In this document: piece after piece, positions 1-62,357 of the stretch
How positions within the stretch are numbered: the first letter of the stretch is position 1
Layout of the letters: the number at the start of each line of letters is the position of its first letter
Source: a virus
Lineage: Duplodnaviria > Caudoviricetes
IMG/VR virus record: IMGVR_UViG_3300017734_000004
Span: 1 to 62,357 of that record
Reading direction: 5' to 3' (one strand)
Length of the DNA: 62,357 bases
Program-made: the position numbers and the translations under genes
The notes under the pieces: generated by a model
What the model was told of the DNA's origin: nothing
What the model saw: only the letters and a program-made list of their open reading frames with translations
Databases searched by the model: none

Positions 1-123
1 GATCTTAATAAGGTTTTCGTCAAGGATTTGCTTCATGATGTCGTCGATGATTTGGTCCATGACGTTAGCGCCGTCACTCCAGTTGCAGTACCCTTTTGTG
101 GTTCGCAACCAGTTTGTGAAATC
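1..123. repeat. 123-bp direct terminal overlap, copy 1
   Basis: Identical to 62235-62357. Confidence 0.97.
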
Positions 124-411
124 GTTGTACAACTTTCGGGATGAGACGTGGTATCCTACGTACTCCACCATGTCTTCGTAGTACGGGTCCATCGTGATGT
201 CAGGGTCGTCGTCCCACCCCGTCTGCCACAGGTTGCAGAACCCGTTGTTGTAGTAGTCGTATCCGATACGAGAGATGGAACGGAGGGCTTCGGGTAGGCC
301 GTCCTCAGCTTCGCCAGACGCGGGGACGAGTTGCTTCCATGCTTCGTTGTATTCGGTTTGGTACTTGCCTTTGTTGTCCCAGTAGGACGTGGATTGTGTG
401 TCGTTTGACAT
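1..411 (-). CDS. Conserved phage hypothetical protein, 140 aa, spans the circular junction and ends at 62223
   Basis: Manual translation MSNDTQSTSYWDNKGKYQTEYNEAWKQLVPASGE...YDYYNNG...ENLIKI|GQA*. Not in the ORF track. Stop overlaps the ATG of 62008..62226 (ATGA). Confidence 0.85.
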   Translation of the reverse strand, partial: MSNDTQSTSYWDNKGKYQTEYNEAWKQLVPASGEAEDGLPEALRSISRIGYDYYNNGFCNLWQTGWDDDPDITMDPYYEDMVEYVGYHVSSRKLYNDFTNWLRTTKGYCNWSDGANVMDQIIDDIMKQILDENLIKI

Positions 412-432
412 TGAATTGAATTTAAAATTTTG

Positions 433-478
433 CGGTGCGGAAGGAATCGAACCTTCGGATAACCCAACCATTCGCACC
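433..478 (-). ncRNA. tRNA-like element with acceptor stem and T-arm but no anticodon arm
   Basis: GGTGCG-AATGGTTGGGTTATCC-GAAGG TTCGATT CCTTC-CGCACC-G; intergenic. Confidence 0.55.
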
Positions 479-492
479 TGTGGTCTATATCC

Positions 493-630
493 TTACTTAT
501 CTACCACTTTCTTTTCTTCTTTTTTCTTACGTGGCGGAATCTTCACGATGCTGATGACGTGCCTGTCCATCGCTTTGTTGTGCATGTCCGCTATCTCCTT
601 GATGAGATTGAATTGTTCGTTGTCTTTCAT
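493..630 (-). CDS. Hypothetical protein (45 aa, MKDNEQFN...)
   Basis: Start re-assigned to the ATG overlapping the upstream stop. Confidence 0.6.
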   Translation of the reverse strand: MKDNEQFNLIKEIADMHNKAMDRHVISIVKIPPRKKKEEKKVVDK

Positions 631-812
631 GAATGTGAGTTCCAAAATTCTACTTCTTCGTCGTGAATGCGGAACTCGATGCAGCCGCTGAGGTCGCCGT
701 TCCACACCTCAATCCACACTCCGTGATCGTCACGCGCTCCCATCACATGGGAGGCGTAATGGCCTTCTTCCTGTAGTGCCTTGACTGCACCTTCGCATTG
801 TTCTTGTGTCAT
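627..812 (-). CDS. Hypothetical protein (61 aa, MTQEQCEG...)
   Basis: ATGA coupling on both sides. Confidence 0.65.
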   Translation of the reverse strand: MTQEQCEGAVKALQEEGHYASHVMGARDDHGVWIEVWNGDLSGCIEFRIHDEEVEFWNSHS

Positions 813-964
813 GTCAAATCGAATGCTGTATCCTTGAAAGCCCTTTCGAGGATGAGTTTGTTGTTTCCGTCTGCGTGGTACCATGCGTCGATGAGTCGGT
901 ACATGAAGCCACCGCAGGTCTTTTGTCGGCTCTCGAGTTTTTTGTGTTGCTCAGATAAAGTCAT
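809..964 (-). CDS. Small phage hypothetical protein (51 aa; GGF...AD.NN..L..AF motif)
   Basis: Start re-assigned to MTLSEQ; tightly packed with neighbours. Confidence 0.65.
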   Translation of the reverse strand: MTLSEQHKKLESRQKTCGGFMYRLIDAWYHADGNNKLILERAFKDTAFDLT

Positions 965-965
965 G

Positions 966-1301
966 TCAGTTTGCTTTGCGTTTGATGTCCTTGCCTGTCT
1001 TGACAGACACACGTCCGTCGCTGTGCAGGTGATACTCGTACTCCTCCCACATGTCTGCTTTGATAGGTACGATGCCCCACCCTGTGTCACGGGACTTGTC
1101 AAGGTTGAACTTGTCTGCATCCCATGCGCTTGACCGCAGGAGTTGTGCAAGTTTGTAGTCAGGGTCGTCGCCTCGTGCTTCTGTGAAGGACTTGTTGAAC
1201 TCCTCAAGCCAAGGCAGGGTGGCCTCTTCGTACCCGTCCCAGTGTTTGTAGGCCTTTACAGAGGGCTGTCCCTCCACAATGATTGTTGCTCGTGTTGCCA
1301 T
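966..1301 (-). CDS. Conserved phage hypothetical protein (MxTR...YxHWDGY motif)
   Basis: MATRATI...YKHWDGY...EEYEY motif pattern recurrent in phage early regions. Confidence 0.8.
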   Translation of the reverse strand: MATRATIIVEGQPSVKAYKHWDGYEEATLPWLEEFNKSFTEARGDDPDYKLAQLLRSSAWDADKFNLDKSRDTGWGIVPIKADMWEEYEYHLHSDGRVSVKTGKDIKRKAN

Positions 1302-1302
1302 G

Positions 1303-1602
1303 TTAGCTGTATTTTTCGTCGATTCGGTTCTGTGTTTCTTCGCAGCACTCCACCCATGCCTTCATGTTGATGAGTGAGATGCGCCCATCCTCACGGGGCT
1401 TGTTGTGCTCTGCAAGGATTTCATCTTTCTTGGATATGTAGTGGTCGAGGCCACGCTGAAGGCAGTCCATGACTACCATCTGTACGAGTGCCCCGTGGTT
1501 GTTGTACCCAGTCATGAGGTGTGACATGAACTCGTCGTTGGTCATATCATTGGTTGTTTTCAGGGCCGTCTTTCCGTCTATGCTTGTGGTTAGATGCTTC
1601 AT
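1303..1602 (-). CDS. Hypothetical protein
   Basis: ORF track; operon packing. Confidence 0.7.
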   Translation of the reverse strand: MKHLTTSIDGKTALKTTNDMTNDEFMSHLMTGYNNHGALVQMVVMDCLQRGLDHYISKKDEILAEHNKPREDGRISLINMKAWVECCEETQNRIDEKYS

Positions 1603-1763
1603 GCTGTAAGGATTTTTTGGATTACGTCAAGGTTCTCGGATGTGATGGGGCCGTACTGCTGAACCTGTCGGTCAGCGAAGTACTGAACTTTTTCGGCGTT
1701 GCCCTGTGCCATGTGGTAGGCAATCTTTGGAAGATAGCCGTTGGGATGCTTCGGATTTCTCAT
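1599..1763 (-). CDS. Hypothetical protein (54 aa, MRNPKHPNGYLPKIAYH...)
   Basis: Manual translation; ATGA overlap with next gene; starts just after hairpin H1. Confidence 0.7.
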   Translation of the reverse strand: MRNPKHPNGYLPKIAYHMAQGNAEKVQYFADRQVQQYGPITSENLDVIQKILTA

Positions 1764-1776
1764 GGTTTTGAGGATT

Positions 1777-1846
1777 TAAGTTGTACTAATCAATAAGAAG
1801 AAGACTCATTCTGAGTCTTTCTTCTTCTTATTGATAGTACTACTAA
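1777..1846. promoter_or_regulatory. Long imperfect hairpin H1
   Basis: TAAGTTGTACTAATCAATAAGAAGAAGACTCA / TGAGTCTTTCTTCTTCTTATTGATAGTACTACTAA inverted repeat, followed by GGG. Confidence 0.8.
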
Positions 1847-1850
1847 GGGT

Positions 1851-2072
1851 TCATCGTCGTCGAGGAATTGTTGTCTCCCATCGTGAGGCGTGTCCGTTCA
1901 TTACGTCCGTGTAGTATAGGAGAGACATCGGTTTGTAGATTCTGTTGGCCCCGCGATAGTTCGTGATGGCCTCTTTCATCTCCGTGTGTGTGAGCTTGTC
2001 ACCCTTGGGTGTCTTGAAGGAACCGTCCGTGTACACGATCCCGTGGTACGTCTGATGCTTGATATCGCTCAT
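1851..2072 (-). CDS. Hypothetical protein (MSDIKHQTYHG...)
   Basis: Start re-assigned to the ATGA overlap. Confidence 0.65.
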   Translation of the reverse strand: MSDIKHQTYHGIVYTDGSFKTPKGDKLTHTEMKEAITNYRGANRIYKPMSLLYYTDVMNGHASRWETTIPRRR

Positions 2073-2236
2073 GCCATCCATTCTACATTGGACATGTCCC
2101 ATCCGAGTTCGGATAGCTTTTCATCGTTGTCGATTGATGGGTCCGATGTGTCCCAATCGCAGTGTACGAGATGCACGACTCGTGTCGTGTAGTCGAAGAT
2201 GGCAATTTGATTCTTGCCGAGGTGAATTTCAGCCAT
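2069..2236 (-). CDS. Small acidic hypothetical protein (55 aa, MAEIHLGKNQ...)
   Basis: Manual translation; fills the gap in the operon. Confidence 0.7.
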   Translation of the reverse strand: MAEIHLGKNQIAIFDYTTRVVHLVHCDWDTSDPSIDNDEKLSELGWDMSNVEWMA

Positions 2237-2247
2237 GATTGTGGGGT

Positions 2248-2424
2248 TTACCAGTTACGAAATGTTTGTGAAGTCTTGCCGCATTTACGCGGACTCATGT
2301 CATCGTATGCGGTGCCGTATCGGGCACCTGTCGTGGAGCATGAGGATAGGAGGATGGACACGATTGCCATCGCCGTGAACCACGCAAGCACCGCAAGTGT
2401 GGATGTGTCAAATACTTTTTTCAT
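2248..2424 (-). CDS. Small putative lipoprotein (58 aa)
   Basis: MKKVF...AMAIVSILLSS-C: basic N-terminus, hydrophobic stretch, lipobox LSSC. Confidence 0.7.
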   Translation of the reverse strand: MKKVFDTSTLAVLAWFTAMAIVSILLSSCSTTGARYGTAYDDMSPRKCGKTSQTFRNW

Positions 2425-2753
2425 TGTTCGTTGGTTTCAAATTGGTAATCGTCTTCGTCCTCCCACTCCGTGTAGTATGCGTAGTCCGTCTGGAACGCGA
2501 TGGTCATGAGGTCATGGTCGTCCTCCTTGTTTTGCAGGGCTTGGTCTCGCGCTGTCGCGAACTCATCCCATGCCGTGGGGTCTTGTAGTTCCTCGGCAGT
2601 CACGTTCTCGATGTCGTGCAGGATGGTGTCCCTGTCCTTACGGCACTCTGCCAAGGCATCCTTCTCGTGCTTGGCGTAGAACACGCCGCATCCGAAGACC
2701 CATCCTTTGTTCATCCCTTCGCCCGTCACGGAGCATTGTCTTGCGTACTTCAT
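2421..2753 (-). CDS. Acidic hypothetical protein
   Basis: ARQCSVTGEGM..GW...YYTEWED; ORF track. Confidence 0.75.
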   Translation of the reverse strand: MKYARQCSVTGEGMNKGWVFGCGVFYAKHEKDALAECRKDRDTILHDIENVTAEELQDPTAWDEFATARDQALQNKEDDHDLMTIAFQTDYAYYTEWEDEDDYQFETNEQ

Positions 2754-2762
2754 GTGTGTTGT

Positions 2763-3080
2763 TTAGAGGTCAATGATTACGCCCTTCGATTCCAGGGCAT
2801 CGGTAATAAATTCAGGGAGTTCGAAGCACCCATCGTACCCCACAAGGCGTACACTTCCATCCTCATCGTGTGAGGTCTCGAGTACACCCTCTGCATAGAA
2901 GCGGTCGCCACCTGACTCAAGGTCGTAGGTCTCGTACCATCCACCATACTGATGGTCGGGGTCAATGGACACCGAAGAATCCATCACGACGTTGGTCGCT
3001 CGGTCGTGGTCCACGTCGTATGCCGTGGTCATTGCCACGTGTGGTAGCGTGGTCTTGAACTTGTGTGTGAACTTCATCAT
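2763..3080 (-). CDS. Acidic hypothetical protein
   Basis: YAEGVL...LVGYDGCFELP; ORF track. Confidence 0.75.
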   Translation of the reverse strand: MMKFTHKFKTTLPHVAMTTAYDVDHDRATNVVMDSSVSIDPDHQYGGWYETYDLESGGDRFYAEGVLETSHDEDGSVRLVGYDGCFELPEFITDALESKGVIIDL

Positions 3081-3283
3081 TCTTGGGTTTCAGAGTCAGA
3101 CAAATCGTGGCACATGGATGCAAGGACTTCTCGCAGGTCGTTCGTGCCCAGGTAGTAAAAGACGTGTTCAATCATGGCATTCGGTCCCATGACCTCTTTG
3201 ATGTCATCGAATGCGTAGCCCAGTTCGGACTTGGACATGTACCCACTCTCCGTGAGCTTTGTGTGAAGGTTGGTGAATTGCAT
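3077..3283 (-). CDS. Hypothetical protein
   Basis: ORF track; coupled start and stop. Confidence 0.65.
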   Translation of the reverse strand: MQFTNLHTKLTESGYMSKSELGYAFDDIKEVMGPNAMIEHVFYYLGTNDLREVLASMCHDLSDSETQE

Positions 3284-3462
3284 TATCCGAGAAGGTTATC
3301 GAGTTGGGATTCAAGTCGGGCAGCCGCCGCATCTGCCTTACGAGCGATTTCCATCTGCACTTGGATGGCACGTTTGGTGGCTTCAATCAGGTCTGACTTT
3401 TGAGCCATGAAGTCGGCAAAGTCGCGCTCCGCCTCGACGAGGATGATGTTTGATTCTGACAT
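3283..3462 (-). CDS. Small coiled-coil protein (59 aa, MSESNIILVEAERDF...)
   Basis: Manual translation; TAATG overlap; starts after hairpin H2. Confidence 0.7.
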   Translation of the reverse strand: MSESNIILVEAERDFADFMAQKSDLIEATKRAIQVQMEIARKADAAAARLESQLDNLLG

Positions 3463-3484
3463 CGGGAAAGGATTTGATGGTTGT

Positions 3485-3547
3485 TAAGAGGGGTTTGTAA
3501 TATATATCTCTCATGTTCCATGAGATATATATTACTAACCTCTCTAA
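3485..3547. promoter_or_regulatory. Long imperfect hairpin H2
   Basis: TAAGAGGGGTTTGTAATATATATCTCTCATG-TTC-CATGAGATATATATTACTAACCTCTCTAA. Confidence 0.85.
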
Positions 3548-3563
3548 AGGTTGGTGGATTCGG

Positions 3564-3809
3564 TTAGGCTGACTGGGCTTTGAGCCACTCTTCCTTGCTA
3601 CGTAGGTACGCTTCCTGCGGCGTCTCACCTGCTTGGATGACCAACTTCTCACACGTCTGCCGTGACGGACGGGATGGTCTGTCTGACTTTGCCGCCATCT
3701 CTGAACGGATGAAGGTCGTGGATACGTGGTTACGTACTTGACGTACATCTGTCCACTCGGTCTTAGTCATACGCTTGGCTCGGCGTGCCTTCTGTGCAAG
3801 AGTTTGCAT
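3564..3809 (-). CDS. Basic hypothetical protein
   Basis: ORF track; AATTCAATTCAA leader. Confidence 0.7.
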   Translation of the reverse strand: MQTLAQKARRAKRMTKTEWTDVRQVRNHVSTTFIRSEMAAKSDRPSRPSRQTCEKLVIQAGETPQEAYLRSKEEWLKAQSA

Positions 3810-3826
3810 GGTGATTGAATTGAATT

Positions 3827-3880
3827 GTTACTGACCCCCCAAGGGGGGGGTTTCGGCTACTGAAGCCTCGTCAGAGTAAC
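3827..3880 (-). ncRNA. Type I hammerhead ribozyme
   Basis: GUUACU-CUGACGA-GGCU(UCAGU)AGCC-GAAA-CCCCCC(CCUU)GGGGGG-UC^AGUAAC: full catalytic core, three perfect stems, GUC cleavage triplet. Confidence 0.92.
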
Positions 3881-3891
3881 TGGGTGGGGTG

Positions 3892-4137
3892 TTAGCCCTT
3901 GTTGATGAGTTCAATCAACTGAGCCTTTGTCATCTTGCTGATGTTCTTAGGCTTTGACTTGGTTGCCTTCGCCTTAGGCACCACGACTTCCAAGGCTTCG
4001 ACCTCTGAAGTGAGTTGGGCCAACAGCTTGAGAGCCAAGGCTTTCTTCTCCTTGGTAGTGTAGTAACTAGCCTTGTTGATTGCTGACTTGGTAGCAGACA
4101 TCAAGGACTGGGGGGTGGTGGTGGATTTTGCCATCAT
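3892..4137 (-). CDS. First gene of the - strand arm; basic protein with a C-terminal Rho_N/HeH-like motif
   Basis: C-terminus NISKMTKAQLIELIN. Confidence 0.6.
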   Translation of the reverse strand: MMAKSTTTPQSLMSATKSAINKASYYTTKEKKALALKLLAQLTSEVEALEVVVPKAKATKSKPKNISKMTKAQLIELINKG

Positions 4138-4145
4138 TTAAGGAT

Positions 4146-4214
4146 TAAGATGTTGTAAGTAATAAAAGAAGATTCGTAAACGAATCATCTTCTTTTATTA
4201 CTAACAACCTCTAA
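4146..4214. promoter_or_regulatory. Long imperfect hairpin H3
   Basis: TAAGATGTTGTAAGTAATAAAAGAAGATTCGT-AA-ACGAATCATCTTCTTTTATTACTAACAACCTCTAA. Confidence 0.85.
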
Positions 4215-4237
4215 GGGGTCGGAGTCTGGGGTCATGG

Positions 4238-4261
4238 ATGAGTACTACTGGTAGTACTCAT
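4238..4261. repeat. Perfect 11-bp inverted repeat
   Basis: ATGAGTACTAC-TG-GTAGTACTCAT. Confidence 0.8.
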
Positions 4262-4681
4262 ATAGGAGGAGGGAGTTGTCCTCGGGCCGCTTATAGCTGG
4301 GGGAGCCAAACCCATAACTAACCGCATATACCTACACATGTACGGTTACTTAACGTGGGGTACGGCAAGTGGCTGTCGCACAGCGCGGTACAAAAAGCTG
4401 AAAGTATACAGCTAACCGCGTATGTGTGCGGTAGATAGGTATCATAAGCGCGTTTCGGGTAGGCGTGCGTGGCGTGCGCATATATATATAATCCCCTTCA
4501 CCTCTATGACTCAAAAAATTTTCAGCCCAAATTTTTCTTCAGTCCCTTTTGCGCCCTTTTTTCTGCGGTTGCGCGATTCTTCTCCGATCAGTCTGATTTG
4601 TGTAAGCCTTATGATTACTAATCACTTACACATCTACACCTAGACTGTTTGTTTACTCTTGTTTTTGTCATTTTTCTTGGT

Positions 4682-4689
4682 TAACTTTG
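4682..4689 (+). promoter_or_regulatory. Bacteroidota -7 promoter box at the start of the + strand arm
   Basis: TAACTTTG with TTG about 20 nt upstream. Confidence 0.6.
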
Positions 4690-4875
4690 CTGTAGTTAGA
4701 AGCGAAACCAGAAAAACCTAACGATTCGTTTTGTTTTTAGTGTATTCGTAGAGAATCACTGGTAGTTCGTTTTAATTGGTTCTTAAGAGACAGCTGCATC
4801 CTGTTTCTTTGGCACATAATCATCATTATACCGCATTATCTTGGTGATCACGGGGGCTGCTGATAGCTTAGCCCC

Positions 4876-5136
4876 ATGAAAACAGTAGCATTCTTACTAT
4901 CAGTCTTGCTTGTGGGCTGCGTCTCAGTGCCCACTAAGGTCTACACTCACCCAGAGAGGTACAGTTGCGACCTTATCATACCTACATCTTGGAATGGGTC
5001 ACATCCCGTAGAGTACTTTGAACACAGGCTGTCTGTTGGTCAAACATACCAGGACTATTTGGGCATGGAGTATACCTTGGTGGCAACAGATCAAGACACA
5101 GTATTCTTGCTCAGGGTAGAGGTTGCCCGTCCGTAA
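4876..5136 (+). CDS. Putative lipoprotein
   Basis: MKTVAFLLSVLLVG-C lipobox. Confidence 0.7.
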   Translation: MKTVAFLLSVLLVGCVSVPTKVYTHPERYSCDLIIPTSWNGSHPVEYFEHRLSVGQTYQDYLGMEYTLVATDQDTVFLLRVEVARP

Positions 5137-5165
5137 CTTTTCGTAGCTCACAGCGTATCCAAAGT

Positions 5166-5333
5166 ATGTGGTCAACATACATAATGGATTTCTTGCTCCT
5201 GTTAGCAAACTATGGTCAGGCTATTGATCCTGAGTCTCATGCTGCATGCATGGACTTTAATGGTGATGGGTTCATTACGATGTATGACTTTCTTGAAATG
5301 CTGTCTCGGCAGCCGTTAATCGAAAAGGAATGA
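5166..5333 (+). CDS. Dockerin/EF-hand-like microprotein (55 aa)
   Basis: Manual translation: DFLLLLANYG...DFNGDGFITMYDFLEML; ATGA overlap with next gene. Confidence 0.6.
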   Translation: MWSTYIMDFLLLLANYGQAIDPESHAACMDFNGDGFITMYDFLEMLSRQPLIEKE

Positions 5334-5560
5334 AGAATACAGATTACCATCAGATTGTAAAGGCGGTTGTATCTAAAGACTTCAAGTTTATCCATATCGA
5401 TGCGGGGATGGGTAAGAACGGATTGCAGAGAATCGTTACAGAAACGAGTGAGGAGGAGATCGCTCACTGCTATCTCTACCCGATCATAGATAGAATTGCT
5501 AGGAGTGAGTTTAGAGACCTTGAGGGAGTTGCCTTGACTGTTAAGATTACCTGGGTCTAG
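5330..5560 (+). CDS. Hypothetical protein
   Basis: ORF track. Confidence 0.55.
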   Translation: MKNTDYHQIVKAVVSKDFKFIHIDAGMGKNGLQRIVTETSEEEIAHCYLYPIIDRIARSEFRDLEGVALTVKITWV

Positions 5561-5590
5561 TTGGTGTTTACATCATTGTCAAATAAAATG

Positions 5591-5598
5591 TACATTTG
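5591..5598 (+). promoter_or_regulatory. Bacteroidota -7 promoter box
   Basis: TACATTTG, intergenic. Confidence 0.55.
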
Positions 5599-5610
5599 TA
5601 AAAAGATGTC

Positions 5611-6045
5611 ATGGCACTTACGGTAACCATTCAAGAGGATCTAATCCTTAGCGGTAACGATAAAAGCAATACCAATACTGCGACGTTTGGTTGCACAAAT
5701 CTGGACCACCGCATCCTTACAATTACAAATGCAGAGAAGAGCATCTTGCTTTTTGACGCAGCCAACGAGGCTGGCACAATTAAAGACAACAACCTTACCT
5801 ACCTAAGGATTACAAATCTGGATGCTAGTGATACTATCACTCTGCGTGTACGTGATGCAGCCCAGGAGTTTATGGTGCAGGTTAATGGTCAAGGATCTTT
5901 TCTGTTGACAGAAGATAAGTTGGATGCAGATGCCACGGGGAGTGAAGAGGTTACCAGTCTTTCTCAGATCAATAAGATCTCAGCTGTATCTTCTGATGCC
6001 TCTGGATCTTTGGTTGAAATTTATGCTGCATCTGTATTCGCATAA
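5611..6045 (+). CDS. Beta-rich putative virion (decoration) protein
   Basis: MALTVTI...YLRITNLD...GSFLL; resembles 20376 and 20771. Confidence 0.6.
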   Translation: MALTVTIQEDLILSGNDKSNTNTATFGCTNLDHRILTITNAEKSILLFDAANEAGTIKDNNLTYLRITNLDASDTITLRVRDAAQEFMVQVNGQGSFLLTEDKLDADATGSEEVTSLSQINKISAVSSDASGSLVEIYAASVFA

Positions 6046-6047
6046 GA

Positions 6048-6590
6048 ATGAAGCTTGAAGTAATTCGGTTTAATAAGGGCGTCGATGCCACCAACGGCAT
6101 GTTGTTTGACGTCACAGGAGACAGGGAGTTTCTGTGCTACACCCTGGAGGATGAAGATCGTGAGGAGAAGGTGTGGGGTGAGACATGCATCCCCGACGGC
6201 ACCTACGAGATTAGATTCAGAACAGAGGGTGGGTACCACAACAAATACTCTGGCAGGTTCCAGGATATCCACAAGGGTATGTTAGAGGTCTGCGGTGTCC
6301 CGAACTTTCAGTACATCCTGATCCATTGCGGCAACACAGACGAGGATACTGCTGGTTGTCTACTGGTGGGTGATACCCAAGAAAACAACAATACCAAAGC
6401 GGGTGGTTTTATTGGCAAATCCACACAAGCATACCAAAGGATTTACCCACCCATTGCTGAAGCTTTGGAGTGTGGTGACACTGTAACTATCGCATACAGG
6501 GATCTTAGAGACTGTTTGTTGCTTGATGCTCAAGACTTAGGTGAAGCATCGCACTTTTCTAAGCTGATTGTAAACTCTTTACAAGACTGA
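6048..6590 (+). CDS. DUF5675-like protein, candidate endolysin
   Basis: FLCYTLED, IPDGTY, ILIHCGN...TAGCLLVG motifs. Confidence 0.75.
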   Translation: MKLEVIRFNKGVDATNGMLFDVTGDREFLCYTLEDEDREEKVWGETCIPDGTYEIRFRTEGGYHNKYSGRFQDIHKGMLEVCGVPNFQYILIHCGNTDEDTAGCLLVGDTQENNNTKAGGFIGKSTQAYQRIYPPIAEALECGDTVTIAYRDLRDCLLLDAQDLGEASHFSKLIVNSLQD

Positions 6591-6591
6591 T

Positions 6592-8850
6592 ATGGCTCTA
6601 TACGACGACGCAAAAATCATGTTTTTGGCCTCTGCGGCTGCTGGTCTTGAAACAAAAGACGCCAGTAAGGTTTACAATGTTAAGCCAGACGGATCTCTTG
6701 GGAGTGAGCTCATCATAAATGGTACATTTGATTCTGATTCAGATTGGACCAAAGGAACTGGGTTTAGCATTAGCGGTGGCGTGGCTTCATGTGACGGATC
6801 ACAATCCTCCACCACCAACCTGCACAACGCAGCAGGTAATGGCCTTGTGAACGGAAAGACTTACAGGGTTGAGTACACAATTACTTCGTATACAGCTGGC
6901 ATCGTGCGCGTTAAGGCTGGCAACACGGGTTACGGTACTGACAGATCTGCTGCAGGGACATACGTAGAGCACTTGGTGGCTTCAGGGACGCCGTTCACCT
7001 TCCCAACCGTTCAGTTCAATGCGGAATCTGACTTTGTAGGATCTATCGACAATGTCTCTTGCAAAGAGATGGATGTCGCAGATTTTACTATCAGCAGAGA
7101 CGCCAACCTCGACGCTACTCGCGTAGGCCCTACTGGGTTGATCGAGAAGGGGAGGGAGAATAAATTCTTATACAGCACTAACTTTTCTAAAGATATTGGA
7201 ACGTGGGGTCATGCGGGTTTGTCCAGCGTGCAGGGGATTCACAACTCACTGGGTCAGGAAGGATACGACGGAACCAACAACGCCACATACATGAGGTCTG
7301 AGACTAACACTGGTGTTCATAGAGTTCAAGTAAACACTCAGGCAGGAGTTTCTGTAAATAGTCAAGTAGTTCAAACAATCAGTATTCATGCAAAACCATT
7401 GGGATATACTTTTCTTGGAATCGGAACCCAGAGTGGAAATCAAGAAGCTTATTTTGATCTTGCAAATGGAACTGTAGGAACGACAGAAAGCGATGTTATT
7501 GAAGCGAAGATAACTCCTGCAGGCAACGGTTATTTTAGATGCTCTATGACTGTAAACGCTGATATAGCCATAACTCAGATTAACTTTAATATCGCTTTAG
7601 AAGACAACAATCATTCGTTTACAGGAGACCCAAATAGAGGCGGGACAAACAATGGGGGTATCTTTATTCAAGATGCCCAGTGGGAACTTGGGCTGGTCCC
7701 GACAGAAATTATCTTTAGCAATGGATCTGCAGGCACAGCTGGCATCAAAGAAGATGAACCACGCTTTGACTACCCTCTTTCTGGTGGCGCCCCTGCCTTG
7801 CTGGTTGAGCCGCTGAGAAAAAATGAAGTTCCAAATAGTGAGGGTATTGTAGAGCATACCAATGACGTTACCCTAACTGTAAATTATGGTATAGCTCCAG
7901 ACGGCACTAAGTCATCTCTAAAGGTTGCCAAGGATGGAGCTGATGCTAACGACAGGATTCAACCAATATCAAATGACAATGTCACCCTTACAAATTCAGA
8001 AAATTACTCGATATCAGCATTTGTAAAAAACATTGATTGCACTGGTGTTACCACCCTTGCGTGTAGGACAGATGCAGGATCTAATGAACTGTTTCGTCAG
8101 GGTTTTCAGTGGACTGGAACATCTTTGGCACTAACCTCTACTGGAGCAAGTGGAACTCGAACTGGAGCTTTTGTAGAGAGTTACGGCAATGACTGGTGGC
8201 GTATAGGCTTTACATTTACAGCCAACTCTACTGCAGGTGATTTTGAACTAGACATTGACAGAGCAAACGGTACAGCCACTACATCTATAGAGACGTGGGG
8301 CTGGCAACTAGAAGAAGGCAGCAACAGTGCTAATCCTACCTCTTATATCCCTTGTCATGGCACTGCAGCTACTAGAAGCGCTGATGTTCTTCCAGAAATC
8401 ACACACGGAATTACGCTAGGCACAGCGGTGACTGTTCTTCTTGAAGCACGAGTCTTTGGAGGTGGGGGTCAAATAAGTATCCTTCAGCTGAGGGTTGATG
8501 ATCAAAACAGATTTCTATTTTTTGCAACCAATTCTTCAGTTGGCTCTACTCATGACATCAATGTTCAGCACAGAGAAAGCGATACTAATGTCGCTATACA
8601 GAAGACAGGTTTAACTAGAGGAGATATCTTTAAATGTATTGGCCGCGTTGATGGAACAACATTTAATGTATTCGTAAACGGTGTAAAGCTGGGAACAACT
8701 GGAACTGTTGTTGCTGCTGACATCTACGACAAGATCTCCCTTATCAGAAATGGGACCACAACAAATCAGAGTGGTCACAAAACCAAAAGCGTCGTTGTGT
8801 GGGATTCAGCTCTTACTGATCAACAGTGTATAGATCTAACAACTCTTTGA
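6592..8850 (+). CDS. Fibre/spike protein with carbohydrate-binding and LamG-like modules
   Basis: ELIINGTFD, ATRV..TGLIE, GYFRCS, QLEEGS..PTSYIP...ATRSAD; G/T/S-rich. Confidence 0.75.
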   Translation: MALYDDAKIMFLASAAAGLETKDASKVYNVKPDGSLGSELIINGTFDSDSDWTKGTGFSISGGVASCDGSQSSTTNLHNAAGNGLVNGKTYRVEYTITSYTAGIVRVKAGNTGYGTDRSAAGTYVEHLVASGTPFTFPTVQFNAESDFVGSIDNVSCKEMDVADFTISRDANLDATRVGPTGLIEKGRENKFLYSTNFSKDIGTWGHAGLSSVQGIHNSLGQEGYDGTNNATYMRSETNTGVHRVQVNTQAGVSVNSQVVQTISIHAKPLGYTFLGIGTQSGNQEAYFDLANGTVGTTESDVIEAKITPAGNGYFRCSMTVNADIAITQINFNIALEDNNHSFTGDPNRGGTNNGGIFIQDAQWELGLVPTEIIFSNGSAGTAGIKEDEPRFDYPLSGGAPALLVEPLRKNEVPNSEGIVEHTNDVTLTVNYGIAPDGTKSSLKVAKDGADANDRIQPISNDNVTLTNSENYSISAFVKNIDCTGVTTLACRTDAGSNELFRQGFQWTGTSLALTSTGASGTRTGAFVESYGNDWWRIGFTFTANSTAGDFELDIDRANGTATTSIETWGWQLEEGSNSANPTSYIPCHGTAATRSADVLPEITHGITLGTAVTVLLEARVFGGGGQISILQLRVDDQNRFLFFATNSSVGSTHDINVQHRESDTNVAIQKTGLTRGDIFKCIGRVDGTTFNVFVNGVKLGTTGTVVAADIYDKISLIRNGTTTNQSGHKTKSVVVWDSALTDQQCIDLTTL

Positions 8851-8856
8851 TACATC

Positions 8857-9246
8857 ATGGCAATCTTTAGAAAATACGAGTTTGGCAGCAAGTCTGCTGC
8901 TACGGCTAAGATCAATGCCTTGGGTGTTGACGAAGAAGGATCACCCACCCACATTCACTCTATTGTAAGGCTCGGTCACATTATCACCACACCAGGTGAG
9001 TATGATGCAGAGGGGAATGAAATCACCGCCCCTGTCTATTCAGACAATTATCATGTTGATGTTTTGTGGAGAGGTGAGTATGACGAAGACGGTAATCAAA
9101 TTGCTGTAGCAGACTGGGACAATCAGATGGTGTGGTGCCGCCCCATGGGTGTGCATACCTTTGGATCGTCTAGCGCCAATAGAGAGTATATTGCAAAATG
9201 TCAGGAGCTACACCCAGAGTGGTTCCCCGAACCTGAAGAAGAATGA
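8857..9246 (+). CDS. Fibre-associated hypothetical protein
   Basis: FRKYEF, YHVDVLW, GVHTFG; follows the fibre gene. Confidence 0.65.
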   Translation: MAIFRKYEFGSKSAATAKINALGVDEEGSPTHIHSIVRLGHIITTPGEYDAEGNEITAPVYSDNYHVDVLWRGEYDEDGNQIAVADWDNQMVWCRPMGVHTFGSSSANREYIAKCQELHPEWFPEPEEE

Positions 9247-9407
9247 TTGGATTAAGCATATCTGTTGCTTCTGGGCACGTTCAAGACGTGTCAACAGAAT
9301 ACAATTTGGTCATAGCCTTTGCCGCTAGGGTTTTGGCTGACGGAGGAACTATTGAAAATCAGGGCCTTCTTGAGGGTGATATAAGGTTTATCAATAACGC
9401 CACTTAA
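9243..9407 (+). CDS. Small protein (54 aa; F..RVLADGG.IE motif)
   Basis: Manual translation; ATGA overlap. Confidence 0.6.
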   Translation: MIGLSISVASGHVQDVSTEYNLVIAFAARVLADGGTIENQGLLEGDIRFINNAT

Positions 9408-9826
9408 GTTTCAAGGTCGTTGTACATCCTCTGCACCAGAAGCCTTGCCTTCTGTGTAATTGCATACCGCACTCTGTAGTTGTACTTTGTCTCTTCTCGA
9501 AACAAGTGATCTTCATAGCTCTGTGAAGGTGTAAGCTTGTCGAAGTGCTTGTATATGTATCCACCCTTAACCAGGGGATAGATGTACCGCTTACCTATGT
9601 TTGACTCACTGACATCGAAGTCCTTGCTGGCATACTTGATTGTAAAGAACTGCAGGTCGTAGGCCCACAATAAAAACTCAACTTTCGAAAAGTCCATTCC
9701 GATAGCCTCGGAATACTTTAATCTTACCTTCTTAAGGTTCTTGAGATAGTTCTTGTTGATGTAAGCTCTTTCCTGTTTCGCGAAGTCTCTAAATAAGATT
9801 TTCCTTGGTACCTTACTTCTAGGCAT
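9404..9826 (-). CDS. Putative winged-helix (MarR-like) regulator; lone - strand gene in the + arm
   Basis: Helix-turn-helix-like segment, PLVKGGYI, RYAITQKAR wing. Confidence 0.55.
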   Translation of the reverse strand: MPRSKVPRKILFRDFAKQERAYINKNYLKNLKKVRLKYSEAIGMDFSKVEFLLWAYDLQFFTIKYASKDFDVSESNIGKRYIYPLVKGGYIYKHFDKLTPSQSYEDHLFREETKYNYRVRYAITQKARLLVQRMYNDLET

Positions 9827-9832
9827 ATTTAT

Positions 9833-9856
9833 TAAATTTGTTTCAAGGCAAACCTA
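9833..9856. promoter_or_regulatory. Overlapping opposed -7 boxes
   Basis: TAAATTTG on + (9833-9840) and TAGGTTTG on - (9849-9856). Confidence 0.55.
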
Positions 9857-10158
9857 TGACACCTGACTTTGAATTCCTTTTACACATGCAGCGTCTAATG
9901 TTTGAAGCAGAAGCATTGGCAAAGCAGTACGAGGTAGAAGACAGGTTCATATCAATCATGTTTGCTGGATTACTTAACCCTATGCCCGATGACATGTCTA
10001 AGGTCAGCGCGATGTATAGTATTAATGTAGAAGACTTTAGTGAACTAGTTGAAATACAAGAGTTTATCATCTCAAACTATCAGAATGAATCCAAGCAACA
10101 GCTTGATGAAAATGATTTGACTGATCTGCTAGATGGTTTGGGAATAGATCTAGAATAA
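9856..10158 (+). CDS. Acidic hypothetical protein
   Basis: ATG start re-assigned. Confidence 0.7.
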   Translation: MTPDFEFLLHMQRLMFEAEALAKQYEVEDRFISIMFAGLLNPMPDDMSKVSAMYSINVEDFSELVEIQEFIISNYQNESKQQLDENDLTDLLDGLGIDLE

Positions 10159-10159
10159 A

Positions 10160-10396
10160 ATGGATGGAGTAATTAGAAAAATTGTCATTGGGAAAGATCC
10201 CAAAGATGCTATGGCATACTATCTAGGCATGCGTGCAGGTCGAGGAGAAGTAAGCGCCATCATTCACGATGAAAGACATCTTCACAGATACGGAAAGAAC
10301 AGGTATCTCATCTACCTACAGGATGAAGACTCGCAAACGCTTTGGAAAAGTGTAGACGAAATGCCCTGTATGTTGGAGTTTGATTGTAATTTTTGA
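10160..10396 (+). CDS. Conserved hypothetical protein
   Basis: IRKIVIG.D.KDAM.Y..G; upstream of the GroES-like gene. Confidence 0.75.
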   Translation: MDGVIRKIVIGKDPKDAMAYYLGMRAGRGEVSAIIHDERHLHRYGKNRYLIYLQDEDSQTLWKSVDEMPCMLEFDCNF

Positions 10397-10397
10397 C

Positions 10398-10670
10398 ATG
10401 GTTAGAACAGAGCTATACACAACTGGTGGTGAGTTCCGTAGGCCTGATGGTACGGAATATATCGGTGCATATCACATTCACTTTAATCGTGGAGCTATGG
10501 TTGGTGGGTTTCATAAAGTAGAAGCTCATGATCGACTTAGGCCTATTACAAGAAGCGCTGATTTACTGGTTCAATCAACCATGAAGGAACTTGCAAACGA
10601 AACATCAAATAGAATACGATCTGTCTATTCATCTTCTGGATCATCAGGAGGTGGGTCGGGAGGATATTAA
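10398..10670 (+). CDS. Hypothetical protein (LYTTGGEF...YIGAYH)
   Basis: ATG start re-assigned. Confidence 0.65.
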   Translation: MVRTELYTTGGEFRRPDGTEYIGAYHIHFNRGAMVGGFHKVEAHDRLRPITRSADLLVQSTMKELANETSNRIRSVYSSSGSSGGGSGGY

Positions 10671-10684
10671 TTAAATACATTCAA

Positions 10685-11269
10685 ATGAAAACCTTAGACT
10701 TATTTGTCGTAGAGTTAGAAAAACAAATCAAAGACACAATAACAACAAAAGAAGGGTTGACCCTGTATGTTGATTCTCGCTTCAACGAGTTTGAACATAG
10801 GGTAACAGAGGGCCCTGTTGTGTCTCCACCCATTAAACATGACACTGGCGTTGAGGCTGGTGACACCTTATACTTTCATCACCTCGTTGTAATGAATGAA
10901 GGTCAGATTTTAACTGGAGAAGAAAATCATTATCTTGTGCGCTATGACCCTAGTCATACAATTAACAATCAAGCCATTGCACACAAGAACAAGGACGGTG
11001 AGATTAAGCCCTTGGCTGGTTGGACCCTGCTTGAGGCTGTTGAACAAGAAGAACTAAAGACCAAGTCAGATGTCATCGAAGTGGTCGAACTTAAAAAGAA
11101 GTTACCTACAAAGGGTCGTGTCGCTTTTACGGCTCCTTGGATTGAGGAGATGGATTTAAAGGTGGGTGACGTTGTAGGTTTCAAAGAGAATCGAGACTAC
11201 AGGATTACCATTGATGGTAAAGAGTATTACAGAACAAGACTAGATGACCTTCTATACGCTGAGAAATGA
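10685..11269 (+). CDS. Co-chaperonin GroES-like protein with two GroES-fold units
   Basis: TKEGLTL..G.VV..VEAGDTLYF and IKPLAGW..KGRV..LKVGDVV.F..IDGKEYY. Confidence 0.75.
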   Translation: MKTLDLFVVELEKQIKDTITTKEGLTLYVDSRFNEFEHRVTEGPVVSPPIKHDTGVEAGDTLYFHHLVVMNEGQILTGEENHYLVRYDPSHTINNQAIAHKNKDGEIKPLAGWTLLEAVEQEELKTKSDVIEVVELKKKLPTKGRVAFTAPWIEEMDLKVGDVVGFKENRDYRITIDGKEYYRTRLDDLLYAEK

Positions 11270-11535
11270 TTGACAAAGAACAACTTATGGAGATGCTGGC
11301 GGAAGAAGAGTGCCTCACCGCAGATGGATTTGAATCCGCCCTGGTTGGCTGCACCTATGGCCCCGATGTGGTGGCAGTATACGATATCAATAAGATGATA
11401 GAGGTGCTTGTCGAAGAGGGTATGGATTCTGATGAAGCCATAGAGTTTCTTGATTACAATGTTGTAAGTGCTTACGTGGGAGAGAAGACACCTAAATACA
11501 TCAATTTTGTCACGCAAGAAGTTTACAACGATTGA
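11266..11535 (+). CDS. Conserved phage hypothetical protein
   Basis: ADGF..A.VG, AVYD..KM, EA.EF.DYN...AYVGEKTP. Confidence 0.8.
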   Translation: MIDKEQLMEMLAEEECLTADGFESALVGCTYGPDVVAVYDINKMIEVLVEEGMDSDEAIEFLDYNVVSAYVGEKTPKYINFVTQEVYND

Positions 11536-11797
11536 GGCTGCCAAGCGCTTGATGTCATCTATGGAGGTTGCAATCAACAACATGATAGATGAAATTAAAA
11601 AACCTGTTGACCCTGATATCAATGGAAGCGCTAGAAAGGCTGAGCTTCAGTCTATCAAGCAAACAGCTACCGACTGCAAAGAACTACTCGTTGAAAGACA
11701 ACGACTAGAACAAATGATCAAAGACCTTAATGACAATGGATCAATCGAACAAGCCAAAGACTACAGCGGAGGATTCGCTGAAAGATTTTCGAAGTGA
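11507..11797 (+). CDS. Probable terminase small subunit
   Basis: Helical protein ending GGFAERFSK, upstream of terL; TTG start inferred. Confidence 0.5.
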   Translation: MSRKKFTTIEAAKRLMSSMEVAINNMIDEIKKPVDPDINGSARKAELQSIKQTATDCKELLVERQRLEQMIKDLNDNGSIEQAKDYSGGFAERFSK

Positions 11798-11879
11798 TTG
11801 GAAAGAGATAGTCTGGGAAAAAAACAAGATTGACTATAAGTTTTGGGAATCATCTTGGAACGAAGGTTGCAATGAGTGA
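11736..11879 (+). CDS. Possible Trp-rich small protein (47 aa)
   Basis: Manual translation; overlaps the putative terS end and abuts the HNH start. Confidence 0.35.
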   Translation: MDQSNKPKTTAEDSLKDFRSDWKEIVWEKNKIDYKFWESSWNEGCNE

Positions 11880-12235
11880 TGCCCTTCAAGGACCCCCATA
11901 AAAGACGAGCCTATCAACACGAGTACCATAAGAGGTACTATCTTGACAATATCGAAAAGTACAAGAAGAAAGCAAAGAAGTGGAATAAGTCTCAAAGAAA
12001 GTGGGCGAGAGATTTTATATCTAGGGTAAAGTCCTTTAGTCGATGTGTTGATTGCGGTCAGTCTGATGCAAGGGTTTTAGACTTTGATCATGTTAGTGGC
12101 GAGAAGGTTGGCAATGTTTCAGACATGGTCAATGGAAGCTACTCTATTGAAGCAATAAAAGAAGAAATTAGAAAGTGTGAGGTTAGGTGTTCTAACTGTC
12201 ACAGGATAAAAACAATTGAACGTAGGAATAAATGA
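11879..12235 (+). CDS. HNH endonuclease
   Basis: CVDCG, LDFDHV, K..NVS, KCEVRCSNCH. Confidence 0.85.
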   Translation: MPFKDPHKRRAYQHEYHKRYYLDNIEKYKKKAKKWNKSQRKWARDFISRVKSFSRCVDCGQSDARVLDFDHVSGEKVGNVSDMVNGSYSIEAIKEEIRKCEVRCSNCHRIKTIERRNK

Positions 12236-12366
12236 AAATGCGAAATCTAACCGTTAAGGTCGAAAAGAAGCGTATCAAAAGAAAAGGGGTTCACGCTAAG
12301 ACCAAGCAGTCAAAGAACAAGAACTCTAAAAATTACTCCAAAGCATATGCTGGTCAAGGTCGATAA
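12232..12366 (+). CDS. Very basic 44-aa peptide (...GVHAKTK...YAGQGR)
   Basis: Manual translation; couples HNH to terL. Confidence 0.65.
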   Translation: MKMRNLTVKVEKKRIKRKGVHAKTKQSKNKNSKNYSKAYAGQGR

Positions 12367-14461
12367 TTATGACGAGCAGGCGGTTAGCATATGCCCCCAG
12401 GGTACGAAAGGTGAAAGTATTGAACTCGGTGGGCTACTCATTATTCTTCCCTCTCAGCCTCCCAAAAAAGAAATTGCAGGATATGGAAGTCCAAAGCATC
12501 TGCAATTGTGGGAGAGGGTTTCTATGCCAAAGGAGCTGTCTAGGATTAAGTCTATGGATGAGTGGGGGGAGATGCCTAGGGAGTTTCGACAAAAATTTTC
12601 TGCGTATATCGAAGAGGAGTTTCGCCGCAGGCGTGACGGCTTTTGGTTTTTCAACAATGGTGTCCCTACATATATTACGGGTCGGCACTACATGATGCTT
12701 CAGTGGACTAGGATGGATATTGGATATCCGTCTTACCTTTCCTTCCAGCGTGAAATATTTATACACCTTGCTGCGTGCGAGTCTGATCCGCGTTGCATCG
12801 GTCAGCTCTACACTAAATGCCGTCGCTCTGGATACACTAATATCTGTTCTTCAATCTTGGTTGATGAAGCTACGCAGATCAAGGATAAACTCCTCGGCAT
12901 CCAGTCAAAGACGGGTAAAGACGCGCAAGAAAACATCTTCATGAAGAAGGTGGTCTACATGTTTAGACACTACCCATTCTTCTTCAAACCCATTCAAGAC
13001 GGTACCACCAATCCCCGTATGGAGCTTGCCTTTCGTGAGCCGTCAAAGAGGATCACCAAGAACAACAAAACCTCTCAGCAGGGAGAGGCTCTCAATACAG
13101 TTATCAATTGGAAGAACACCACGAACAATGCATACGATGGTGAAAAGCTGCACATACTTTATCTTGATGAGGCAGGTAAGTGGGAGAAGCCCACTGACAT
13201 TAGAGATGCCTGGAGGATACAGAGAACATGCTTAATTGTAGGTAAGAGAATTGTAGGCAAGGCCCTGGTTGGCAGCACTGTAAACCCTATGTCAAAGGGT
13301 GGCAAAGAATACAAGGCCTTATGGGAGGACTCTAATCCACTAGAAAGAAACAAAAATGGTAGAACTCGCAGCGGTCTATATCGCTTGTTTATTCCTGCGT
13401 ATGAGTCTCTTGAAGGCTTCTTCGACGCTCACGGACATCCAGTCATTGAAGACCCTGATACTGTATTATCTGGTCTTGATGGTGATACTATTGATATCGG
13501 AGCGAAGACGTATCTCAAGAACGAAAGATCGTCACTGAAGCATAATGCTTCTGAGATGAATGAGGTTATTCGTCAGTTTCCTTTTACCTCTGATGAAGCC
13601 TTTAGAGATAGCATTGAGGGCAGTGTATTTAATATTGGTAAAATCTACGAGCAGGTAGAGCACAACGAAGAGTTGTTTCCCAACCCTGTAGTAGTGGGTA
13701 ATTTCATCTGGAAGGGTGGAGTGCAGGATACCGAGGTGGTTTTTACACCAGATCCTAATGGGAGATTTAAAGTTTCGTGGATGCCACCTGTAGATTTAAG
13801 AAACAAGAAAGCAACAATCAAGGGCAAACGAGTTGCACCTAATGCTGAGATGGGCTGTGGTGGTGTTGACTCATACGATCTAGATGCCACAGTTGACGGC
13901 AGGGGTTCAAAGGGTGCGCTTCATTTATACAACAAGTTTCATATGGAGCATCCATCAAACATGTTTGTTTTGGAGTATGCTTCACGTCCTCCACTGGCAA
14001 AAATCTTTTACGAGGATGTATTGATGGCTGCCTTCTTCTACGGATACCCACTCTTAATTGAAAACAATAAGTACGGTATCGCAAGATACTTTGAATCAAG
14101 GGGTTACGATGGCTACCTAATGGATAGACCGCAACACCTAAAGACCAGCAGCGCTAAGGTAAAGGTGAAGACCAAAGGCATTCCATCAAACTCTCAGGAT
14201 ATCATCCAGTCGCATGCTCACGCGATTGAATCCTACATACATGACCATGTTGGCATCAATCATGAAACACTTGAGGTTGGCAACATGTACTTCAATGAAA
14301 CTCTTGAAGACTGGATAGCCTACAAGATAGACAACAGGACAAAGTTTGACTTGACAATTAGTTCAGGTCTTGCTCTTTTGGCTGCTCAGAAAGTGAAAAA
14401 GAAAAAGGTTAAATCGTTCGATGAGCGTCGCTTTTTTAGACGATATAGTGTCATAGGCTAA
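12347..14461 (+). CDS. terL: Terminase large subunit
   Basis: Variant Walker A KCRRSGYT, Walker B LYLDEAGK, VGST coupling motif, nuclease GVDSYD...FDLTISSGL; directly upstream of the portal. Confidence 0.92.
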   Translation: MLVKVDNYDEQAVSICPQGTKGESIELGGLLIILPSQPPKKEIAGYGSPKHLQLWERVSMPKELSRIKSMDEWGEMPREFRQKFSAYIEEEFRRRRDGFWFFNNGVPTYITGRHYMMLQWTRMDIGYPSYLSFQREIFIHLAACESDPRCIGQLYTKCRRSGYTNICSSILVDEATQIKDKLLGIQSKTGKDAQENIFMKKVVYMFRHYPFFFKPIQDGTTNPRMELAFREPSKRITKNNKTSQQGEALNTVINWKNTTNNAYDGEKLHILYLDEAGKWEKPTDIRDAWRIQRTCLIVGKRIVGKALVGSTVNPMSKGGKEYKALWEDSNPLERNKNGRTRSGLYRLFIPAYESLEGFFDAHGHPVIEDPDTVLSGLDGDTIDIGAKTYLKNERSSLKHNASEMNEVIRQFPFTSDEAFRDSIEGSVFNIGKIYEQVEHNEELFPNPVVVGNFIWKGGVQDTEVVFTPDPNGRFKVSWMPPVDLRNKKATIKGKRVAPNAEMGCGGVDSYDLDATVDGRGSKGALHLYNKFHMEHPSNMFVLEYASRPPLAKIFYEDVLMAAFFYGYPLLIENNKYGIARYFESRGYDGYLMDRPQHLKTSSAKVKVKTKGIPSNSQDIIQSHAHAIESYIHDHVGINHETLEVGNMYFNETLEDWIAYKIDNRTKFDLTISSGLALLAAQKVKKKKVKSFDERRFFRRYSVIG

Positions 14462-14466
14462 TTCCT

Positions 14467-14474
14467 TATATTTG
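14467..14474 (+). promoter_or_regulatory. Bacteroidota -7 promoter box
   Basis: TATATTTG, 20 nt before the portal ATG. Confidence 0.6.
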
Positions 14475-14494
14475 TGCCATATACTCTCTCTTAA

Positions 14495-16921
14495 ATGAAA
14501 CAATATAGCGGTAAGAAAAACTTCCCCGATCCACTTGCTTCTCAAGAAGAGAAGGAGGGTAAGGGCTATGGGTTGAGATATGCTAAAGCTATTGAGTCTC
14601 AGTGGGGGAAAAAGTCTGACAGTAACTCTTTGTTTTCAAAACGATACAATCTGTTTAAGAAAAACAAAGATTATGCTACAGGTGTGCAAGACACCAGCAT
14701 TTACAAGCGACTTCTAAATAATGCAGATCCAAATGCAGGCGATGGTAGCTTGATGAATTTGGACTTTACACCAGTACCTATCCTGCCCAAGTTTGTGAGG
14801 ATTGTGGTAAACAAGATCCTGGGTAGAAATCTTTATCCAAACCTAGAGGCCGTTGACCCTCTGTCGTCCTCTGAAAAGAACAGGGACAAAAAAAGAATTG
14901 AGATCCAGGTTGCACTGAAGAAGCAGCTTATGGCATTTCAACAAAAGACAGGTGCAACAATTGGCATGGACCCGTCTATGATTCCAGACACCGAGGCAGA
15001 GGCGGAAATTTTTATGGGGGAGAATGTCAAGAGTGATGCTGAGATTGCTGCTCAGGTAGCAACAGACATGACTTTGTCTTGGAACAGCTTTGATGACAAC
15101 ACTTTTAGACGGTGCGTCAATGACTTGGCTACCAATGGCATGGCTGTAGTGAAGAGGTCAAATGATCCTAACTATGGAATCAAGACCCATTATGTTGATC
15201 CAAAAGATTTTATTCATAGTCAAACCGAAGACCCAAGCTTTGAGGATATCACATATGCGGGCCATATCCGTAGCATGCCTATTCAAGAGCTTAAGCGCCT
15301 TGCCAGCGGCGAGCTAGAAGACAAAGACTTTGAGAAGATTGCCAAAAAGGTTACTGGCAAGATGGGGTCAGGATATCATTTTGACACAAGCATGAATAGA
15401 AATGTCTACGATTACGAAGAGTATTCGGTAGATGTTTTGGAGTTTGAGTTTCTGTCTACTGACTGCATGTTCTTTGAGGAAAAAGAAAATAGATTCGGCA
15501 ACAGGAACTTCTTCTACGAAGGCTTCGACTATAAAGAAAAGGCAGGGAGTGTCTTTGAGCGCAAGCCGCATAAGATGGAAATCGTCAATGTCTACAAAGG
15601 ATATTTTGTAATAGGCACTGACTATCTGTTTGGCTATGGCAGGATGCACAATGTGCCAAAGAATATCCATGACATCAGCAAAGCAAGGATGTCTTATTCT
15701 GTCGTAGCAACAAACATGACAGACATGATGCCTAAGTCTATGGTATCAAGCTGTGTTGGATTTGCTGACATGTTGCAGTTGACTCACCTGAAGATTCAAC
15801 AAGCCATCGCGAAGGCAAAGCCTGATGGCCTGATCATTGACATTGAAGGTCTTGAGAATGTGCAGCTTGGAAAGGGTGGTGAGTTACAGCCACTGGACCT
15901 ACATGATATCTACGAGCAAACTGGTGTCTTCTACTATAGGAGCAAGAACCCAGAAGGCGGTTTCCAAAACCCGCCAATCCGTGAAATCGGGAACAGTATT
16001 AGAAACATTAATGAGCTTGTTGGGCTGTACAACCACTACCTCAGAATGATCCGTGACACAACGGGGATCAATGAAGTAGTTGATGCAAGCACTCCAAAGT
16101 CTGAAGCCTTGGTCGGGGTGCGTGAGCAAGCCATTGCTGCATCAAACAATGCTACTTACGATATCACAAATGCATCGATGATTCTGTACAAGAACGTATG
16201 CAATGACATTGTCAAGTGTTTGCAGATTCTTCCTGAGGAATCAGTCATCATGGAGGTGTACAAGAATGCTATTGGTGAAACCAATATGAGCATTCTTACT
16301 AGCTTCTCTAGGTTGCCTATGTACAACTTTGGTGTTCAGGTACAGAAGGATATGGATGATAAGGATCAGGCATACTTAGAGCAGGCCATTCAGATTTCAT
16401 TGGGCCAAAAAGAGATTGACCTAGAAGACGCTATGGCAATCAGAGAGCTTAAGGATGTCAACCAGGCCGAAAGACTTCTTGTTGTCCGCCGAAAGAAAAA
16501 GATTCAGCAAGCACAGTCGATGGCTGCTCAACAGCAGCAGATGCAAGCTCAGATGGCTCAACAGTCACAAGCTATGCAGATGCAGATGGAAGGTCAAAAG
16601 ATGCAAGCAGAAGCTCAGATTGAAGCTCAAAAGCTTCAGCTCAAGGCTCAGCTTGATGCTCAGATGGCTGCTGTTCGCCACGAGTTTAACAAAGAGATTG
16701 AGACCATCAGGGCCAAGGCTACACTTGGATTCAAGGAAACTGATGAAGAGTTTAAAGAGAAGATTGAAGTTCTCAAAGAAGATCGCAAAGACGAAAGAGT
16801 TGAGAAGCAAGCAGTCGAACAGTCTAAGCTTATCTCTCAGAGAAAGGGTCAAAGGACTGAGCTTAAAGACAGCGATGGCAATCCAATGAGAAACGCACTA
16901 ATGAATATGCAAGATGTCTAA
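14495..16921 (+). CDS. Portal protein
   Basis: 808 aa after terL; PVPILPKFV.IVVN, TGINE..D.S.P, long Q-rich C-terminal coiled coil. Confidence 0.88.
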   Translation: MKQYSGKKNFPDPLASQEEKEGKGYGLRYAKAIESQWGKKSDSNSLFSKRYNLFKKNKDYATGVQDTSIYKRLLNNADPNAGDGSLMNLDFTPVPILPKFVRIVVNKILGRNLYPNLEAVDPLSSSEKNRDKKRIEIQVALKKQLMAFQQKTGATIGMDPSMIPDTEAEAEIFMGENVKSDAEIAAQVATDMTLSWNSFDDNTFRRCVNDLATNGMAVVKRSNDPNYGIKTHYVDPKDFIHSQTEDPSFEDITYAGHIRSMPIQELKRLASGELEDKDFEKIAKKVTGKMGSGYHFDTSMNRNVYDYEEYSVDVLEFEFLSTDCMFFEEKENRFGNRNFFYEGFDYKEKAGSVFERKPHKMEIVNVYKGYFVIGTDYLFGYGRMHNVPKNIHDISKARMSYSVVATNMTDMMPKSMVSSCVGFADMLQLTHLKIQQAIAKAKPDGLIIDIEGLENVQLGKGGELQPLDLHDIYEQTGVFYYRSKNPEGGFQNPPIREIGNSIRNINELVGLYNHYLRMIRDTTGINEVVDASTPKSEALVGVREQAIAASNNATYDITNASMILYKNVCNDIVKCLQILPEESVIMEVYKNAIGETNMSILTSFSRLPMYNFGVQVQKDMDDKDQAYLEQAIQISLGQKEIDLEDAMAIRELKDVNQAERLLVVRRKKKIQQAQSMAAQQQQMQAQMAQQSQAMQMQMEGQKMQAEAQIEAQKLQLKAQLDAQMAAVRHEFNKEIETIRAKATLGFKETDEEFKEKIEVLKEDRKDERVEKQAVEQSKLISQRKGQRTELKDSDGNPMRNALMNMQDV

Positions 16922-17375
16922 TTCAGTAAACTTAGATGTATCGGAGGTTCTTGACATTACATGTCGCCAGGGGGACACCTTTGAACTTACTGTAACCCTT
17001 AAGGATTCTAGTGGTACGGGCTTAACTCTTGTCACGTCTAGCTATGCATTTGTAATGCAGGTGTGGGCTACAGGAAGAAAGTCTAGAAGTCCTTTGATTG
17101 CAACAACGGAGAGAGGCCTTAAGGGCAGCAATCTTAATACTGCAGAGATTCCTGGTGGCGCATATTTTGAGCCATTTGTTGTAGATGATAGCGGCAACGT
17201 AACGATTAAAGCTACTGCTGCGACTATGCGAAATGTTCCTCCTGGTCGCCATGTTTATGATCTGCAGTTTATTCTTCCAACAGCATCGGGTGTAGACACA
17301 CACACTACAGTGTTGCGCGGGTCATTTACCATCAATGAAGATGTAACCAAAGCAACTAGCAGTGCAAGAAGATGA
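16914..17375 (+). CDS. BppU-N-like Ig adaptor protein
   Basis: DITCRQGDTF, YDLQ, LRGSFTINEDVT. Confidence 0.65.
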   Translation: MSNSVNLDVSEVLDITCRQGDTFELTVTLKDSSGTGLTLVTSSYAFVMQVWATGRKSRSPLIATTERGLKGSNLNTAEIPGGAYFEPFVVDDSGNVTIKATAATMRNVPPGRHVYDLQFILPTASGVDTHTTVLRGSFTINEDVTKATSSARR

Positions 17376-19282
17376 GTGTAACTGTATCATCAACACAGGG
17401 GAATACTGTAGAGGTTTCTGTTTCTGGCAGTAACGCGCTTAGCTTCACTCAGACAACAAGCACTGTATCTGTTGCTTCTCCTGTAGCAAACAGTTTTGTT
17501 GTTACATCAAAAGGTCCAAAAGGCGACAAGGGAGATACTGGAGCAACAGGTGCAACAGGAGCTACAGGAGCTGCTGGATCTGACGGCAGATCATATTCTG
17601 TCTCATGCGTAGATGGAGACAACAGTGATGAAGAGAAGATCAGATTATCTGACAGCGCTGGAGTAAATGATGACGTGGTCCTAGAGGCTGGCACGGGACT
17701 TTCCATTGCTAGGTCTGGAGATAAGATTACATTTACAAATACTGTAACCGATACTGACACTGTCTTGACTTCTGAGCAGGTTCAGGATATCGTGGGAGCC
17801 ATGTTTAGCGGCAATACAGAGACAAGGATATCAGCCACGTATCAAGATGATGATGGAAACATTGACTTAGTTGTTGATGCTATTCCTGTAGACCTTACAT
17901 CTGATGGAGCAGGTACGATACACGCAAACAATGTTCCTACCCTTAACCAAAGCACTACTGGTAACGCAGCTACAGTAACAACTAATGCAAACCTAACAGG
18001 CCACATTACATCCACTGGTAATGCCGCTGTTTTAGGTTCTTTTAGTGTGGCTCAACTTAGCACTGCTCTTTCAGATGCTACTATATCAGGAAACAATACA
18101 GGCGATCAAACTACTGTTTCAGGGTCTTCAGGTTCGTGTACGGGAAATGCTGCAACAGCTACAGCACTTGCCACAGCTAGAGCAATCAATGGTGTGGACT
18201 TTGACGGTACTGCACCTATCACGGTTACTGCTGCTGGCTCTACACTGTCTGATACTGTTACCGTAGCCAAAGGGGGCACGGGGGCTACCACCTTAACGTC
18301 AAACGCACTGCTTACAGGGAATGGAACTTCTGCAATTCAAGCTGAAGCTGACCTAACTTTTGATGGTGGTGATCTGTCTGTAAGTTCTTCTGTTTCAAAT
18401 AAGCCGTCTCTTTTACTTAACAACACCAATACCAATGGCTTAGCACCTCAGCTTGTGTTTAAAAAGAGCACTACTGGGGCGGATGGAGATGATCTTGGTA
18501 AGATTTTTTTTAACGGACTTGACGCCGCAGACAATGATCAAACTTTTGGCTTTATTCTTTGTGAGATAGACGAGGCAGACGATGGCTCCGAAGAGGGCAA
18601 GATGACAATCAAGGTAGCCAGTCACGATGGAGAGTTACAGCCAGGGTTAATTGTCACAAGTGGAGCGTCTGAAGATGTAGTAAATGTTACCCTAGGCAAT
18701 GGCAGTTGTGCAGTCAATACTGCTGGTACTTTTACTGGTGCCGCTGTTAATGTTGGGATTTATAAAATTGGCGGACACGCCATCAATGATGTAGATCTAG
18801 CTGGTGAGTTTGTAGATTCTGATGAGCACCTTATGACATCAGCAGCTATCAACGATCGTATTGCAGCGGTTGGCGGTGGTTCGGACGGTTGGCATGGTTC
18901 AACGACAAGAATTAAAATTTTGCCTAGAGACTTTATTGCTGACGACGGTGGTAGACCCCTTTTTATAGATGATACTAATATTGGTATAGATCAACTGTTT
19001 TTAGAGTCATTTTCTTCCAATCCAATCTATGCATCAATTGCAATACCTACGGGGTTTAAAGCAACACACGTTAAAATTAATGGATCTGCTGCAGATGCCG
19101 TTGAGGTTTGGGAGTTTCAGATTGATTCTAAAACAGGCGTTAGCAAAGGAACTGGTAACGTAGGTACAGAGATTGATATAACAGATGTAACTAGCTCTAC
19201 AACTAATTATTTATTTATAGGGATAGCCAATGCTTCAGGCAATGAGGTTCACGGTGGTTACGTAACAATAGCAGCAGTATAA
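17372..19282 (+). CDS. Tail fibre protein with a collagen-like segment
   Basis: 8 Gly-X-Y triplets (~17513-17587), GNAATATALATARAINGV.FDG, VAKGGTGAT. Confidence 0.85.
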   Translation: MSVTVSSTQGNTVEVSVSGSNALSFTQTTSTVSVASPVANSFVVTSKGPKGDKGDTGATGATGATGAAGSDGRSYSVSCVDGDNSDEEKIRLSDSAGVNDDVVLEAGTGLSIARSGDKITFTNTVTDTDTVLTSEQVQDIVGAMFSGNTETRISATYQDDDGNIDLVVDAIPVDLTSDGAGTIHANNVPTLNQSTTGNAATVTTNANLTGHITSTGNAAVLGSFSVAQLSTALSDATISGNNTGDQTTVSGSSGSCTGNAATATALATARAINGVDFDGTAPITVTAAGSTLSDTVTVAKGGTGATTLTSNALLTGNGTSAIQAEADLTFDGGDLSVSSSVSNKPSLLLNNTNTNGLAPQLVFKKSTTGADGDDLGKIFFNGLDAADNDQTFGFILCEIDEADDGSEEGKMTIKVASHDGELQPGLIVTSGASEDVVNVTLGNGSCAVNTAGTFTGAAVNVGIYKIGGHAINDVDLAGEFVDSDEHLMTSAAINDRIAAVGGGSDGWHGSTTRIKILPRDFIADDGGRPLFIDDTNIGIDQLFLESFSSNPIYASIAIPTGFKATHVKINGSAADAVEVWEFQIDSKTGVSKGTGNVGTEIDITDVTSSTTNYLFIGIANASGNEVHGGYVTIAAV

Positions 19283-19283
19283 C

Positions 19284-19718
19284 ATGTCATTAACTACAAG
19301 AAAGCACGAGCCCATACACGACAAGACTGGCGATAACTTGGCACGAATCAAAGCAAACTTTGACAATGGCAAACATCTTGATGTCTTAGATTTTGAAGCA
19401 GAGGCTGCAATGATCTATCAGATACAGAAGATGCAAGATGAGCTGGATTACTTAAGGACTGAGATTGCATTGAACAAAGCCAAGGCTGGGATTACATCTA
19501 GTCAGTCAAGCGCTATCACCGCGAACACAGCTAAGACCAGCATGTCTTTAGGCACAAGTTCATCTACTGCTCTTGCTGGTGACACGAAGTTGGTGGGCAT
19601 TGGGTCAAATACTACGCTGTCGTTTGGAGACCTCACTGTATCTAGAGGAACGTATTCGATAACGCTGACTGCAGTCAATGGTCGAGACACAAAGTCAATT
19701 ACTTTGACACTTACGTAA
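19284..19718 (+). CDS. Fibre-associated coiled-coil protein
   Basis: I.ANTAK repeats; follows the fibre gene. Confidence 0.6.
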   Translation: MSLTTRKHEPIHDKTGDNLARIKANFDNGKHLDVLDFEAEAAMIYQIQKMQDELDYLRTEIALNKAKAGITSSQSSAITANTAKTSMSLGTSSSTALAGDTKLVGIGSNTTLSFGDLTVSRGTYSITLTAVNGRDTKSITLTLT

Positions 19719-19722
19719 TCAT

Positions 19723-19730
19723 TATATTTG
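19723..19730 (+). promoter_or_regulatory. Bacteroidota -7 box, probably leaderless
   Basis: TATATTTG, 4 nt before the ATG. Confidence 0.55.
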
Positions 19731-19734
19731 CATC

Positions 19735-19929
19735 ATGGCTCGAGTTGTCAAATACAAAAAAGGAGGCAAGCTTTCTATCAGTAGCAAGAAGGTGTCAGTA
19801 GATCCGCCTTCAGGATATCACTGGATGGAGGAGCAGGGTCGTTACTATTTGATGAAAGGGGATTACAAGCCTCATGCTGGAGCTGTTGCAAAAGCCAAGT
19901 TTAAAGTTGCAAGTCATCCTAAGTCATGA
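19735..19929 (+). CDS. Small basic protein (YKKGG; PPSGYHWM)
   Basis: ORF track. Confidence 0.7.
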   Translation: MARVVKYKKGGKLSISSKKVSVDPPSGYHWMEEQGRYYLMKGDYKPHAGAVAKAKFKVASHPKS

Positions 19930-20111
19930 AGTTCAATCCAAAGTACACTCGTGGCAGCAAGGACTCAGGTAAGAGAAAGCAGCTGATGAAGCAGATCTCT
20001 GACATCTATAAGAAGTACAGAGGCACCAAGGCCAAGAGAAAGAAGAAAGGATTCCCTCCTGCCGTAGAAGCTAGACTCAAAAAGCTTATGGCTCAAAGAG
20101 ATAAGATATGA
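19926..20111 (+). CDS. Small basic protein
   Basis: ORF track; ATGA coupling. Confidence 0.65.
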   Translation: MKFNPKYTRGSKDSGKRKQLMKQISDIYKKYRGTKAKRKKKGFPPAVEARLKKLMAQRDKI

Positions 20112-20341
20112 TTGTACTCAAAAAGGGCGGCAAGTCTAAGAAAAAAAAGAAGGGTAAGAGCTTTGCAAACCTAAGTGCAGCTCAGAAACAGGTTTATCGT
20201 AGAGGCCTTGCGGCATACATGAGCTCGGGCAACAGACCTAAGGTTTCTCAGCACGCTTGGGCTATGGCAAGAGTAAAGTCTGACTTTGGTAAAAAAGAAG
20301 CCGCTAAGATCAGAGCTGGCAAGGGTAAAAAGAAGAAGTAA
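20108..20341 (+). CDS. DUF5824-like basic protein
   Basis: QVYRRGLAAY.SSG.RP..SQHAWAMARV. Confidence 0.65.
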   Translation: MIVLKKGGKSKKKKKGKSFANLSAAQKQVYRRGLAAYMSSGNRPKVSQHAWAMARVKSDFGKKEAAKIRAGKGKKKK

Positions 20342-20349
20342 ATAATAAG

Positions 20350-20357
20350 TATATTTG
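20350..20357 (+). promoter_or_regulatory. Bacteroidota -7 box before the head gene cluster
   Basis: TATATTTG, intergenic. Confidence 0.6.
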
Positions 20358-20375
20358 TGCAAATAACCATCTATT

Positions 20376-20768
20376 ATGGCAACAACAACTGCAACATTGA
20401 CATTATCTAGCGCAGACCTTACTGGTGATGCGCTTTCGTTGTCCACTACGGCAACACTCACCAAGGCTGGCACCGTGACTGGCTTGGATCAAACTACTGG
20501 CGTTGGTCGCAAGACTTACTCATCTACCAGTATCGCAACTCTTGTGGAGAAAGCTGACTATGCTGATGACAAGGCTCACAAGGTCTACATCAGAAATACA
20601 AGCACTGTTGCCACAGAGAATATTGCGATTACCGTTGAGGCTCAACTCTTGGGTAGGCTTTACGCTGGTGATTGGGCTTTGCTTCCATTCAATGGAGATC
20701 AAGACATCAAGGTTACTCCAAGTGTTGCCACTGCTCTGACTGTTGAGTACCTGGTTATTTTTGAATAA
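20376..20768 (+). CDS. Beta-rich virion (decoration) protein
   Basis: ATLTLSS, VYIRN, GDWALLP. Confidence 0.65.
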   Translation: MATTTATLTLSSADLTGDALSLSTTATLTKAGTVTGLDQTTGVGRKTYSSTSIATLVEKADYADDKAHKVYIRNTSTVATENIAITVEAQLLGRLYAGDWALLPFNGDQDIKVTPSVATALTVEYLVIFE

Positions 20769-20770
20769 GA

Positions 20771-21184
20771 ATGGCTACGCTTAGAGCGACATTGACGTTG
20801 AGCAGCGCTTCCGTTTTGGCAAGCCCTGTAAACGTATCTGCAGATTTTTCTGGAGCCGCAGACTCTGGCATTCTTAGCCGAGCTAAGGTTGTGAAGACTG
20901 CTGTAGATGCAAATGCTCTAGAGGTCTATACAGCCAACGACAAAACCGAATCGGCATATCTCTTCATTAAAAATCTGGAGACAGAGAAGGAGACGTATGT
21001 ATACATCTACAATGACACGGACAACGATGGTCTTGTGGCAAAGGTGGGTGGCTCTGAGTTTTGTTTTATTCCCGTTGCAGTGAATAAATCATACAGAGTC
21101 TACGGCACCAAGGTAGATCAGATGGTGGAGTTCGGTGTGTTCGGATTGGACAGCTCAGCTGCAGGACCATTCAACCAAAACTAA
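20771..21184 (+). CDS. Beta-rich virion protein, paralogue of 20376
   Basis: ATLTLSS, LFIKN, SEFCFIP. Confidence 0.65.
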   Translation: MATLRATLTLSSASVLASPVNVSADFSGAADSGILSRAKVVKTAVDANALEVYTANDKTESAYLFIKNLETEKETYVYIYNDTDNDGLVAKVGGSEFCFIPVAVNKSYRVYGTKVDQMVEFGVFGLDSSAAGPFNQN

Positions 21185-21194
21185 TAATTGAGAT

Positions 21195-21560
21195 ATGGCA
21201 ACATTAGCACATCCAGCTACAGCAAATCAGGTTTCTTTTGGTCAGCTTGGCGCTGTCTTTACAAAGAACGGCGCTGCCGCCATTAAACCGCCCACAGGGA
21301 AAGTCTTTGTGGCAATCACCATGCTTGAGGACACCACGTTTGACAGCAGCGGGGGATTGGTTGCAGATATTGCAACTAAGTACTTCAATACTGCAGACGC
21401 TGCAGGTGATCTTGCTGATGGCTCAGAGACGGCAGATGAGGGTAGCGGTGGACTTCAAATCACAAACTCAATGACCTTTCCTAAAGGCGTCACTGTGTTT
21501 GGAAGATGGACTGAGATCGATGTGAACTCAGGTTCCTGCATTGCATACATTTCGGACTAA
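21195..21560 (+). CDS. Putative capsid decoration protein
   Basis: FGQLG, FVAIT.LEDT, FPKGVT.FGRWT. Confidence 0.6.
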   Translation: MATLAHPATANQVSFGQLGAVFTKNGAAAIKPPTGKVFVAITMLEDTTFDSSGGLVADIATKYFNTADAAGDLADGSETADEGSGGLQITNSMTFPKGVTVFGRWTEIDVNSGSCIAYISD

Positions 21561-21584
21561 ACTGTAAACAATTAATTAAATAGA

Positions 21585-22724
21585 ATGAACGAAAATAAAG
21601 ACGCCGTTGGAGGGTTCGAAGTATACGACTCCCCAGATGCGCTCGCTGCAGCTATGTCTGCCGAGCCACAAGTAGAGACACCAACTGAAGAGGCTCCCCA
21701 ACAGGAGTCTCCAGTGGTTTCTGAACCTAACCCAGAGCCAGCTGCAGAGCCACAAGTAGAAACTACTTCTGAGCCGCAGGCGCAACAGCCTGTATCTGAG
21801 CAAGTTGAACAGGTTAGTCAAAGTGAATTCACTCAGCAAAATAATGCTGACGATGAAGAATATAGTGAGGAAGACATGGAGAAAGCTGTCATCTCATACT
21901 TGAGCGAGAAGCTCAACAGAGATGTATCTTCTCTTGATGACCTCATGCCTAAACAAAACCCATTAGACGAAAGGGTGGAGGCAATTGCCAAGTTCGTAGC
22001 GGAGACAGGAAGAGCTCCCAAGGACTGGTTTACTTATCAATCATTGAGCACATCTGAGATGGATGATGCGACTTTGGTTAAGGTGGACATGGCATTGCAG
22101 TATCCTAATCTTTCTGCTGATGAGGTAAACACTCTCGTTCTGAATAAGTACAAGCTTGATCCAGGCAAGTACTCAGAGGATGAAGTCAAAATTGGAGCCC
22201 TTCAGATGAAGGTCGATGCAGCCAGTGCCAAGAATCAGATTGAAGAGCAACGCATGAGATATGCTGCTCCTGAGGCTGAGCAAAAGACTGCGGAAAAAGA
22301 AAGCTTTATCAATGATGAGTGGGTCTCAACTATGAGACAGGAAGTCAACGATTTGGATGGATTGGAATTTGATCTAGGCAATGAGAAGACTTTCACTTTC
22401 GGACTGGATGATCGATACAAACAGGACCTTGTGAATAAGAACGCTCGTCTTGACGAGTACTTTGACGCATACGTCCACAACGACGGAAGCTGGGATTTTG
22501 ACAAGCTTAACTCTCATCGCGCCATTCTCGACAACATCGACGCTATTGTGTCGTCCACTTACAGGCAAGGCCTTAGTGATGGTCAGAAGGGTGTGGTGCA
22601 GAACGCGGCTAACGTCTCTACTCAGGTTCCTCAACAGAGTTCTGATCCCAATGCTAACCCACTCGGGGAGCAGCTTAAAAACATTATGGGACGGACCTCT
22701 AACAAACTTACTTTTAAAATCTAA
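21585..22724 (+). CDS. Capsid scaffolding protein
   Basis: Acidic P/E/Q-rich N-terminus, helical, directly upstream of the capsid gene. Confidence 0.7.
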   Translation: MNENKDAVGGFEVYDSPDALAAAMSAEPQVETPTEEAPQQESPVVSEPNPEPAAEPQVETTSEPQAQQPVSEQVEQVSQSEFTQQNNADDEEYSEEDMEKAVISYLSEKLNRDVSSLDDLMPKQNPLDERVEAIAKFVAETGRAPKDWFTYQSLSTSEMDDATLVKVDMALQYPNLSADEVNTLVLNKYKLDPGKYSEDEVKIGALQMKVDAASAKNQIEEQRMRYAAPEAEQKTAEKESFINDEWVSTMRQEVNDLDGLEFDLGNEKTFTFGLDDRYKQDLVNKNARLDEYFDAYVHNDGSWDFDKLNSHRAILDNIDAIVSSTYRQGLSDGQKGVVQNAANVSTQVPQQSSDPNANPLGEQLKNIMGRTSNKLTFKI

Positions 22725-22736
22725 AGCTAGAAAATT

Positions 22737-24161
22737 ATGGCTACTATTACTGGGGCAGCTCTAGACCAGGCTTCACAAGACCTGCGTTTGACGCCCGAAA
22801 AATACACGACTATTGACAACCTGCTCAAGACGACTAAGGATTTCGTCTTGCCTGACTTGGTGGAGTCTTACGGAGACCAGGGTATCACTGGATTTTTGAA
22901 ACTCGTTGGCGCTGTGAACTCAGGCGGTACTTCTGACCAGATTGACTGGTGGGAAGCTGGCCGTCGCCACAGAGTTATTGGTGGTGCTCTCGCATCATCT
23001 GCTGCTGGTGGAACTGCAAACACTCCAGGTACTGCTGTCTTTACTGTTGACGACACCCTTTCTGGTGACACCACAGACAGCTCTAAAGGATTGGTTCAGG
23101 CCAACGACGTCCTCATGAACGCAGAGACGGGCACTCGTTACCTCGTAAACGAAGCTCCTGCAACTGCTGATGCTGCTTTGAAGTTGGAGCGCCTCGACGG
23201 TTTGCAGGCTACACCTAATGAAGATGGTACTACTACCAAGATGATTCACATTGGTAACATCTACGCTCAGGGTACAGATCAGCCAACTCACTTCCACGAC
23301 GCTGATGTCATCAAGCGTAGCAATCCATTCCAGATCGTAAAGGATCGCTACCAAGTCAATGGATCACAGGCAACCAACATTGGTTGGGTGAACCTTGGCA
23401 ATGGCGACTACCGCTGGTTCATGTACGGTGAGGCTGAGGCTCGTAAGCGCTTCGAAGATCGCAGAGAGATGATGTTGCTCTTCGGTGAGAAGAACGCAGC
23501 TACTGCTCAGCACAACACTGACAACGATCTCGGTCAAAACATTGCTGGTTCTGAGGGTTACATCACCGCTGTTGAAGACAGAGGTATCGTCGTTTCTAAT
23601 GCAAACGCCAACCCTATGGATAGCTTTGCTGAGTTCGATGATTTGATCTTGGAGTTGGACAAGCAGGGTGCTCCTTCTGAGTACGCTATGTACTTGAACA
23701 GAAAGCAGGACTTGGCTGTTGACGATATGTTGGCTTCTGGTGTTTCTACTGGTGTGACTGCAGGTTTGGCTGGTCAATTCGGCGCGTTCAACAACGATGC
23801 TGACATGGCTGTGAAGCTCGGCTTTAAGTCATTCACTCGCGGAGGTTACACTTTCCACAAGCACGACTGGAAGCTCTTGAACGATCCTACCCTGTTGGGT
23901 TCTGGAAACTTCTTGCAGGGCGCTATGATTCCTTTGGCTAATATTGCTGATGCTCGTTCAGGCGCTACTGCACCTGCACTCTCAATGTTCTACAAGGAAG
24001 CCAATGGCTACTCTCGTGAGATGGAGCACTGGGTGACTGGCGGCGGTGTTATGGGTCACACCAACGGCGACGCTGGTAATGACTCTATGACATTCCACTA
24101 CCGCTCAGAGGTTGCTATGTGTGTCCGCGCTGCTAACCAGCACGTGGTCATCAAGGGATAA
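22737..24161 (+). CDS. Major capsid protein
   Basis: 474 aa; YGDQGITGFL, W.E.GR.H, KD.Y.VNGS, LGFKSF.RG.Y.F.K.DWK.LND; strongly biased codon usage. Confidence 0.88.
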   Translation: MATITGAALDQASQDLRLTPEKYTTIDNLLKTTKDFVLPDLVESYGDQGITGFLKLVGAVNSGGTSDQIDWWEAGRRHRVIGGALASSAAGGTANTPGTAVFTVDDTLSGDTTDSSKGLVQANDVLMNAETGTRYLVNEAPATADAALKLERLDGLQATPNEDGTTTKMIHIGNIYAQGTDQPTHFHDADVIKRSNPFQIVKDRYQVNGSQATNIGWVNLGNGDYRWFMYGEAEARKRFEDRREMMLLFGEKNAATAQHNTDNDLGQNIAGSEGYITAVEDRGIVVSNANANPMDSFAEFDDLILELDKQGAPSEYAMYLNRKQDLAVDDMLASGVSTGVTAGLAGQFGAFNNDADMAVKLGFKSFTRGGYTFHKHDWKLLNDPTLLGSGNFLQGAMIPLANIADARSGATAPALSMFYKEANGYSREMEHWVTGGGVMGHTNGDAGNDSMTFHYRSEVAMCVRAANQHVVIKG

Positions 24162-24178
24162 TAATTAACCTGAAGTAA

Positions 24179-24203
24179 GAGAGGGGGCAATGGGTCTCCT
24201 CTC
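24179..24203 (+). promoter_or_regulatory. Hairpin after the capsid gene (stabiliser or attenuator)
   Basis: GAGAGGGGGC / GTCTCCTCTC; no U-tract. Confidence 0.45.
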
Positions 24204-24225
24204 AAGCTTCTTAATACTTTTAACT

Positions 24226-24591
24226 ATGGGTGTAGCTACACGAAACTCCATTCTAAAAGATAGTCCTAAGTACCTGTTTTTCAGGGAGACGACAGCAAAG
24301 TATCGTTGCTTCCCCGTAAATTCTCTTCTGGGTTTTTCAGATGACGCGAACGCTGCCACGGGACTTATTCTCTACTTCTGCCCTACAAATGACTTTAGCA
24401 CAGGGTACTACTCTTACATTGAGCTGACGGTTGCAAATCATGAAGATGCAATCAAGGATATCATGGATCAAATTAATTTCAGCAAACAAGCTGTAGTTAC
24501 GGTTGCAGATGTCGTTGATAGCAATTTCTTGAGCGCTAACATCAGTGCTTGCGTTGTTCCAGATGGTGTTGTGAATGGCGACCAAACATAA
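24226..24591 (+). CDS. Post-capsid paralogue 1
   Basis: KYLFF...CFPV..L.G...INFSK.AVVTVAD. Confidence 0.7.
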   Translation: MGVATRNSILKDSPKYLFFRETTAKYRCFPVNSLLGFSDDANAATGLILYFCPTNDFSTGYYSYIELTVANHEDAIKDIMDQINFSKQAVVTVADVVDSNFLSANISACVVPDGVVNGDQT

Positions 24592-24596
24592 ATGAT

Positions 24597-24944
24597 ATGA
24601 AAAAAGTTTTATTGTTTAAAAGCACAAGCGACTCTACTGTTGCTTTTCCAGCAGATAGATTTACTGGGATATTTCGCAACGCTGACGAGGACATCAAGTT
24701 CTTTTTCGACGACATGCAGAATACCGTAGCAAAAGCAGGGATGGCACACCTTCAGATGCCTGCAGGTATTACTGATACTGAGTTGAAGGATTACATGAAG
24801 GCCTTGGTTGCTGAAATCAATGAGGGAAAATCTCCCACCATCCTTATTTATGACGCAGCAAATGACACAGGATTTGGTGATTCTGGGACTAGCGGTCATC
24901 CAATTTTTTCAGGCTTCGACGATCTAGTAACTCACGGAGCATAA
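24597..24944 (+). CDS. Post-capsid paralogue 2
   Basis: KVLLF...AFPA..F.G...KFFF...EIN.GK. Confidence 0.7.
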   Translation: MKKVLLFKSTSDSTVAFPADRFTGIFRNADEDIKFFFDDMQNTVAKAGMAHLQMPAGITDTELKDYMKALVAEINEGKSPTILIYDAANDTGFGDSGTSGHPIFSGFDDLVTHGA

Positions 24945-24954
24945 TCATATTATC

Positions 24955-25278
24955 ATGGGAACAGAATATAAATTTTTCTACGTAAAGGGAACTACTAAAA
25001 GAGACTTCCTGTTGGCGTCAAATCAACTTCAAGGCGTTGTTGATACTGATGTAGACACTGTAAGTTTTCGATTTGAGAACCTTGGCTTGGATAGAGATGG
25101 CACAGAAGCTCAAGTGGCTTTTGACATCACTTCTGGAAACGCAAAGAAATTTTGCGAAGATGTTTTTGATCATCACGCAAAAAATGCGTTTACAGTTATT
25201 GCTGACGACATTGATATCGAAAGTGTCTCAGCTGAATACGCTGGCGGCGCTGTTACAGTTTCAAATGAAATTGCATAA
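24955..25278 (+). CDS. Post-capsid paralogue 3
   Basis: KFFYV...LQG...FRF...FTVIADD. Confidence 0.7.
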   Translation: MGTEYKFFYVKGTTKRDFLLASNQLQGVVDTDVDTVSFRFENLGLDRDGTEAQVAFDITSGNAKKFCEDVFDHHAKNAFTVIADDIDIESVSAEYAGGAVTVSNEIA

Positions 25279-25289
25279 CACATAAGAAA

Positions 25290-25315
25290 CAGGGGGCTTC
25301 GGCCTCCTGCTTTTT
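25290..25315 (+). terminator. Intrinsic terminator
   Basis: CAGGGGGC-TTCG-GCCTCCTG followed by CTTTTT. Confidence 0.8.
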
Positions 25316-25370
25316 ACTTTTACATTAACAGTTAGGTGAGGATACTCCTCAGCTATAAGAAATAACTAAG

Positions 25371-25697
25371 ATGTTAAAATTTTTATACTTTGCCGACGGT
25401 GATGCAGACGGAGGCGATACTGGTTGTTTGCCAGTAACTCTGCTTCGTGAGATCAGGGTAGACACCGCTAGTGATGGTGTTCAGTTTAGATTTAAAGATG
25501 TTGGAGACGGCATTGGAAATGAGATCTTGATCAAAATCAATACAACAACAGACAAAGCAAAAGATGTTGCAGATGCTGTTGCTGAGGCTATCCGATCAAG
25601 CAAAAATCCTTTTATTGTTGTTTGCGATGACTTGAGTCAACAATATATTCACCCAGATGTCACCTCACTTCAAGATGGCGCCGTAAGCATTGCATGA
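25371..25697 (+). CDS. Post-capsid paralogue 4
   Basis: KFLYF...CLPV...FRFK...SKNPFIVVCDD...YIHPDVT. Confidence 0.72.
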   Translation: MLKFLYFADGDADGGDTGCLPVTLLREIRVDTASDGVQFRFKDVGDGIGNEILIKINTTTDKAKDVADAVAEAIRSSKNPFIVVCDDLSQQYIHPDVTSLQDGAVSIA

Positions 25698-26605
25698 TCA
25701 TGGATACTACTAAAAAATACCTGTACTTCAATAACGACACAGGCGACACAGATGGTTCTGTAATGATGCCCGTATCAACCTGTGTTGGATTTGAAACAAC
25801 TGGCGCAAGCGATGTAAAGTTTTACTTTAAGTCTGCTCCCGATACTGATACTCTTGATATACAGCTGGATAGAACAGCTGACAGCAATCCGAGAGAACTG
25901 TTTGAGCATATTGTAAATGCAATAAATTTTTCAAAGGATGCAGTTGTTACTGTTGGTGATGATTTTACTGGAAAATACATTCATCCAGACATTACCGCCG
26001 TCAACAATATTTCAGACGCCGCTGACTCTGTAATTAAGTTTCAGGGTCATGTTCAGTCTAACATCACTTCTGCAAATCCAGCAGGCGCAGGAGCTCCAAT
26101 AAGGTCTACCAATGTTGGTGAGATAAACTCTGAGATCATCACTACAATTTTTGTTGACTTATCGACGACTAGTACATCGGCTGTTGCATCGGCGACAGCT
26201 GATCATGCGATTGGCGTACCAGGCACAGGCGGTGGTGGCGCGGATGAACCAGCATACATTACTCAAGTGACAGAAGCCGTTAATGGTATTGTATACGCAG
26301 GTGAGCTTATCTGTTTGGAGGCTCCAGGAGGCGCCAGCACTACCGTAGGGCTTTCATCGTCAAGCTCAGGCACCGTTACACAGGGTCAAGACGCTACGGG
26401 CGTTGAGAGGATTACAGAAGCGGTTCAAGCAATCGGTGATAGAACTCAATTTAACCTCGCTGACGCAGCTAATAACCCAGTTCACAATGCTGGAATCCCA
26501 GATACTCGCTACCTATATCTGTATCATGGCTCGGGCGCTGCGGGAACATATAACGCAGGAAAATTTCTTATTAGACTTTACGGCGCCAAGACTACGGGCC
26601 TGTAA
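25694..26605 (+). CDS. Post-capsid paralogue 5 with a C-terminal beta domain
   Basis: KYLYF...INFSKDAVVTVGDD...YIHPDIT; ends GTYNAGKFLIRLYG. Confidence 0.75.
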   Translation: MIMDTTKKYLYFNNDTGDTDGSVMMPVSTCVGFETTGASDVKFYFKSAPDTDTLDIQLDRTADSNPRELFEHIVNAINFSKDAVVTVGDDFTGKYIHPDITAVNNISDAADSVIKFQGHVQSNITSANPAGAGAPIRSTNVGEINSEIITTIFVDLSTTSTSAVASATADHAIGVPGTGGGGADEPAYITQVTEAVNGIVYAGELICLEAPGGASTTVGLSSSSSGTVTQGQDATGVERITEAVQAIGDRTQFNLADAANNPVHNAGIPDTRYLYLYHGSGAAGTYNAGKFLIRLYGAKTTGL

Positions 26606-26621
26606 CGCTAAACGATTCAAC

Positions 26622-26650
26622 AGAAAGGGCTCCTTCGGGGGCCTTTTTCT
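26622..26650 (+). terminator. Intrinsic terminator
   Basis: AGAAAGGGCTCC-TTCG-GGGGCCTTTTTCT. Confidence 0.8.
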
Positions 26651-26656
26651 TTTTGC

Positions 26657-26684
26657 TATATTTGCAATATGAGGGCTATCTTTG
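26657..26684 (+). promoter_or_regulatory. Two tandem -7 boxes
   Basis: TATATTTG (26657) and TATCTTTG (26677), right after the terminator. Confidence 0.55.
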
Positions 26685-26704
26685 TACACAGTTGAATTTA
26701 CTTG

Positions 26705-28003
26705 ATGAAATTTTTTCTGTTTAGCATATCTAATGTATCGCTGGCGAGCACAAGAAACTCGGACAGCGGCATTGGCATTAGCTCTATAGCTATCCCTGCT
26801 AACAAGCTCTCAAACATCACGGCCACCAAAGGCTTTGTCAACATGACGTTTGATGATGCGGGCGTGTATGATGAGTCCTTTATGAATGTGGGGGAGGCTA
26901 TCGAAAAAGTAAATATCTCCGTAGCTGCAGCAGAATCTCGTGAGGTCAATCTGATCGAAGACATTTTGAACTTCATCTCTTCGGAAGAGCGTCAGTTTGT
27001 GATGAGGTTTGATGCTGTAAACAATGTGTCTAACATGCGGTTCTCAGATGTAAGCTCATCCTCCAACCTCATAGCCAAGGTCTCTACTGCGCCTATCAAT
27101 ATGGAAACGGGAAGGCTGTCTGTTGGCACAACAGAGGAGGAGTTCCAAGACACGATTGCTGGCATCAACTTCAGAGGCAACTTACCATCCCTTGACTTTA
27201 ACCATGAAGGATTGTCTGGCTTTGCAGATGGCGCAGAGATTACGTCGTGGTCTAATGATGGCACTCTAGGTTCAACTCATAGCATAGTGGCTAATTCTGG
27301 AACGCCAAAGTGCGAAACATCTGCTGCTACAAGCAACCTGTCTAAGAACTCTGCTGACATTGGTGTCTCAGCCGTTGGTGCTCACTTTATCGTACCAAAT
27401 GCATTTACTGTAACGGATGATTACACAATCTATTGTGTCATTGGTCAAGCCATTCCAGTCATGTGTCTCTATGGTGATGCTGCTGGGCAGACTGTTGGGT
27501 TTGGTGGATCGTATCCAGCGGGCACAGACTTAACTCTTAGTAGCGTCGTTGACAAAAGAAATTCTTTTTCTGTAAGGCATAGCGGTATAGATGGTGCTGT
27601 AGCTTCAGTGCAAACAAACAACGAAGACAGTGGCACCTTGTCATACAAGTGGCCGAAAGCTCAGATCGCACAGCAAGTTGTTGCGGACTACGATGCAGAA
27701 GTTTTCATCATTAGACGAGACAAGAGCTTCAATATGATCTTGCACAACAGGGATGGAGATATTATTGGGTTCATACCTGCTAAGACTAAAGCCCAAGACG
27801 AGAATCTTACTAAGGATTCTTCCGCAAGAACAGATGGAAACCTTTTGATTGAGAGACTAGGCACAGTGAAAGATATTATCTCTGTTGCTGGGGGCCGTGG
27901 CTTTAGAGGCTACGTCGCTAGGTTTGGCGTAATACCTCAAGACATTGGCGTTACCAAAGCCAGAATACTTGCAGAAGACTTATTTAAATTTTACAAATCT
28001 TAA
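26705..28003 (+). CDS. Post-capsid paralogue 6 (divergent) fused to a LamG-like domain
   Basis: KFFLF...AIPANKL; DGAEITSW, DYTIYCV, FRGYVARF. Confidence 0.6.
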   Translation: MKFFLFSISNVSLASTRNSDSGIGISSIAIPANKLSNITATKGFVNMTFDDAGVYDESFMNVGEAIEKVNISVAAAESREVNLIEDILNFISSEERQFVMRFDAVNNVSNMRFSDVSSSSNLIAKVSTAPINMETGRLSVGTTEEEFQDTIAGINFRGNLPSLDFNHEGLSGFADGAEITSWSNDGTLGSTHSIVANSGTPKCETSAATSNLSKNSADIGVSAVGAHFIVPNAFTVTDDYTIYCVIGQAIPVMCLYGDAAGQTVGFGGSYPAGTDLTLSSVVDKRNSFSVRHSGIDGAVASVQTNNEDSGTLSYKWPKAQIAQQVVADYDAEVFIIRRDKSFNMILHNRDGDIIGFIPAKTKAQDENLTKDSSARTDGNLLIERLGTVKDIISVAGGRGFRGYVARFGVIPQDIGVTKARILAEDLFKFYKS

Positions 28004-28014
28004 TTCATTTCAAT

Positions 28015-28857
28015 ATGGAAACTAAAACAAAAAGGTCCCCTGGACGACCCAAGGTCCAGAAGCCAGTCTCAGTTCAACCCGTTGTAGATACGCCCAAACC
28101 CAAGGCGGCTGCAAAAAGAACTATCAAAAGAAAAGAACAGGTTGATACTGCCGTAGAATATGAAATCACCAAGGGTGGTGGTGTAGTTTTTATGCTCCCT
28201 CAAAAGGGAGTCACTATTTACGACAAAGAAAACGACACAGTTCGGGAGATTAGATATTGTCCAAACGAACCTTCGATCTATAGAGATGAGCAATCAGAAA
28301 ATGCAGTGCGTAAATCTGTTGCGTTTACCTCTGGGCGATTGTTTGTTCCAAAAGAAAAGCCAAACCTCAAGAAGTTTCTTGATCTTCATCCGCTGAATAA
28401 GGCGAACGGCGGAAAGGTTTTTGCTCTGGTAAACAAAACAAGAGATGCCGCGCAAGAGCTGCAGCGAGAGTTTGCTGTGTCTGATGCCGTGTCTATTGTA
28501 AGAGACAGAGACATCAACGATCTATTGGCTATTGCTCTGTACTACGGCCTTGACATCAACGCCAATACATCTGAGATTAGATACAACTTGTTGAGAATTG
28601 CCAAGTCCAAGCCTATTGAGTTTATGCAGTCGCTGGATTCTCCAGAGGTTACATGTCGATCAACAATTAGACAGGCTAGTGATTATCAAATTATTGTTTT
28701 GAGAAACAATGGAGTCTACTGGTTTGATGCCAACACGCTTATCGTGTCAGTGCCTGTGGGTCAAGACCCTACAGATACGATGGTAAGATTCTGTTTGACA
28801 GAGAAGGGTGCATCAACACTTGGCTTGATTGAAGAGAAGCTTGACAAGCTTGGATAA
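28015..28857 (+). CDS. Conserved head-region protein
   Basis: EIRYCPNEPSIY.DEQ, G.L.VPKE...L..FL..HP.N. Confidence 0.7.
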   Translation: METKTKRSPGRPKVQKPVSVQPVVDTPKPKAAAKRTIKRKEQVDTAVEYEITKGGGVVFMLPQKGVTIYDKENDTVREIRYCPNEPSIYRDEQSENAVRKSVAFTSGRLFVPKEKPNLKKFLDLHPLNKANGGKVFALVNKTRDAAQELQREFAVSDAVSIVRDRDINDLLAIALYYGLDINANTSEIRYNLLRIAKSKPIEFMQSLDSPEVTCRSTIRQASDYQIIVLRNNGVYWFDANTLIVSVPVGQDPTDTMVRFCLTEKGASTLGLIEEKLDKLG

Positions 28858-28879
28858 TTCTGTATTACCTTTGTGAAAG

Positions 28880-28904
28880 AGCCGCCTGAAAGGGCGGCTT
28901 TTTT
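28880..28904 (+). terminator. Intrinsic terminator
   Basis: GC-rich AGCCGCC / GGCGGCT stem followed by a T-tract. Confidence 0.8.
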
Positions 28905-28910
28905 ATTGCT

Positions 28911-28918
28911 TATATTTG
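28911..28918 (+). promoter_or_regulatory. Bacteroidota -7 box, probably leaderless
   Basis: TATATTTG, 4 nt before the ATG. Confidence 0.6.
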
Positions 28919-28922
28919 CTGT

Positions 28923-29702
28923 ATGATCAACATTATTGATGTGTATAACGCCGTTAGAGACCTTTGCAACAAGGATCAGCGGGGCTTTGTCACGCCCGAA
29001 GTATTCAGCACGTTTGCTGGCATTGCACAGCAGAACATCTTTAATGAGATGTTTCAAGAGTTGCTCGTGGCAAACAGGGCGAGAAAGCAAGGCATCGACC
29101 CTGCACGCGACAAGTCTTTATACAAGCATGTAGAAGAAGACCTGTCTTACTTCATTGCTACAAGAGACCTTAGCGACGATGTCCCAGAGGATTACTACGA
29201 AGATGAGGAGGACGGCACGATCATAAACCCAGCGAATCTAGGTGCAAGTGTCTTTAGCAAACCATCGGATCTTGCTAGAATCATTAGCATTCACAGAACG
29301 GGCACGACTATTCAGGTGAGTATTGTTTACAACCCTGAGCTAAAAGAAAGAATCCTTGGGAGCTACCTGTCTGCATCTAGTGGAAACTACCCTATGGCTT
29401 TCGTTGAAACAAACAGCATTACGATCTATCCAAACGTCGTAAACTCTGTCACCCTCAGGTATTACAGGCAGCCTGCATCGCGTCAGCTTGGAGCTGGTAT
29501 AGACCTAAGCTCTACCCCTGTCTATGTAGAGATGGTTGCTGGCGCTGACATCATCGTGCCAGACCCGATCAACTCCAGGCACTTTGAGCTCCCTGGTCAC
29601 TACAAGAATGAAGTTATCATGGAGATCGCCAAGATGATTGGCATTAGATTAAGAGACAATTACCTTTCTGGATTTGCAATCGCAGAAGAAAAAGCTGAAT
29701 AA
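28923..29702 (+). CDS. Head-tail adaptor / ring protein
   Basis: VY..V..L.NKDQRGF.TP..F, LRYYRQP, FELP. Confidence 0.7.
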   Translation: MINIIDVYNAVRDLCNKDQRGFVTPEVFSTFAGIAQQNIFNEMFQELLVANRARKQGIDPARDKSLYKHVEEDLSYFIATRDLSDDVPEDYYEDEEDGTIINPANLGASVFSKPSDLARIISIHRTGTTIQVSIVYNPELKERILGSYLSASSGNYPMAFVETNSITIYPNVVNSVTLRYYRQPASRQLGAGIDLSSTPVYVEMVAGADIIVPDPINSRHFELPGHYKNEVIMEIAKMIGIRLRDNYLSGFAIAEEKAE

Positions 29703-30619
29703 TGGCACTTGAAGACGTCGTATACAATGGCTTAAGAGTTGATGCCACAGAAAGCACTGAGGCCATGAACTATTTGCCTCTGTTCCAGGTTATTGCAGAC
29801 TACATTATTACTATGGATGGTGACGACTACACCAGCAATGTGTCAGACGTAGCTATTCAAAACATCGCTATGCGCGGCATTAGAGAGCTGGGGTTTGATG
29901 TAACCTCTCGCGTCCGCTCTCTTAAGCGATCGGTAGAATCAAACAACACTGTCATCTTGCCAGAGGATTTTGTGGACATCGTCAAGCTTGGCGTGGTAGA
30001 TGGCGATGGTGTCATCAGAGTTTTTAAGCAAAACAAAAACCTTAACTATTCTAGAAAGAATAAGGTCAATACTGACAGTGGTGGGAATCTCGTAGGCACT
30101 GGTGACACCTCTGATCAGTACAACTTAAGCCCACATCCACTTGCACCCAACAGACTTCCAGACAGAGAAGACGACAAGGGCGCAACCAGCTCTTCAACAC
30201 CAGACAGCGGTGATTTAGACTTCTACGTTTTTGAAAACTACCTGTACCAGGGTGGGCTTGGAAGGCTTTACGGATTGGGTGGTGGTCACGGACCAGGAGA
30301 ATACAGAATTAATCTTGATCAAAACAGAATTGAGATTGCCACGGATTCTCAGACAACAGACGTGGTGATTGAATACATTGCCGACCAGGCAAGAACAGCC
30401 AATCCTGTTGTCCACGTGTATGCAGAGGAAGCCTTGCGGTGCTACATCTACTACAAGTTGTGCGAGAGAAAGTCTACTGTGCCCCAGGGTGAGAAGATGA
30501 GAGCTCGCGCTGAATATTACAACGAGAGAAGAAAGGCTAAGGCTAGAATGTCAGGCTTCAGCAAAGAAGAAGCGCTGCACACCATTCGCAAGAACTTCAA
30601 GCAAGCACCTAAGTATTAA
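29702..30619 (+). CDS. Tail tubular / ring protein
   Basis: RGIREL.FD, LPEDFV..VK, IEYIAD, EEAL..YI.Y. Confidence 0.7.
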   Translation: MALEDVVYNGLRVDATESTEAMNYLPLFQVIADYIITMDGDDYTSNVSDVAIQNIAMRGIRELGFDVTSRVRSLKRSVESNNTVILPEDFVDIVKLGVVDGDGVIRVFKQNKNLNYSRKNKVNTDSGGNLVGTGDTSDQYNLSPHPLAPNRLPDREDDKGATSSSTPDSGDLDFYVFENYLYQGGLGRLYGLGGGHGPGEYRINLDQNRIEIATDSQTTDVVIEYIADQARTANPVVHVYAEEALRCYIYYKLCERKSTVPQGEKMRARAEYYNERRKAKARMSGFSKEEALHTIRKNFKQAPKY

Positions 30620-33600
30620 TGATTGATAAGGTCATACCCCAAAGGCTTAACTCTGACGTAGATTCAAGGTTTCGCCCATCAACCGATATGATTGATGCGC
30701 TGAACATTGCGTTTCAAGAGAGTTACAATTCTGACGCTGGGGCAGCTGGCAATGGCGCATCAAATAATTTCTCAGGCGATGCAGGGGTAATCAAGCCCAT
30801 GCCGTCAAACAAAGACATTGAGGCCATTACGGGTATGACCTCCCTGATTGACAACAGCACAAATGTCAGGGTGATTGGATCTGTGTCCGACGAGGTCTAC
30901 AACGTAATCTACTTCTTCGCCTGGTCAGACAATGTTGATCAAATGGGTGTGTATGCATGGGATCAAGACAAAGTCTTGCCTGGTACTCACGGTGCTGGTG
31001 ATTACGTCAAGGTATATGCATCACCAAAGTTTGACTTCCCCAGCGACGGATTTGTCAAAGGAGACGTAGTACATGTAGGTCAGCGTAAAAATGTTGATGA
31101 CGAGGATAGAGTCCGAAATGTAATTCTATACTTTACTGACAACAAAAACGAACCAAGGAAGCTGAACATCTACGATGTGATGGAGGCAAACCTTGGAAGC
31201 TACAATGACATCGACATCTTGGACATGATCACCGCATGCCCAAGGACTCCACTGACTCCTATCTCGTTTGAATTTGATTTTGATCCAGCAAGAGCTACTT
31301 CAAATTTCACGAGCCTACCTGGTTTGCAGTTTGCTTATCAGCATGTTTACTCAGACAACGTAGAGAGCGCCCTGTCTACATACTCAAAGCTTGCTGTGCC
31401 TCCAGCCTACTTAGCTCTAGGTCAGGTTACAGGCAGCGTGAATCTTCAGAACAGGTGTGTGCTAACAATACCAAGGGGCTCTAGAGAGGTTGACCGAATC
31501 CGTGTTTTAGTTAGGTATGGAAACCTTGGCTTGTGGAGGCTTATTGATGAGCTCAAGGAGTTGCCAGCAACAGACAGTGTAGAGTACAACTTCTACAATG
31601 ACCGCATCCTTATTCCTGTGTCAGAGAACACAACAGGCATGCCATACAGCAACTTGCCTAGGATTGCACAAGCACAAAGCGTGGTCTCTGACAGGCTCTT
31701 GTACGGAAACTATGTAGAGAGCTACCCAGAGGTTGAAGCGTCTGCAAACATTGACCCCGTCTACAATGGCACACCTCGTCAAGGTGATGTAATTGAGATT
31801 GATGTTGTGCCTGTGATAAATCAGCTTTATGCAAGGTCAGATAGTGAGAGCACTACCACTGAGCGCATCTACAAAAATCTTGGAACAAATAGGGTTGCTG
31901 GATATCAGATTAATCTTGATGGTGTTCCGCAAGACTTTTTGGAAGCGGGAACAATTATACAGGTAGACTTCACTACTGAGCCTGATAATAATTTTCACTT
32001 CTATAACCAACACAACTCGTACCACGCAAGCAGAGAGAATGGCTTTTATGGTGGCGAGAACAATGCTACTGGTGCAGACCTTGACAATGTCAACGATGCC
32101 TTAGTTGATGTAATTGCATCGGGCGATAGTGCTGGTGACTTTGTTGACAACGTAAATCAATACAGCAGGGGTCGCCAATACTTTGGAAAAAATCAAGGCG
32201 TTAAGTTTATTGACGGCCTAAACAAGTGGAAGTACCAGGGATGGGGTAGTAATGCTTTGCCGTATGGTGATGTCTTGGGATTCGAGAATGGCGGAACTGT
32301 AGATGTTGAATATGGCACCTCTGCTGCCAACCCATTTATCTTGGAGTCTAAGCCTTTGCGCTTTGCCGTTACGTTTAAAACGATGTACGACACGGATGGC
32401 CCAAGAGTTCTGGTGCAGCAGGCTTTGTACCACTACCTCACAGGGGCCCCGATGCCTGTGAATAGCGAGAGCCAAGCATTCGCATCTATTGATGAGCTGC
32501 CAGACCCCGTAGATACTGCGTCTTATGAGATTAATTTGCTTCTTGACAACCAAGACACCATCAACGCGCAATCTGGCAACGACTACAGGAAGCATTTGAT
32601 TGTTGGGTTAACGACTCCCTCAGGGTCACCTTCTAATACAGACGAACCAATTGGTTTTTTCATTGTCAACGAGGCCAAGGTAGAGATGAAGCTGAAGGCC
32701 TTCACATACATGGAGGACCAGTATGACACAGACCCAGGGTCAGCAAACTGCTATCTTGGTCTGGATCTAAGCAGTCTGACTGATGTCGATGTGATGACGT
32801 GCGTGCCTTATGTGCCCGTGGGTCAGAAAATTGCCATGAAGATTAGGAGCGGACCTTTTAACGTCGATAACCCATGGTATGGTGTAGGCCCAGCAAACAT
32901 TGTCAATGGCAATATCGCATATTGGACTGTGTTTTCTCGTGAAATTATGCGAGACTCTATTCCCGAAGACCTCAATATTTATGATACGGGCGACGCAATC
33001 AGCTGGCTTGGACCTGTAGAATACACCGAGAGCGGGGGTGTTAATGATGCGATTATGGGGGATGACACGAGGAATATGTATTTCTTCACCACCGTTCCTC
33101 AATACGCGTCAGTCTTTGCAGAACAAAGTTTAGCCTCGGGCAACGATTTCGCGGGTTCAGGGATTGACCCAGTTCAAAATTTAGGGCTGGCGATGTGCCC
33201 CGCAAACTTTAACAACCCTCGAGGCCAATACTGTCTTGGCTATATGCTTGATAGTGGTGAAACTTTTGCAGAGCCAATAAAACTGATTAATACCAGCGAT
33301 GAAATTTATGACTATGCCGAAAGCGAGCTCAATGTAATTGGCTCAACGCTTGTCAATGAGTGCGCTGTCTTTTCGTTAGTTGATGGCGAGGGTGGCCCAG
33401 GCTTTACCAAGAACAGAACTGGTGTTGGAGAGTTTGTTTCTTGGGGAAGCATCTCCCCATACGTCCTATTCAAAGGCGACATCCACAATCGTTGGGTCAT
33501 CAACGTACAGGAACTGCCCTATACAGGGTACGTTCCCAACCCTATTGGAGCAGGCTCTATTGCTGCTGCCCTAGACCTTAGCGATAGCGACCCAGGCGAC

Positions 33601-36384
33601 ACCCCAGCTATCGGTCAAGAAGATGACGGATGGACTAAGAGCAAGGGCTTCCTCAAGAGCTACAGAAACCTTGACATTAACACCCCATACAACTCTGTAG
33701 ATAGGGATTATTTCCAGGGCGCTACAGCCGACCTCACATATGATCACCCCATTCCCGATACGGTGAATACGTGGATTGAGATCACCGTGCTGTCAACATA
33801 CATCAGCGGAATTACTGGGCTCTATTACCCTCGGTCGTTTAAAACAAATGCCAATCACGATTTTGGAATTGTGTACTATGACCAGAGGGGCAGGTCAGGA
33901 AACGTCAACTACTTAGGAAACACGTTTGTTAGAGGCTATAGCAATGCTGACAGGGGTCTCGATGCTAAGGGTAGAGTTGATGTGCTGTTAAATCTGACCA
34001 GCAACCCACCTGACTGGGCAACTCAGTATCAGATTGTATACAGCCCGAACAGCACTGTTGGGGACTTTGTGCAGTACACCACGGGTCCTGCATTTGTGGC
34101 AACAGTCGCAGAAACAGACCCATCGGCTGGCAATGAGGCCTTGATCTATGTGAATCTAGGTCACCTTCAGGGGGTAAATAATGTTTCTTACAGCCATGCC
34201 TTTGGTGCCGTCAACAATGATGGCGGAAAAGATTTGTACACTCATCAGCAAGGCGACAGGCTGCGCATCTTGTACTACACAGAGTCCGATGGTGACGATC
34301 TGGTGTATCCAAGAGAGTATGTCTTTGATATTGTTGATGTCGTTACGCTTACTAGGAATAGGGTCGATAACATTTTGTACAATGAAGGGACTGCATCTAC
34401 AATATCTCCCGCAAAGTCTGGGCAGTTTCTTGTACTAAAGAACAATCCAAACGCCACTGGCTTTACATACACGGATGTTTTAAGCTCATACAATCAAGCG
34501 GATAGTACTCAAGATGTAGATGGTGCAACTGCAATCAACTATTGGAACAACAGGACTGTCGTTGAGATATTTACTCCAAAGAAAGTTCAAGACTTTGACC
34601 AAAGGTTTTACTACGAGATTGGAGAGAAGTATGACGTAACTGTCACAAGCCAAGGAAATCCATTGCATTCTCAATCATCAATCCTTTTGAAGGATGGGGA
34701 TGTCTGGTGGAGAAGGGTGCCTGTCAACCTTCAAGAATACGATGAAGATTCAAGTCGATTCCTTACTTTGTTTTCTGCAGCAGGTACTGGGCAGCAAGAT
34801 GAAGATGAAAGCCTTCCAGCTTTTAACACTCAGGTGTTGGAAACTATGGCGTTTACAGATGTAATCCCTGGATGCAAGACGCTGGACTGGGGTAAGCCTA
34901 AGGTTATTGTGCCAGGGTCTCAGTCTTTGTACAAGAGATCGTCTTTGACGTACTCAGAAAAGAACGACTACGCATCTAGAGCAAACAAGTACACCATCTT
35001 CAATGCTCCGTCACTGAACTTCAAGGACTTACCCAACGAGTACGGAGCAATCAACTACATCCTTAACGACTACGACAATGCTGTGGTTATCCAGGAAGAT
35101 AAGGCCAGCTCTATTCCAGTAAACAGAAACATCATCTCTACTGCAGGGGGCCAACAGTCTCTCGTTGCATCTAAAGATGTGCTGGGTACTCAGAAGTTTT
35201 ATGCTGGTGACTACGGTGCTGACAACAACCCAGAGAGTGTTGTTAGAGCAGGTGAGGCTATCTACTTCGCTCACAAGGGCAGAAGAGAGGTATACAAGCT
35301 GACCAGAAATAAAGGACTAAAGGTTATCTCAAAGGCGAATATGAAGGCGCACTTTAACAATCTGTTTGTGCAAGCCATTGAGGCAGAAGCAAGGGGAGAC
35401 GGTAAGGTTCGTGTCGTGTCTGGATATGACCCTCTGCGAGATGAGTACATCATCTCAGTCCACAACATGAAGGACTACTCAAGCAGCGAAGCAAACTACA
35501 ACCAGCTTACTGGTGTGTTTGACGGCGTTGGCATCGTGATTGATGACTCTGATGAGGGAGGCGTATTTGAACCTGGTCCCGTGGTGCCAGTTGATTTTGA
35601 CGGAGATGGCAATATTATTATTCCAGGATGCACTAACTCGTTGGCTTCAAACTACAACCCCGAAGCCAACACCGACGACGGATCATGTGTCTTTGGACCA
35701 GCTCCTGATGATGACGACGGGGTTACAGAGATAATCCCTGGCTGCACATATCCCAATGCCACGAATTACGACCCGACAGCCACTGTTGACGACGGTTCTT
35801 GCATCTTCCCAGATGCCGATGATCCAATCAGTGACTTCGACTCTGCTCGTCCTGTCATCCAATTGATCCCTTCTGATGTCTTAGATTTTGGAACTGTTGA
35901 AACCACTGAATCAATACAAAAGCTACTTGTAATTAAAAATGTAGGTGAAGGTGTTTTGAGAATTACAGGGTTTGAGCTAGTTTCTCTTGTCACAAACAAC
36001 ATCCCAGCACGATTTTTATTGACTGGCCCAAATGCTAACCCAACTGGAGCGAACCCTATAGTAATTGAAAGCAATAGTCAAAAGGTAATACCAGTTGTTG
36101 TAACACCTACCGAACCTGGGTTTGACGTTTCTGCCAATCAAGATTTCATCCTTAGTGAGCTTAGAATCTCAAATAACGACGCTCCAAAAGACGTCTTGTT
36201 TTTGGCAAACTTTAAAAATGATGTCGTCAGGCCTGATGATGACGATCCCGTGAGACCTGATGATGGCGATCCAGTGAGACCTGATGATAGCGGACCAGTA
36301 AAACCAGACGACAATGAACCTGTTGGTCCGATTGGCAGTGTTATGGGGCTGGGCGTCAGCGGCAATAGCTTTGTTCCTGTATAA
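30619..36384 (+). CDS. Tail stabilisation (nozzle) protein with C-terminal Cys repeats, Ig-like domain and PDD repeats
   Basis: LN.DVD.R...IDALN, YFTDN.NEPRKLN, RLLYGNY.E, GIVYYD..GR, YG...NPES, GYDP...EY. Confidence 0.8.
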   Translation: MIDKVIPQRLNSDVDSRFRPSTDMIDALNIAFQESYNSDAGAAGNGASNNFSGDAGVIKPMPSNKDIEAITGMTSLIDNSTNVRVIGSVSDEVYNVIYFFAWSDNVDQMGVYAWDQDKVLPGTHGAGDYVKVYASPKFDFPSDGFVKGDVVHVGQRKNVDDEDRVRNVILYFTDNKNEPRKLNIYDVMEANLGSYNDIDILDMITACPRTPLTPISFEFDFDPARATSNFTSLPGLQFAYQHVYSDNVESALSTYSKLAVPPAYLALGQVTGSVNLQNRCVLTIPRGSREVDRIRVLVRYGNLGLWRLIDELKELPATDSVEYNFYNDRILIPVSENTTGMPYSNLPRIAQAQSVVSDRLLYGNYVESYPEVEASANIDPVYNGTPRQGDVIEIDVVPVINQLYARSDSESTTTERIYKNLGTNRVAGYQINLDGVPQDFLEAGTIIQVDFTTEPDNNFHFYNQHNSYHASRENGFYGGENNATGADLDNVNDALVDVIASGDSAGDFVDNVNQYSRGRQYFGKNQGVKFIDGLNKWKYQGWGSNALPYGDVLGFENGGTVDVEYGTSAANPFILESKPLRFAVTFKTMYDTDGPRVLVQQALYHYLTGAPMPVNSESQAFASIDELPDPVDTASYEINLLLDNQDTINAQSGNDYRKHLIVGLTTPSGSPSNTDEPIGFFIVNEAKVEMKLKAFTYMEDQYDTDPGSANCYLGLDLSSLTDVDVMTCVPYVPVGQKIAMKIRSGPFNVDNPWYGVGPANIVNGNIAYWTVFSREIMRDSIPEDLNIYDTGDAISWLGPVEYTESGGVNDAIMGDDTRNMYFFTTVPQYASVFAEQSLASGNDFAGSGIDPVQNLGLAMCPANFNNPRGQYCLGYMLDSGETFAEPIKLINTSDEIYDYAESELNVIGSTLVNECAVFSLVDGEGGPGFTKNRTGVGEFVSWGSISPYVLFKGDIHNRWVINVQELPYTGYVPNPIGAGSIAAALDLSDSDPGDTPAIGQEDDGWTKSKGFLKSYRNLDINTPYNSVDRDYFQGATADLTYDHPIPDTVNTWIEITVLSTYISGITGLYYPRSFKTNANHDFGIVYYDQRGRSGNVNYLGNTFVRGYSNADRGLDAKGRVDVLLNLTSNPPDWATQYQIVYSPNSTVGDFVQYTTGPAFVATVAETDPSAGNEALIYVNLGHLQGVNNVSYSHAFGAVNNDGGKDLYTHQQGDRLRILYYTESDGDDLVYPREYVFDIVDVVTLTRNRVDNILYNEGTASTISPAKSGQFLVLKNNPNATGFTYTDVLSSYNQADSTQDVDGATAINYWNNRTVVEIFTPKKVQDFDQRFYYEIGEKYDVTVTSQGNPLHSQSSILLKDGDVWWRRVPVNLQEYDEDSSRFLTLFSAAGTGQQDEDESLPAFNTQVLETMAFTDVIPGCKTLDWGKPKVIVPGSQSLYKRSSLTYSEKNDYASRANKYTIFNAPSLNFKDLPNEYGAINYILNDYDNAVVIQEDKASSIPVNRNIISTAGGQQSLVASKDVLGTQKFYAGDYGADNNPESVVRAGEAIYFAHKGRREVYKLTRNKGLKVISKANMKAHFNNLFVQAIEAEARGDGKVRVVSGYDPLRDEYIISVHNMKDYSSSEANYNQLTGVFDGVGIVIDDSDEGGVFEPGPVVPVDFDGDGNIIIPGCTNSLASNYNPEANTDDGSCVFGPAPDDDDGVTEIIPGCTYPNATNYDPTATVDDGSCIFPDADDPISDFDSARPVIQLIPSDVLDFGTVETTESIQKLLVIKNVGEGVLRITGFELVSLVTNNIPARFLLTGPNANPTGANPIVIESNSQKVIPVVVTPTEPGFDVSANQDFILSELRISNNDAPKDVLFLANFKNDVVRPDDDDPVRPDDGDPVRPDDSGPVKPDDNEPVGPIGSVMGLGVSGNSFVPV
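36226..36321 (+). repeat. Four 24-bp tandem coding repeats (V[RK]PDDxxP)
   Basis: VRPDDDDP VRPDDGDP VRPDDSGP VKPDDNEP. Confidence 0.85.
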
Positions 36385-36395
36385 AACGACGCACT

Positions 36396-37661
36396 ATGAG
36401 ACAGACACTGGCATTTGACAATACGCTTGAACACTGGAAGACGAGGTACTCCTACACTCCGTCATGCATGATGCATCTGAACAAGCTGTTCTTCTCTTCT
36501 CCGCAGAGAAAGACTAGTGGGGATGCAAAAAAAATATTCTATAGGCACAACGACTCATCTGAATCTCTCAACACTTTCTATGACTCTGCAGATCATTCGT
36601 CACCCAGCGCACTGGCCGTAAGCTTTAACGGATTTACTGCCAAGTCGATGCGGTCTGCCGCGTCAAACACGACCTCGTCAAACAAGCTGTTCAAGTCATT
36701 CTCTATCTCTGGCCTTAACGGGGCCTCGTCAGTTACAGGCCTTAGCCTGGGTGCCAGCTCGTTTATCGTAAACAACCAAGACAACACGGGATCTTCAGCC
36801 GAAGGATTTCACAGGCTTACACCACTTAAGCGCATGGGCAACTCTGGCTATGGCGAGGTGGGAAAAGACCTGAACATGTCGGGCATGAATATCAAAGCCA
36901 TTGGCAAGATTAAAAACGTGTATGGTTGGAATCAATTTGGAGGAATTATGGGCTATGCACAAGAAAATATATGGTCCCTTTTGAATACAAATGTCCCTGA
37001 GAATGTAACAATACCTGCCAAAATCACAGATGAAGATGGATTTGAAGTGGAGCCAGATGCAGATGGTATTTTTGAAGGTGGCTCTAGCCATTTGTATGCC
37101 TTTGAAATGGAGTATTTTCTGTCACAAAATCCTCTGCCCTCTAATGTTCTGGGCGGCGAGCCTGGAGAGGGGGTAAAGTTTTTTAGTAAAATCGATAGTG
37201 AGGATTCTCCTTATGTAAGTACGTATGTCCCATTAATTCCAGATTTTTCTGCCGCTATAAATAGTGTATTCAATGAGGATTTTGGTCTGTCTGCTGACTT
37301 TGCTGCTGGCACACAGTTTTCTTCTTATTTGTCTTATGGAGACCCATATCAGGACGAGACAAACACCTTTAAAAAAGGCAAATTTTTATTCGTTAAAACG
37401 AAATATGTAGATGGCAGCCCTCACCTTTCATTCCTAAGCGCTTTAGAGTTCAACGCATTACGAAATGGAGTTGATGTATATCTATACGCCATGACGCCAG
37501 GTAACATCAATGGCTCTGATGCACATGGGTCTTTTGCTGACGCATTTGTCGTTCTTGGCAACTCAAAGTTTGAGGTCTCATCATTGCAAACAGAGTTTGA
37601 ATTTACCGAGTATGACCACGGCGGCATAACAGGCACAGCCAGCAAGGCGAAGACTAAATAA
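36396..37661 (+). CDS. Probable detached C-terminal part of the nozzle protein
   Basis: Begins TLAFD....WKTRYSYTP; later N.FY and NKLFKS. Confidence 0.55.
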   Translation: MRQTLAFDNTLEHWKTRYSYTPSCMMHLNKLFFSSPQRKTSGDAKKIFYRHNDSSESLNTFYDSADHSSPSALAVSFNGFTAKSMRSAASNTTSSNKLFKSFSISGLNGASSVTGLSLGASSFIVNNQDNTGSSAEGFHRLTPLKRMGNSGYGEVGKDLNMSGMNIKAIGKIKNVYGWNQFGGIMGYAQENIWSLLNTNVPENVTIPAKITDEDGFEVEPDADGIFEGGSSHLYAFEMEYFLSQNPLPSNVLGGEPGEGVKFFSKIDSEDSPYVSTYVPLIPDFSAAINSVFNEDFGLSADFAAGTQFSSYLSYGDPYQDETNTFKKGKFLFVKTKYVDGSPHLSFLSALEFNALRNGVDVYLYAMTPGNINGSDAHGSFADAFVVLGNSKFEVSSLQTEFEFTEYDHGGITGTASKAKTK

Positions 37662-37669
37662 TAATTCAT

Positions 37670-37677
37670 TATTTTTG
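37670..37677 (+). promoter_or_regulatory. Bacteroidota -7 box
   Basis: TATTTTTG, intergenic. Confidence 0.45.
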
Positions 37678-37700
37678 TTACACATTATATTGCAGAATAG

Positions 37701-38813
37701 ATGAGCGCATTAGGTACAGCTTTATTGGTATCCCAGGGACTGGGAGCTCTTGGTAACTTCTTTATTGGAAGAAACCAAAAGAAAGAGGGACGACGCCTGG
37801 CTCGTCAGGGCAGAAAGGATATGCTTGCTACTGCTGGGCCAAGCGCTGAGCTTCTCGCTGGGGTCGATGAAACCAAAGGCCTTATTGCACAGGGTCAGGC
37901 AAGGGGTGAGGAAAGGCTTGACTCCAGTGTGGCTGGGTTTCTAGACGCTCTTGAGTCAGGCAACCAGTCTACCCTCGGCGCACTTACTGGTCAGTTTGCA
38001 GGGAATGTAGCTCAAGCAGGGGCAGATGCTGGGCTACAAGCCGCCTCTGCTATGGCTCAAGCCAATCAACCAGCCATTGATGCAGCAGAGCGTGAGATGG
38101 ATGTCTCACGACAGCTCGCAGGCTTTGATTTTCAGACAGGAACAGATGCATTTAACAAGGGCAAGCAGTTGCAGTTTGATGCTGCGGGGCAATTGCTAGA
38201 TATGCCTATGGACTTGGCAACGCTTCAAGTAGCCAACGATGGTGCCTTTGATAACCTGTTCCCTTTCCTAGGGGAGAATGGTGTTAAGGTGGGGCAAGCT
38301 GGAGCGTATACAGGCAGTGGCATCAACTCATCAACCATCAAGGACCTGTTGGCTGCCATGCCTAAGAAGAAAGATGACGACAAGGAGGAGGAGACAGAAG
38401 AAGAGAAGCGGAAGAGAGAGGAGCAAGAAAGGATTGAAGCCGCAAAGCGGGGTGAAGCCGCTGATACCGTAGATACGGTTGACAATGTAGGAGCCATGGG
38501 CGGCATGATGGGACCTGGCGACACGTTTCGCACCAAGGGCGCTGAAGATCACGACAAACAAGAGTACAATATTGTAGACGCTGAAACAGGTCAAACTGTA
38601 GCTAAGACAACAGGACAAGAAGATCACACCGTCAATGAAGACGGAAGCATGACGGTCCTAAACAGCGACCAGTCGGGATCTATTCATGACGCATTCAAAG
38701 GTGTTGATGTGCCGATGCTTCTTAAGTTCCTTGAGAAGTACCCACAGAAGGGGCAAGTCAGGGAGCTGATGTCTGCCTTGAATGTGTTCACTCTACCACA
38801 ATTCCAAGACTGA
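37701..38813 (+). CDS. Internal virion / ejection protein
   Basis: G/A-rich amphipathic N-terminus; position after the nozzle gene. Confidence 0.6.
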   Translation: MSALGTALLVSQGLGALGNFFIGRNQKKEGRRLARQGRKDMLATAGPSAELLAGVDETKGLIAQGQARGEERLDSSVAGFLDALESGNQSTLGALTGQFAGNVAQAGADAGLQAASAMAQANQPAIDAAEREMDVSRQLAGFDFQTGTDAFNKGKQLQFDAAGQLLDMPMDLATLQVANDGAFDNLFPFLGENGVKVGQAGAYTGSGINSSTIKDLLAAMPKKKDDDKEEETEEEKRKREEQERIEAAKRGEAADTVDTVDNVGAMGGMMGPGDTFRTKGAEDHDKQEYNIVDAETGQTVAKTTGQEDHTVNEDGSMTVLNSDQSGSIHDAFKGVDVPMLLKFLEKYPQKGQVRELMSALNVFTLPQFQD

Positions 38814-40861
38814 TGTCTAACGGATCAGGACTCAACCCAATATATACTGGGGGAGGTATCAATATGAAGGGCTTTGAGGGGCTCATTGATGCAGCTCAAA
38901 ATGCCGCCGCAGTTGATGCACGTCGTAACCAGCAGCTTCAGAATGCACGCAGGTCACAAGTCAACAAGGTCCAGAAGATTCTTGACGGAGTTTATCAAGA
39001 GACGGGAGCTGACCTAGCGCCAGGGCTAAGGCCTTTTTGGGCAGAGTATGTCGATGGTGTGGACCAGCAGATACAGAACATGACCCTGCAAGATGGCGTG
39101 CCCATCACCAGCGTAGCTCAAGGTCAAGCGTTATTGTTTCAGGCTGAGTCCTTCTATGACCACCTGTACAATTACAATCACTTCGAGGGAGGGTATGCTC
39201 CTGAAGATGAAATTGAGCTAATTGAAAACCTTATCTCTGACCCCGTTGCTCGGAGAAAGTTTCAAGAGAAGGCTCCAGTCGATAAGAACTACCAACTAGA
39301 CGACGCTACTCAAGCCAACAGTCGCCTGTCTCAGATGCAGGACTACGCAGACATTGGGTTTCTTGGAGCAACCCGAGCTGAAATCGAAGACGGAACATAC
39401 ACTCAGGGAGGGTACGCAAAATATGGCGAGATTGACTATAGCGGACCTACGCCACGCCTCAGGCTTACTAGCCCTAATGGTGTTGCTGACAGAAACAGCG
39501 CCAGTGGTTACGCTCAGCCAGGCTCATACCTTGACGGGCTGTCCGTCTACGGAGCCAACCACCAAGGCCTCTTCAATGTAGAGCGTTTTGCTGTGGACAG
39601 AGAGGCTAAAGATCTCTTTGCTCTTGGTCAAGAATATTTGCAGCCACAGGTTAAGTCAGATAGAGTGCAGTTGGGATGGGATAGAGGTACTGCCAACCGT
39701 TTGACGCCAGGCCTTGTGGACGACACCACAAAAGCAGGTCAAGAGGTCAGATATGCCATGCTTACTCAAGCAAGAAAAGACAATCCTAACATCTTTACGG
39801 ACGCCGAGGCGCGTGCATTTAGGTTTAACAACCCATCACTGGCATTTGAGCTAGATCAGCAGGGCAACGTGCAGGCTACAGAGGAGCAGCTGGCAAGCCT
39901 TCAGACAAGGTTCGACAGGCTCAAGGCTAATACAGATTACGTTAAGGAGCTTGTCAATGGAAGTAAGTACGACAGAGCTGTAAGGCAGGATACAAGAGAG
40001 GATCGTCAAAGTGATCTGTTCGCAGATATGTTGGCTGGTATGACCACTCTTAATCCAAATGACATCTTCTCAATTGAGCAAATCGAAGAAGAGATTGACG
40101 CTGGTCGCTTGCTCTATGGCACAGATCAAAGCGGCGTAGAGGCGCGAGAGGCCTTCCATGTGGCGTATGCAAAGCTTCTGGCCGAGAAGGCGGTTTTGGG
40201 TCAACAGATTCAGCCTGGTCAAAACGTCGGCGACATTGTTATCGTTGGCGCACCATCGTTTGCGCTGGCGGGCCAGCGTCTGTCCGAGCAAGCAGGTGTT
40301 ACGCGAGCATTCATTGAACAGTTTGAACTTGAAGGACATCACCTTCCACAAACAATTGGTCGTTTCCCAGTCAACTCTACAGGTAGCACAGAGCTTCAGT
40401 TCTCTCCACAAACTGGCGTTGAAGGAAACATCGATACGGTCTTCTTTACTGAAGACGATCAAGGAAAGCTTCAGCTTGGGGTTGCCCTTAACAAGAGTGG
40501 TGTCACTGGCTTCGGTGTAGGAACCCTTGGGTTGCCAATCATGCCACTGGAAGGAGAGATTACATTTGATCTTGACACACCTCTCTTTGATGTTGTCACC
40601 GCTACCGATGGAAGCCAGTCACTGAGGGATTTGGGTAGGGTTCAGGAGGGTGGATATCTTGCGGGCAGGACGTTTGCAACAGATACGCCTGAGCTTGTGT
40701 TTTACTTTGACCCAGTCAGCGACATCAGTAAGCTCAATACCCTTGGTAACAAGCTCGATGCCTTGTATGGCAAGACAGGCCAGAGCTTCCCCAACTCCGT
40801 GAATCCATCGCTTGGATACACCCTTAACGCTATGTTTGACAGGATTAATAAAACGCCATAA
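38813..40861 (+). CDS. Internal virion / ejection protein
   Basis: Position; helical N-terminus. Confidence 0.55.
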   Translation: MSNGSGLNPIYTGGGINMKGFEGLIDAAQNAAAVDARRNQQLQNARRSQVNKVQKILDGVYQETGADLAPGLRPFWAEYVDGVDQQIQNMTLQDGVPITSVAQGQALLFQAESFYDHLYNYNHFEGGYAPEDEIELIENLISDPVARRKFQEKAPVDKNYQLDDATQANSRLSQMQDYADIGFLGATRAEIEDGTYTQGGYAKYGEIDYSGPTPRLRLTSPNGVADRNSASGYAQPGSYLDGLSVYGANHQGLFNVERFAVDREAKDLFALGQEYLQPQVKSDRVQLGWDRGTANRLTPGLVDDTTKAGQEVRYAMLTQARKDNPNIFTDAEARAFRFNNPSLAFELDQQGNVQATEEQLASLQTRFDRLKANTDYVKELVNGSKYDRAVRQDTREDRQSDLFADMLAGMTTLNPNDIFSIEQIEEEIDAGRLLYGTDQSGVEAREAFHVAYAKLLAEKAVLGQQIQPGQNVGDIVIVGAPSFALAGQRLSEQAGVTRAFIEQFELEGHHLPQTIGRFPVNSTGSTELQFSPQTGVEGNIDTVFFTEDDQGKLQLGVALNKSGVTGFGVGTLGLPIMPLEGEITFDLDTPLFDVVTATDGSQSLRDLGRVQEGGYLAGRTFATDTPELVFYFDPVSDISKLNTLGNKLDALYGKTGQSFPNSVNPSLGYTLNAMFDRINKTP

Positions 40862-40863
40862 AG

Positions 40864-43800
40864 ATGGAGGACGAAGAAATCTTACAATTTATTGCTGACG
40901 AAAGGGGCCAGGGCAGAAACGACCAAGTTATTGGGCGCAGCCTGCAGATGCGTGGTGTCCCAAATTTCGCTGAGTACTTAAAAAAAAAAGACGATACTTC
41001 GACCTCGGCATCAAGTTCGGGAGAGGGAAGTACGGAATCAGCGCAAGCTACAGCTCCTCAGGGAGGACAAGAGCCTGGTTCTTCGGTTTCACCTGTAGCT
41101 CCACAGCCCGACTCTAACGTAGGCACTCAGGTTGATGGCCTAAGAGACCCGAGCGTCAACCCGCTGACGGGTGAGGTGACCCCATGGACAGACACGCCCT
41201 CGAACAGAGCGCGTTTGGAGATCGACCCTGTCCACTATGATGCCTTCCAGAAAGCTGGGTTTGCCAGGGTCATGCAATCTGTTGGTCCTGAGTTTGTTAC
41301 ACCTGAAATTCAAGGTGCATTTTCTGATTTTGCCACCCAAGGCAAGTGGTGGTGGAACGCCGTAGATGGCAACGTGCAATCGGTGGCTGAACAGCTGGCT
41401 AAAAACGACCAGTATTTAGAGAGAAACGGCCTAGAATACAAGAGCACTTCTGTTGTTGATCCCACAGCTGGCTCTAGCGTGCCAATGATTGGTGATTCTT
41501 ACACCATGGACCTGCCTGAAGAGCAGGTTTACCAAAACAAGGTTAGCGCTGTCAGTCAGCACCTGAATAAGCAGATACAAGAGAGCGTTGTCTCGTCCAT
41601 GTTGGAAGCCATGCCTGCCGATGTCAAGCAAAGCAATGATGCCTTGAAGTACACAGAGCAGTACATGCTTGAAAACTACGGGGCTATGCTGGACCTTACT
41701 GGTGAAGGCCAAGTGGGCAACACCCCCTTCCTAAAATTCGAAGGATTCGAACTCAATCAAGGCAGATCTGATGTTGGTGCCTTTGCCGCACCACTCCCTA
41801 AGTTCTCAGGCTACTTAGTTGACAAGTTTGACGCAGCTGGAATTGACTTGGTAAATGGCATCTACAACCTGTTTGGAGGTGAAGCCAAGGACGTGGAGGG
41901 CATGCGCGAAAAAGCAGACGAGATCCGTGCAAACACACTGCAGTTTAGTGAGAGCATGAGCGGCAGCTTTACCGATGGGCAGTTTGCCAATGGCTTGATG
42001 CAGCTCAGCGGGTTTGTATCAGAGGCTGTACCAACTATGTCCGTGCTTATCCCTGCGGCTACAGTAACTACAGTTGCCACAGGTGGTGCGGCAGCACCCT
42101 GGTGGGTGACTACAGGCCTTATTGGTGTAGAGGGCGCGGCGTTTAGCACAGCTATTGAATCCGCAAGGACTCGAAACCACCCTATGTTTAAACGCTACAC
42201 AAAGGATGGTCAGACCATAGGTCACGAAGAGATGATGCTTGCTACTGGCGGAGACCCAGAGCTCATGAACCAATACACAGAGAGCTTTGACGACACCGCT
42301 CGTTGGGGTCACCTGAGCACCGTATTTGGTACTGACTTTGTCTCAGCTGGAGCATCGTCACTTTTCTTCCTGAGGGCGCTGAAGGGAGCTGGATCAGCGG
42401 CTAACGTGGGCAACAACATGAACTCATGGTGGAACTCCCACCTTGCCAACATGGGATACTCGGTGCCCGTCAATAGCGTGACTGCATCAACAGCCGCTAT
42501 GGCCCAGTATGTTAGTATGCTGGAAAGTTCTGGTCAGGAGTACGACGCCAACGAGGTGTTCGAGCTGGGACTCGATGTAGCACTGGGTGTGGTGCCAGTT
42601 ACAGTTGGTGTAACGGGCGCTGGCTCAAGCGTAAGCTACGTGCAAACCAAGGCGCAGATTGCAAATGCCTTGGCTCGGGATGCCATTGGTAGAAATGGTG
42701 GCAACATCAAGATCAACCAACAGAGAACAAAGTTCTTGGAGATCCTTCGCAACAGCAAGGACAAAAACGAACAGATATACGCAGAGCGTCAGCTTGTTGC
42801 GCTAGAGGAGCAGAAGCTCAGCACCATGAATGCTGACGAGCAGTTCTATCTACGCATGAATCCTGAGGATTACGAGAATGTTCTTGCTCTGCACAGAGAT
42901 TACAACAGCAAGCTCCGTCAGGTCAACTCTTTGGAAGACCCGACTGGTGAAGTTGGGAAGGCTCTTCAAGATGACATGAGTGCCATCAAGGACAAGCGCC
43001 TGAACATTGAAAAGATGTACGAAGCAGAGAGTGCTGCCGATGTTGAGGCAGGTGCTCCTCCGCCAGACTCTGGATTAACTGGCCCCGATGGGTCAACACT
43101 TCCTATGGACTTTACTCCTGGGCTTTCTAAGTGGTGGTATGTAGAGTTCTTTGAGAAGTATGGCGACGTCAATGCCCTTCAGAAGTCAATTACCGAGACG
43201 CTAGACGTGGAGAACCAAGGTGCCAGAGCAGAACTTAGCAAGGACTTTGAGGTGCTTCAAAAACTTGCTGTATCCAAGGCGGCCAACCGCATTGAGGAGA
43301 TGGTCACTTTAAGAACACAGGATGGTGGTCTTATGGATCAGCTGAGACAGCTTCAAAAGAGCACAGATGCTGCTCTCTATGACGGCTTGCCTGAGGTACA
43401 CGACAAGAACATCATTGGTCTCTACGACAGGTGGTCCATCGCAAAGTTTGCGCCTGAAAGAAATAAGCAGGTAGTGGCAGACAACAAAGCAGAGCTTGAT
43501 GCACTGACTTCTTCTGTGAATGGAGACCTTACGCAACTCTCCGCCAAGCAGCGCAGCAGGGTAAACTTCCTCAGAGACAAGATTGCCAGCAGGAAAGGCA
43601 GTGGTATGGCAGATCAAGAAGCGGAATCCTTCTTGAACTCACTACCCGAAGATTTGATGCAAGCCTTTGAGTCCGTGAGAGAAGAGCACAGAGCTATTCA
43701 GCAGAACACCAGGGATGCTGCCCTCTCATATGGCTTTATTGATCAGGCCATGTATGACAAGATGCAGGGCACTGCAGAGAACTACGTCACGCTGACTGGT

Positions 43801-46122
43801 GACGGCATGAAGAATGTGGATGGAGACATTGCTCTTATCGACAATGAAATTGTGGAAGCCATCTTCCCATCACGCTCACGCCAGGGCGGTGTGCCAGACC
43901 AGCTTAGAAAAGCTTCTGGTCGTAGCGATGAGACAGGAAGTATTCTGGCAAAAACAATCGACCAGAACACGCAGATCCATGTCGCAGGCCAGAAGAACGT
44001 GGCTCTGCAAGGCCTCTATGAACTCCTGCTGTCCAACCCAAGCCCCAAAAACTATACGGTCGCTGACGAGGGCAACTCTACAGCAAAGAATACCGTGATG
44101 GTGTATGTCGATGGACAGAAGAAGTATATCACATTTGAGAATGAAGCGTATGCAAAGCCATTCAAGAGTGCTGGACCGAGCGACAACCAAGCATACGTAA
44201 AGCTCATTCAGCCTGCACAGAGGCTATTCAGCCTGGTGCCCAAGATGTACACCCAATACTCCACAACATTCTTTGCTGGAAATAGTGTACGAGATTATCA
44301 GGCATCTATTGTCAACGCCTTGTCAGCCGCAGAGAAAAAGTATGGGTATGCTCTTTACAATGCGGAAGGCAATCCATTGAACATCAGGCAGCTAGTAACC
44401 GACTCACACTTGGTTGGTACAGGGGAGTTCTTCAAGTCGTTCAAGGCCATTGCCGCTGACGAGTTTGGACCAGGCAACAACTTTAGAGGCGAGGAGAACA
44501 TTCGGTATCAGGAATACAAGCGGCACGGAGGTCAAACTGGATGGGGCTACCGAACACCGCTAGAGGATTTATCTAAGCAGCTCGCCGCAGAAGTAGATGA
44601 AACGGTTCGCGGTCAGAGGGCAACCAAGTGGATGTACGACAACAGCCTTGGGATGATTGAATCGTTTAACAATACATTTGAAAATGTATTTAGATTCCAG
44701 GTTTTCAAAGGCCTGAGAAACCAGGGAGTAGAGCCAGACTATGCTGCGGCAGTTGCCAAGGATGTAAGCATTGACTTCAACCGATCTGGCAATACAACAC
44801 CCAAGATCAGCGCGATGAAGTTCTTCTTGAACGCAGCTCTACAAGGTGCGGACATGACAGCGCAGACAACAACGGCCCTCAAGCCCAAGGTCAGCCCAGA
44901 GGGAGAGCAAAGAAACAGTGTGCAAAGATTGACCAATGCACAGAAACTTTTGATCGGTGGTGTTGGCTTTAGCTACATGCTTACACAATTCAATCAAGGG
45001 GTCACGGAAACAGACGTCGATGGCGTGACATTCTACGACAAGATCCCTGATCAGATTAAGCAAAAGAACCACATCATCATGTTGCCAGGCAGCCACACGG
45101 GAGAGCGCGTGCTCATCCCGAAGTCTTATGGCTTTGGGGCATTCAATGATCTTGGAGTCATGATCGCAGAGGTTCAGACGGGTGAACGTGAGGTGGGAGA
45201 CGCTGGGCTTTACTTTGGAGCCTCTGTCATTCAGAACATGTCACCTATATATTTCCGAGGTGTGGGTAGGGAGGACGACCCAACAAAAGATGCCGACCCT
45301 GTGACACAAGTAGGACTGGTTCTTGATAACCTCACCTCAATTGATCCTATTCAGCCTTTCATAGATGTCAGTGAGAATCTTGATGGATTTGGCAACCCCA
45401 TCTACAAAGAGCCTCGGCCAGGCCAGTCTCGTGCATCCCTAGCAAAGGACTCACCATCACTGCTGCAAGACATTGCGAATGTTCTCAATGAATCTTGGGT
45501 GAGTGGTGGTAGTGATCAGATTAGTGGGGACCTTGATTTTAATCCCGATGCACTTAACTACCTGTTGCAGAACTACCTGGGCAGCTCGTACGTCATGTTT
45601 GGGGATGCGGCAGATGGCATTCTAAATCAACAAGCTGGTCAAGGCGGTGTTGAAACGTGGCCCTTAATCAAAAAGTTTTATCAAGAGGACTTTGAGTATG
45701 CCGCGTATGGAAACTACTACGAAGCAAAAAATGTGGTTGGTTCATACTTGGCTGAGTTCGGAGACGTTGAGGAGCTTCTGGGAAATAAAAACAAACCGCT
45801 GCCCAGCAGGGACGAAATTCTTGCGGATAAAACGGCGTCTGAAAAAACTCCAGGCGGCGCGAAAATTAGATACGGCAACGCGATCGCTATGCAAGAGCTC
45901 TTCAGGGACATTGACTCAGAGCTTCGAGAGGTCAAAGACGCAAAGGATTTGCTTCAAGAGAAGCAAGACGAACTCGGATATGACATGTTTAATCTCGGTG
46001 TAGCCGACGAGTGGGCTGGGCTTGAATCGAAGATCAGCAAGCTGGAAAAAACTGAGATGCTTCTTATGGAGAAAGCATTAAAACAATACTATAAAAACTA
46101 CCCAAAAACTGAGGAGTTATGA
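40864..46122 (+). CDS. Large ejection protein with hydrophobic segments and a C-terminal LPD38-like region
   Basis: DFNRSG...FFLNAALQG, IPKSYGFG, N.DGFGNPI; G/A-rich membrane-like helices. Confidence 0.7.
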   Translation: MEDEEILQFIADERGQGRNDQVIGRSLQMRGVPNFAEYLKKKDDTSTSASSSGEGSTESAQATAPQGGQEPGSSVSPVAPQPDSNVGTQVDGLRDPSVNPLTGEVTPWTDTPSNRARLEIDPVHYDAFQKAGFARVMQSVGPEFVTPEIQGAFSDFATQGKWWWNAVDGNVQSVAEQLAKNDQYLERNGLEYKSTSVVDPTAGSSVPMIGDSYTMDLPEEQVYQNKVSAVSQHLNKQIQESVVSSMLEAMPADVKQSNDALKYTEQYMLENYGAMLDLTGEGQVGNTPFLKFEGFELNQGRSDVGAFAAPLPKFSGYLVDKFDAAGIDLVNGIYNLFGGEAKDVEGMREKADEIRANTLQFSESMSGSFTDGQFANGLMQLSGFVSEAVPTMSVLIPAATVTTVATGGAAAPWWVTTGLIGVEGAAFSTAIESARTRNHPMFKRYTKDGQTIGHEEMMLATGGDPELMNQYTESFDDTARWGHLSTVFGTDFVSAGASSLFFLRALKGAGSAANVGNNMNSWWNSHLANMGYSVPVNSVTASTAAMAQYVSMLESSGQEYDANEVFELGLDVALGVVPVTVGVTGAGSSVSYVQTKAQIANALARDAIGRNGGNIKINQQRTKFLEILRNSKDKNEQIYAERQLVALEEQKLSTMNADEQFYLRMNPEDYENVLALHRDYNSKLRQVNSLEDPTGEVGKALQDDMSAIKDKRLNIEKMYEAESAADVEAGAPPPDSGLTGPDGSTLPMDFTPGLSKWWYVEFFEKYGDVNALQKSITETLDVENQGARAELSKDFEVLQKLAVSKAANRIEEMVTLRTQDGGLMDQLRQLQKSTDAALYDGLPEVHDKNIIGLYDRWSIAKFAPERNKQVVADNKAELDALTSSVNGDLTQLSAKQRSRVNFLRDKIASRKGSGMADQEAESFLNSLPEDLMQAFESVREEHRAIQQNTRDAALSYGFIDQAMYDKMQGTAENYVTLTGDGMKNVDGDIALIDNEIVEAIFPSRSRQGGVPDQLRKASGRSDETGSILAKTIDQNTQIHVAGQKNVALQGLYELLLSNPSPKNYTVADEGNSTAKNTVMVYVDGQKKYITFENEAYAKPFKSAGPSDNQAYVKLIQPAQRLFSLVPKMYTQYSTTFFAGNSVRDYQASIVNALSAAEKKYGYALYNAEGNPLNIRQLVTDSHLVGTGEFFKSFKAIAADEFGPGNNFRGEENIRYQEYKRHGGQTGWGYRTPLEDLSKQLAAEVDETVRGQRATKWMYDNSLGMIESFNNTFENVFRFQVFKGLRNQGVEPDYAAAVAKDVSIDFNRSGNTTPKISAMKFFLNAALQGADMTAQTTTALKPKVSPEGEQRNSVQRLTNAQKLLIGGVGFSYMLTQFNQGVTETDVDGVTFYDKIPDQIKQKNHIIMLPGSHTGERVLIPKSYGFGAFNDLGVMIAEVQTGEREVGDAGLYFGASVIQNMSPIYFRGVGREDDPTKDADPVTQVGLVLDNLTSIDPIQPFIDVSENLDGFGNPIYKEPRPGQSRASLAKDSPSLLQDIANVLNESWVSGGSDQISGDLDFNPDALNYLLQNYLGSSYVMFGDAADGILNQQAGQGGVETWPLIKKFYQEDFEYAAYGNYYEAKNVVGSYLAEFGDVEELLGNKNKPLPSRDEILADKTASEKTPGGAKIRYGNAIAMQELFRDIDSELREVKDAKDLLQEKQDELGYDMFNLGVADEWAGLESKISKLEKTEMLLMEKALKQYYKNYPKTEEL

Positions 46123-46559
46123 GTGAAAAGAAAAAAATTAAAGACACCAAGCTAGGCGCGTGGCTGTCAGAAAAAGCGCCCCAAGTGTTGGGTGTTGTTG
46201 GAGACCTCCTGCCTGATAGCGGTGGTCTAGGTGTGGTCAAGAACCTGATTGACAAAGACCCAAAGGTGGACTCGCAAGAGGCACAAAGAATCATTGATGC
46301 TGAGGTTCGGTTTCAAGAGAACGTGACCGAGCGCTGGAAAGCCGACATGGGTAGCGACGTCAAGCTCGCTAAGCTGATTAGACCAATCACTTTGATTTGC
46401 CTCATGGGTATGTTCATGATCACCATGATGATTGACAGCATGGACAACGTGGCTTTCAACGTCAAGGACTCATATGTATCTTTGCTTGAGCTGCTTATGC
46501 TGACTGCATTTGGTGCATACTTCGCAGGCAGAACCATCGAAAAGAAAGCCAAGACATGA
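46119..46559 (+). CDS. Holin (3TM / gene-transfer-release type)
   Basis: VTERWKADM.SD..L.K.IRP, two TM helices, GAYF.GR..EK. Confidence 0.8.
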   Translation: MSEKKKIKDTKLGAWLSEKAPQVLGVVGDLLPDSGGLGVVKNLIDKDPKVDSQEAQRIIDAEVRFQENVTERWKADMGSDVKLAKLIRPITLICLMGMFMITMMIDSMDNVAFNVKDSYVSLLELLMLTAFGAYFAGRTIEKKAKT

Positions 46560-48700
46560 GAGCGCTGCTGATTTTCTTGATGCCTTTGTTTGCCACTGCT
46601 CAGACAGGGTGGGTTGCTGTTACGATTCAAGCCGATCAGTACGGAAACGAAACCTCTTGGTATATCAAAGACTCAACCAACACTCTTGTTGCTGGGTCTC
46701 CTAGCTTAATATACAACTTTGCCTATGTGGAGGCCTTTCTGCCTCTGCCTCTGGGTGATTACACGTTTACCATCAATGACTTTTTTGGAGATGGTATCTG
46801 TTGCACCTACGGTGAAGGTTGGTTCTCACTGAATACATGTGAGCTAGACACCGCTGTCTACGACTTTGACAGTGAACAGATGGTCATTCCGTTTGAGGTG
46901 CTGGCCTGCCCCCCGCCAATCTTTGGTTGCATGCAGCAGGGTGCCTTGAACTACCACCCCTGGGCTACGGCACCATCTCCGTGCAACTTCCCTGCCGCGC
47001 AGTGTGACCCAGGAAACAACAACATTCTTGTCACAGTCACCCCCGACACTTACCCTGCTGAAATTAGCTGGGAGCTGATGACGCTACCCGACAGTACGAT
47101 TGCTGCTTCTAGGGATGACTACTCGATCACAGGTTTGGAGGAGCTGGACGCGGTATGCCTCCCTGTAAACTCTGACTTTGTGGTCAACGTATACGACTCC
47201 TTTGGGGACGGCATGTGTGGCAGTTGTTACGGTGGTGTAGACGGGAGCCTGTCAGTTACCACCCTGTGTGGAGACACTCTGTACTATGTCGGGGACCAGA
47301 CCCAATACCAGGTGGCATCAAGTGATATCATCACAATTGAACCATGCTTCCCTCCCATCCCACAGGGATGTACAGACCCTTGGTTCACGGAGTACGATCC
47401 CAACGCTGTCATTGATAATGGAAGCTGCCAGACAGAGGTCATCCTCGGATGCACTGACCCTGAGGCCATCAACTTCAACGAAGATGCCAACACACTGGAG
47501 ACAGCAGATAACTGTGACTTTACTCTGACACTTACAGACGGAGCAGGTGACGGATGGTTTGGTAGCTGGATCGGAGTGCAGCAGGGCGACGAGCTCTTTG
47601 GTCCATTCACTATGCATCCTAACGACGGATTCGAAAAGGAGATTCAGATACCACTGTACTCTGCGGAAGAGATCAAGGTCATGTTCTTTACTGAAGGTAA
47701 CGCTGAGACCACGGCCAGCCAGTGTGGATTCTACTTTGACGGACCTAACGGAGTGTTCATGGAGGGCGGAACCAACCCATGGTCTGACGCTATCAAGAGG
47801 TTTCCGTTTAAGTACAAGGGTACGCCTGTGTGCGGAGACTTCTGTGAGGCCGCCATCGTAGGATGCACAATAGACTTTGCCTGCAACTTTGACTCACTGG
47901 CAAACGTCCCAGGCAACTGCACGTTCCCTATCGAATACTATGGATGTGACAACGATTGCATTAACGACACCGATGGGGATGGGGTGTGTGACGAACTTGA
48001 GGTGACTGGATGTCAAGACCCATCTGCTTACAACTACGATGCGACGGCTACTGATGCTGGTGAGTGCGAGCCTGTGGTATTCGGATGCACAGACCCTACT
48101 ATGTTCAACTACAATGAGTCTGCCAACACCGAGAACAACAACTGTATCCCATACATCTACGGATGCATGGACATGGCGGCATTGAACTACGACGAGGATG
48201 CAAACACAGAACTGGAGGGCTCCTGCATTTCAGTTGTTGAGGGATGTATGGATCTCAATGCATACAACTTCAACGAAGACGCCAATGTTCCTGCCAACGA
48301 GGAATGCAACTATGATGCAGGTTGTATCACTGGACCAGGGAATCCCTACTGGTTAAACAATGGTTGTTACGCATGGATTATTGAGGTAGACCCGTACTGC
48401 TGTGAGGTGGCATGGGATGCCACTTGCGTTGACCTGTATGAGTACTGTGAACAGGGGTGGCCTCAGAATATCACAGAGACAACGCGCAACATCTCAGTGT
48501 ACCCCAACCCCACGAGTTCCTTGCTGAACATCAACGCGCCCACTGGTTCAACAACATCAGTGCATGATGCCTTAGGTAGGCTTGTGATCTCGGCTACCAA
48601 CGAGACAGTCATTGACCTAAGCGCACTACCCCAAGGACTCTACAACGTGAGAATAGAATACGAACAAATCATTGTAAATAAAAAAATTACAAAGTCATGA
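46556..48700 (+). CDS. Secreted Cys-rich protein with a T9SS type A C-terminal sorting domain
   Basis: Signal peptide ...ATA-Q; D.Y..E.SW / D.FGDG modules; GC.D..A.NY repeats; VYPNP...IDLS.LP.GLY......KKITK. Confidence 0.88.
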   Translation: MRALLIFLMPLFATAQTGWVAVTIQADQYGNETSWYIKDSTNTLVAGSPSLIYNFAYVEAFLPLPLGDYTFTINDFFGDGICCTYGEGWFSLNTCELDTAVYDFDSEQMVIPFEVLACPPPIFGCMQQGALNYHPWATAPSPCNFPAAQCDPGNNNILVTVTPDTYPAEISWELMTLPDSTIAASRDDYSITGLEELDAVCLPVNSDFVVNVYDSFGDGMCGSCYGGVDGSLSVTTLCGDTLYYVGDQTQYQVASSDIITIEPCFPPIPQGCTDPWFTEYDPNAVIDNGSCQTEVILGCTDPEAINFNEDANTLETADNCDFTLTLTDGAGDGWFGSWIGVQQGDELFGPFTMHPNDGFEKEIQIPLYSAEEIKVMFFTEGNAETTASQCGFYFDGPNGVFMEGGTNPWSDAIKRFPFKYKGTPVCGDFCEAAIVGCTIDFACNFDSLANVPGNCTFPIEYYGCDNDCINDTDGDGVCDELEVTGCQDPSAYNYDATATDAGECEPVVFGCTDPTMFNYNESANTENNNCIPYIYGCMDMAALNYDEDANTELEGSCISVVEGCMDLNAYNFNEDANVPANEECNYDAGCITGPGNPYWLNNGCYAWIIEVDPYCCEVAWDATCVDLYEYCEQGWPQNITETTRNISVYPNPTSSLLNINAPTGSTTSVHDALGRLVISATNETVIDLSALPQGLYNVRIEYEQIIVNKKITKS

Positions 48701-48882
48701 ATATCAATTGGATCAACAGCTGGAGAGCTATAAACAAGAAGAAGAAGTATGAATTGAACTGGCGCATCGGCAAAGTCACGGTGCTGCAATTCGAGTACTG
48801 CCCATGCATCATGTGTGACAACAAGAAGACAAGCTGCTCAAGGTTTAGATTCATGATTGTCAACTTTGGCTTTGAGATTTAA
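48697..48882 (+). CDS. Small hypothetical protein
   Basis: NWINSW...RFMIVNFGFEI. Confidence 0.6.
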   Translation: MNINWINSWRAINKKKKYELNWRIGKVTVLQFEYCPCIMCDNKKTSCSRFRFMIVNFGFEI

Positions 48883-48892
48883 TCGTAGATAG

Positions 48893-49930
48893 ATGAGACT
48901 GTTTGTAACTACACTGCTGTGTCTTTTGTGCTTTGATGTACACTCACAGACACTTAAGAAGACATTTAAGTTCGCTACGTTTTACACCGCATTCAGTGGT
49001 GGTAACTCTGTCGCTGACAAAAGCTTGTACTCAGTTACAAATGGACTAGAGACGGACATTGTAGAGACACCATTTGATTACTCGTTTACCGCTGGTGTTC
49101 GCAAGATCGCCAGGTTCGGATATGAGAACAGGGCCAACGTATTCTACGACGGCACAGAGAAGTCATACAGCGATGCCGCCAACATCGGCAAGGTCAAAGG
49201 CTTCGAGTTCTTGTTTGAGGCTGACTGGCGCAGGCAGCAGGGCCGCAACTTCTTGGATCAGGATTACTTCCTTCGATACGTCGCGAAGAAGTGGATAGCC
49301 AAGGCAGAATATTTGCAGGATGGCTTTGCTGATGTCGAATACTTCGAAGGGTCAGAGAGATATCGTTTCAATGTCAACAACAAGCTGAGCTTGAACATCG
49401 GAGTTGCCCAAAGGATTTCAGAACCATATGGATATGATCCACTGGAAGAGTGGCTACTTGAGAACAATGACATCCACTACACTAGCCTTGCACTGCAGGA
49501 GGGATACACTTTTGATCCGCAGCTCAGCGAATACTTCGACCCAAGCGGTGAGTTGGTTGCCACCAGCGCAGACGTCTGGTCGCAGATCATTGTGCCCGAT
49601 GTAATCAACGACTACGTAGATCGCAAGCGCAGCGAGTTGCCCAACCAATGGAACTATTCTTTGGTATTAGGGTATGACTATTATCAATACTCAAAAGAGT
49701 TTTGGATGCACAGCTGGGCCAGCGTGATGCCCTATCATCTCAACACTGGCGGGGAGTATTCCTACTTTGAGACCACCAATGGGGACCAATGGACAGATTA
49801 CGGATTGGGCCTTATCTTTGGTTGGAGATTAAACAAAAGTTTAGGTGTATTCCTTGAGGGAAAATATAACAGATACTGGAACAGAGAGTGGCATGACTTC
49901 TCTGTTGGACTTAACTATGTGATACTATAA
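48893..49930 (+). CDS. Putative outer-membrane beta-barrel protein
   Basis: Signal peptide ...VHS-Q; aromatic alternating strands (GLIFGWRL, LGVFLEGKY, SVGLNY). Confidence 0.65.
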   Translation: MRLFVTTLLCLLCFDVHSQTLKKTFKFATFYTAFSGGNSVADKSLYSVTNGLETDIVETPFDYSFTAGVRKIARFGYENRANVFYDGTEKSYSDAANIGKVKGFEFLFEADWRRQQGRNFLDQDYFLRYVAKKWIAKAEYLQDGFADVEYFEGSERYRFNVNNKLSLNIGVAQRISEPYGYDPLEEWLLENNDIHYTSLALQEGYTFDPQLSEYFDPSGELVATSADVWSQIIVPDVINDYVDRKRSELPNQWNYSLVLGYDYYQYSKEFWMHSWASVMPYHLNTGGEYSYFETTNGDQWTDYGLGLIFGWRLNKSLGVFLEGKYNRYWNREWHDFSVGLNYVIL

Positions 49931-50214
49931 TGGCTCAACAGATAGGCGAGGATACCAAGGTAACAATAGACCTAAAGACAATTGGGATGGCCGCTGCTGG
50001 CATTGGAACGATTGTCGCAATGTGGTTCACGCTTCAGTCAGATATTGCTGAGGCCAAAGAGCTACCCTTGCCTGAAGCCCCAGAGATCACACGCATGGAG
50101 TTTGACATGAAGGACCAGCTGGTTCGTCAAACCATCATGACCACACAAGAAGACGTACAAGAACTCAAGGAAGACTTGGACCGTATAGAAGAAAAAATCG
50201 ACAAACTCAAGTAA
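49930..50214 (+). CDS. Single-TM coiled-coil protein
   Basis: TM IGMAAAGIGTIVAMWFTL; heptad C-terminus. Confidence 0.7.
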   Translation: MAQQIGEDTKVTIDLKTIGMAAAGIGTIVAMWFTLQSDIAEAKELPLPEAPEITRMEFDMKDQLVRQTIMTTQEDVQELKEDLDRIEEKIDKLK

Positions 50215-50215
50215 T

Positions 50216-50443
50216 ATGCCCAAACACTACAAAGTAAAGAAAGCCATGGCTGGTACAAAGACCAAGCTGGCTGATGAAAAGCAAATGCTCATGGCTAAGA
50301 AGATGCCAGGCGGAGGTCACGCAAAAAAAGCACCCATGTACATGATGGGAGGCAAGGTCTTCGAAGGAGCCATGGGGCTGATGACAGCTCTTGCCAAGAA
50401 GAATCCAAAGGACTTTAAGAAAGTCGCCGAAGGGATTAACTAA
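50216..50443 (+). CDS. Small basic Met-rich protein with xxGG motifs
   Basis: KAMAG, KMPGGG, YMMGG. Confidence 0.65.
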   Translation: MPKHYKVKKAMAGTKTKLADEKQMLMAKKMPGGGHAKKAPMYMMGGKVFEGAMGLMTALAKKNPKDFKKVAEGIN

Positions 50444-50781
50444 TGCGTTGGCTCTTCGCTATCTGTTGCATGGCTGTGCTGTGCCTTGGCGCTGGTATTC
50501 CAGAGTCAGGCGTATGCGTTGTGGAATTCAACGCAGCATTCAATGCATCCAACAGTGTAGAGTGGATTGAAGGCCTTAGTGATTGCAGGGGTAAGCGAGT
50601 CGATATCATGGCTGAGCCTGATATGCAGAAGGAGCACAAGATTGTTGTCGTGCCTACAATTATTATCTTTAACGAAGGCGAAGAGGTCAAACGATTCCAG
50701 GGTAACATCATGATGCAGCTTGAAGCTAGTGAGAGTGATGTTCAGGAAGCTGTCGATGAAGTTATTATGAGCGCGTTCTAA
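50443..50781 (+). CDS. Exported thioredoxin-fold protein lacking CxxC
   Basis: Signal-like N-terminus; VVEFNAAFN, IVVVPTIIIFNEGEEVKRFQG. Confidence 0.75.
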   Translation: MRWLFAICCMAVLCLGAGIPESGVCVVEFNAAFNASNSVEWIEGLSDCRGKRVDIMAEPDMQKEHKIVVVPTIIIFNEGEEVKRFQGNIMMQLEASESDVQEAVDEVIMSAF

Positions 50782-51122
50782 TGGGTTGTGGTTGCTCGAC
50801 ATATACTGTTCTGAAGAAGGGAGGCAAGGCTCGCAAGGGCCGCATGCCCAAGAAGTTCTCCGTCAAGAGCGGAGACAAGGACAAGTCTGGAGGATTGACA
50901 GCCAAGGGTGTTCGCCGCTATCGTGCCGCGAACCCTGGTAGCAAGCTCAAGACTGCGGTGACAACCAAGCCGTCGAAGCTCAAGAAAGGTAGCAAGGCTG
51001 CCAAAAGAAGAAAGTCTTTCTGCTCTCGCATGAAGGGCATGAAGAAGAGATTAACTAGCGCTAAGACTGCTAGAGATCCAAACTCTAGAATCAACAAGGC
51101 GCTCCGTAAATGGAACTGCTGA
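50781..51122 (+). CDS. DUF6321-like basic protein
   Basis: GGLTAKG...NPGSKLK.AVT...RRKSFC.RM...RKWNC. Confidence 0.75.
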   Translation: MGCGCSTYTVLKKGGKARKGRMPKKFSVKSGDKDKSGGLTAKGVRRYRAANPGSKLKTAVTTKPSKLKKGSKAAKRRKSFCSRMKGMKKRLTSAKTARDPNSRINKALRKWNC

Positions 51123-51123
51123 G

Positions 51124-53847
51124 ATGAGAACTAGAAAGAAGCCAAGCAAGAGATCGCTCGTCAAGAAGCTCCAGAACGGAGGCACTGGCGATCCCAAGAA
51201 GCCAGTAACCACACAGTCGGCTGCTGGTTTTCCGCTGTTCAAAGAAGACGGTCAGCTCACGGCTACACCCACGACACCATTTTACACAAGGACTGATCAG
51301 CGTGGTTACTACCCAGGCATTCCCATTGGTCTGCCTGAGGCCGAGGTAGTGGCAGATTCTGGTGATGCACTCGGGTCTGTGGACAGGGTCGTAGAGGAGC
51401 TGGGTGGCGGCATCTTCGGAGACTACGCTGCCCTGCCTTCAGAGGAGAGGGAGAAGTTTGAGGGTGGCGTAAGGGACGCCATCAATGAGGGCTCTAAGAT
51501 CGCAGCCATTGCTACATCTCCACTACTAGCTGTTGGTGCAGCGCCCATGCTTGCTTCGGGTCTGCAGGGGTATAGCGCCCTGTCCCAGGTGCCCCTTCTC
51601 ACTGTTGAAGGGCAGACTGCCGTTACAGTTGGGGGTGGTCTTGATGCCTTAGGTGTGGGGCTCTCTGCAAAGTTCTTGCCTCAACATATTCAAGATTTTA
51701 AAGATGACCCGTCGCTTGGCAATGCCGCGTACATAGGTTTGGATCTCTTGGGTTTTTTGCCAGCAGGAAACGCCGCACTGCAATCATACAGGCAGAGCTT
51801 GAGGGCTGGCGCATCATCTACACGCACGCCAATCACCTTGGCATCGGGAGAAAACAGATTGACACAGGCGGCACTTGAAGGATCAAAGGTTCAGCAGGCT
51901 TCGCTCTCCATGAACAATGTCATTAAGAATGAGGTAGCCAAGATCGATAAGTTAGATATCAGTCCTGCCGAAAAACAAAAAGCGATTGATGAGACGCTGA
52001 GTTTTTACGACAACTACCTATCAAGTCCAGCTGCTCTTGAAAAAATCGTTGAGCAGAAGGAGTTCCTAGAGGCGGTGCGTAAGGCTAGAACGGGAGATAT
52101 CTCTGCACTTCTTGGTGACATAGAAGTACCAATGGCCCCGTTCGAAAGCACTGGAGAATCATCTGTGGCGGCAATGAGGTTTATGAATAATCCACCATTC
52201 TTTTCGAAGTTTGGCAGAGAGGCTCAGTTGCTTGACCCCGACATGAATCTAGTTAGAAATATGCAGGTCGTTGAGGGGGCTGATGGAGCACTTGAGGCTC
52301 GTGTTGATTTCTTCAGCAACACCGTTTCTGGCCGAAGGCTTTCTGCCCAGGCGCTGCTAGACAATTTTAAATCTGGATCTCAGTCAGCAAAAAACGTCAT
52401 CCTCCGCACGATGGATGACATGAAGCGGGTTGTGGGTGGTGAGGCGCGTGGTGCTGCCATGCCAATATCTAACATCACAGGTCAAACAGAGATGGTAGGA
52501 GGCGTGCCTCTCACCGCTGGTGACTTTGGATATGATTTATCTGCACAACAAATACAGATGCTTCAGACCCTGTCCCCAGATGAATTCCTTTCTACTCTGG
52601 TTCATGAGACAAATCACAACATACTGATTCCATTTTTGGATCAACTTGCAGACGCTCAAATTATTGAGATGCACACCATTGTTTCTACCGCAAGCACACC
52701 CACCATGGTTGGGGGTAGGCAGGTGGCGGCAACAACTACGGCCACTGGGTTTAGATCCGCAGACCAGATCAATGATAACGTGACGAACTTCTTGACGAAG
52801 TATAGCAATGACCCAAGACTTAGAGAGGCTGGCATTAACGACAATGGTATCGTCGCATACCTGGAGGACATCGCAAAGCCCTCAGAAGTACAGGCCAGGC
52901 TCTTTGAAATCAAGAAACAGTTTGCGAATATCGCATCGAAACAGGGCCAAAAGTTTGAGGATTGGATGTACAACTTCACGCCCGAAACTGCCCGCCAAGG
53001 ATTCGAGGCATGGAAGGGAACTAAGGCTCAGTCCGCAGTGGGGCTGGGTGATGTTGAAGCTGACATGTTCCTTGACTTGATGGTGGGTAACAACACGCAG
53101 CAGAAGCTGCAGTCACTCACATCTGTGCTGAACAAGACGTTCACCAACACCGCACTTATCGGAGGCACCGCTGCTGTCGCAACGCAAGCGGACATTACAG
53201 GAACCCCCACGCAAGGACCAGGTCTCAAGCGCGGGGGATACGTATCTAAGAAGAAGAAGCGCAAAGGCTTCCGTTCAAAGCGATATGGAAGGATTGCACA
53301 GCAAGGGGCTGTGATTGCCAACGGAGACCCTAAAAAAGAAAGCACGGGTTACGCTAGACTCGATGCTCGATTGGCTAGGATGGATCAAGAGATTCCTTCT
53401 GACACCACTACCTACACCACATCTCAGGCGGACAGGTTGGAGAGGCAGATCATGGCAGAAAGCTCGGGTGACCCAAATGCAGTCTCTCCTGCTGGAGCTA
53501 GGGGCTTGCTTCAGATCATGCCAGGCACACAAACAGACCTAGAAGACAGAGGGTTCATCCCCAAAGGACTCGACCCCTTCAACCCAGAGCACAGCCGTCA
53601 GATGCGTGATGCCAAGATCAACGCTTTGTCTAAGCTGAGCTGGATAAAAGAGCCACCAAAAAAGATCCCCGAAGTAAATAGACTCGCACGCATATACGCC
53701 TCTTACAATGCAGGTGAAGGTAGAATCAAGAATGCTTTAGAGAAGGCAAAGGCTGAAGGCGTGGACATTTACGGTGATCCAAGAGTGTGGTTTGACTACA
53801 TCCCTCAAGAGACAAGAAGGTATCTTAACAAGATACTCTTCAACTAA
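51124..53847 (+). CDS. Multidomain virion protein: zincin-like HExxH domain plus C-terminal lytic transglycosylase
   Basis: LVHETNH...EVQARL; AESSG.PNAVSPAGARGLLQIMP, ASYNAG, ETRRY. Confidence 0.8.
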   Translation: MRTRKKPSKRSLVKKLQNGGTGDPKKPVTTQSAAGFPLFKEDGQLTATPTTPFYTRTDQRGYYPGIPIGLPEAEVVADSGDALGSVDRVVEELGGGIFGDYAALPSEEREKFEGGVRDAINEGSKIAAIATSPLLAVGAAPMLASGLQGYSALSQVPLLTVEGQTAVTVGGGLDALGVGLSAKFLPQHIQDFKDDPSLGNAAYIGLDLLGFLPAGNAALQSYRQSLRAGASSTRTPITLASGENRLTQAALEGSKVQQASLSMNNVIKNEVAKIDKLDISPAEKQKAIDETLSFYDNYLSSPAALEKIVEQKEFLEAVRKARTGDISALLGDIEVPMAPFESTGESSVAAMRFMNNPPFFSKFGREAQLLDPDMNLVRNMQVVEGADGALEARVDFFSNTVSGRRLSAQALLDNFKSGSQSAKNVILRTMDDMKRVVGGEARGAAMPISNITGQTEMVGGVPLTAGDFGYDLSAQQIQMLQTLSPDEFLSTLVHETNHNILIPFLDQLADAQIIEMHTIVSTASTPTMVGGRQVAATTTATGFRSADQINDNVTNFLTKYSNDPRLREAGINDNGIVAYLEDIAKPSEVQARLFEIKKQFANIASKQGQKFEDWMYNFTPETARQGFEAWKGTKAQSAVGLGDVEADMFLDLMVGNNTQQKLQSLTSVLNKTFTNTALIGGTAAVATQADITGTPTQGPGLKRGGYVSKKKKRKGFRSKRYGRIAQQGAVIANGDPKKESTGYARLDARLARMDQEIPSDTTTYTTSQADRLERQIMAESSGDPNAVSPAGARGLLQIMPGTQTDLEDRGFIPKGLDPFNPEHSRQMRDAKINALSKLSWIKEPPKKIPEVNRLARIYASYNAGEGRIKNALEKAKAEGVDIYGDPRVWFDYIPQETRRYLNKILFN

Positions 53848-53850
53848 GCC

Positions 53851-54720
53851 TCAGTTCAGGTACTTGAGCAGCACTTCGTTGCGCTTCGTGTATCGCAGTC
53901 GGCGCATTGCCCCCTCACGAATCTGACGCACACGCTCTGCCGTCAAGTCGAACAGCTCACCCATCTCGGTATTGGACAATGCTTGTCTACCGTCAAGACC
54001 AAACGAGTGTGTGATGATCGCCTGCTCCCTGAATGACAGGATGCTCAGGCACGATTCGATGTCACCCATCAAGCTCTCTTTCTCAAGGCCTTCATCGGGG
54101 CTCTCGGTATCGGCGCTCTCAATCAGGTCGCCCATCGTCATTGAACCATTGTCATCTCTGTTGATAGGGTTGTCCAAGCTTGCAGTCCTGACTGCGCTTT
54201 TGATAACGAGGTCAACATCTTGCACACGCATGTCCAAGTAGTCGCCAATCTCTGCTGATGTCGGTGCTCTTTCGAACTCCTGCTCAAGCACAGCGTATGC
54301 GCTCCTGACTTTGAGCATGGCTGAGATCTTGTTCTGAGGCAAGCGTACCATTCTGCCCTTGTCTGACATGGATGCCAAGATGTTCTGCCTAATCCACCAC
54401 ACAGCATACGAGATGAACTTGAAGCCACGTGTCTCATCGAATCGTTGAGCTGCTTTGATCAGCCCGACGTTGCCCTCACTGATGAGGTCTGATAGCGTGA
54501 GCCCCTGGTTTTGGTATTGCTTGGCTACCGACACAACGAATCTGAGGTTAGCCTTTGTGAGCTCATGCATGGCAGCTTCGTCGCCCCCTCTGATGAGCTG
54601 TGCCAGTTCGATCTCTCTTTGTGGTGAGATCATAGGCTCCTTGGCGATGTCGTACAGGTATTTATCGAGGGCACCTTGATCCCTGTTTGTGATTTGCTTT
54701 GTGATTTTAAGCTGTCTCAT
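53851..54720 (-). CDS. rpoD: RNA polymerase sigma-70 factor, Bacteroidota primary-sigma-like
   Basis: MRQLKITK..TNR...LDKYL, NLRFVVSVAKQYQNQG, RFDETRGFKFISYAVWWIRQ, ERVRQI. Confidence 0.92.
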   Translation of the reverse strand: MRQLKITKQITNRDQGALDKYLYDIAKEPMISPQREIELAQLIRGGDEAAMHELTKANLRFVVSVAKQYQNQGLTLSDLISEGNVGLIKAAQRFDETRGFKFISYAVWWIRQNILASMSDKGRMVRLPQNKISAMLKVRSAYAVLEQEFERAPTSAEIGDYLDMRVQDVDLVIKSAVRTASLDNPINRDDNGSMTMGDLIESADTESPDEGLEKESLMGDIESCLSILSFREQAIITHSFGLDGRQALSNTEMGELFDLTAERVRQIREGAMRRLRYTKRNEVLLKYLN

Positions 54721-55105
54721 GCTGTGCTTGTTGGTTTTGTGTGTTTATTAATTCTTGTCTTGCGGCAACTAACTTGTCTATCCTCTTGTCCAGGGTGTCT
54801 ATCTTCAGTTGCAACAGGTGATCCTGCAGGTTTTGTTCTATCTCATCGCTAACTATCTCGTAGATCTCACGATACCCCTTCCAGTATTTTAGATTCTGTA
54901 CATGCTTGGTTGTGTAATGACTGACACTTGACCTGTCCCTGTTGAGGGCTGTGCCAATCTCATACGTGTTACAGTAAGACGAGAGTGCTACGCCAATGGC
55001 TGCCCGAATCTGTATATGAAGTTTGGTTCGTGAGTTGCTGGGCCGAACACCTAGGGCAGCATAAGCCTGGCGAACGGCAACTTCTATTGCTTCCGATCGT
55101 TTCAT
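54707..55105 (-). CDS. DnaA-C-terminal-like HTH protein
   Basis: EIG..LNRDRSSV.H. Confidence 0.6.
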   Translation of the reverse strand: MKRSEAIEVAVRQAYAALGVRPSNSRTKLHIQIRAAIGVALSSYCNTYEIGTALNRDRSSVSHYTTKHVQNLKYWKGYREIYEIVSDEIEQNLQDHLLQLKIDTLDKRIDKLVAARQELINTQNQQAQHETA

Positions 55106-55620
55106 TAGATTGTTATTTTATTGTTTGTCAAAGGGTGAACGTAAGACGAGCTGTATTTAATTACCTCGTAACTCTTGAGGCCTTGAAGGTCACTCAGCAC
55201 GAGCATGCTTATCTTGTCTTTTCTGTTCCGTCTTTGATATATTTTCCTGTAGGCATGGCGCTTAGACACAACGCTTTTTGTGAAGTCAATGTTGCATAGG
55301 CACCAGTCTAAAAGTTCTTCTCTTTCAATACGGACGAAGCCCCCCACCTCACATACCTCGAAGGCGATCCACTTGGCTTCACCCATCATCCATCCGAACT
55401 GTCCATGTACGTTGCGGAACTCCACCCATATCTCATCAGGCAGATTGTTTCCTTTGACATCGACCCCGTCGTTGCCATGCCAGAAGTCTACGTGAAGCTC
55501 TATATCTTCATCACGACTCGACTTCCTTATATCTTTGAATACTCTAGCGTACCTACTGGCACTTACTCCTCCGTCCCTCCACGATTGCTTTCTTCTTTCA
55601 TTACTGGGTCCGCTTTGCAT
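55105..55620 (-). CDS. PD-(D/E)XK-type nuclease
   Basis: HVDFW...VDVKG...IWVEF.NV.G..GW. Confidence 0.65.
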   Translation of the reverse strand: MQSGPSNERRKQSWRDGGVSASRYARVFKDIRKSSRDEDIELHVDFWHGNDGVDVKGNNLPDEIWVEFRNVHGQFGWMMGEAKWIAFEVCEVGGFVRIEREELLDWCLCNIDFTKSVVSKRHAYRKIYQRRNRKDKISMLVLSDLQGLKSYEVIKYSSSYVHPLTNNKITI

Positions 55621-56068
55621 TCTGTTTAATTGATTTCTTTATCTCCTCTATGGCTTGGTCTACTTGAAGTTTGTTCTTGGCTAGATACACCTCGCAATCC
55701 ATGTTGCGATCCATGATGTACTTCAGGAACAACTTCCAACGCATAGGGAAATCGTGATGAGATGGTATGAATCCTTTTGTTTCTATGACCCAAGTGAAGT
55801 CCTTACAAACAAAGTCGGGTGTGTACCGTATGGGCTGTTGGATAGAGTTGCTCCTGTCCGACATGTCCTTACGACGTGCAGTCATCTTGAAATACTTCTT
55901 ATCAAACCTAAAGGACTCCACTAGCGTGAGCTGTGTCTCCTCGTAGGAAAAAGGTATGCCGTGTTCACGAAGCTGACAGGCACAGTACTTCTCAATTCCT
56001 GATTTGTACTTTCCGAGTTGTTTTTTTTTGGATTTGGAGGTAAGCTTCCTCCTCTTCTTCCTCATCAT
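55601..56068 (-). CDS. T7 endonuclease I-like Holliday junction resolvase
   Basis: YKSGIE, YEE, YTPDF, IETKG. Confidence 0.8.
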   Translation of the reverse strand: MMRKKRRKLTSKSKKKQLGKYKSGIEKYCACQLREHGIPFSYEETQLTLVESFRFDKKYFKMTARRKDMSDRSNSIQQPIRYTPDFVCKDFTWVIETKGFIPSHHDFPMRWKLFLKYIMDRNMDCEVYLAKNKLQVDQAIEEIKKSIKQNAKRTQ

Positions 56069-56088
56069 ATATCGAAGTTAACCCCGTT

Positions 56089-57897
56089 TCAGTTCTTAGG
56101 TAGGAAACTGTTAGAGAAATCAATGGCCTCTTGCTTATCTGATTGAAAATGAATTGATTGAAACAAAGGCTTCTTGAGCATCCATGATATGAATCCTGTC
56201 TGTGATGAGTTCATTATCATCAGGTATGGCTCTTCAATTGGTGTCGGATACCCGCCTGTCTCTGTCTCTCGCACCTTACGTACATGCAACTCAGTGAGCT
56301 TGCGTATGTTGTGGTCAGGTGATTGAACCTTCCGATGAATAGTCAGGAAGCAATCTGCTCTGTTCACAAACTTGCCGCCGCCCTCCGTGTCTTCTGCATA
56401 GGGGGCTACAGGCAGCCCGTCAGGACCTTTGCGTCGTTGAGCTTCTGTGAAGGCGTGGGTGTTGAGCCACACCGCCACGTTGTTTGCCTTTGAAAACGTC
56501 AGAAAGGAACTGGCTGACTCGTAGTGGTAGTCATGCACCCCGATGTTGCTGCCCTTCATGTCCAACTTCAAGCTATTGTATGGATCAATGAACACCGCAT
56601 CAACAGGTTGTTGCTTCATGATCTTCTCCATGAACACAATCAGATCGCTGTAGCTGTACACCTGGTTGTTGCTGATAACCGTGAAGTACTTGTTGACCCA
56701 CTCGTATGCTGCCTTGCGTTCGTAGTAGTTCATGTCAGATATCTTTTTGTCTGACGCAAACTGCATGAGCTGCATCTTGATTGATGCCGTCCTGTTCTCT
56801 GATGAGTACAACACCCAGTGCCACTCATGCTTGATGGCTGAGTTGACAATCAGGTACAGCGCTGACGTGGTCTTACCCACGTTGCTGTGCCCGTTGATGA
56901 TAACGAACTCTTTCTTGTATCGGAAGTGATCGTCAAGGCGCTCGTCACCTGTAAGCAACCCGACTTCGATCTTGCCCTGCGAGAAGTCATCGATCCACCT
57001 GAAGTCCTCGTCATCCGAAGAGATGAAAGACATGTCGCCATCGTTGATGAGCAGGTCCCTTTCCGCTGACTGCTCGTTGTCAATCAAAGCCTTGATAGGC
57101 ATGGACTTGCCCTTCTCGATACCGCTGATGACAGTCGCCTTGGCATGTTCGATAGAATCTACGTCCCTCTTCTCAATCTCTCGCATCAGTATGCGCAGCA
57201 CCTCGTCCTCCTCCATGCGCCCTGCTGAGATATATCCGCCACACAGGATTGAGGCCTTGTTGAGTGTCATCCACTTCTCCCCGTCCTCTGCGTTACGTAT
57301 CATTCTCGCCGCCAGGTTGAGCTTCATGTAGTCCGTGTATGAATACGCTTCGTTGTCAGGCTTCTGCTCCGTGGCAAACTCAGACGTGAACGCACCAAAC
57401 TTCTTGGACGTGTCCTTGATTACGATGTCAGGGTCATACGACTCAAAGCAAGCCCTGGATTCATTGATGCCAGACTCGTCAACCTCTAAGAAGTATTGCT
57501 TGTGGAAGTATGTACACAGCGCCCTGAAGTGATCGCGGTGACGTTCAGGGTTGGTGATGCGAACCAAGGCCTTGATGCCATCGCCGCTCGGTGACACCCA
57601 ACACGAGTACACATACTCGTCAGTAGCTAACGCCGTCTTCACTTCATCGACAGCGACGTGGTCAAAGTCCAGGATGATGTATCCTGAGTGCTCAAACAGA
57701 GCGTCATCGCTACGGGAGGAGAACTCGCCACTGAAGCAAACCAGCGGCAGCTCTTTCTTCTTCGGCTTGTTGCCTGACCTTACCTCAGATATAAGTGATC
57801 TCGACCTGCCCTCCTGTATGCGTCGTAGGGCAGTAGGTAGGGTGATGTGATGAGGTGTCTTTGTCTCCCTTATGCTCTTGAATATCGTTACAGTCAT
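56089..57897 (-). CDS. Primase-helicase fusion (BT4734/VirE-N primase-like plus DnaB-like helicase)
   Basis: FSGEF, SGYIILDFDH, SPSGDGIK; Walker A GHSNVGKT, VFIDPYN, VRKVR. Confidence 0.85.
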   Translation of the reverse strand: MTVTIFKSIRETKTPHHITLPTALRRIQEGRSRSLISEVRSGNKPKKKELPLVCFSGEFSSRSDDALFEHSGYIILDFDHVAVDEVKTALATDEYVYSCWVSPSGDGIKALVRITNPERHRDHFRALCTYFHKQYFLEVDESGINESRACFESYDPDIVIKDTSKKFGAFTSEFATEQKPDNEAYSYTDYMKLNLAARMIRNAEDGEKWMTLNKASILCGGYISAGRMEEDEVLRILMREIEKRDVDSIEHAKATVISGIEKGKSMPIKALIDNEQSAERDLLINDGDMSFISSDDEDFRWIDDFSQGKIEVGLLTGDERLDDHFRYKKEFVIINGHSNVGKTTSALYLIVNSAIKHEWHWVLYSSENRTASIKMQLMQFASDKKISDMNYYERKAAYEWVNKYFTVISNNQVYSYSDLIVFMEKIMKQQPVDAVFIDPYNSLKLDMKGSNIGVHDYHYESASSFLTFSKANNVAVWLNTHAFTEAQRRKGPDGLPVAPYAEDTEGGGKFVNRADCFLTIHRKVQSPDHNIRKLTELHVRKVRETETGGYPTPIEEPYLMIMNSSQTGFISWMLKKPLFQSIHFQSDKQEAIDFSNSFLPKN

Positions 57898-57929
57898 CGT
57901 CGATGTCGATCGTTAAAATGATTTTGATT

Positions 57930-58202
57930 TTACCCCCTGTGTTCATGGTCGGTGAGGTTTGAATACGAGATGAACTTCTTGTCAAGTATCTCTCGAATGA
58001 TAATCTTCTTTTCTGTCTTCGCATTCTTTCCGTACAACTCACGACCAAGTCTTTCAATAGTCTTTGTGTCGTACTTCAAGATATCAGCGGGACTATCGAA
58101 GACGGATACAATCCACATGACACGCTCGTGTACAACCTTCCGTTTCTTGAAGGCGACACGAGCGTTCATGTAGTAGATAGGTGCTTTAGAATGGCATGTC
58201 AT
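57930..58202 (-). CDS. Basic hypothetical protein
   Basis: ORF track; operon packing. Confidence 0.6.
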   Translation of the reverse strand: MTCHSKAPIYYMNARVAFKKRKVVHERVMWIVSVFDSPADILKYDTKTIERLGRELYGKNAKTEKKIIIREILDKKFISYSNLTDHEHRG

Positions 58203-58488
58203 CAGCGACAGCCTCCTTCTTAGCTTGCTTCTCAGCTCTCTTCTCCTTGGCAGCTTCGCTGTTAGGATCGTACACTGTGGTGTATGGCTTGTCGTTCTTG
58301 GACAGAGCCAACTTCAACCATACATTCCCGCCCTCTCCGTTCTGTTGTACGGGGGTGGCGTACTTGTCAATCATTTCCTGTAGCTCATTGACCTTGAGCT
58401 TGACGGTCATGCTTGCAAACTTGCCATCGTAAAAACGTGGCTCCTCGGTGTACCCTACGAGTACTGAATCATACTTAGTATCACTCAT
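58186..58488 (-). CDS. Putative single-stranded DNA-binding protein
   Basis: Beta-rich, acidic C-terminal DDMPF tail, inside the recombination cluster. Confidence 0.65.
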   Translation of the reverse strand: MSDTKYDSVLVGYTEEPRFYDGKFASMTVKLKVNELQEMIDKYATPVQQNGEGGNVWLKLALSKNDKPYTTVYDPNSEAAKEKRAEKQAKKEAVADDMPF

Positions 58489-58505
58489 AATAAAAAATTA
58501 AATTG

Positions 58506-59267
58506 TTAAACTTCAAAGACCGCGTAGTGCGACTTCGTTTTTTGATCACGGGCCAACCACTCCTTGATGTTGGTGACGGCTTCATGAAATTTCATCTCCC
58601 CCCGAAGCATAGTCTCTTCGGTACACTTGATTAGTGCGGGATAGTATGGATCTGTTTTTTCCTGTGCCACCCAGTAGTAATCTTGAATGCCGAAGACATT
58701 GCTGTAGATATACGCTTGGATGTCGTAAGACCAGCTATTCACGTCATACTTGAACTTGTTGATACTTCTACAGCTCTTGCTGTCTGTGATGAACCCGTCA
58801 CCAAGGCAGTCAAGGAATCCTTTGAGGGGTATGCCGTCCATGTCTACGTTGAACTCGACTTGATATTCTCCCTTGAGATATGTGTCAAGCAACCCGCATT
58901 CATCGAGCCTTAAGATCATGGCGTTCGCTTGATCCACATCCTCTTGCGTCACAATCTGCTTGTCAGCATTATGCGCTGCTTGAATAGACTCAGCCCTCCA
59001 CTCTTTGTATCTCTTGGTCATACGTGGGCTACGTCCACCAATCTCCGCACAGATTTCTGCATCGTCCAGGGTGTAGAACGTATCCGCTGCTTTCTCAGGT
59101 TCGAATAGTAGCATGTCGTACAGGGTGCCAAAGTGCAAAGCGTCTGACTCCTTCCTAAGCTCACCCCTCATGTACATCTCCCAGAGACGCATGTCTCCAA
59201 GAGCGTACTTGATTGACGAGTACGACAGGTGACCCTTACCTACTGCTTTTGTTAGTTCATCTCTCAT
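58506..59267 (-). CDS. RecE/ExoVIII-like (DUF3799) PD-(D/E)XK exonuclease
   Basis: LSYSSIK, FGT..D.LLFEP, KGFLD, DSKS, YDIQAYIY. Confidence 0.82.
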   Translation of the reverse strand: MRDELTKAVGKGHLSYSSIKYALGDMRLWEMYMRGELRKESDALHFGTLYDMLLFEPEKAADTFYTLDDAEICAEIGGRSPRMTKRYKEWRAESIQAAHNADKQIVTQEDVDQANAMILRLDECGLLDTYLKGEYQVEFNVDMDGIPLKGFLDCLGDGFITDSKSCRSINKFKYDVNSWSYDIQAYIYSNVFGIQDYYWVAQEKTDPYYPALIKCTEETMLRGEMKFHEAVTNIKEWLARDQKTKSHYAVFEV

Positions 59268-59475
59268 TGTTCAGGTCGTTCCAGTGTTTAGTTCTTTCAA
59301 ATAAATCTTTTACCACTTCACTTTCAGGATAATTAAAATGTGAATCAACGGCACCACGCGCATCTTCATTGCACATGTATTTGCTGCGCTTGTAGTAATC
59401 ATACAGGATGGCTCTCATGTCCTTGACTAGCTTGTCTCTGCGCTCGTCAAGCTCGGCTCGAATGTCTGGATTCAT
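59257..59475 (-). CDS. Hypothetical protein
   Basis: ORF track. Confidence 0.6.
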   Translation of the reverse strand: MNPDIRAELDERRDKLVKDMRAILYDYYKRSKYMCNEDARGAVDSHFNYPESEVVKDLFERTKHWNDLNNER

Positions 59476-60002
59476 ACGAACTTCTTCAGCCCATCCTTTT
59501 GACGATCGCTCAAGTCTGCACCGTACTTGGCAAGCACATTGTCGTATGCCTTCTGCTTGTCAGTAGCTGACTTGATGTAGCCGACGGCGCTGTCCATGAT
59601 GTTTGCCTTGGGCTTTGCCTTGGACTTGACCTTGGGCATGTTCTCCTGTTGGTGGATAGCATCTGCCACCTCGCCTGCCGAGGCCATAGAATCATCAACT
59701 CCAATGCCCATCATCGCCAGAGCACGACCGACAGCGGACGTCTCGCAGTTCTCGATGTACGATGTCTTGTTGATGTTGCCGTTGGCTTGCACCTCGTGAG
59801 CATGTCCCGTAGATATGACGCGCTGCTCAGGATCGGCAATGGTTGCCTTGCATACGGCCTGCTCTGAATCTAGGACTGGAAACTCTGTAGCGATTGTCCA
59901 GTTGTCGTACTTGGGTTCTGCGCGGAAGTACTTGACGCGCTCTTTGACCTCGACATATTGCTTGCCTCGGATGTTTACTGTTTTGAACTTGTGTGTTCCC
60001 AT
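59472..60002 (-). CDS. ssDNA-annealing recombinase (Rad52/Sak-like)
   Basis: GKQYVEV..RV..FR, ENCETSAVGRAL..MGIG; adjacent to the exonuclease. Confidence 0.7.
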   Translation of the reverse strand: MGTHKFKTVNIRGKQYVEVKERVKYFRAEPKYDNWTIATEFPVLDSEQAVCKATIADPEQRVISTGHAHEVQANGNINKTSYIENCETSAVGRALAMMGIGVDDSMASAGEVADAIHQQENMPKVKSKAKPKANIMDSAVGYIKSATDKQKAYDNVLAKYGADLSDRQKDGLKKFV

Positions 60003-60039
60003 AATGAATTGAATTGTGTGTAAAAGTACGAATGAAATG

Positions 60040-60492
60040 TTAGTGAGTGGCCTCTTGTTGAATTGTTTTTTTTCTGCCCCGCAGTATATCTATCTGTCTA
60101 TCAATGTATTGCACCTGAAGCGCGGCTGATCCGACCCACCCTTCTGTGATCATCTTGATGCCTACATTCTTCAAGCACTTGTAGAGTTGGTTGAATATTT
60201 TGTCGGTCTTCAATAATCTCTGAGCCGAGCTGTACATCTCTGAAAGTTGCTGCCTGTTGTAATCTTGGAAGTAAGACTTGATGGCGTGGTTTGTTTTTGA
60301 TCCATACCTATACATGTGTTGATTGCAGAACAGGAGGTACAGCATATACGCTTGTCTCTTGAACTTAGAATTGGTGCTTTCTTCGCGCATCTTGAACTCC
60401 CTGGCAAGGGCCATAGTCATGAGCGCATTGACCTCACGCTCAAGGTCTTGGAAATCTTTGATTGCTCTGGAGGTAAGTTTTTTGTCAGGCAT
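60040..60492 (-). CDS. Hypothetical protein
   Basis: ORF track. Confidence 0.65.
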   Translation of the reverse strand: MPDKKLTSRAIKDFQDLEREVNALMTMALAREFKMREESTNSKFKRQAYMLYLLFCNQHMYRYGSKTNHAIKSYFQDYNRQQLSEMYSSAQRLLKTDKIFNQLYKCLKNVGIKMITEGWVGSAALQVQYIDRQIDILRGRKKTIQQEATH

Positions 60493-60862
60493 GTAAAGAA
60501 AGTTTCATGTATTCGTGAATGGATATGTACTTGACCAACACCTTGAACATCCGTGCGGAAGCCAGTGCCAATCTCTTTGAGGTCTCAAGCGTGTCTATCC
60601 TGTCTTGCTCAACACCGAGAACCTCATCAATGAGCACCTGCCCTGCTTGCTTGGAGTTGATCTCTTCAATCAGGTCGCCCACTGCATCGTCTGTCATCTC
60701 TGAGAACGTGGTAGCCACGTCCAAAGAATCCCATGCAAGCCAGTCATCAAAGCCCTCAGCCCGTATGTCGTGAAGGCACAGGTCGATGGCCGCATTGTTG
60801 GTTTTGTTTCCGTCCATACGCATGGCTTCGATGCGTATCAGTGCTTCTTCTTGTGTCATCAT
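60485..60862 (-). CDS. Hypothetical protein (125 aa, MMTQEEAL...)
   Basis: Start re-assigned downstream of the tRNA. Confidence 0.7.
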   Translation of the reverse strand: MMTQEEALIRIEAMRMDGNKTNNAAIDLCLHDIRAEGFDDWLAWDSLDVATTFSEMTDDAVGDLIEEINSKQAGQVLIDEVLGVEQDRIDTLETSKRLALASARMFKVLVKYISIHEYMKLSLHA

Positions 60863-60873
60863 TGTGTGTTTTG

Positions 60874-60947
60874 CGATCCCACAGGGACTCGAACCCCGAA
60901 CCTGCACATTAGAAGTGTGCTGCTCTATCCAGTTGAGCTATGGGACC
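60874..60947 (-). tRNA. tRNA-Arg(TCT); CCA not encoded
   Basis: Acceptor GGTCCCA/TGGGATC, D-arm GCTC..GAGC, anticodon arm GCACA-CTTCTAA-TGTGC, T-arm CGGGG-TTCGAGT-CCCTG. Confidence 0.93.
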
Positions 60948-60954
60948 TGACTAA

Positions 60955-61563
60955 TCAGTGCATCACCAACCCCACTTTGTTGGATGCGTTGAACCACTTG
61001 GTCGCCATGACATCAGACTTCATAGCATTGACATACCCTGCCCCCTCCAAGGCCTCCACGTCGTCAAAGATGCGACAGTGACGGTGCTTGCTGTAGTCGA
61101 TAAGCTCATCTCGTGTGCCCCCCTCACTGAAGATGATGTCAAAGTTCTCGGGCATGGTCCTGTGTAAAAATAGAGGAATGGATTTCGTGTATGAATAGAA
61201 GCGGACATTGGGCAAGACCTTGGCAATCTCAATCCACTTGTCGATGTATGCCGTGGAATAGTAGTCGCCAGAGTCATGGACACGGAGGATGTCTACACGT
61301 TTCTTCGTCAACTCAGCCACCATCTTGTCTACGAAGGAGTCGCATTTGGTTGCCATGTATCTGTACTGAAAGGCAGGGGCGACATTGCTCCACACATACG
61401 CACCCTTCTGTGCATAGCAGAACTTAGCACACTCACCTGCAAAGGGGCAGGTTCTCTTGCCGTCCGAATCTTGGAATGCAGGGATACCGAAGTTGAAGAC
61501 CCGTTGCCCAATGATGTTGCTCGTCCTTTTGAGCTTGGTGTTTTGAGTAATGAGATGTGGCAT
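60955..61563 (-). CDS. Gp88-like (radical-SAM-related) protein, 202 aa
   Basis: TCPFAGECAKFCYA.KG, RVHDSGD, YSYTK; start re-assigned to MPHLITQN. Confidence 0.75.
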   Translation of the reverse strand: MPHLITQNTKLKRTSNIIGQRVFNFGIPAFQDSDGKRTCPFAGECAKFCYAQKGAYVWSNVAPAFQYRYMATKCDSFVDKMVAELTKKRVDILRVHDSGDYYSTAYIDKWIEIAKVLPNVRFYSYTKSIPLFLHRTMPENFDIIFSEGGTRDELIDYSKHRHCRIFDDVEALEGAGYVNAMKSDVMATKWFNASNKVGLVMH

Positions 61564-61577
61564 TGAATTGAATTGTA

Positions 61578-61641
61578 TAAGAGGGGTTTGTAATATATCT
61601 CTCTCAATTACATTGAGAGATATATTACTAAACCTCTCTAA
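61578..61641. promoter_or_regulatory. Long imperfect hairpin H4
   Basis: TAAGAGGGGTTTGTAATATATCTCTCTCAAT-TAC-ATTGAGAGATATATTACTAAACCTCTCTAA; near-copy of H2 with compensatory changes. Confidence 0.85.
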
Positions 61642-61727
61642 TGGTTTGAGTCCTTTCGGTCCAGTCCCCATCCGACACCGATGACGATGCCACATGCAAG
61701 ACAGGTGAAGCAAAGCAGAACAATCAT
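61638..61727 (-). CDS. 29-aa membrane peptide
   Basis: MIVLLCFTCLACGIVIGVGWGLDRKDSNH; ATGA overlap; stop lies at the foot of H4. Confidence 0.5.
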   Translation of the reverse strand: MIVLLCFTCLACGIVIGVGWGLDRKDSNH

Positions 61728-62014
61728 TTGCCTACCTTCTCTTCGTACTTACGATCCCACTCCTCCAGGTGATCGAACTCAGGTTCATCTGTGAACTTCG
61801 GGGACTCTTCTATGACGTATTGTGCAACCAGTGCTTCTATGTCGTCAATCACATCTTCCGCTTGGCTGTGTGTGAGGTCGTAGCTTTCTGTCAACAGGTA
61901 CGCGAGTTTCTGGTATGCGCTTTCAACGCCACCTGACAGGGAGTATGTAACGCGCTTGGCATTGAAGCAGTTGCTTACTTGCTCTTTAATTTTTAGTTCG
62001 TCATTCATTACCAA
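61724..62014 (-). CDS. Acidic hypothetical protein
   Basis: ORF track. Confidence 0.65.
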   Translation of the reverse strand: MVMNDELKIKEQVSNCFNAKRVTYSLSGGVESAYQKLAYLLTESYDLTHSQAEDVIDDIEALVAQYVIEESPKFTDEPEFDHLEEWDRKYEEKVGK

Positions 62015-62226
62015 TCAATTGTTTCGTGGTGATTTATTGCTGTCAATCGTAGCTCGTGTTGCTCTCTACCGATGGCGGGGTGCTGACCTTTGGGTACGCC
62101 CAACCACACTGCGTCGAATGTGAAATCGTACAGGTCTTCGCTGAGTTGTGTGTCGTGTACCTCGATGACAACCAGATCGTCGTCATGGTATTCGCTCAAG
62201 GCTTCGATTAGTTCTGCTTTTGTCAT
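62008..62226 (-). CDS. Acidic hypothetical protein (MTKAELIEAL..Y.DD)
   Basis: ORF track; common phage N-terminal motif. Confidence 0.7.
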   Translation of the reverse strand: MTKAELIEALSEYHDDDLVVIEVHDTQLSEDLYDFTFDAVWLGVPKGQHPAIGREQHELRLTAINHHETIDW

Positions 62227-62234
62227 GCTTGTCC

Positions 62235-62357
62235 GATCTTAATAAGGTTTTCGTCAAGGATTTGCTTCATGATGTCGTCGATGATTTGGTCCATGACGTT
62301 AGCGCCGTCACTCCAGTTGCAGTACCCTTTTGTGGTTCGCAACCAGTTTGTGAAATC
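62235..62357. repeat. 123-bp direct terminal overlap, copy 2
   Basis: Identical to 1-123. Confidence 0.97.

Follow-up and report, generated by a model that had tools for sequence, protein, structure and literature searches.

Structured elements occupy the large gaps of the early block of a Bacteroidota podophage and may segment its early RNA

In the window, that is, the whole stretch of 62,357 nt analysed here, the large gaps of the minus-strand early block are filled by structured elements that stand shortly before a start codon, namely four related hairpins, a hammerhead ribozyme, a tRNA and a tRNA-like fold. From our point of view the early RNA is slightly better than evenly likely (roughly 0.55) to be long and segmented by these embedded elements, including RNase III-type cutting of the hairpins. 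The window represents the whole genome of a podophage, 62.2 kb and circularly closed, as its first 123 nt and last 123 nt are identical by sequence comparison and it hence closes into a circle of 62,234 bp. The phage is kin to Flavobacterium and Cellulophaga phages, and its host side is Bacteroidota.

Results

Layout of the early block

According to the ORF map, the minus-strand early/replication block runs from 4137 through 1/62234 to 53851 and comprises 32 genes, among them replication genes and a gene for a sigma-70-family factor. The first-pass annotation had described this strand as tightly packed, with structure near an ATG in each of the larger gaps, and both descriptions hold. The junctions include 19 overlaps, four gaps of 1–11 nt and two gaps of 17 and 20 nt, and all six gaps above 40 nt, together with the leader of the first gene, carry a structured element 8–22 nt 5' of an ATG (Table 1). 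No structure was found in the gaps g22/g23 (37 nt) and g27/g28 (32 nt). The space between each element and its ATG is too short for a promoter, and the elements are strand-specific and confined to the early module both in this phage and in its relatives.

Table 1. Elements of the minus-strand early block, with gap sizes, approximate distances to the ATG, fold z-scores and bit scores of the hairpin model R1
Feature	Positions	Strand	Location	Gap (nt)	To ATG (nt)	z	R1 (bits)
Conserved non-coding region	4215..4560	-	5' of H3; presumed early promoter and leader				
H3, long imperfect hairpin	4146..4214	-	leader, before first-gene ATG 4137		8	-5.78	28.9 minus
Type I hammerhead ribozyme	3827..3880	-	between g1 stop 3892 and g2 ATG 3809	82	17		
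H2, long imperfect hairpin	3484..3548	-	between g2 stop 3564 and g3 ATG 3462	101	21	-5.97	88.5 minus, 47.6 plus
H1, long imperfect hairpin	1777..1848	-	between g9 stop 1851 and g10 ATG 1763	87	13	-6.53	no match at E<=1
tRNA-like minihelix (motif scan)	433..479	-	before ATG 411	81	21	-0.25	
Leader motif AATTCAATTCA	412..422	-	directly 5' of ATG				
H4, long imperfect hairpin	61578..61641	-	before GP88-family gene ATG 61563	74	14	-6.75	101.2 minus, 49.0 plus
tRNA-Arg(TCT)	60873..60947	-	8 nt past GP88 stop, before ATG 60862	92	10		

It had also been remarked that these gaps are free of intergenic TAnnTTTG boxes. We likewise found none in them, and the sole box of the block, at 55903, lies inside a coding region. 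Across the whole window such boxes are about as frequent as chance predicts (35 vs an expected 36.6), with 9 of the 35 on the minus strand, and sigma-70-type sites are not enriched in the gaps. The conserved region 5' of H3 has a mean column identity of 71% in an alignment of six phages and contains a small covarying hairpin (4238–4261; z -3.71). Both the TAnnTTTG box and a sigma-70-type site are absent from its minus strand, and scans for these two signals did not identify the promoter of the block.

Hammerhead and tRNA-type elements

The hammerhead possesses the complete core CUGACGA / GAAA / GUC and stems of 6, 4 and 6 bp, and its predicted cut site, 3' of C3833, would leave a 23-nt leader. 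A pattern scan found matches in nine IMG/VR stretches, and all copies lie downstream of a stop codon and 12–20 nt before an ATG. Over eight sequences, 135 of 135 cells (100%) are paired and 7 of 17 pairs have changed on both sides, which was equalled by none of 500 shuffles. A cultured Flavobacterium phage (NC_055852.1) carries a hammerhead with stem I GGCAAA/UUUGUC, not GUUACU/AGUAAC. Judged from its sequence, with a full core, three stems and compensatory changes, the hammerhead is real. Rfam did not call it, the best model being RAGATH-1-hammerhead with 18.6 bits vs a gathering score of 56.3. As it is a minimal form with an open 6-bp stem I, and as inspection by eye of the copies found by pattern revealed no consistent tertiary partner for loop II, it may be slow.

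The tRNA-Arg was called by both Rfam (64.9 bits) and ARAGORN, and cutting at this tRNA would leave a leader of only about 10 nt. The tRNA-like minihelix consists of a 6-bp acceptor stem, a 16-nt linker, a T arm with GGUUCGAUUCC and the tail GCAA. Its support comes from this motif, since neither ARAGORN nor Rfam gave a tRNA call and its fold carries no thermodynamic signal. The motif scan returned 13 matches, compared with 0.06 in shuffles, of which four are true tRNAs and nine are tRNA-like elements that the tRNA finders reject and that consist of an acceptor stem and T arm only or contain a 50–70-nt insert. All 13 matches are intergenic and on the sense strand, and downstream of each come an AATT-rich leader and then an ATG. 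The leader motif AATTCAATTCA has three other exact copies (3816–3826, 61564–61574 and 60005–60015); all four are on the minus strand and adjoin ATGs of the block, and AATT-rich versions of it come after the hammerheads and tRNA-like elements of the relatives. No structured element lies upstream of the copy at 60005.

A hairpin family confined to early modules

H1 to H4 are the best four inverted repeats in the entire 62 kb, and the plus-strand module holds none of these. Their fold z-scores range from -5.8 to -6.8 (0 of 200 shuffles equally stable), their flanks and outer stem are common to all four, and they have stems of about 25–28 bp with conserved single mismatches and loops of 11–15 nt. 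The arms of H3 (4148–4173/4187–4212) are 92% complementary and fold with -27.7 kcal/mol, those of H2 measure 27 nt, H1 has perfect 16-nt arms inside a longer stem (-31.7 kcal/mol) and the family flanks CCCTTAG and CTTAA, and the TAG that ends a 29-aa ORF overlaps the base of H4.

This hairpin family is uncatalogued. It occurs at 26 places in the window and its relatives, only in the early modules of G000, G001, G002 and G004; it is absent from structural modules, and also from the more distant relatives L006–L012 and phage elemoA. In loci L013, L002, L001, L016 and L014, H3 orthologues precede the g1 homologue and the slot after the g2 homologue is also hairpin-bearing. Of 12 related loci, 5 have a hairpin ahead of their GP88 homologue.

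One could imagine that the hairpins are promoters on extruded DNA for an RNA polymerase that the phage brings along, in the manner of phage N4, giving each gene group its own start. The block indeed has no host-type promoter box, each hairpin stands just 5' of an ATG, and the phage encodes two giant virion-type proteins (1921 and 1752 aa), one with a DFDGD motif. However, N4 promoters have stems of 5–7 bp and loops of 3 nt, quite unlike the long mismatched stems and large loops seen here. No RNA polymerase was detected among the proteins scanned. Solved structures include no relative of the 1752-aa protein, and for the 1921-aa protein crAss muzzle proteins are the nearest match, which at a score of 0.84 is a lead only. 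As the sigma-70-family factor of the phage moreover suggests that it relies on the host polymerase, we regard such promoters as very improbable.

Many hairpin pairs have changed in a compensatory manner: pair 17-87 reads GC (8 rows) or TA (10 rows), and pair 19-85 reads TA (8), AT (5) or GC (5). Of 19 rows, 17 keep a U·U mismatch at position 3 of the stem; at position 8, 14 have A·A or A·C and 3 others a gap. An AACCC box is confined to the 5' side, and the sense strand outscores the antisense strand with R1 at 19 of 20 hairpin places. With 418 Watson-Crick cells, 3 G·U and 8 A·C, the stems are almost purely Watson-Crick and thus do not reveal whether it is RNA or DNA that pairs; the opposite strand even folds better for H2 (-33.4 vs -26.1 kcal/mol) and H4 (-35.8 vs -28.5 kcal/mol).

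Different elements at orthologous slots of related phages

Whether elements substitute for each other at orthologous gaps was a question raised by the first-pass annotation, and at one slot they do. Behind GP88 (whose start at 61563 agrees with the Pfam GP88 match, residues 55–231 of the long ORF) the window has its tRNA, L001, L003 and L004 have a tRNA-like element and L006 has another structure; seven loci are empty and one is cut off. Near-identical hairpin copies (101–103 bits) stand at different slots in different genomes and follow different genes at H4, L013:14191 and L016:1974. Homologues of the flanking g1, g2 and GP88 occur in the related loci, whereas many of the window genes g3–g19 are without one there.

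Such a distribution, the great variation in gene content between hairpins among relatives, and a hairpin at the g30/g31 homologue junction of L003 and L004 that is missing in the window would also be expected if the hairpins acted mainly as DNA, either as mobile palindromes or as recombination linkers that shuffle early-gene cassettes, any effect on RNA being secondary. The Watson-Crick stems fit this too, and a precedent exists in the published PeSLs (PMC2839356, PMC4122927). Yet simple linkers require no pairing, whereas the pairs covary, the mismatches are held at fixed positions, and the hairpins are asymmetric and almost always sense-oriented. They also share their slots and downstream leader with elements that work only as RNA (hammerhead, tRNA-like) and, unlike PeSLs, have no attached promoter. 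A mainly DNA-level role hence appears distinctly improbable to us.

Discussion

Hammerheads and embedded tRNAs are cleavage elements by established biochemistry, and if the block is co-transcribed, self-cutting at the hammerhead and cutting at the tRNA site would follow. The hairpins require more caution. They may act on RNA that stays uncut, as attenuators or partial terminators, as barriers to 3'-exonucleases or as insulators between cistrons, so that cleavage would be limited to the hammerhead and the elements of tRNA type. In support, the tips of H1 and H3 were flagged as intrinsic-terminator-like, with a stem followed by UUCUUUUAUU (e.g., GAUUCG-UUUA-CGAAUC then UUCUUUUAUU), their A-rich 5' arm is a usual feature of bidirectional terminators, the stability of the stems is very high, and fixed mismatches and a one-sided AACCC box would suit any RNA-binding factor. 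However, H2 and H4 lack a U tract after any sub-stem matching the conserved part of the family, all four hairpins share flanks and outer stem past the supposed U tract, neither of which a terminator needs, and if transcription ended efficiently 8–21 nt ahead of an ATG and no promoter followed, most of the block, replication genes and sigma factor included, would be shut off. Overall, we consider hairpins acting on uncut RNA unlikely.

The earlier reading of the elements as RNA punctuation thus stands in part: they are real, conserved, restricted to the early module and exchangeable in type, but almost purely Watson-Crick stems, the antisense stability of H2 and H4 and the terminator-like tips of H1 and H3 speak against extending it firmly to the hairpins, for which we infer an RNase III-like cutting.

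The early mRNA of phage T7 is cut at intergenic RNase III hairpins (the signals R0.3, R0.5, R1, R1.1 and R1.3 of its early region), just as tRNA folds are cut by RNase P/Z and hammerheads cleave themselves. Like the T7 signals, the hairpins described here are repeated, long and imperfect, lie in the gaps of a packed early polycistronic block just before the next cistron, have internal mismatches and are similar in sequence within one genome. They differ in host phylum and show no sequence likeness, have single U·U and A·A mismatches at fixed positions instead of an asymmetric internal loop, conserve a 5' AACCC box, and occupy slots that are also used by ribozymes and tRNA-type elements.

That hammerheads process phage operons has already been published: Perreault et al. 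(2011) proposed that they cut long phage transcripts into single-gene mRNAs and saw in vitro cleavage for three tandem arrangements (PMC3088659). The present hammerhead is likewise intergenic in a phage operon and a few nucleotides 5' of a start codon, but differs from the tandem ones described there in being a single minimal type I copy per genome below Rfam thresholds, and in standing beside two other element classes. In plant mitochondria (t-elements) and animal mitochondria (tRNA punctuation), RNase P and RNase Z define mRNA ends (PMC1920247, PMC3790967), and tRNAs and non-decoding tRNA-like folds between coding regions are common to these systems and ours. Unlike those, ours belongs to a bacterial phage, its tRNA-like elements are reduced or carry the insert, and their cleavage is only predicted. 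The T4-type PeSL cassettes, as described, combine an early promoter with a stem-loop; with them the hairpins have in common that they are repeated and border small variable early ORFs that differ among relatives, but no promoter-like box accompanies ours, which stand 8–21 nt from an ATG (PMC2839356, PMC4122927).

In the segmentation model that we favour, transcription of the minus-strand module would start from the conserved region 5' of H3 and yield a single long RNA or a few of them. The hammerhead would cut itself after C3833, host RNase P and RNase Z would release the tRNA-Arg and the tRNA-like minihelix, as with plant mitochondrial t-elements, and the double-strand-specific host RNase III would cut the four hairpins, or these would at least form a protective cap at the 3' end of the piece before them. 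The phage lacks the RNase III family, which a Bacteroides control genome has. Among the listed holders of the window sequence there are no RNA runs. It would be pure speculation that 5'-OH vs 5'-P ends tune stability or translation, but the elements as such may affect one or the other. Downstream of each element lies a short, A/U-rich and unstructured leader of a kind that suits Shine-Dalgarno-less initiation in Bacteroidota.

Results

The first 123 nt of the window recur as its last 123 nt, so that the sequence closes into a circle of 62,234 bp, and the record is classed in IMG/VR as complete with terminal repeats. One gene runs across the circle junction, which fits circular permutation, and since the repeat falls within g16, a gene of the minus-strand block, the ends more probably reflect overlap in the assembly of a genome that is circular or permuted than physical terminal repeats. 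The terminase shares 42-49% identity with those of Flavobacterium 'elemo' phages, Cellulophaga phages and an uncultured podovirus, and a blastn search of positions 1-4700 against GenBank phages gave no match. As judged from protein domains, a BT4734-like domain in the primase and a type IX secretion sorting domain in a tail-region protein point to a Bacteroidota host.

The structural genes (terminase, portal, tail) occupy the plus strand, and our own ORF map places 32 genes in the minus-strand early/replication block, in the order of about 19 small ORFs without assigned function, a GP88-family gene, a PDDEXK nuclease, a primase-helicase, an endonuclease and, in last position, a sigma-70-family factor. 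According to the same map, 19 of the junctions within the block are overlaps, four are gaps of 1-11 nt, two measure 17 and 20 nt and a further two 32 and 37 nt. Each of the six remaining gaps, of 74-101 nt, holds one structured element, H3 lies in the leader of the block, and the distance from an element to the next ATG is about 8-21 nt. The first-pass annotation had stated that the larger minus-strand gaps are each filled by a structured element ahead of an ATG, and this holds for all six gaps and the leader.

Several further observations concern the gene layout itself. The last stop codons of the two converging gene blocks lie only 3 nt apart (53847-53851), with no terminator seen between them. 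The sigma-70-family factor has regions 1.2, 2, 3 and 4. A 714-aa phage protein combines a C-terminal type IX secretion sorting domain (Por_Secre_tail, E 2.4e-10) with the calcium-binding-like motif DTDGDG, and DFDGD occurs at residue 1659 of a 1921-aa virion protein. In a language-model search the latter comes nearest to crAss muzzle proteins (a lead only, at score 0.84), so that it is more probably structural, with a calcium-binding motif, than an RNA polymerase. No phage RNA polymerase was detected among the window proteins scanned, which comprised part of its ORFs.

Coordinates of the features discussed, in the window or in the related record named
Feature	Record	Position	Strand	Remark
Hairpin H1	window	1848-1777	-	
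Hairpin H2	window	3548-3484	-	
Hairpin H3	window	4214-4146	-	
Hairpin H4	window	61641-61578	-	
Hammerhead	window	3880-3827	-	
tRNA-like element	window	479-433	-	
tRNA-Arg(TCT)	window	60947-60873	-	
Leader motif AATTCAATTCA	window	412-422, 3816-3826, 60005-60015, 61564-61574	-	4 exact copies, immediately 5' of early-block start codons
Conserved non-coding region	window	4215-4560	-	upstream of H3
Small covarying hairpin	window	4238-4261		within the preceding region
Early/replication block	window	4137 to 1/62234 to 53851	-	
Sigma-70-family factor	window	54720-53851	-	
Structural genes	window	4876-53847	+	
714-aa protein	window	46556-48700	+	
1921-aa virion protein	window	30619-36384	+	
Gene g16	window	411 to 62223	-	
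Terminal repeat	window	1-123 and 62235-62357		123 nt
elemoA hammerhead	NC_055852.1	17341-17296	-	150-nt gp67/gp69 gap of early block
elemoA gp68	NC_055852.1	17275-17382		L029 7276-7383
Insert-type tRNA-like RNA	L001	10616-10731		stem GUGAGUG/CACUCAC, normal T arm
Insert-type tRNA-like RNA	L003	2006-2100		stem GUGAGUG/CACUCAC, normal T arm
Insert-type tRNA-like RNA	L004	4517-4611		stem GUGAGUG/CACUCAC, normal T arm
Insert-type tRNA-like RNA	L005	1701-1812		stem GUGAGUG/CACUCAC, normal T arm
Fold behind GP88	L006	10612-10690		three-way-junction-like, -23.4 kcal/mol, z -2.9

The hammerhead has a complete core (CUGACGA, GAAA, GUC), and its three stems, arranged as in type I, measure 6, 4 and 6 bp. 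Our own hammerhead scanner, applied to both strands of the window and of 12 loci from related phages, returned only three hits, all at homologous positions, and pattern scans located the core in nine IMG/VR stretches, in the complete relative genome G002 and in Flavobacterium phage vB_FspP_elemoA_7-9A (elemoA, NC_055852.1); the core was required in all of these pattern searches, and the IMG/VR pattern fixed core and stem I. A looser pattern search gave GGCAAA/UUUGUC as stem I of the elemoA copy. Among eight distinct sequences, 135 of 135 cells are paired and 7 of 17 pairs, all in stems II and III, show changes on both sides, a result matched by none of 500 shuffles. All copies lie behind a stop codon, and an AATT-rich leader fills the 12-20 nt from each copy to an ATG. 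No Rfam hammerhead family was called in the window at the gathering score; the best match, RAGATH-1-hammerhead, reached 18.6 bits versus the 56.3 needed and covered model positions 26-77 only. The loop II form UnAnU is kept in the eight aligned copies, and inspection by eye of their flanks revealed no consistently complementary stretch that could serve as a tertiary partner; the window hammerhead is a minimal form. A pseudoknot between loop II and the 3' leader, which by eye fits L001, L014 and L016, fits neither the window nor L002 and was dropped. In elemoA, the annotated 35-aa ORF gp68 lies over the hammerhead motif on the opposite strand and is probably not a gene.

tRNA-Arg(TCT) is a canonical cloverleaf found both by the Rfam tRNA model (64.9 bits) and by ARAGORN. 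The tRNA-like element consists of a 6-bp acceptor stem, a 16-nt linker in the place of the D and anticodon arms, and a 5-bp T stem with the loop UUCGAUU, its T arm containing GGUUCGAUUCC. An acceptor stem stacked on a T stem-loop is a minimal RNase P substrate, and the element has this architecture together with the T-loop consensus, as in t-elements and RNase P minihelices. It gives no thermodynamic signal (z -0.25). A scan of 256 kb for T arm plus acceptor stem produced 13 hits versus 0.06 per shuffle set (100 shuffles), namely four true tRNAs and nine tRNA-like elements, all of them on the sense strand of early modules. In the nine tRNA-like elements (that of the window and eight in relatives) ARAGORN reported no gene even with introns and tmRNA permitted, and the Rfam tRNA model called none. 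All nine lie between genes, with NCUA or NCAA and then an AATT-rich leader behind them. They fall into stubs of 43-47 nt (window, L015) and forms with an insert of 50-70 nt (L001, L003, L004, L005). The insert holds a conserved stretch, ACUGCUUUUnAUUUGGUU, and these insert-type RNAs, which tRNA finders miss, stand directly behind the GP88 gene in three loci. It is plausible that the tRNA-like stubs are RNase P/Z signals.

The hairpins H1-H4 are the top four inverted repeats of the whole window, and the structural module has none of them. They fold with z-scores of -5.8 to -6.8, and their stems of about 25-28 pairs, counting mismatches, amount to two or more turns of double-stranded RNA with internal imperfections, as in T7-type RNase III hairpins. 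By analogy, they are built like substrates of a putative host RNase III; the family TIGR02191 was found in the Bacteroides thetaiotaomicron control genome and not in the phage. Together with relatives, which were gathered via the GP88 gene and via the hammerhead, the hairpin family comprises 26 places, four in the window and 22 elsewhere. A covariance model built from seven copies matched 20 of the 26 at E<=1 and missed H1 and five others. In G000, G001 and G002, which are complete, and in G004, which is 73% complete, its matches are confined to the early module, and no hairpin was found in the more distant relatives L006-L012 or in elemoA. An Rfam gathering search of the window and 11 loci returned tRNAs only, and an E-value search of positions 1-5000 yielded, for the hairpins, only microRNA-type matches attributable to chance.

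Across 19 sense-strand rows (18 distinct) the hairpin pairs covary widely, a U·U mismatch occupies stem position 3 in 17 rows and an A·A or A·C mismatch stem position 8 in 14, with a gap there in three more. An AACCC box is found on the 5' side only, and the covariance-model score is greater on the sense strand in 19 of 20 places. From the covariation, the one-sided box and the sense-strand scores it follows that the element is base-paired, asymmetric and oriented with transcription. RNAalifold predicted no pairs on a MAFFT alignment of 22 hairpins because the sub-families were misaligned, and the covariance model was used in its place. A small alternative hairpin, in which the AACC box pairs with the 5' arm, is possible in H2 and H4, cannot form in the L002 and L001 copies and was dropped.

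Three results count against a reading at the RNA level. The pair cells (418 Watson-Crick, 3 G·U, 8 A·C, 8 other) carry no signal for strand or RNA level in a G·U versus A·C test, the opposite strand gives the better fold for H2 and H4, and a terminator consensus scan picks out as terminator-like the inner tips of H1 and H3, behind each of which lies a U-rich arm. The same scan also lists the tip of H2, whose tail is GAUAUAUAUU, and not that of H4; the outer 10-12 pairs lie beyond the tail. One could imagine from such tips that the hairpins remain uncut and act as attenuators or stabilisers of the RNA, which we consider unlikely. That they are DNA-level recombination linkers resembling PeSLs seems quite improbable. 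PeSLs are joined to an early promoter, whereas the gaps contain no TAnnTTTG box and the hairpins no sigma-70-type site, and each hairpin lies only 8-21 nt from its ATG; H1-H4 are intergenic and free of promoter boxes. A further proposal, that the hairpins themselves are promoters, is considered very improbable.

The absence of an intergenic TAnnTTTG box from the minus-strand gaps, noted in the first-pass annotation, was confirmed by a box scan of the window; the sole minus-strand box inside the block lies within a coding region. On the plus strand are 26 of the 35 boxes, several directly before structural genes, the window total being at chance level (35 vs 36.6 expected). Upstream of H3, a non-coding stretch of about 350 nt is kept in six phages with 71% column identity and includes a small covarying hairpin (9-10 bp, z -3.7) followed by an invariant TGACC; GGGGATTATAT and GGACAAC are among the further invariant blocks. 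This region is presumed to be the early promoter and leader, and no Bacteroidota-type or sigma-70-type promoter was recognised in it. AATT-rich leaders akin to the window motif AATTCAATTCA come after hammerheads and tRNA-like elements in relatives, and this type of leader may serve translation start in a host without Shine-Dalgarno pairing.

The order H3, g1, hammerhead, (x), g2, hairpin is kept in the window, L013, L002, L001, L016 and L014. Behind GP88, by comparison of the window with 12 loci, there is tRNA-Arg in the window, a tRNA-like element in three loci, another fold in L006 (no Rfam match) and nothing in seven, one locus being cut off. A hairpin stands 5' of GP88 in the window and in 5 of 12 loci, and the border of the g30/g31 homologues has one in L003 and L004 and none in the window. 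At orthologous gene borders, therefore, one element type is substituted by another, or an element is present in some phages and absent from others.

Discussion

The proposed mechanism is that a single co-transcribed early block would be cut by the hammerhead, the tRNA-type elements and the hairpins. A look-up of sequencing runs that contain the window sequence listed four runs of unspecified kind, all from one study, and no RNA run. Should the block be co-transcribed, established biochemistry dictates that its RNA is cut by both the hammerhead and the tRNA. To segmentation of the early-block RNA by embedded elements, with the hairpins included as candidate RNase III substrates, we assign a probability of roughly 0.55. 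As a more tentative extension, one could speculate that this clade uses a modular punctuation grammar, in which a minimal hammerhead, tRNA-like stubs and a new class of hairpin would be interchangeable cassettes with a common A/U-rich leader. The stubs would then be non-decoding and solely RNase P/Z signals, the hairpins would be read via their U·U and A·A mismatches and the 5' AACCC box, and the cassettes would have two roles, delimiting single-gene mRNAs that differ in end chemistry and providing the joints for early-gene swaps between phages. The suggestion of the first-pass annotation that such different ends might tune expression is speculative.

The RNase III sites of T7 are a close precedent for hairpin processing, and mitochondrial tRNA punctuation and PeSLs are further close precedents of the mixed-element block. 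Among described uses of acceptor/T-arm folds, plant mitochondrial t-elements come closest (PMC1920247). Perreault et al. (2011; PMC3088659) had earlier put forward that hammerheads process polycistronic RNAs of phages, and they describe a haloarchaeal virus hammerhead variant 13 nt 5' of a start codon. The present hammerhead group may already be among the supplementary alignments of that study (Dataset S1). Neither this hairpin family nor mixed punctuation in phages was found in the literature outside subscription journals that the searches covered.

Two uncatalogued RNA families are added here, the mismatch-bearing hairpin and the acceptor-plus-T-arm stubs. Annotation pipelines overlook such elements or place spurious ORFs on them, as is probably the case for gp68 of elemoA_7-9A. 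To our knowledge, mRNA processing and Shine-Dalgarno-free translation are little studied in Bacteroidota, and natural insulator-like parts are of practical interest for operon building in these bacteria. As the cultured relative elemoA, a phage of Flavobacterium sp. BAL314, has a hammerhead and an embedded tRNA-Ala, part of the idea is open to direct test. If the elements are cut, the early block would represent a bacterial-virus counterpart of mitochondrial tRNA punctuation, combined with T7-style hairpin processing and ribozyme cleavage in a single operon.

Follow-up and report, generated by a model that had tools for sequence, protein, structure and literature searches.

The complete genome of an uncultured 62-kb phage, the host phylum of which is Bacteroidota, was analysed over its whole length of 62,357 bp (referred to here as the window). 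It harbours a family of four long hairpins (H1–H4) whose pairing is under selection and which most likely act on early mRNA rather than as promoters. As a fuller account, we tentatively favour, at somewhat below an even chance, promoter-less intercistronic RNA stem-loops that serve as RNase III-type processing or stability sites and as recombination linkers. To our knowledge, the organisation of early gene expression after initiation is almost wholly undescribed for phages of Bacteroidota. The 70-nt element, known from at least 11 related genomes, would open a direct way to study antitermination or RNase III-type mRNA processing in this phylum; it covaries, is easily synthesised and leads to the prediction of processed RNA ends at fixed helix defects. 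Moreover, it could offer natural insulator or connector parts for operon building in Bacteroidota and extends, by a case lacking a promoter, the view that regulatory stem-loops act as joints in the shuffling of phage accessory genes.

Anatomy and occurrence of the hairpins

All four hairpins are located in gaps or the leader of a leftward gene array and in gene-sense orientation, with their 3' base about 10–24 nt before the next ATG:

1777..1849, minus strand: H1, between the stop of an 83-aa ORF (1851) and the ATG of a 54-aa ORF (1763)
3485..3551, minus strand: H2, directly after the conserved gene g01, the next ATG (3462) following 24 nt on
4146..4217, minus strand: H3, in the leader of the leftward operon, 9–12 nt ahead of its first gene
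61578..61644, minus strand: H4, 15 nt before the ATG (61563) of a conserved 202-aa GP88-family gene

The elements comprise about 60–72 nt and are bounded on the plus strand, as originally predicted, by TAAG (starting at 1777, 3485, 4146 and 61578) and CTAAnGG (ending at 1849, 3551, 4217 and 61644). The proposed minus-strand consensus CCnTTAG-N6-7-TA(G/T)(T/C)AATA was likewise recovered, with an exact N7 form in H3 and H4 and an N6 form in H1 and H2; five matches to the N7 form were obtained at up to 2 mismatches versus 0.70 expected. Arm-against-arm alignments from base to tip confirm the supposed shared geometry: (i) 2 bp at the stem base followed by defect 1 (T.T or a bulged T), (ii) 4 bp up to defect 2 and about 5 bp up to defect 3, (iii) 12–16 perfect A+T-rich bp followed by a bulge of 2–4 nt, and (iv) a tip of 6–8 bp closed by a loop of 3–4 nt (GACTCA-GAA-TGAGTC in H1). 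The whole hairpin represents an imperfect helix of about 28 bp with four defects, and the stems are A+T-rich (GC 0.29–0.34). Sequence conservation outside the stem is found in AAACC before TTAG, and at the base in CTCTTAA. The 5' base of H4 includes the TAG of a small upstream ORF.

An ungapped palindrome scan (score of at least 12) of the 62,357 bp returned exactly four sites, namely H1–H4, and none in any of five Markov shuffles; a stricter repeat search returned H2 and H4 only. A fold-based scan yielded 14 sites with at least 20 enclosing pairs in the window, the four hairpins ranking highest (36, 33, 32 and 35 pairs; 20–30 in the other ten). With a covariance model built from the H2/H4 type, the window search detected H4 (E = 3.5e-20), H2 (2.7e-18), H3 (4.1e-4) and H1 (0.079) before any further match (E > 3). 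Both strands of every hairpin fold beyond shuffles (eight of eight folds, z -6.2 to -8.7; 0 of 200 shuffles as stable), with RNA fold z values of -6.21, -6.85, -7.33 and -8.67 for H1 to H4. In the Rfam search, the hairpins reached no family's gathering score, the sole passing match being a tRNA; their sub-threshold look-alikes are pre-miRNAs (24.6–26.2 bits versus thresholds of 62–130).

The hairpin family is also present in 10 related IMG/VR contigs, with 4–5 copies per complete genome (three complete genomes). Since a MAFFT alignment of all 14 first copies gave no consensus fold, subfamily alignments were used. Among GenBank phages no close DNA relative of the window was found; the nearest record (MW202828, TerL 49 %) contains no comparable hairpin in region 35000–60850. 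Literature searches on Flavobacterium and Cellulophaga phages yielded nothing relevant on such an element.

Selection on pairing, strand and direction

Selection on structure, originally proposed from compensatory changes between the top stems of H2 and H4 (CATG/CATG versus CAAT/ATTG, which were verified), is borne out and extends to the relatives. In 11 H2/H4-type copies, 96.3 % of cells pair and both sides are changed in 8 of 28 pairs, a covariation score matched by 0 of 500 shuffles; slid controls pair at 31–63 %. At the H3 position (7 copies, 6 of them distinct), both sides are changed in 14 of 27 pairs (0 of 500 shuffles). The lower stem of the H2/H4-type copies covaries as well. Across 23 distinct copies the tips are variable, and the three lower-stem defects keep their positions and spacing while their identity varies (T.T, A.C, A.A, G.A or a bulge in either arm), pointing to a folded single strand rather than a duplex operator.

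Operators for a dimeric phage regulator, bound as duplex and part of the original prediction, therefore have only a minute probability. Dyad symmetry, the conserved base motif and a second small perfect palindrome nearby (4240–4262) would suit them, but the elements span 63–72 bp in fixed orientation, the stems differ within one genome and covary over their whole length, and the asymmetric defects are conserved in position though not in identity. Palindromic repeats of a selfish or neutral kind, having spread by recombination without benefit to the phage, are improbable: identical copies do occur inside single genomes (two each in L001 and L051) and the element is absent from more distant relatives, but across 10 contigs the hairpins have stayed at orthologous positions with compensatory change, the geometry of the defects has been preserved, and orientation as well as spacing to the ATG are fixed. 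Copies within a genome are more alike than orthologous copies across genomes, which also fits a genome-specific trans-acting factor.

The core has the same orientation relative to the genes in all copies listed (32 entries, 11 records). On the sense strand the loops are G-N-A in 15 of 23 copies and T-N-C in none (the copies are not independent), and the A.C found at defect 2 in H2 and H4 disrupts pairing on this strand only. In 15 of 24 copies it is the antisense strand that gives the slightly more stable fold (Wilcoxon p 0.025; mean difference 1.3 kcal/mol), and antisense has 34 G.U pairs versus 10 in sense, most of them in the flanks; this advantage is the opposite of what simple selection on a sense RNA predicts.

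Covariation alone does not separate RNA from single-stranded DNA. A DNA-level folded element, i.e., a supercoil-extruded or lagging-strand hairpin functioning as promoter, priming/origin signal or recombination site, has a small but real chance of being correct. The perfect, A+T-rich middle stem would favour extrusion, a leftward fork would expose the sense strand as its single-stranded lagging template, and homology breakpoints occur at hairpins (see below). Genes for a primase-helicase and a PDDEXK exonuclease are present in the phage, as is a weak T7 endonuclease I-like match that falls short of the Pfam cut-off. However, the four defects disfavour cruciform extrusion, yet the lower stem covaries, and the element always stands beside a start codon in gene orientation. 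Moreover, the tyrosine recombinase/integrase domain PF00589 is absent from the complete genome (the control was positive in 14 of 14 genomes), no Y1 transposase was found in the phage, and a virion RNA polymerase, if there is one, would have to be very divergent, as the 1921-aa and 1752-aa proteins gave no polymerase match to PHROG, Pfam or PDB sequences, the only DFDGD motif residing in a C-terminal repeat region. The latter result, together with the lack of any sigma-70-like or Bacteroidetes-type motif at the hairpins in promoter scans, leaves the hairpin or single-stranded DNA promoters (N4, Frpo) that had also been suggested without support. The hairpins share with N4 early hairpin promoters and F-plasmid Frpo a tip of 6–8 bp with a 3-nt loop and the clustering in an early region; they differ in that the small hairpin forms part of a 28-bp stem and that the non-template strand is the one carrying the conserved G-N-A loops.

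Signals and genes of the leftward operon

The following features accompany the hairpins:

4660..4689, plus strand: predicted Bacteroidetes-type rightward promoter, conserved TTG-N20-TAACTTTG
4480..4515, minus strand: candidate leftward early promoter (presumed role), TTGAGT-N17-TTATAT with GGGGATTATAT block, conserved throughout the relatives aligned (7 of 7)
4396..4413, minus strand: conserved terminator-like stem plus T5, downstream of the candidate promoter
4240..4262, minus strand: small, perfect palindrome (z -2.6) lying some 25 nt upstream of H3, with arms that covary in relatives
3892..4137, minus strand: g00, 81-aa Lys-rich protein, first operon gene, conserved in hairpin-bearing relatives
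3564..3809, minus strand: g01, 81-aa basic helical protein with Arg-rich N-terminus
156..3462, continued at 61645–62226, minus strand: variable ORFan cassette region (g02–g14), with H2 and H4 at its borders and H1 dividing it
60955..61563, minus strand: g18, anchor gene downstream of H4, encoding a 202-aa GP88-family (Pfam) protein

The rightward promoter is assigned to the Bacteroidetes type by the consensus for such promoters. Host-type promoters (TTTG-N17-23-TAnnTTTG) have two matches versus 1.44 expected, none of them at hairpins, and TTAGTAAT and GGGG-TT-ATATAT motifs are only weakly enriched. TAnnTTTG was found 8–45 nt upstream of 11 of 53 rightward and 0 of 30 leftward genes (Fisher p 0.006).

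In agreement with the original prediction of missing U-tracts, no T-run follows any full stem (sequences after the stems: CTTAAATCC, CTTAACAAC, CTTAATCC and CTTATACAA), and the hairpins do not conform to a canonical intrinsic terminator (G+C-rich stem and U-tract). It is unlikely that they are terminators or attenuators insulating the cassettes, corresponding to the stem-loop half of a PeSL minus the promoter. They are very stable and directly follow stop codons, and the tips of H1 and H3 were picked up as weak-terminator-like by a simple scan because their 3' arms are T-rich; PeSL stem-loops terminate efficiently according to PMC2839356. However, the arms of H2 and H4 are not T-rich, H3 comes before the first gene, and relatives have canonical GC-stem/T-run terminators elsewhere (L006). 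With no promoters downstream, the replication genes and the sigma gene would be left silent if termination were efficient.

Processive antitermination of the nut- or put-like type, in which the nascent hairpin and the single-stranded CUCUUAA of its 3' base would load host Nus factors and a small phage protein (g01 and/or g00) on RNA polymerase, so that the 13-kb promoter-poor operon is read through terminators and Rho, also appears unlikely. In its favour, the first copy is in the leader, between the candidate promoter with its terminator-like stem and the first gene, more copies follow downstream, and a bulge sets apart a boxB-sized tip (6–8 bp stem, 3–4 nt loop). The conserved base CTCTTAA resembles the boxA core, the consensus of which may differ in this host. 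In the fold, however, this heptamer is base-paired, the stems have four times the length of boxB, and the top stems differ within one genome. The gene g01 would be a candidate partner with its small, basic and supposedly helical product; in relatives it is always immediately upstream of an H2-type hairpin, and it is present in five of five hairpin-bearing and none of five hairpin-less records, a co-occurrence that amounts to one phylogenetic event with four of the five negatives being incomplete. Its AlphaFold model is of low confidence (pLDDT 71, pTM 0.30), the Trp in the N-terminal segment is not conserved, and neither a PHROG or Pfam family nor a usable Atlas match was obtained. The gene g00 was not found in five of five hairpin-less relatives. 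Overall, the arrangement resembles lambda nut and rrn boxB-boxA in the hairpin followed by a CUCUUAA-like motif, its occurrence in leader and downstream, and the adjacent small basic early proteins; it differs in size, paired motif and variable top stems, and no N homologue was found.

Proposed RNA processing and cassette junctions

Among the three alternatives initially put forward, RNase III-type sites agree best with anatomy and position; operators are unlikely and promoters have no support. In T7 early mRNA, RNase III sites (R0.3, R0.5, R1, R1.1 and R1.3) are found throughout the early operon. The hairpins resemble them as irregular stems of differing sequence and like geometry in leader and intergenic regions, each before the next start, interrupted by defects and about two helical turns or more in length. 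They occupy gap or leader positions of the transcribed strand (as judged from the gene array) and form an interrupted helix of at least 20 bp. Differences are the longer stems (about 28 bp), four defects versus one internal loop in T7, conserved base and flank sequence, another host phylum, and copies only in the ORFan part of the operon.

In the favoured explanation as RNA stem-loops, transcription of the leftward operon would start in the divergent control region near 4.5 kb and pass through the hairpins, giving a long polycistronic RNA. Each would fold on the mRNA into a helix of about 28 bp just before an unstructured, G-poor translation start and may act as punctuation, being a substrate of the host's double-strand-specific RNase III or, at minimum, a decay barrier. 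Cutting would split the message into segments of own stability and free the downstream start, as at the T7 early sites, with effects on stability or translation; the conserved helix defects would limit or steer cleavage. According to PMC3867540, an idealised E. coli RNase III substrate has 22 bp, and bulges or mismatches lead to single-strand cuts leaving stabilising 3' hairpins; by this analogy, the hairpin length appears to fit RNase III.

A search for RNA datasets containing window positions 1–4500 found none. No RNase III domain was detected in the phage; one is present in a control genome (Bacteroides thetaiotaomicron, which may not be the host). The conserved AAACC and CTCTTAA hint at sequence-specific recognition, which RNase III does not need and which counts against the RNase III reading. 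In the window, the hairpins are limited to the first 5 kb of the roughly 13-kb operon, unlike the T7 sites, which likewise counts against this reading. Three of the eight gaps of at least 30 nt in the leftward module contain a hairpin, and the leader contains another.

In addition to RNA processing, since the same element recurs along the operon, it may be the linker whose homology lets ORFan cassettes enter, leave or change place. The ORFan cassette region has no PHROG function, and among g02–g17 only g02, g05 and g09 have homologues in relatives. Homology with L002 ends at 3497 (inside H2) and restarts at 61647 (H4 edge), and that with L021 ends at 3484. In L021, an H2-type hairpin precedes the gene that follows H1 in the window. 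H1 shares 80 % identity with the first hairpin of L051, and the slot taken by a given hairpin type varies between genomes. From these sequence comparisons, the hairpins appear to mark places of gene-cassette swapping. Such a junction role was absent from the original prediction.

Two known cassette-associated elements are comparable. T4-type PeSLs, as described in PMC2839356 and PMC4122927, likewise are motifs repeated between genes of a hyperplastic early region, where they flank ORFans, with near-identical copies per genome and with breakpoints of indels or replacements in the motif; a repeated ORFan-flanking motif with breakpoints was also found here (population joints at a hairpin, 1 of 7). 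The strong early promoter of PeSLs has no counterpart, neither a sigma-70 nor a Bacteroidetes-type promoter being present in or beside the hairpins, and the stem is A+T-rich and imperfect, not polyG/polyC as in PeSLs. Integron attC sites resemble the hairpins in being imperfect palindromes of about 60–70 nt, conserved only at the base and variable at the tip, with extrahelical or mismatched bases at fixed positions, and in bounding promoter-less cassettes in one orientation. The 23 copies share the fixed extrahelical positions and variable tip, a resemblance only; they differ in lacking the GTT/AAC core (the base is TTAG/CTTAA) and an integrase, in several genes per interval, and in a first copy before the first gene.

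We consider it highly unlikely that this phage, as a lytic one, has an integron-like but integrase-independent cassette system with the hairpins as its folded-strand recombination sites. In such a system, extrahelical defects and the TTAG/CTTAA base would mark the single-stranded hairpin, and phage enzymes would cut or anneal it (the weak, sub-threshold T7 endonuclease I-like match, PDDEXK exonuclease and a putative annealing protein). If true, ORFan cassettes would be exchanged at defined structured sites and not by chance homology.

For population joints, window positions 1–6000 were compared with four contig-only runs of one study. One of seven deletion joints touches a hairpin, weakly (3537->3815; one run, 21-nt side), and the sole joint common to the four runs (809/812->2767) is not at a hairpin. 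The deletion joints are mostly away from the hairpins, which counts against the linker part of the favoured explanation. The contigs of the four runs contain the hairpins and display much microdiversity over this region.

Genome organization and host affiliation

The window comprises the entire virus record (62,357 bp) and carries an exact direct terminal repeat of 123 bp at positions 1-123 and 62235-62357, located within a minus-strand coding frame. The repeat arose where the assembly of a circular or permuted genome overlaps itself; the unique length is therefore 62,234 bp, and the early module continues across the record ends. The large terminase, the portal and structural proteins have counterparts among tailed-phage PHROGs. 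Since the terminase shares 42–49 % identity with those of Flavobacterium, Cellulophaga and related phages, and Shine-Dalgarno sequences are missing upstream of the genes as read from the sequence, the host is most likely a member of the Bacteroidota. No close DNA relative was found among GenBank phages.

Rightward genes at 4422-53847 (~4.4 to 53.8 kb) encode structural and lysis functions, while the leftward genes extend from 4137 across the record ends to 53851. The leftward module contains two small conserved genes, i.e., g00 (first gene; 3892-4137) and g01 (3564-3809, encoding an 81-aa basic protein), ~16 ORFans, a GP88-family gene (g18, 60955-61563), a tRNA gene, a PDDEXK exonuclease and a primase-helicase. 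Among the scanned proteins, none was recognised as a DNA polymerase, and the phage encodes neither an integrase nor a Y1 transposase nor RNase III.

Selected features of the leftward module
53851-54720, minus strand: sigma-70-family factor (289 aa; regions 1.2, 2, 3 and 4), final gene of the leftward operon
55601-56068, minus strand: weak T7 endonuclease I-like match (26.6 bits, under the Pfam cut-off of 29.1); PHROG: endonuclease / Holliday-junction resolvase
58506-59267, minus strand: PDDEXK nuclease (DUF3799, exonuclease VIII-like)
60873-60947, minus strand: tRNA-Arg (TCT), immediately behind the GP88-family gene

A family of hairpins under selection for folding

Four long imperfect hairpins had been proposed from the sequence, and coordinates as well as anatomy were confirmed for all of them.

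Long hairpins (minus strand sense)
1777-1849: H1, among the ORFans
3485-3551: H2, after g01
4146-4217: H3, leader, just ahead of the first gene
61578-61644: H4, after the ORFans, upstream of the GP88-family gene

A palindrome scan of the genome recovered exactly these four (none in five shuffled genomes), and in a fold-based scan they had the most enclosing pairs (32–36 vs 20–30 at ten other sites); they are the sole long hairpins of the genome. Each fold surpasses dinucleotide shuffles by 6–9 standard deviations, whichever strand is used. No Rfam family fits them, sub-threshold matches being restricted to generic pre-miRNA models. All four lie within the leftward module and read AAACC-n-TTAG ... 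CTCTTAA on the gene-sense (minus) strand, 0–13 nt behind the upstream stop codon and 10–24 nt ahead of the next ATG. They occupy three of this module's eight gaps that span 30 nt or more, plus the leader, and no comparable fold was found in the remaining gaps of this size. In the gap between g00 and g01 (3810-3891, minus strand), a C7/G6 hairpin forms part of a small branched structure with z -1.9. It is followed by ACAATTCAATTCAAT, a leader which likewise precedes the ATG behind H4 and recurs in the related locus L002.

The gene downstream of H4 retrieved 12 IMG/VR loci, five of which (L001–L005) carry a hairpin of differing sequence directly upstream of this gene; it is absent from the seven more distant ones. 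Exact-pattern matching against IMG/VR hit 71 loci and gave 18 well-folding matches, 13 of them family members and five not; in total, 10 contigs other than the window carry the family. With a covariance model of the H2/H4 type, two of the three complete relatives yielded five sites each and the third four, to which the fold-based scan added the first hairpin. In G001 and G002, two complete related genomes, all model sites are located in the leftward module, including one shortened copy past the primase-helicase gene. This extra hairpin (L085, G001:57700-58300; L086, G002:51500-52100) keeps the core (GGTTAGTTATATAAT...), lacks the TTAG/CTTAA base and is positioned ~30 nt ahead of a gene start. 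The model yielded no sites in five hairpin-less relatives (one complete), and the closest GenBank record has no such hairpins in the half examined.

Selection on the structure, originally proposed from H2 and H4, is borne out by compensatory pair changes in relatives. Among 11 copies of the H2/H4 type, 96.3 % of cells are paired and 8 of 28 pairs changed on both sides; sliding the partner lowered pairing to 31–63 %. The covariation score was reached by none of 500 shuffles. For seven copies (six distinct) in the H3 position, 14 of 27 pairs changed on both sides, and pairing was 86.3 % compared to 42–53 % when slid. Both alignments were produced with MAFFT and assigned a structure taken from a single member, a procedure biased towards the unslid register, and kinship alone can beat shuffles without structure. 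The double-change count is the firmer figure. Aligning arm against arm, the same ladder of helix defects was observed in 23 distinct copies with constant spacing and varying defects. The one nearest the base is a bulged T or T.T, the second is a bulged A or one of A.C, A.A and G.A, and the third is a mismatch or a bulge in either arm.

Such defects do not physically exist in duplex DNA. That they are nonetheless kept in place, and that the lower stem covaries despite its defects, points to an element acting as folded single strand and speaks against the earlier alternative of an operator for a dimeric protein. Covariation alone does not separate RNA from a DNA-level function of the folded hairpin; the enzymes required for the latter were not found in the phage.

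The evidence as to which strand folds is mixed, and the underlying counts, stemming from related copies, are not convertible to probabilities. In favour of the sense strand, the core has the identical orientation relative to the genes in every copy, sense-strand loops are G-N-A in 15 and T-N-C in none of 23 (related) copies, and the A.C at the second defect of H2 and H4 would, on the opposite strand, read as G.U and hence as paired, with no defect. Conversely, the antisense strand is more stable by 1.3 kcal/mol on average and has 34 G.U pairs vs 10 in the sense strand, with the flanks accounting for much of this advantage.

Transcription of the early module and possible role of the hairpins

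The Bacteroidetes -7 box TAnnTTTG precedes 11 of the 53 rightward genes but none of the 30 leftward ones at a distance of 8–45 nt (Fisher p 0.006); genome-wide it is not enriched (35 observed vs 36.6 expected). Judging from this distribution, the early module appears to form a single long unit expressed from the conserved divergent region. The latter carries a predicted rightward promoter (TTG-N20-TAACTTTG), a leftward promoter candidate (TTGAGT-N17-TTATAT) as well as a GGGGATTATATATAT block, and may encode a short RNA or attenuator.

Features of the divergent region and a virion protein
4217-4875, between the modules: non-coding region of ~650 bp with conserved blocks in seven relatives, partly also in the more distant L006 and L009
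4240-4262: small covarying palindrome
4396-4413: terminator-like stem with T5
30619-36384, plus strand: virion protein of 1921 aa

For a crAss-like Cellulophaga phage, one report (10.1101/2020.03.07.982082) describes sigma-70-like middle promoters used by the host polymerase and early transcription by a virion polymerase without a common motif. No virion RNA polymerase was found in the window. The single DFDGD of the 1921-aa virion protein (residue 1659) sits in the C-terminal PGCT...NYNP...DDGSC repeat region and probably represents a chance match instead of a polymerase site; the 1752-aa neighbour contains an LPD38 domain. Since moreover no sigma-70-like promoter was called at the hairpins, the original suggestion of hairpin or ssDNA promoters as in N4 or Frpo is not supported. 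Canonical terminators are ruled out, because no T-run follows the stems.

RNA punctuation in a long early transcript is the most economical reading, albeit a tentative one with somewhat less than even chances. Each hairpin would form an imperfect helix of ~28 bp in the early mRNA, immediately ahead of an unstructured, G-poor start region, and such a helix would represent the substrate type of bacterial RNase III. The early mRNA of T7 is punctuated by RNase III. According to PMC3867540, the idealised substrate of RNase III has 22 bp, and bulges or mismatches cause only one strand to be cut, leaving 3' hairpins with a protective effect. RNase III is present in Bacteroidota (control genome, Bacteroides thetaiotaomicron). 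Involvement of RNase III specifically is less probable than RNA punctuation as a whole.

Antitermination is the main rival among RNA-level readings and is suggested by the leader position of H3, a tip of boxB size, and the conserved CUCUUAA of the hairpin base, which resembles boxA, even though this motif is base-paired. The hairpins are also tightly linked to g01, encoding a small basic helical protein (five of five hairpin-bearing vs none of five hairpin-less records), a linkage which rests, however, on one evolutionary event. A literature search retrieved nothing relevant on such elements in these phages.

Hairpins at cassette junctions

Protein synteny reveals a conserved frame of hairpin, g00, g01, hairpin, variable ORFans (the majority found only in the window), hairpin, g18 and replication genes. 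Nucleotide homology to relatives breaks at the hairpins. Compared to L002, homology runs from 4689 to 3497, ending inside H2, and restarts at 61647, the 5' edge of H4, with ~4.1 kb (123-bp terminal repeat subtracted) between the breaks in the window vs 1.2 kb in L002. Compared to L021, homology extends as far as 3484 at the 3' edge of H2, and the gene after H1 corresponds to the gene after the H2-type hairpin of L021, delimiting a 1.7-kb cassette between H2 and H1. With L003, L004, L005 and L051, homology starts 7–13 nt past H4, indicating that the hairpin itself was replaced. H1 shares 80 % identity with the first L051 hairpin and H4 shares 94 % with hairpins in other slots of L019 and L034; copies within the same genome are often identical (L001, L051). 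Breakpoints at hairpins follow the pattern described in PMC2839356 and PMC4122927 for the promoter-early stem-loops (PeSLs) of T4-type phages, with the restriction that hairpins occupy the gaps, and any break between genes is therefore liable to fall on one.

As a further caution, among contigs from four runs of one study only one of seven population joints touches a hairpin. A recurrent deletion of ~1.95 kb of ORFans (809/812 to 2767) was present in all four runs with 6–9 other letters at the joint and touches no hairpin; further joints fall within 2077-2874. The ORFan region is polymorphic in the natural population. H2 likewise has a population variant (two of four runs), in which an A inserted after 3536 converts the A.A mismatch at the third defect to the bulged form of H4.
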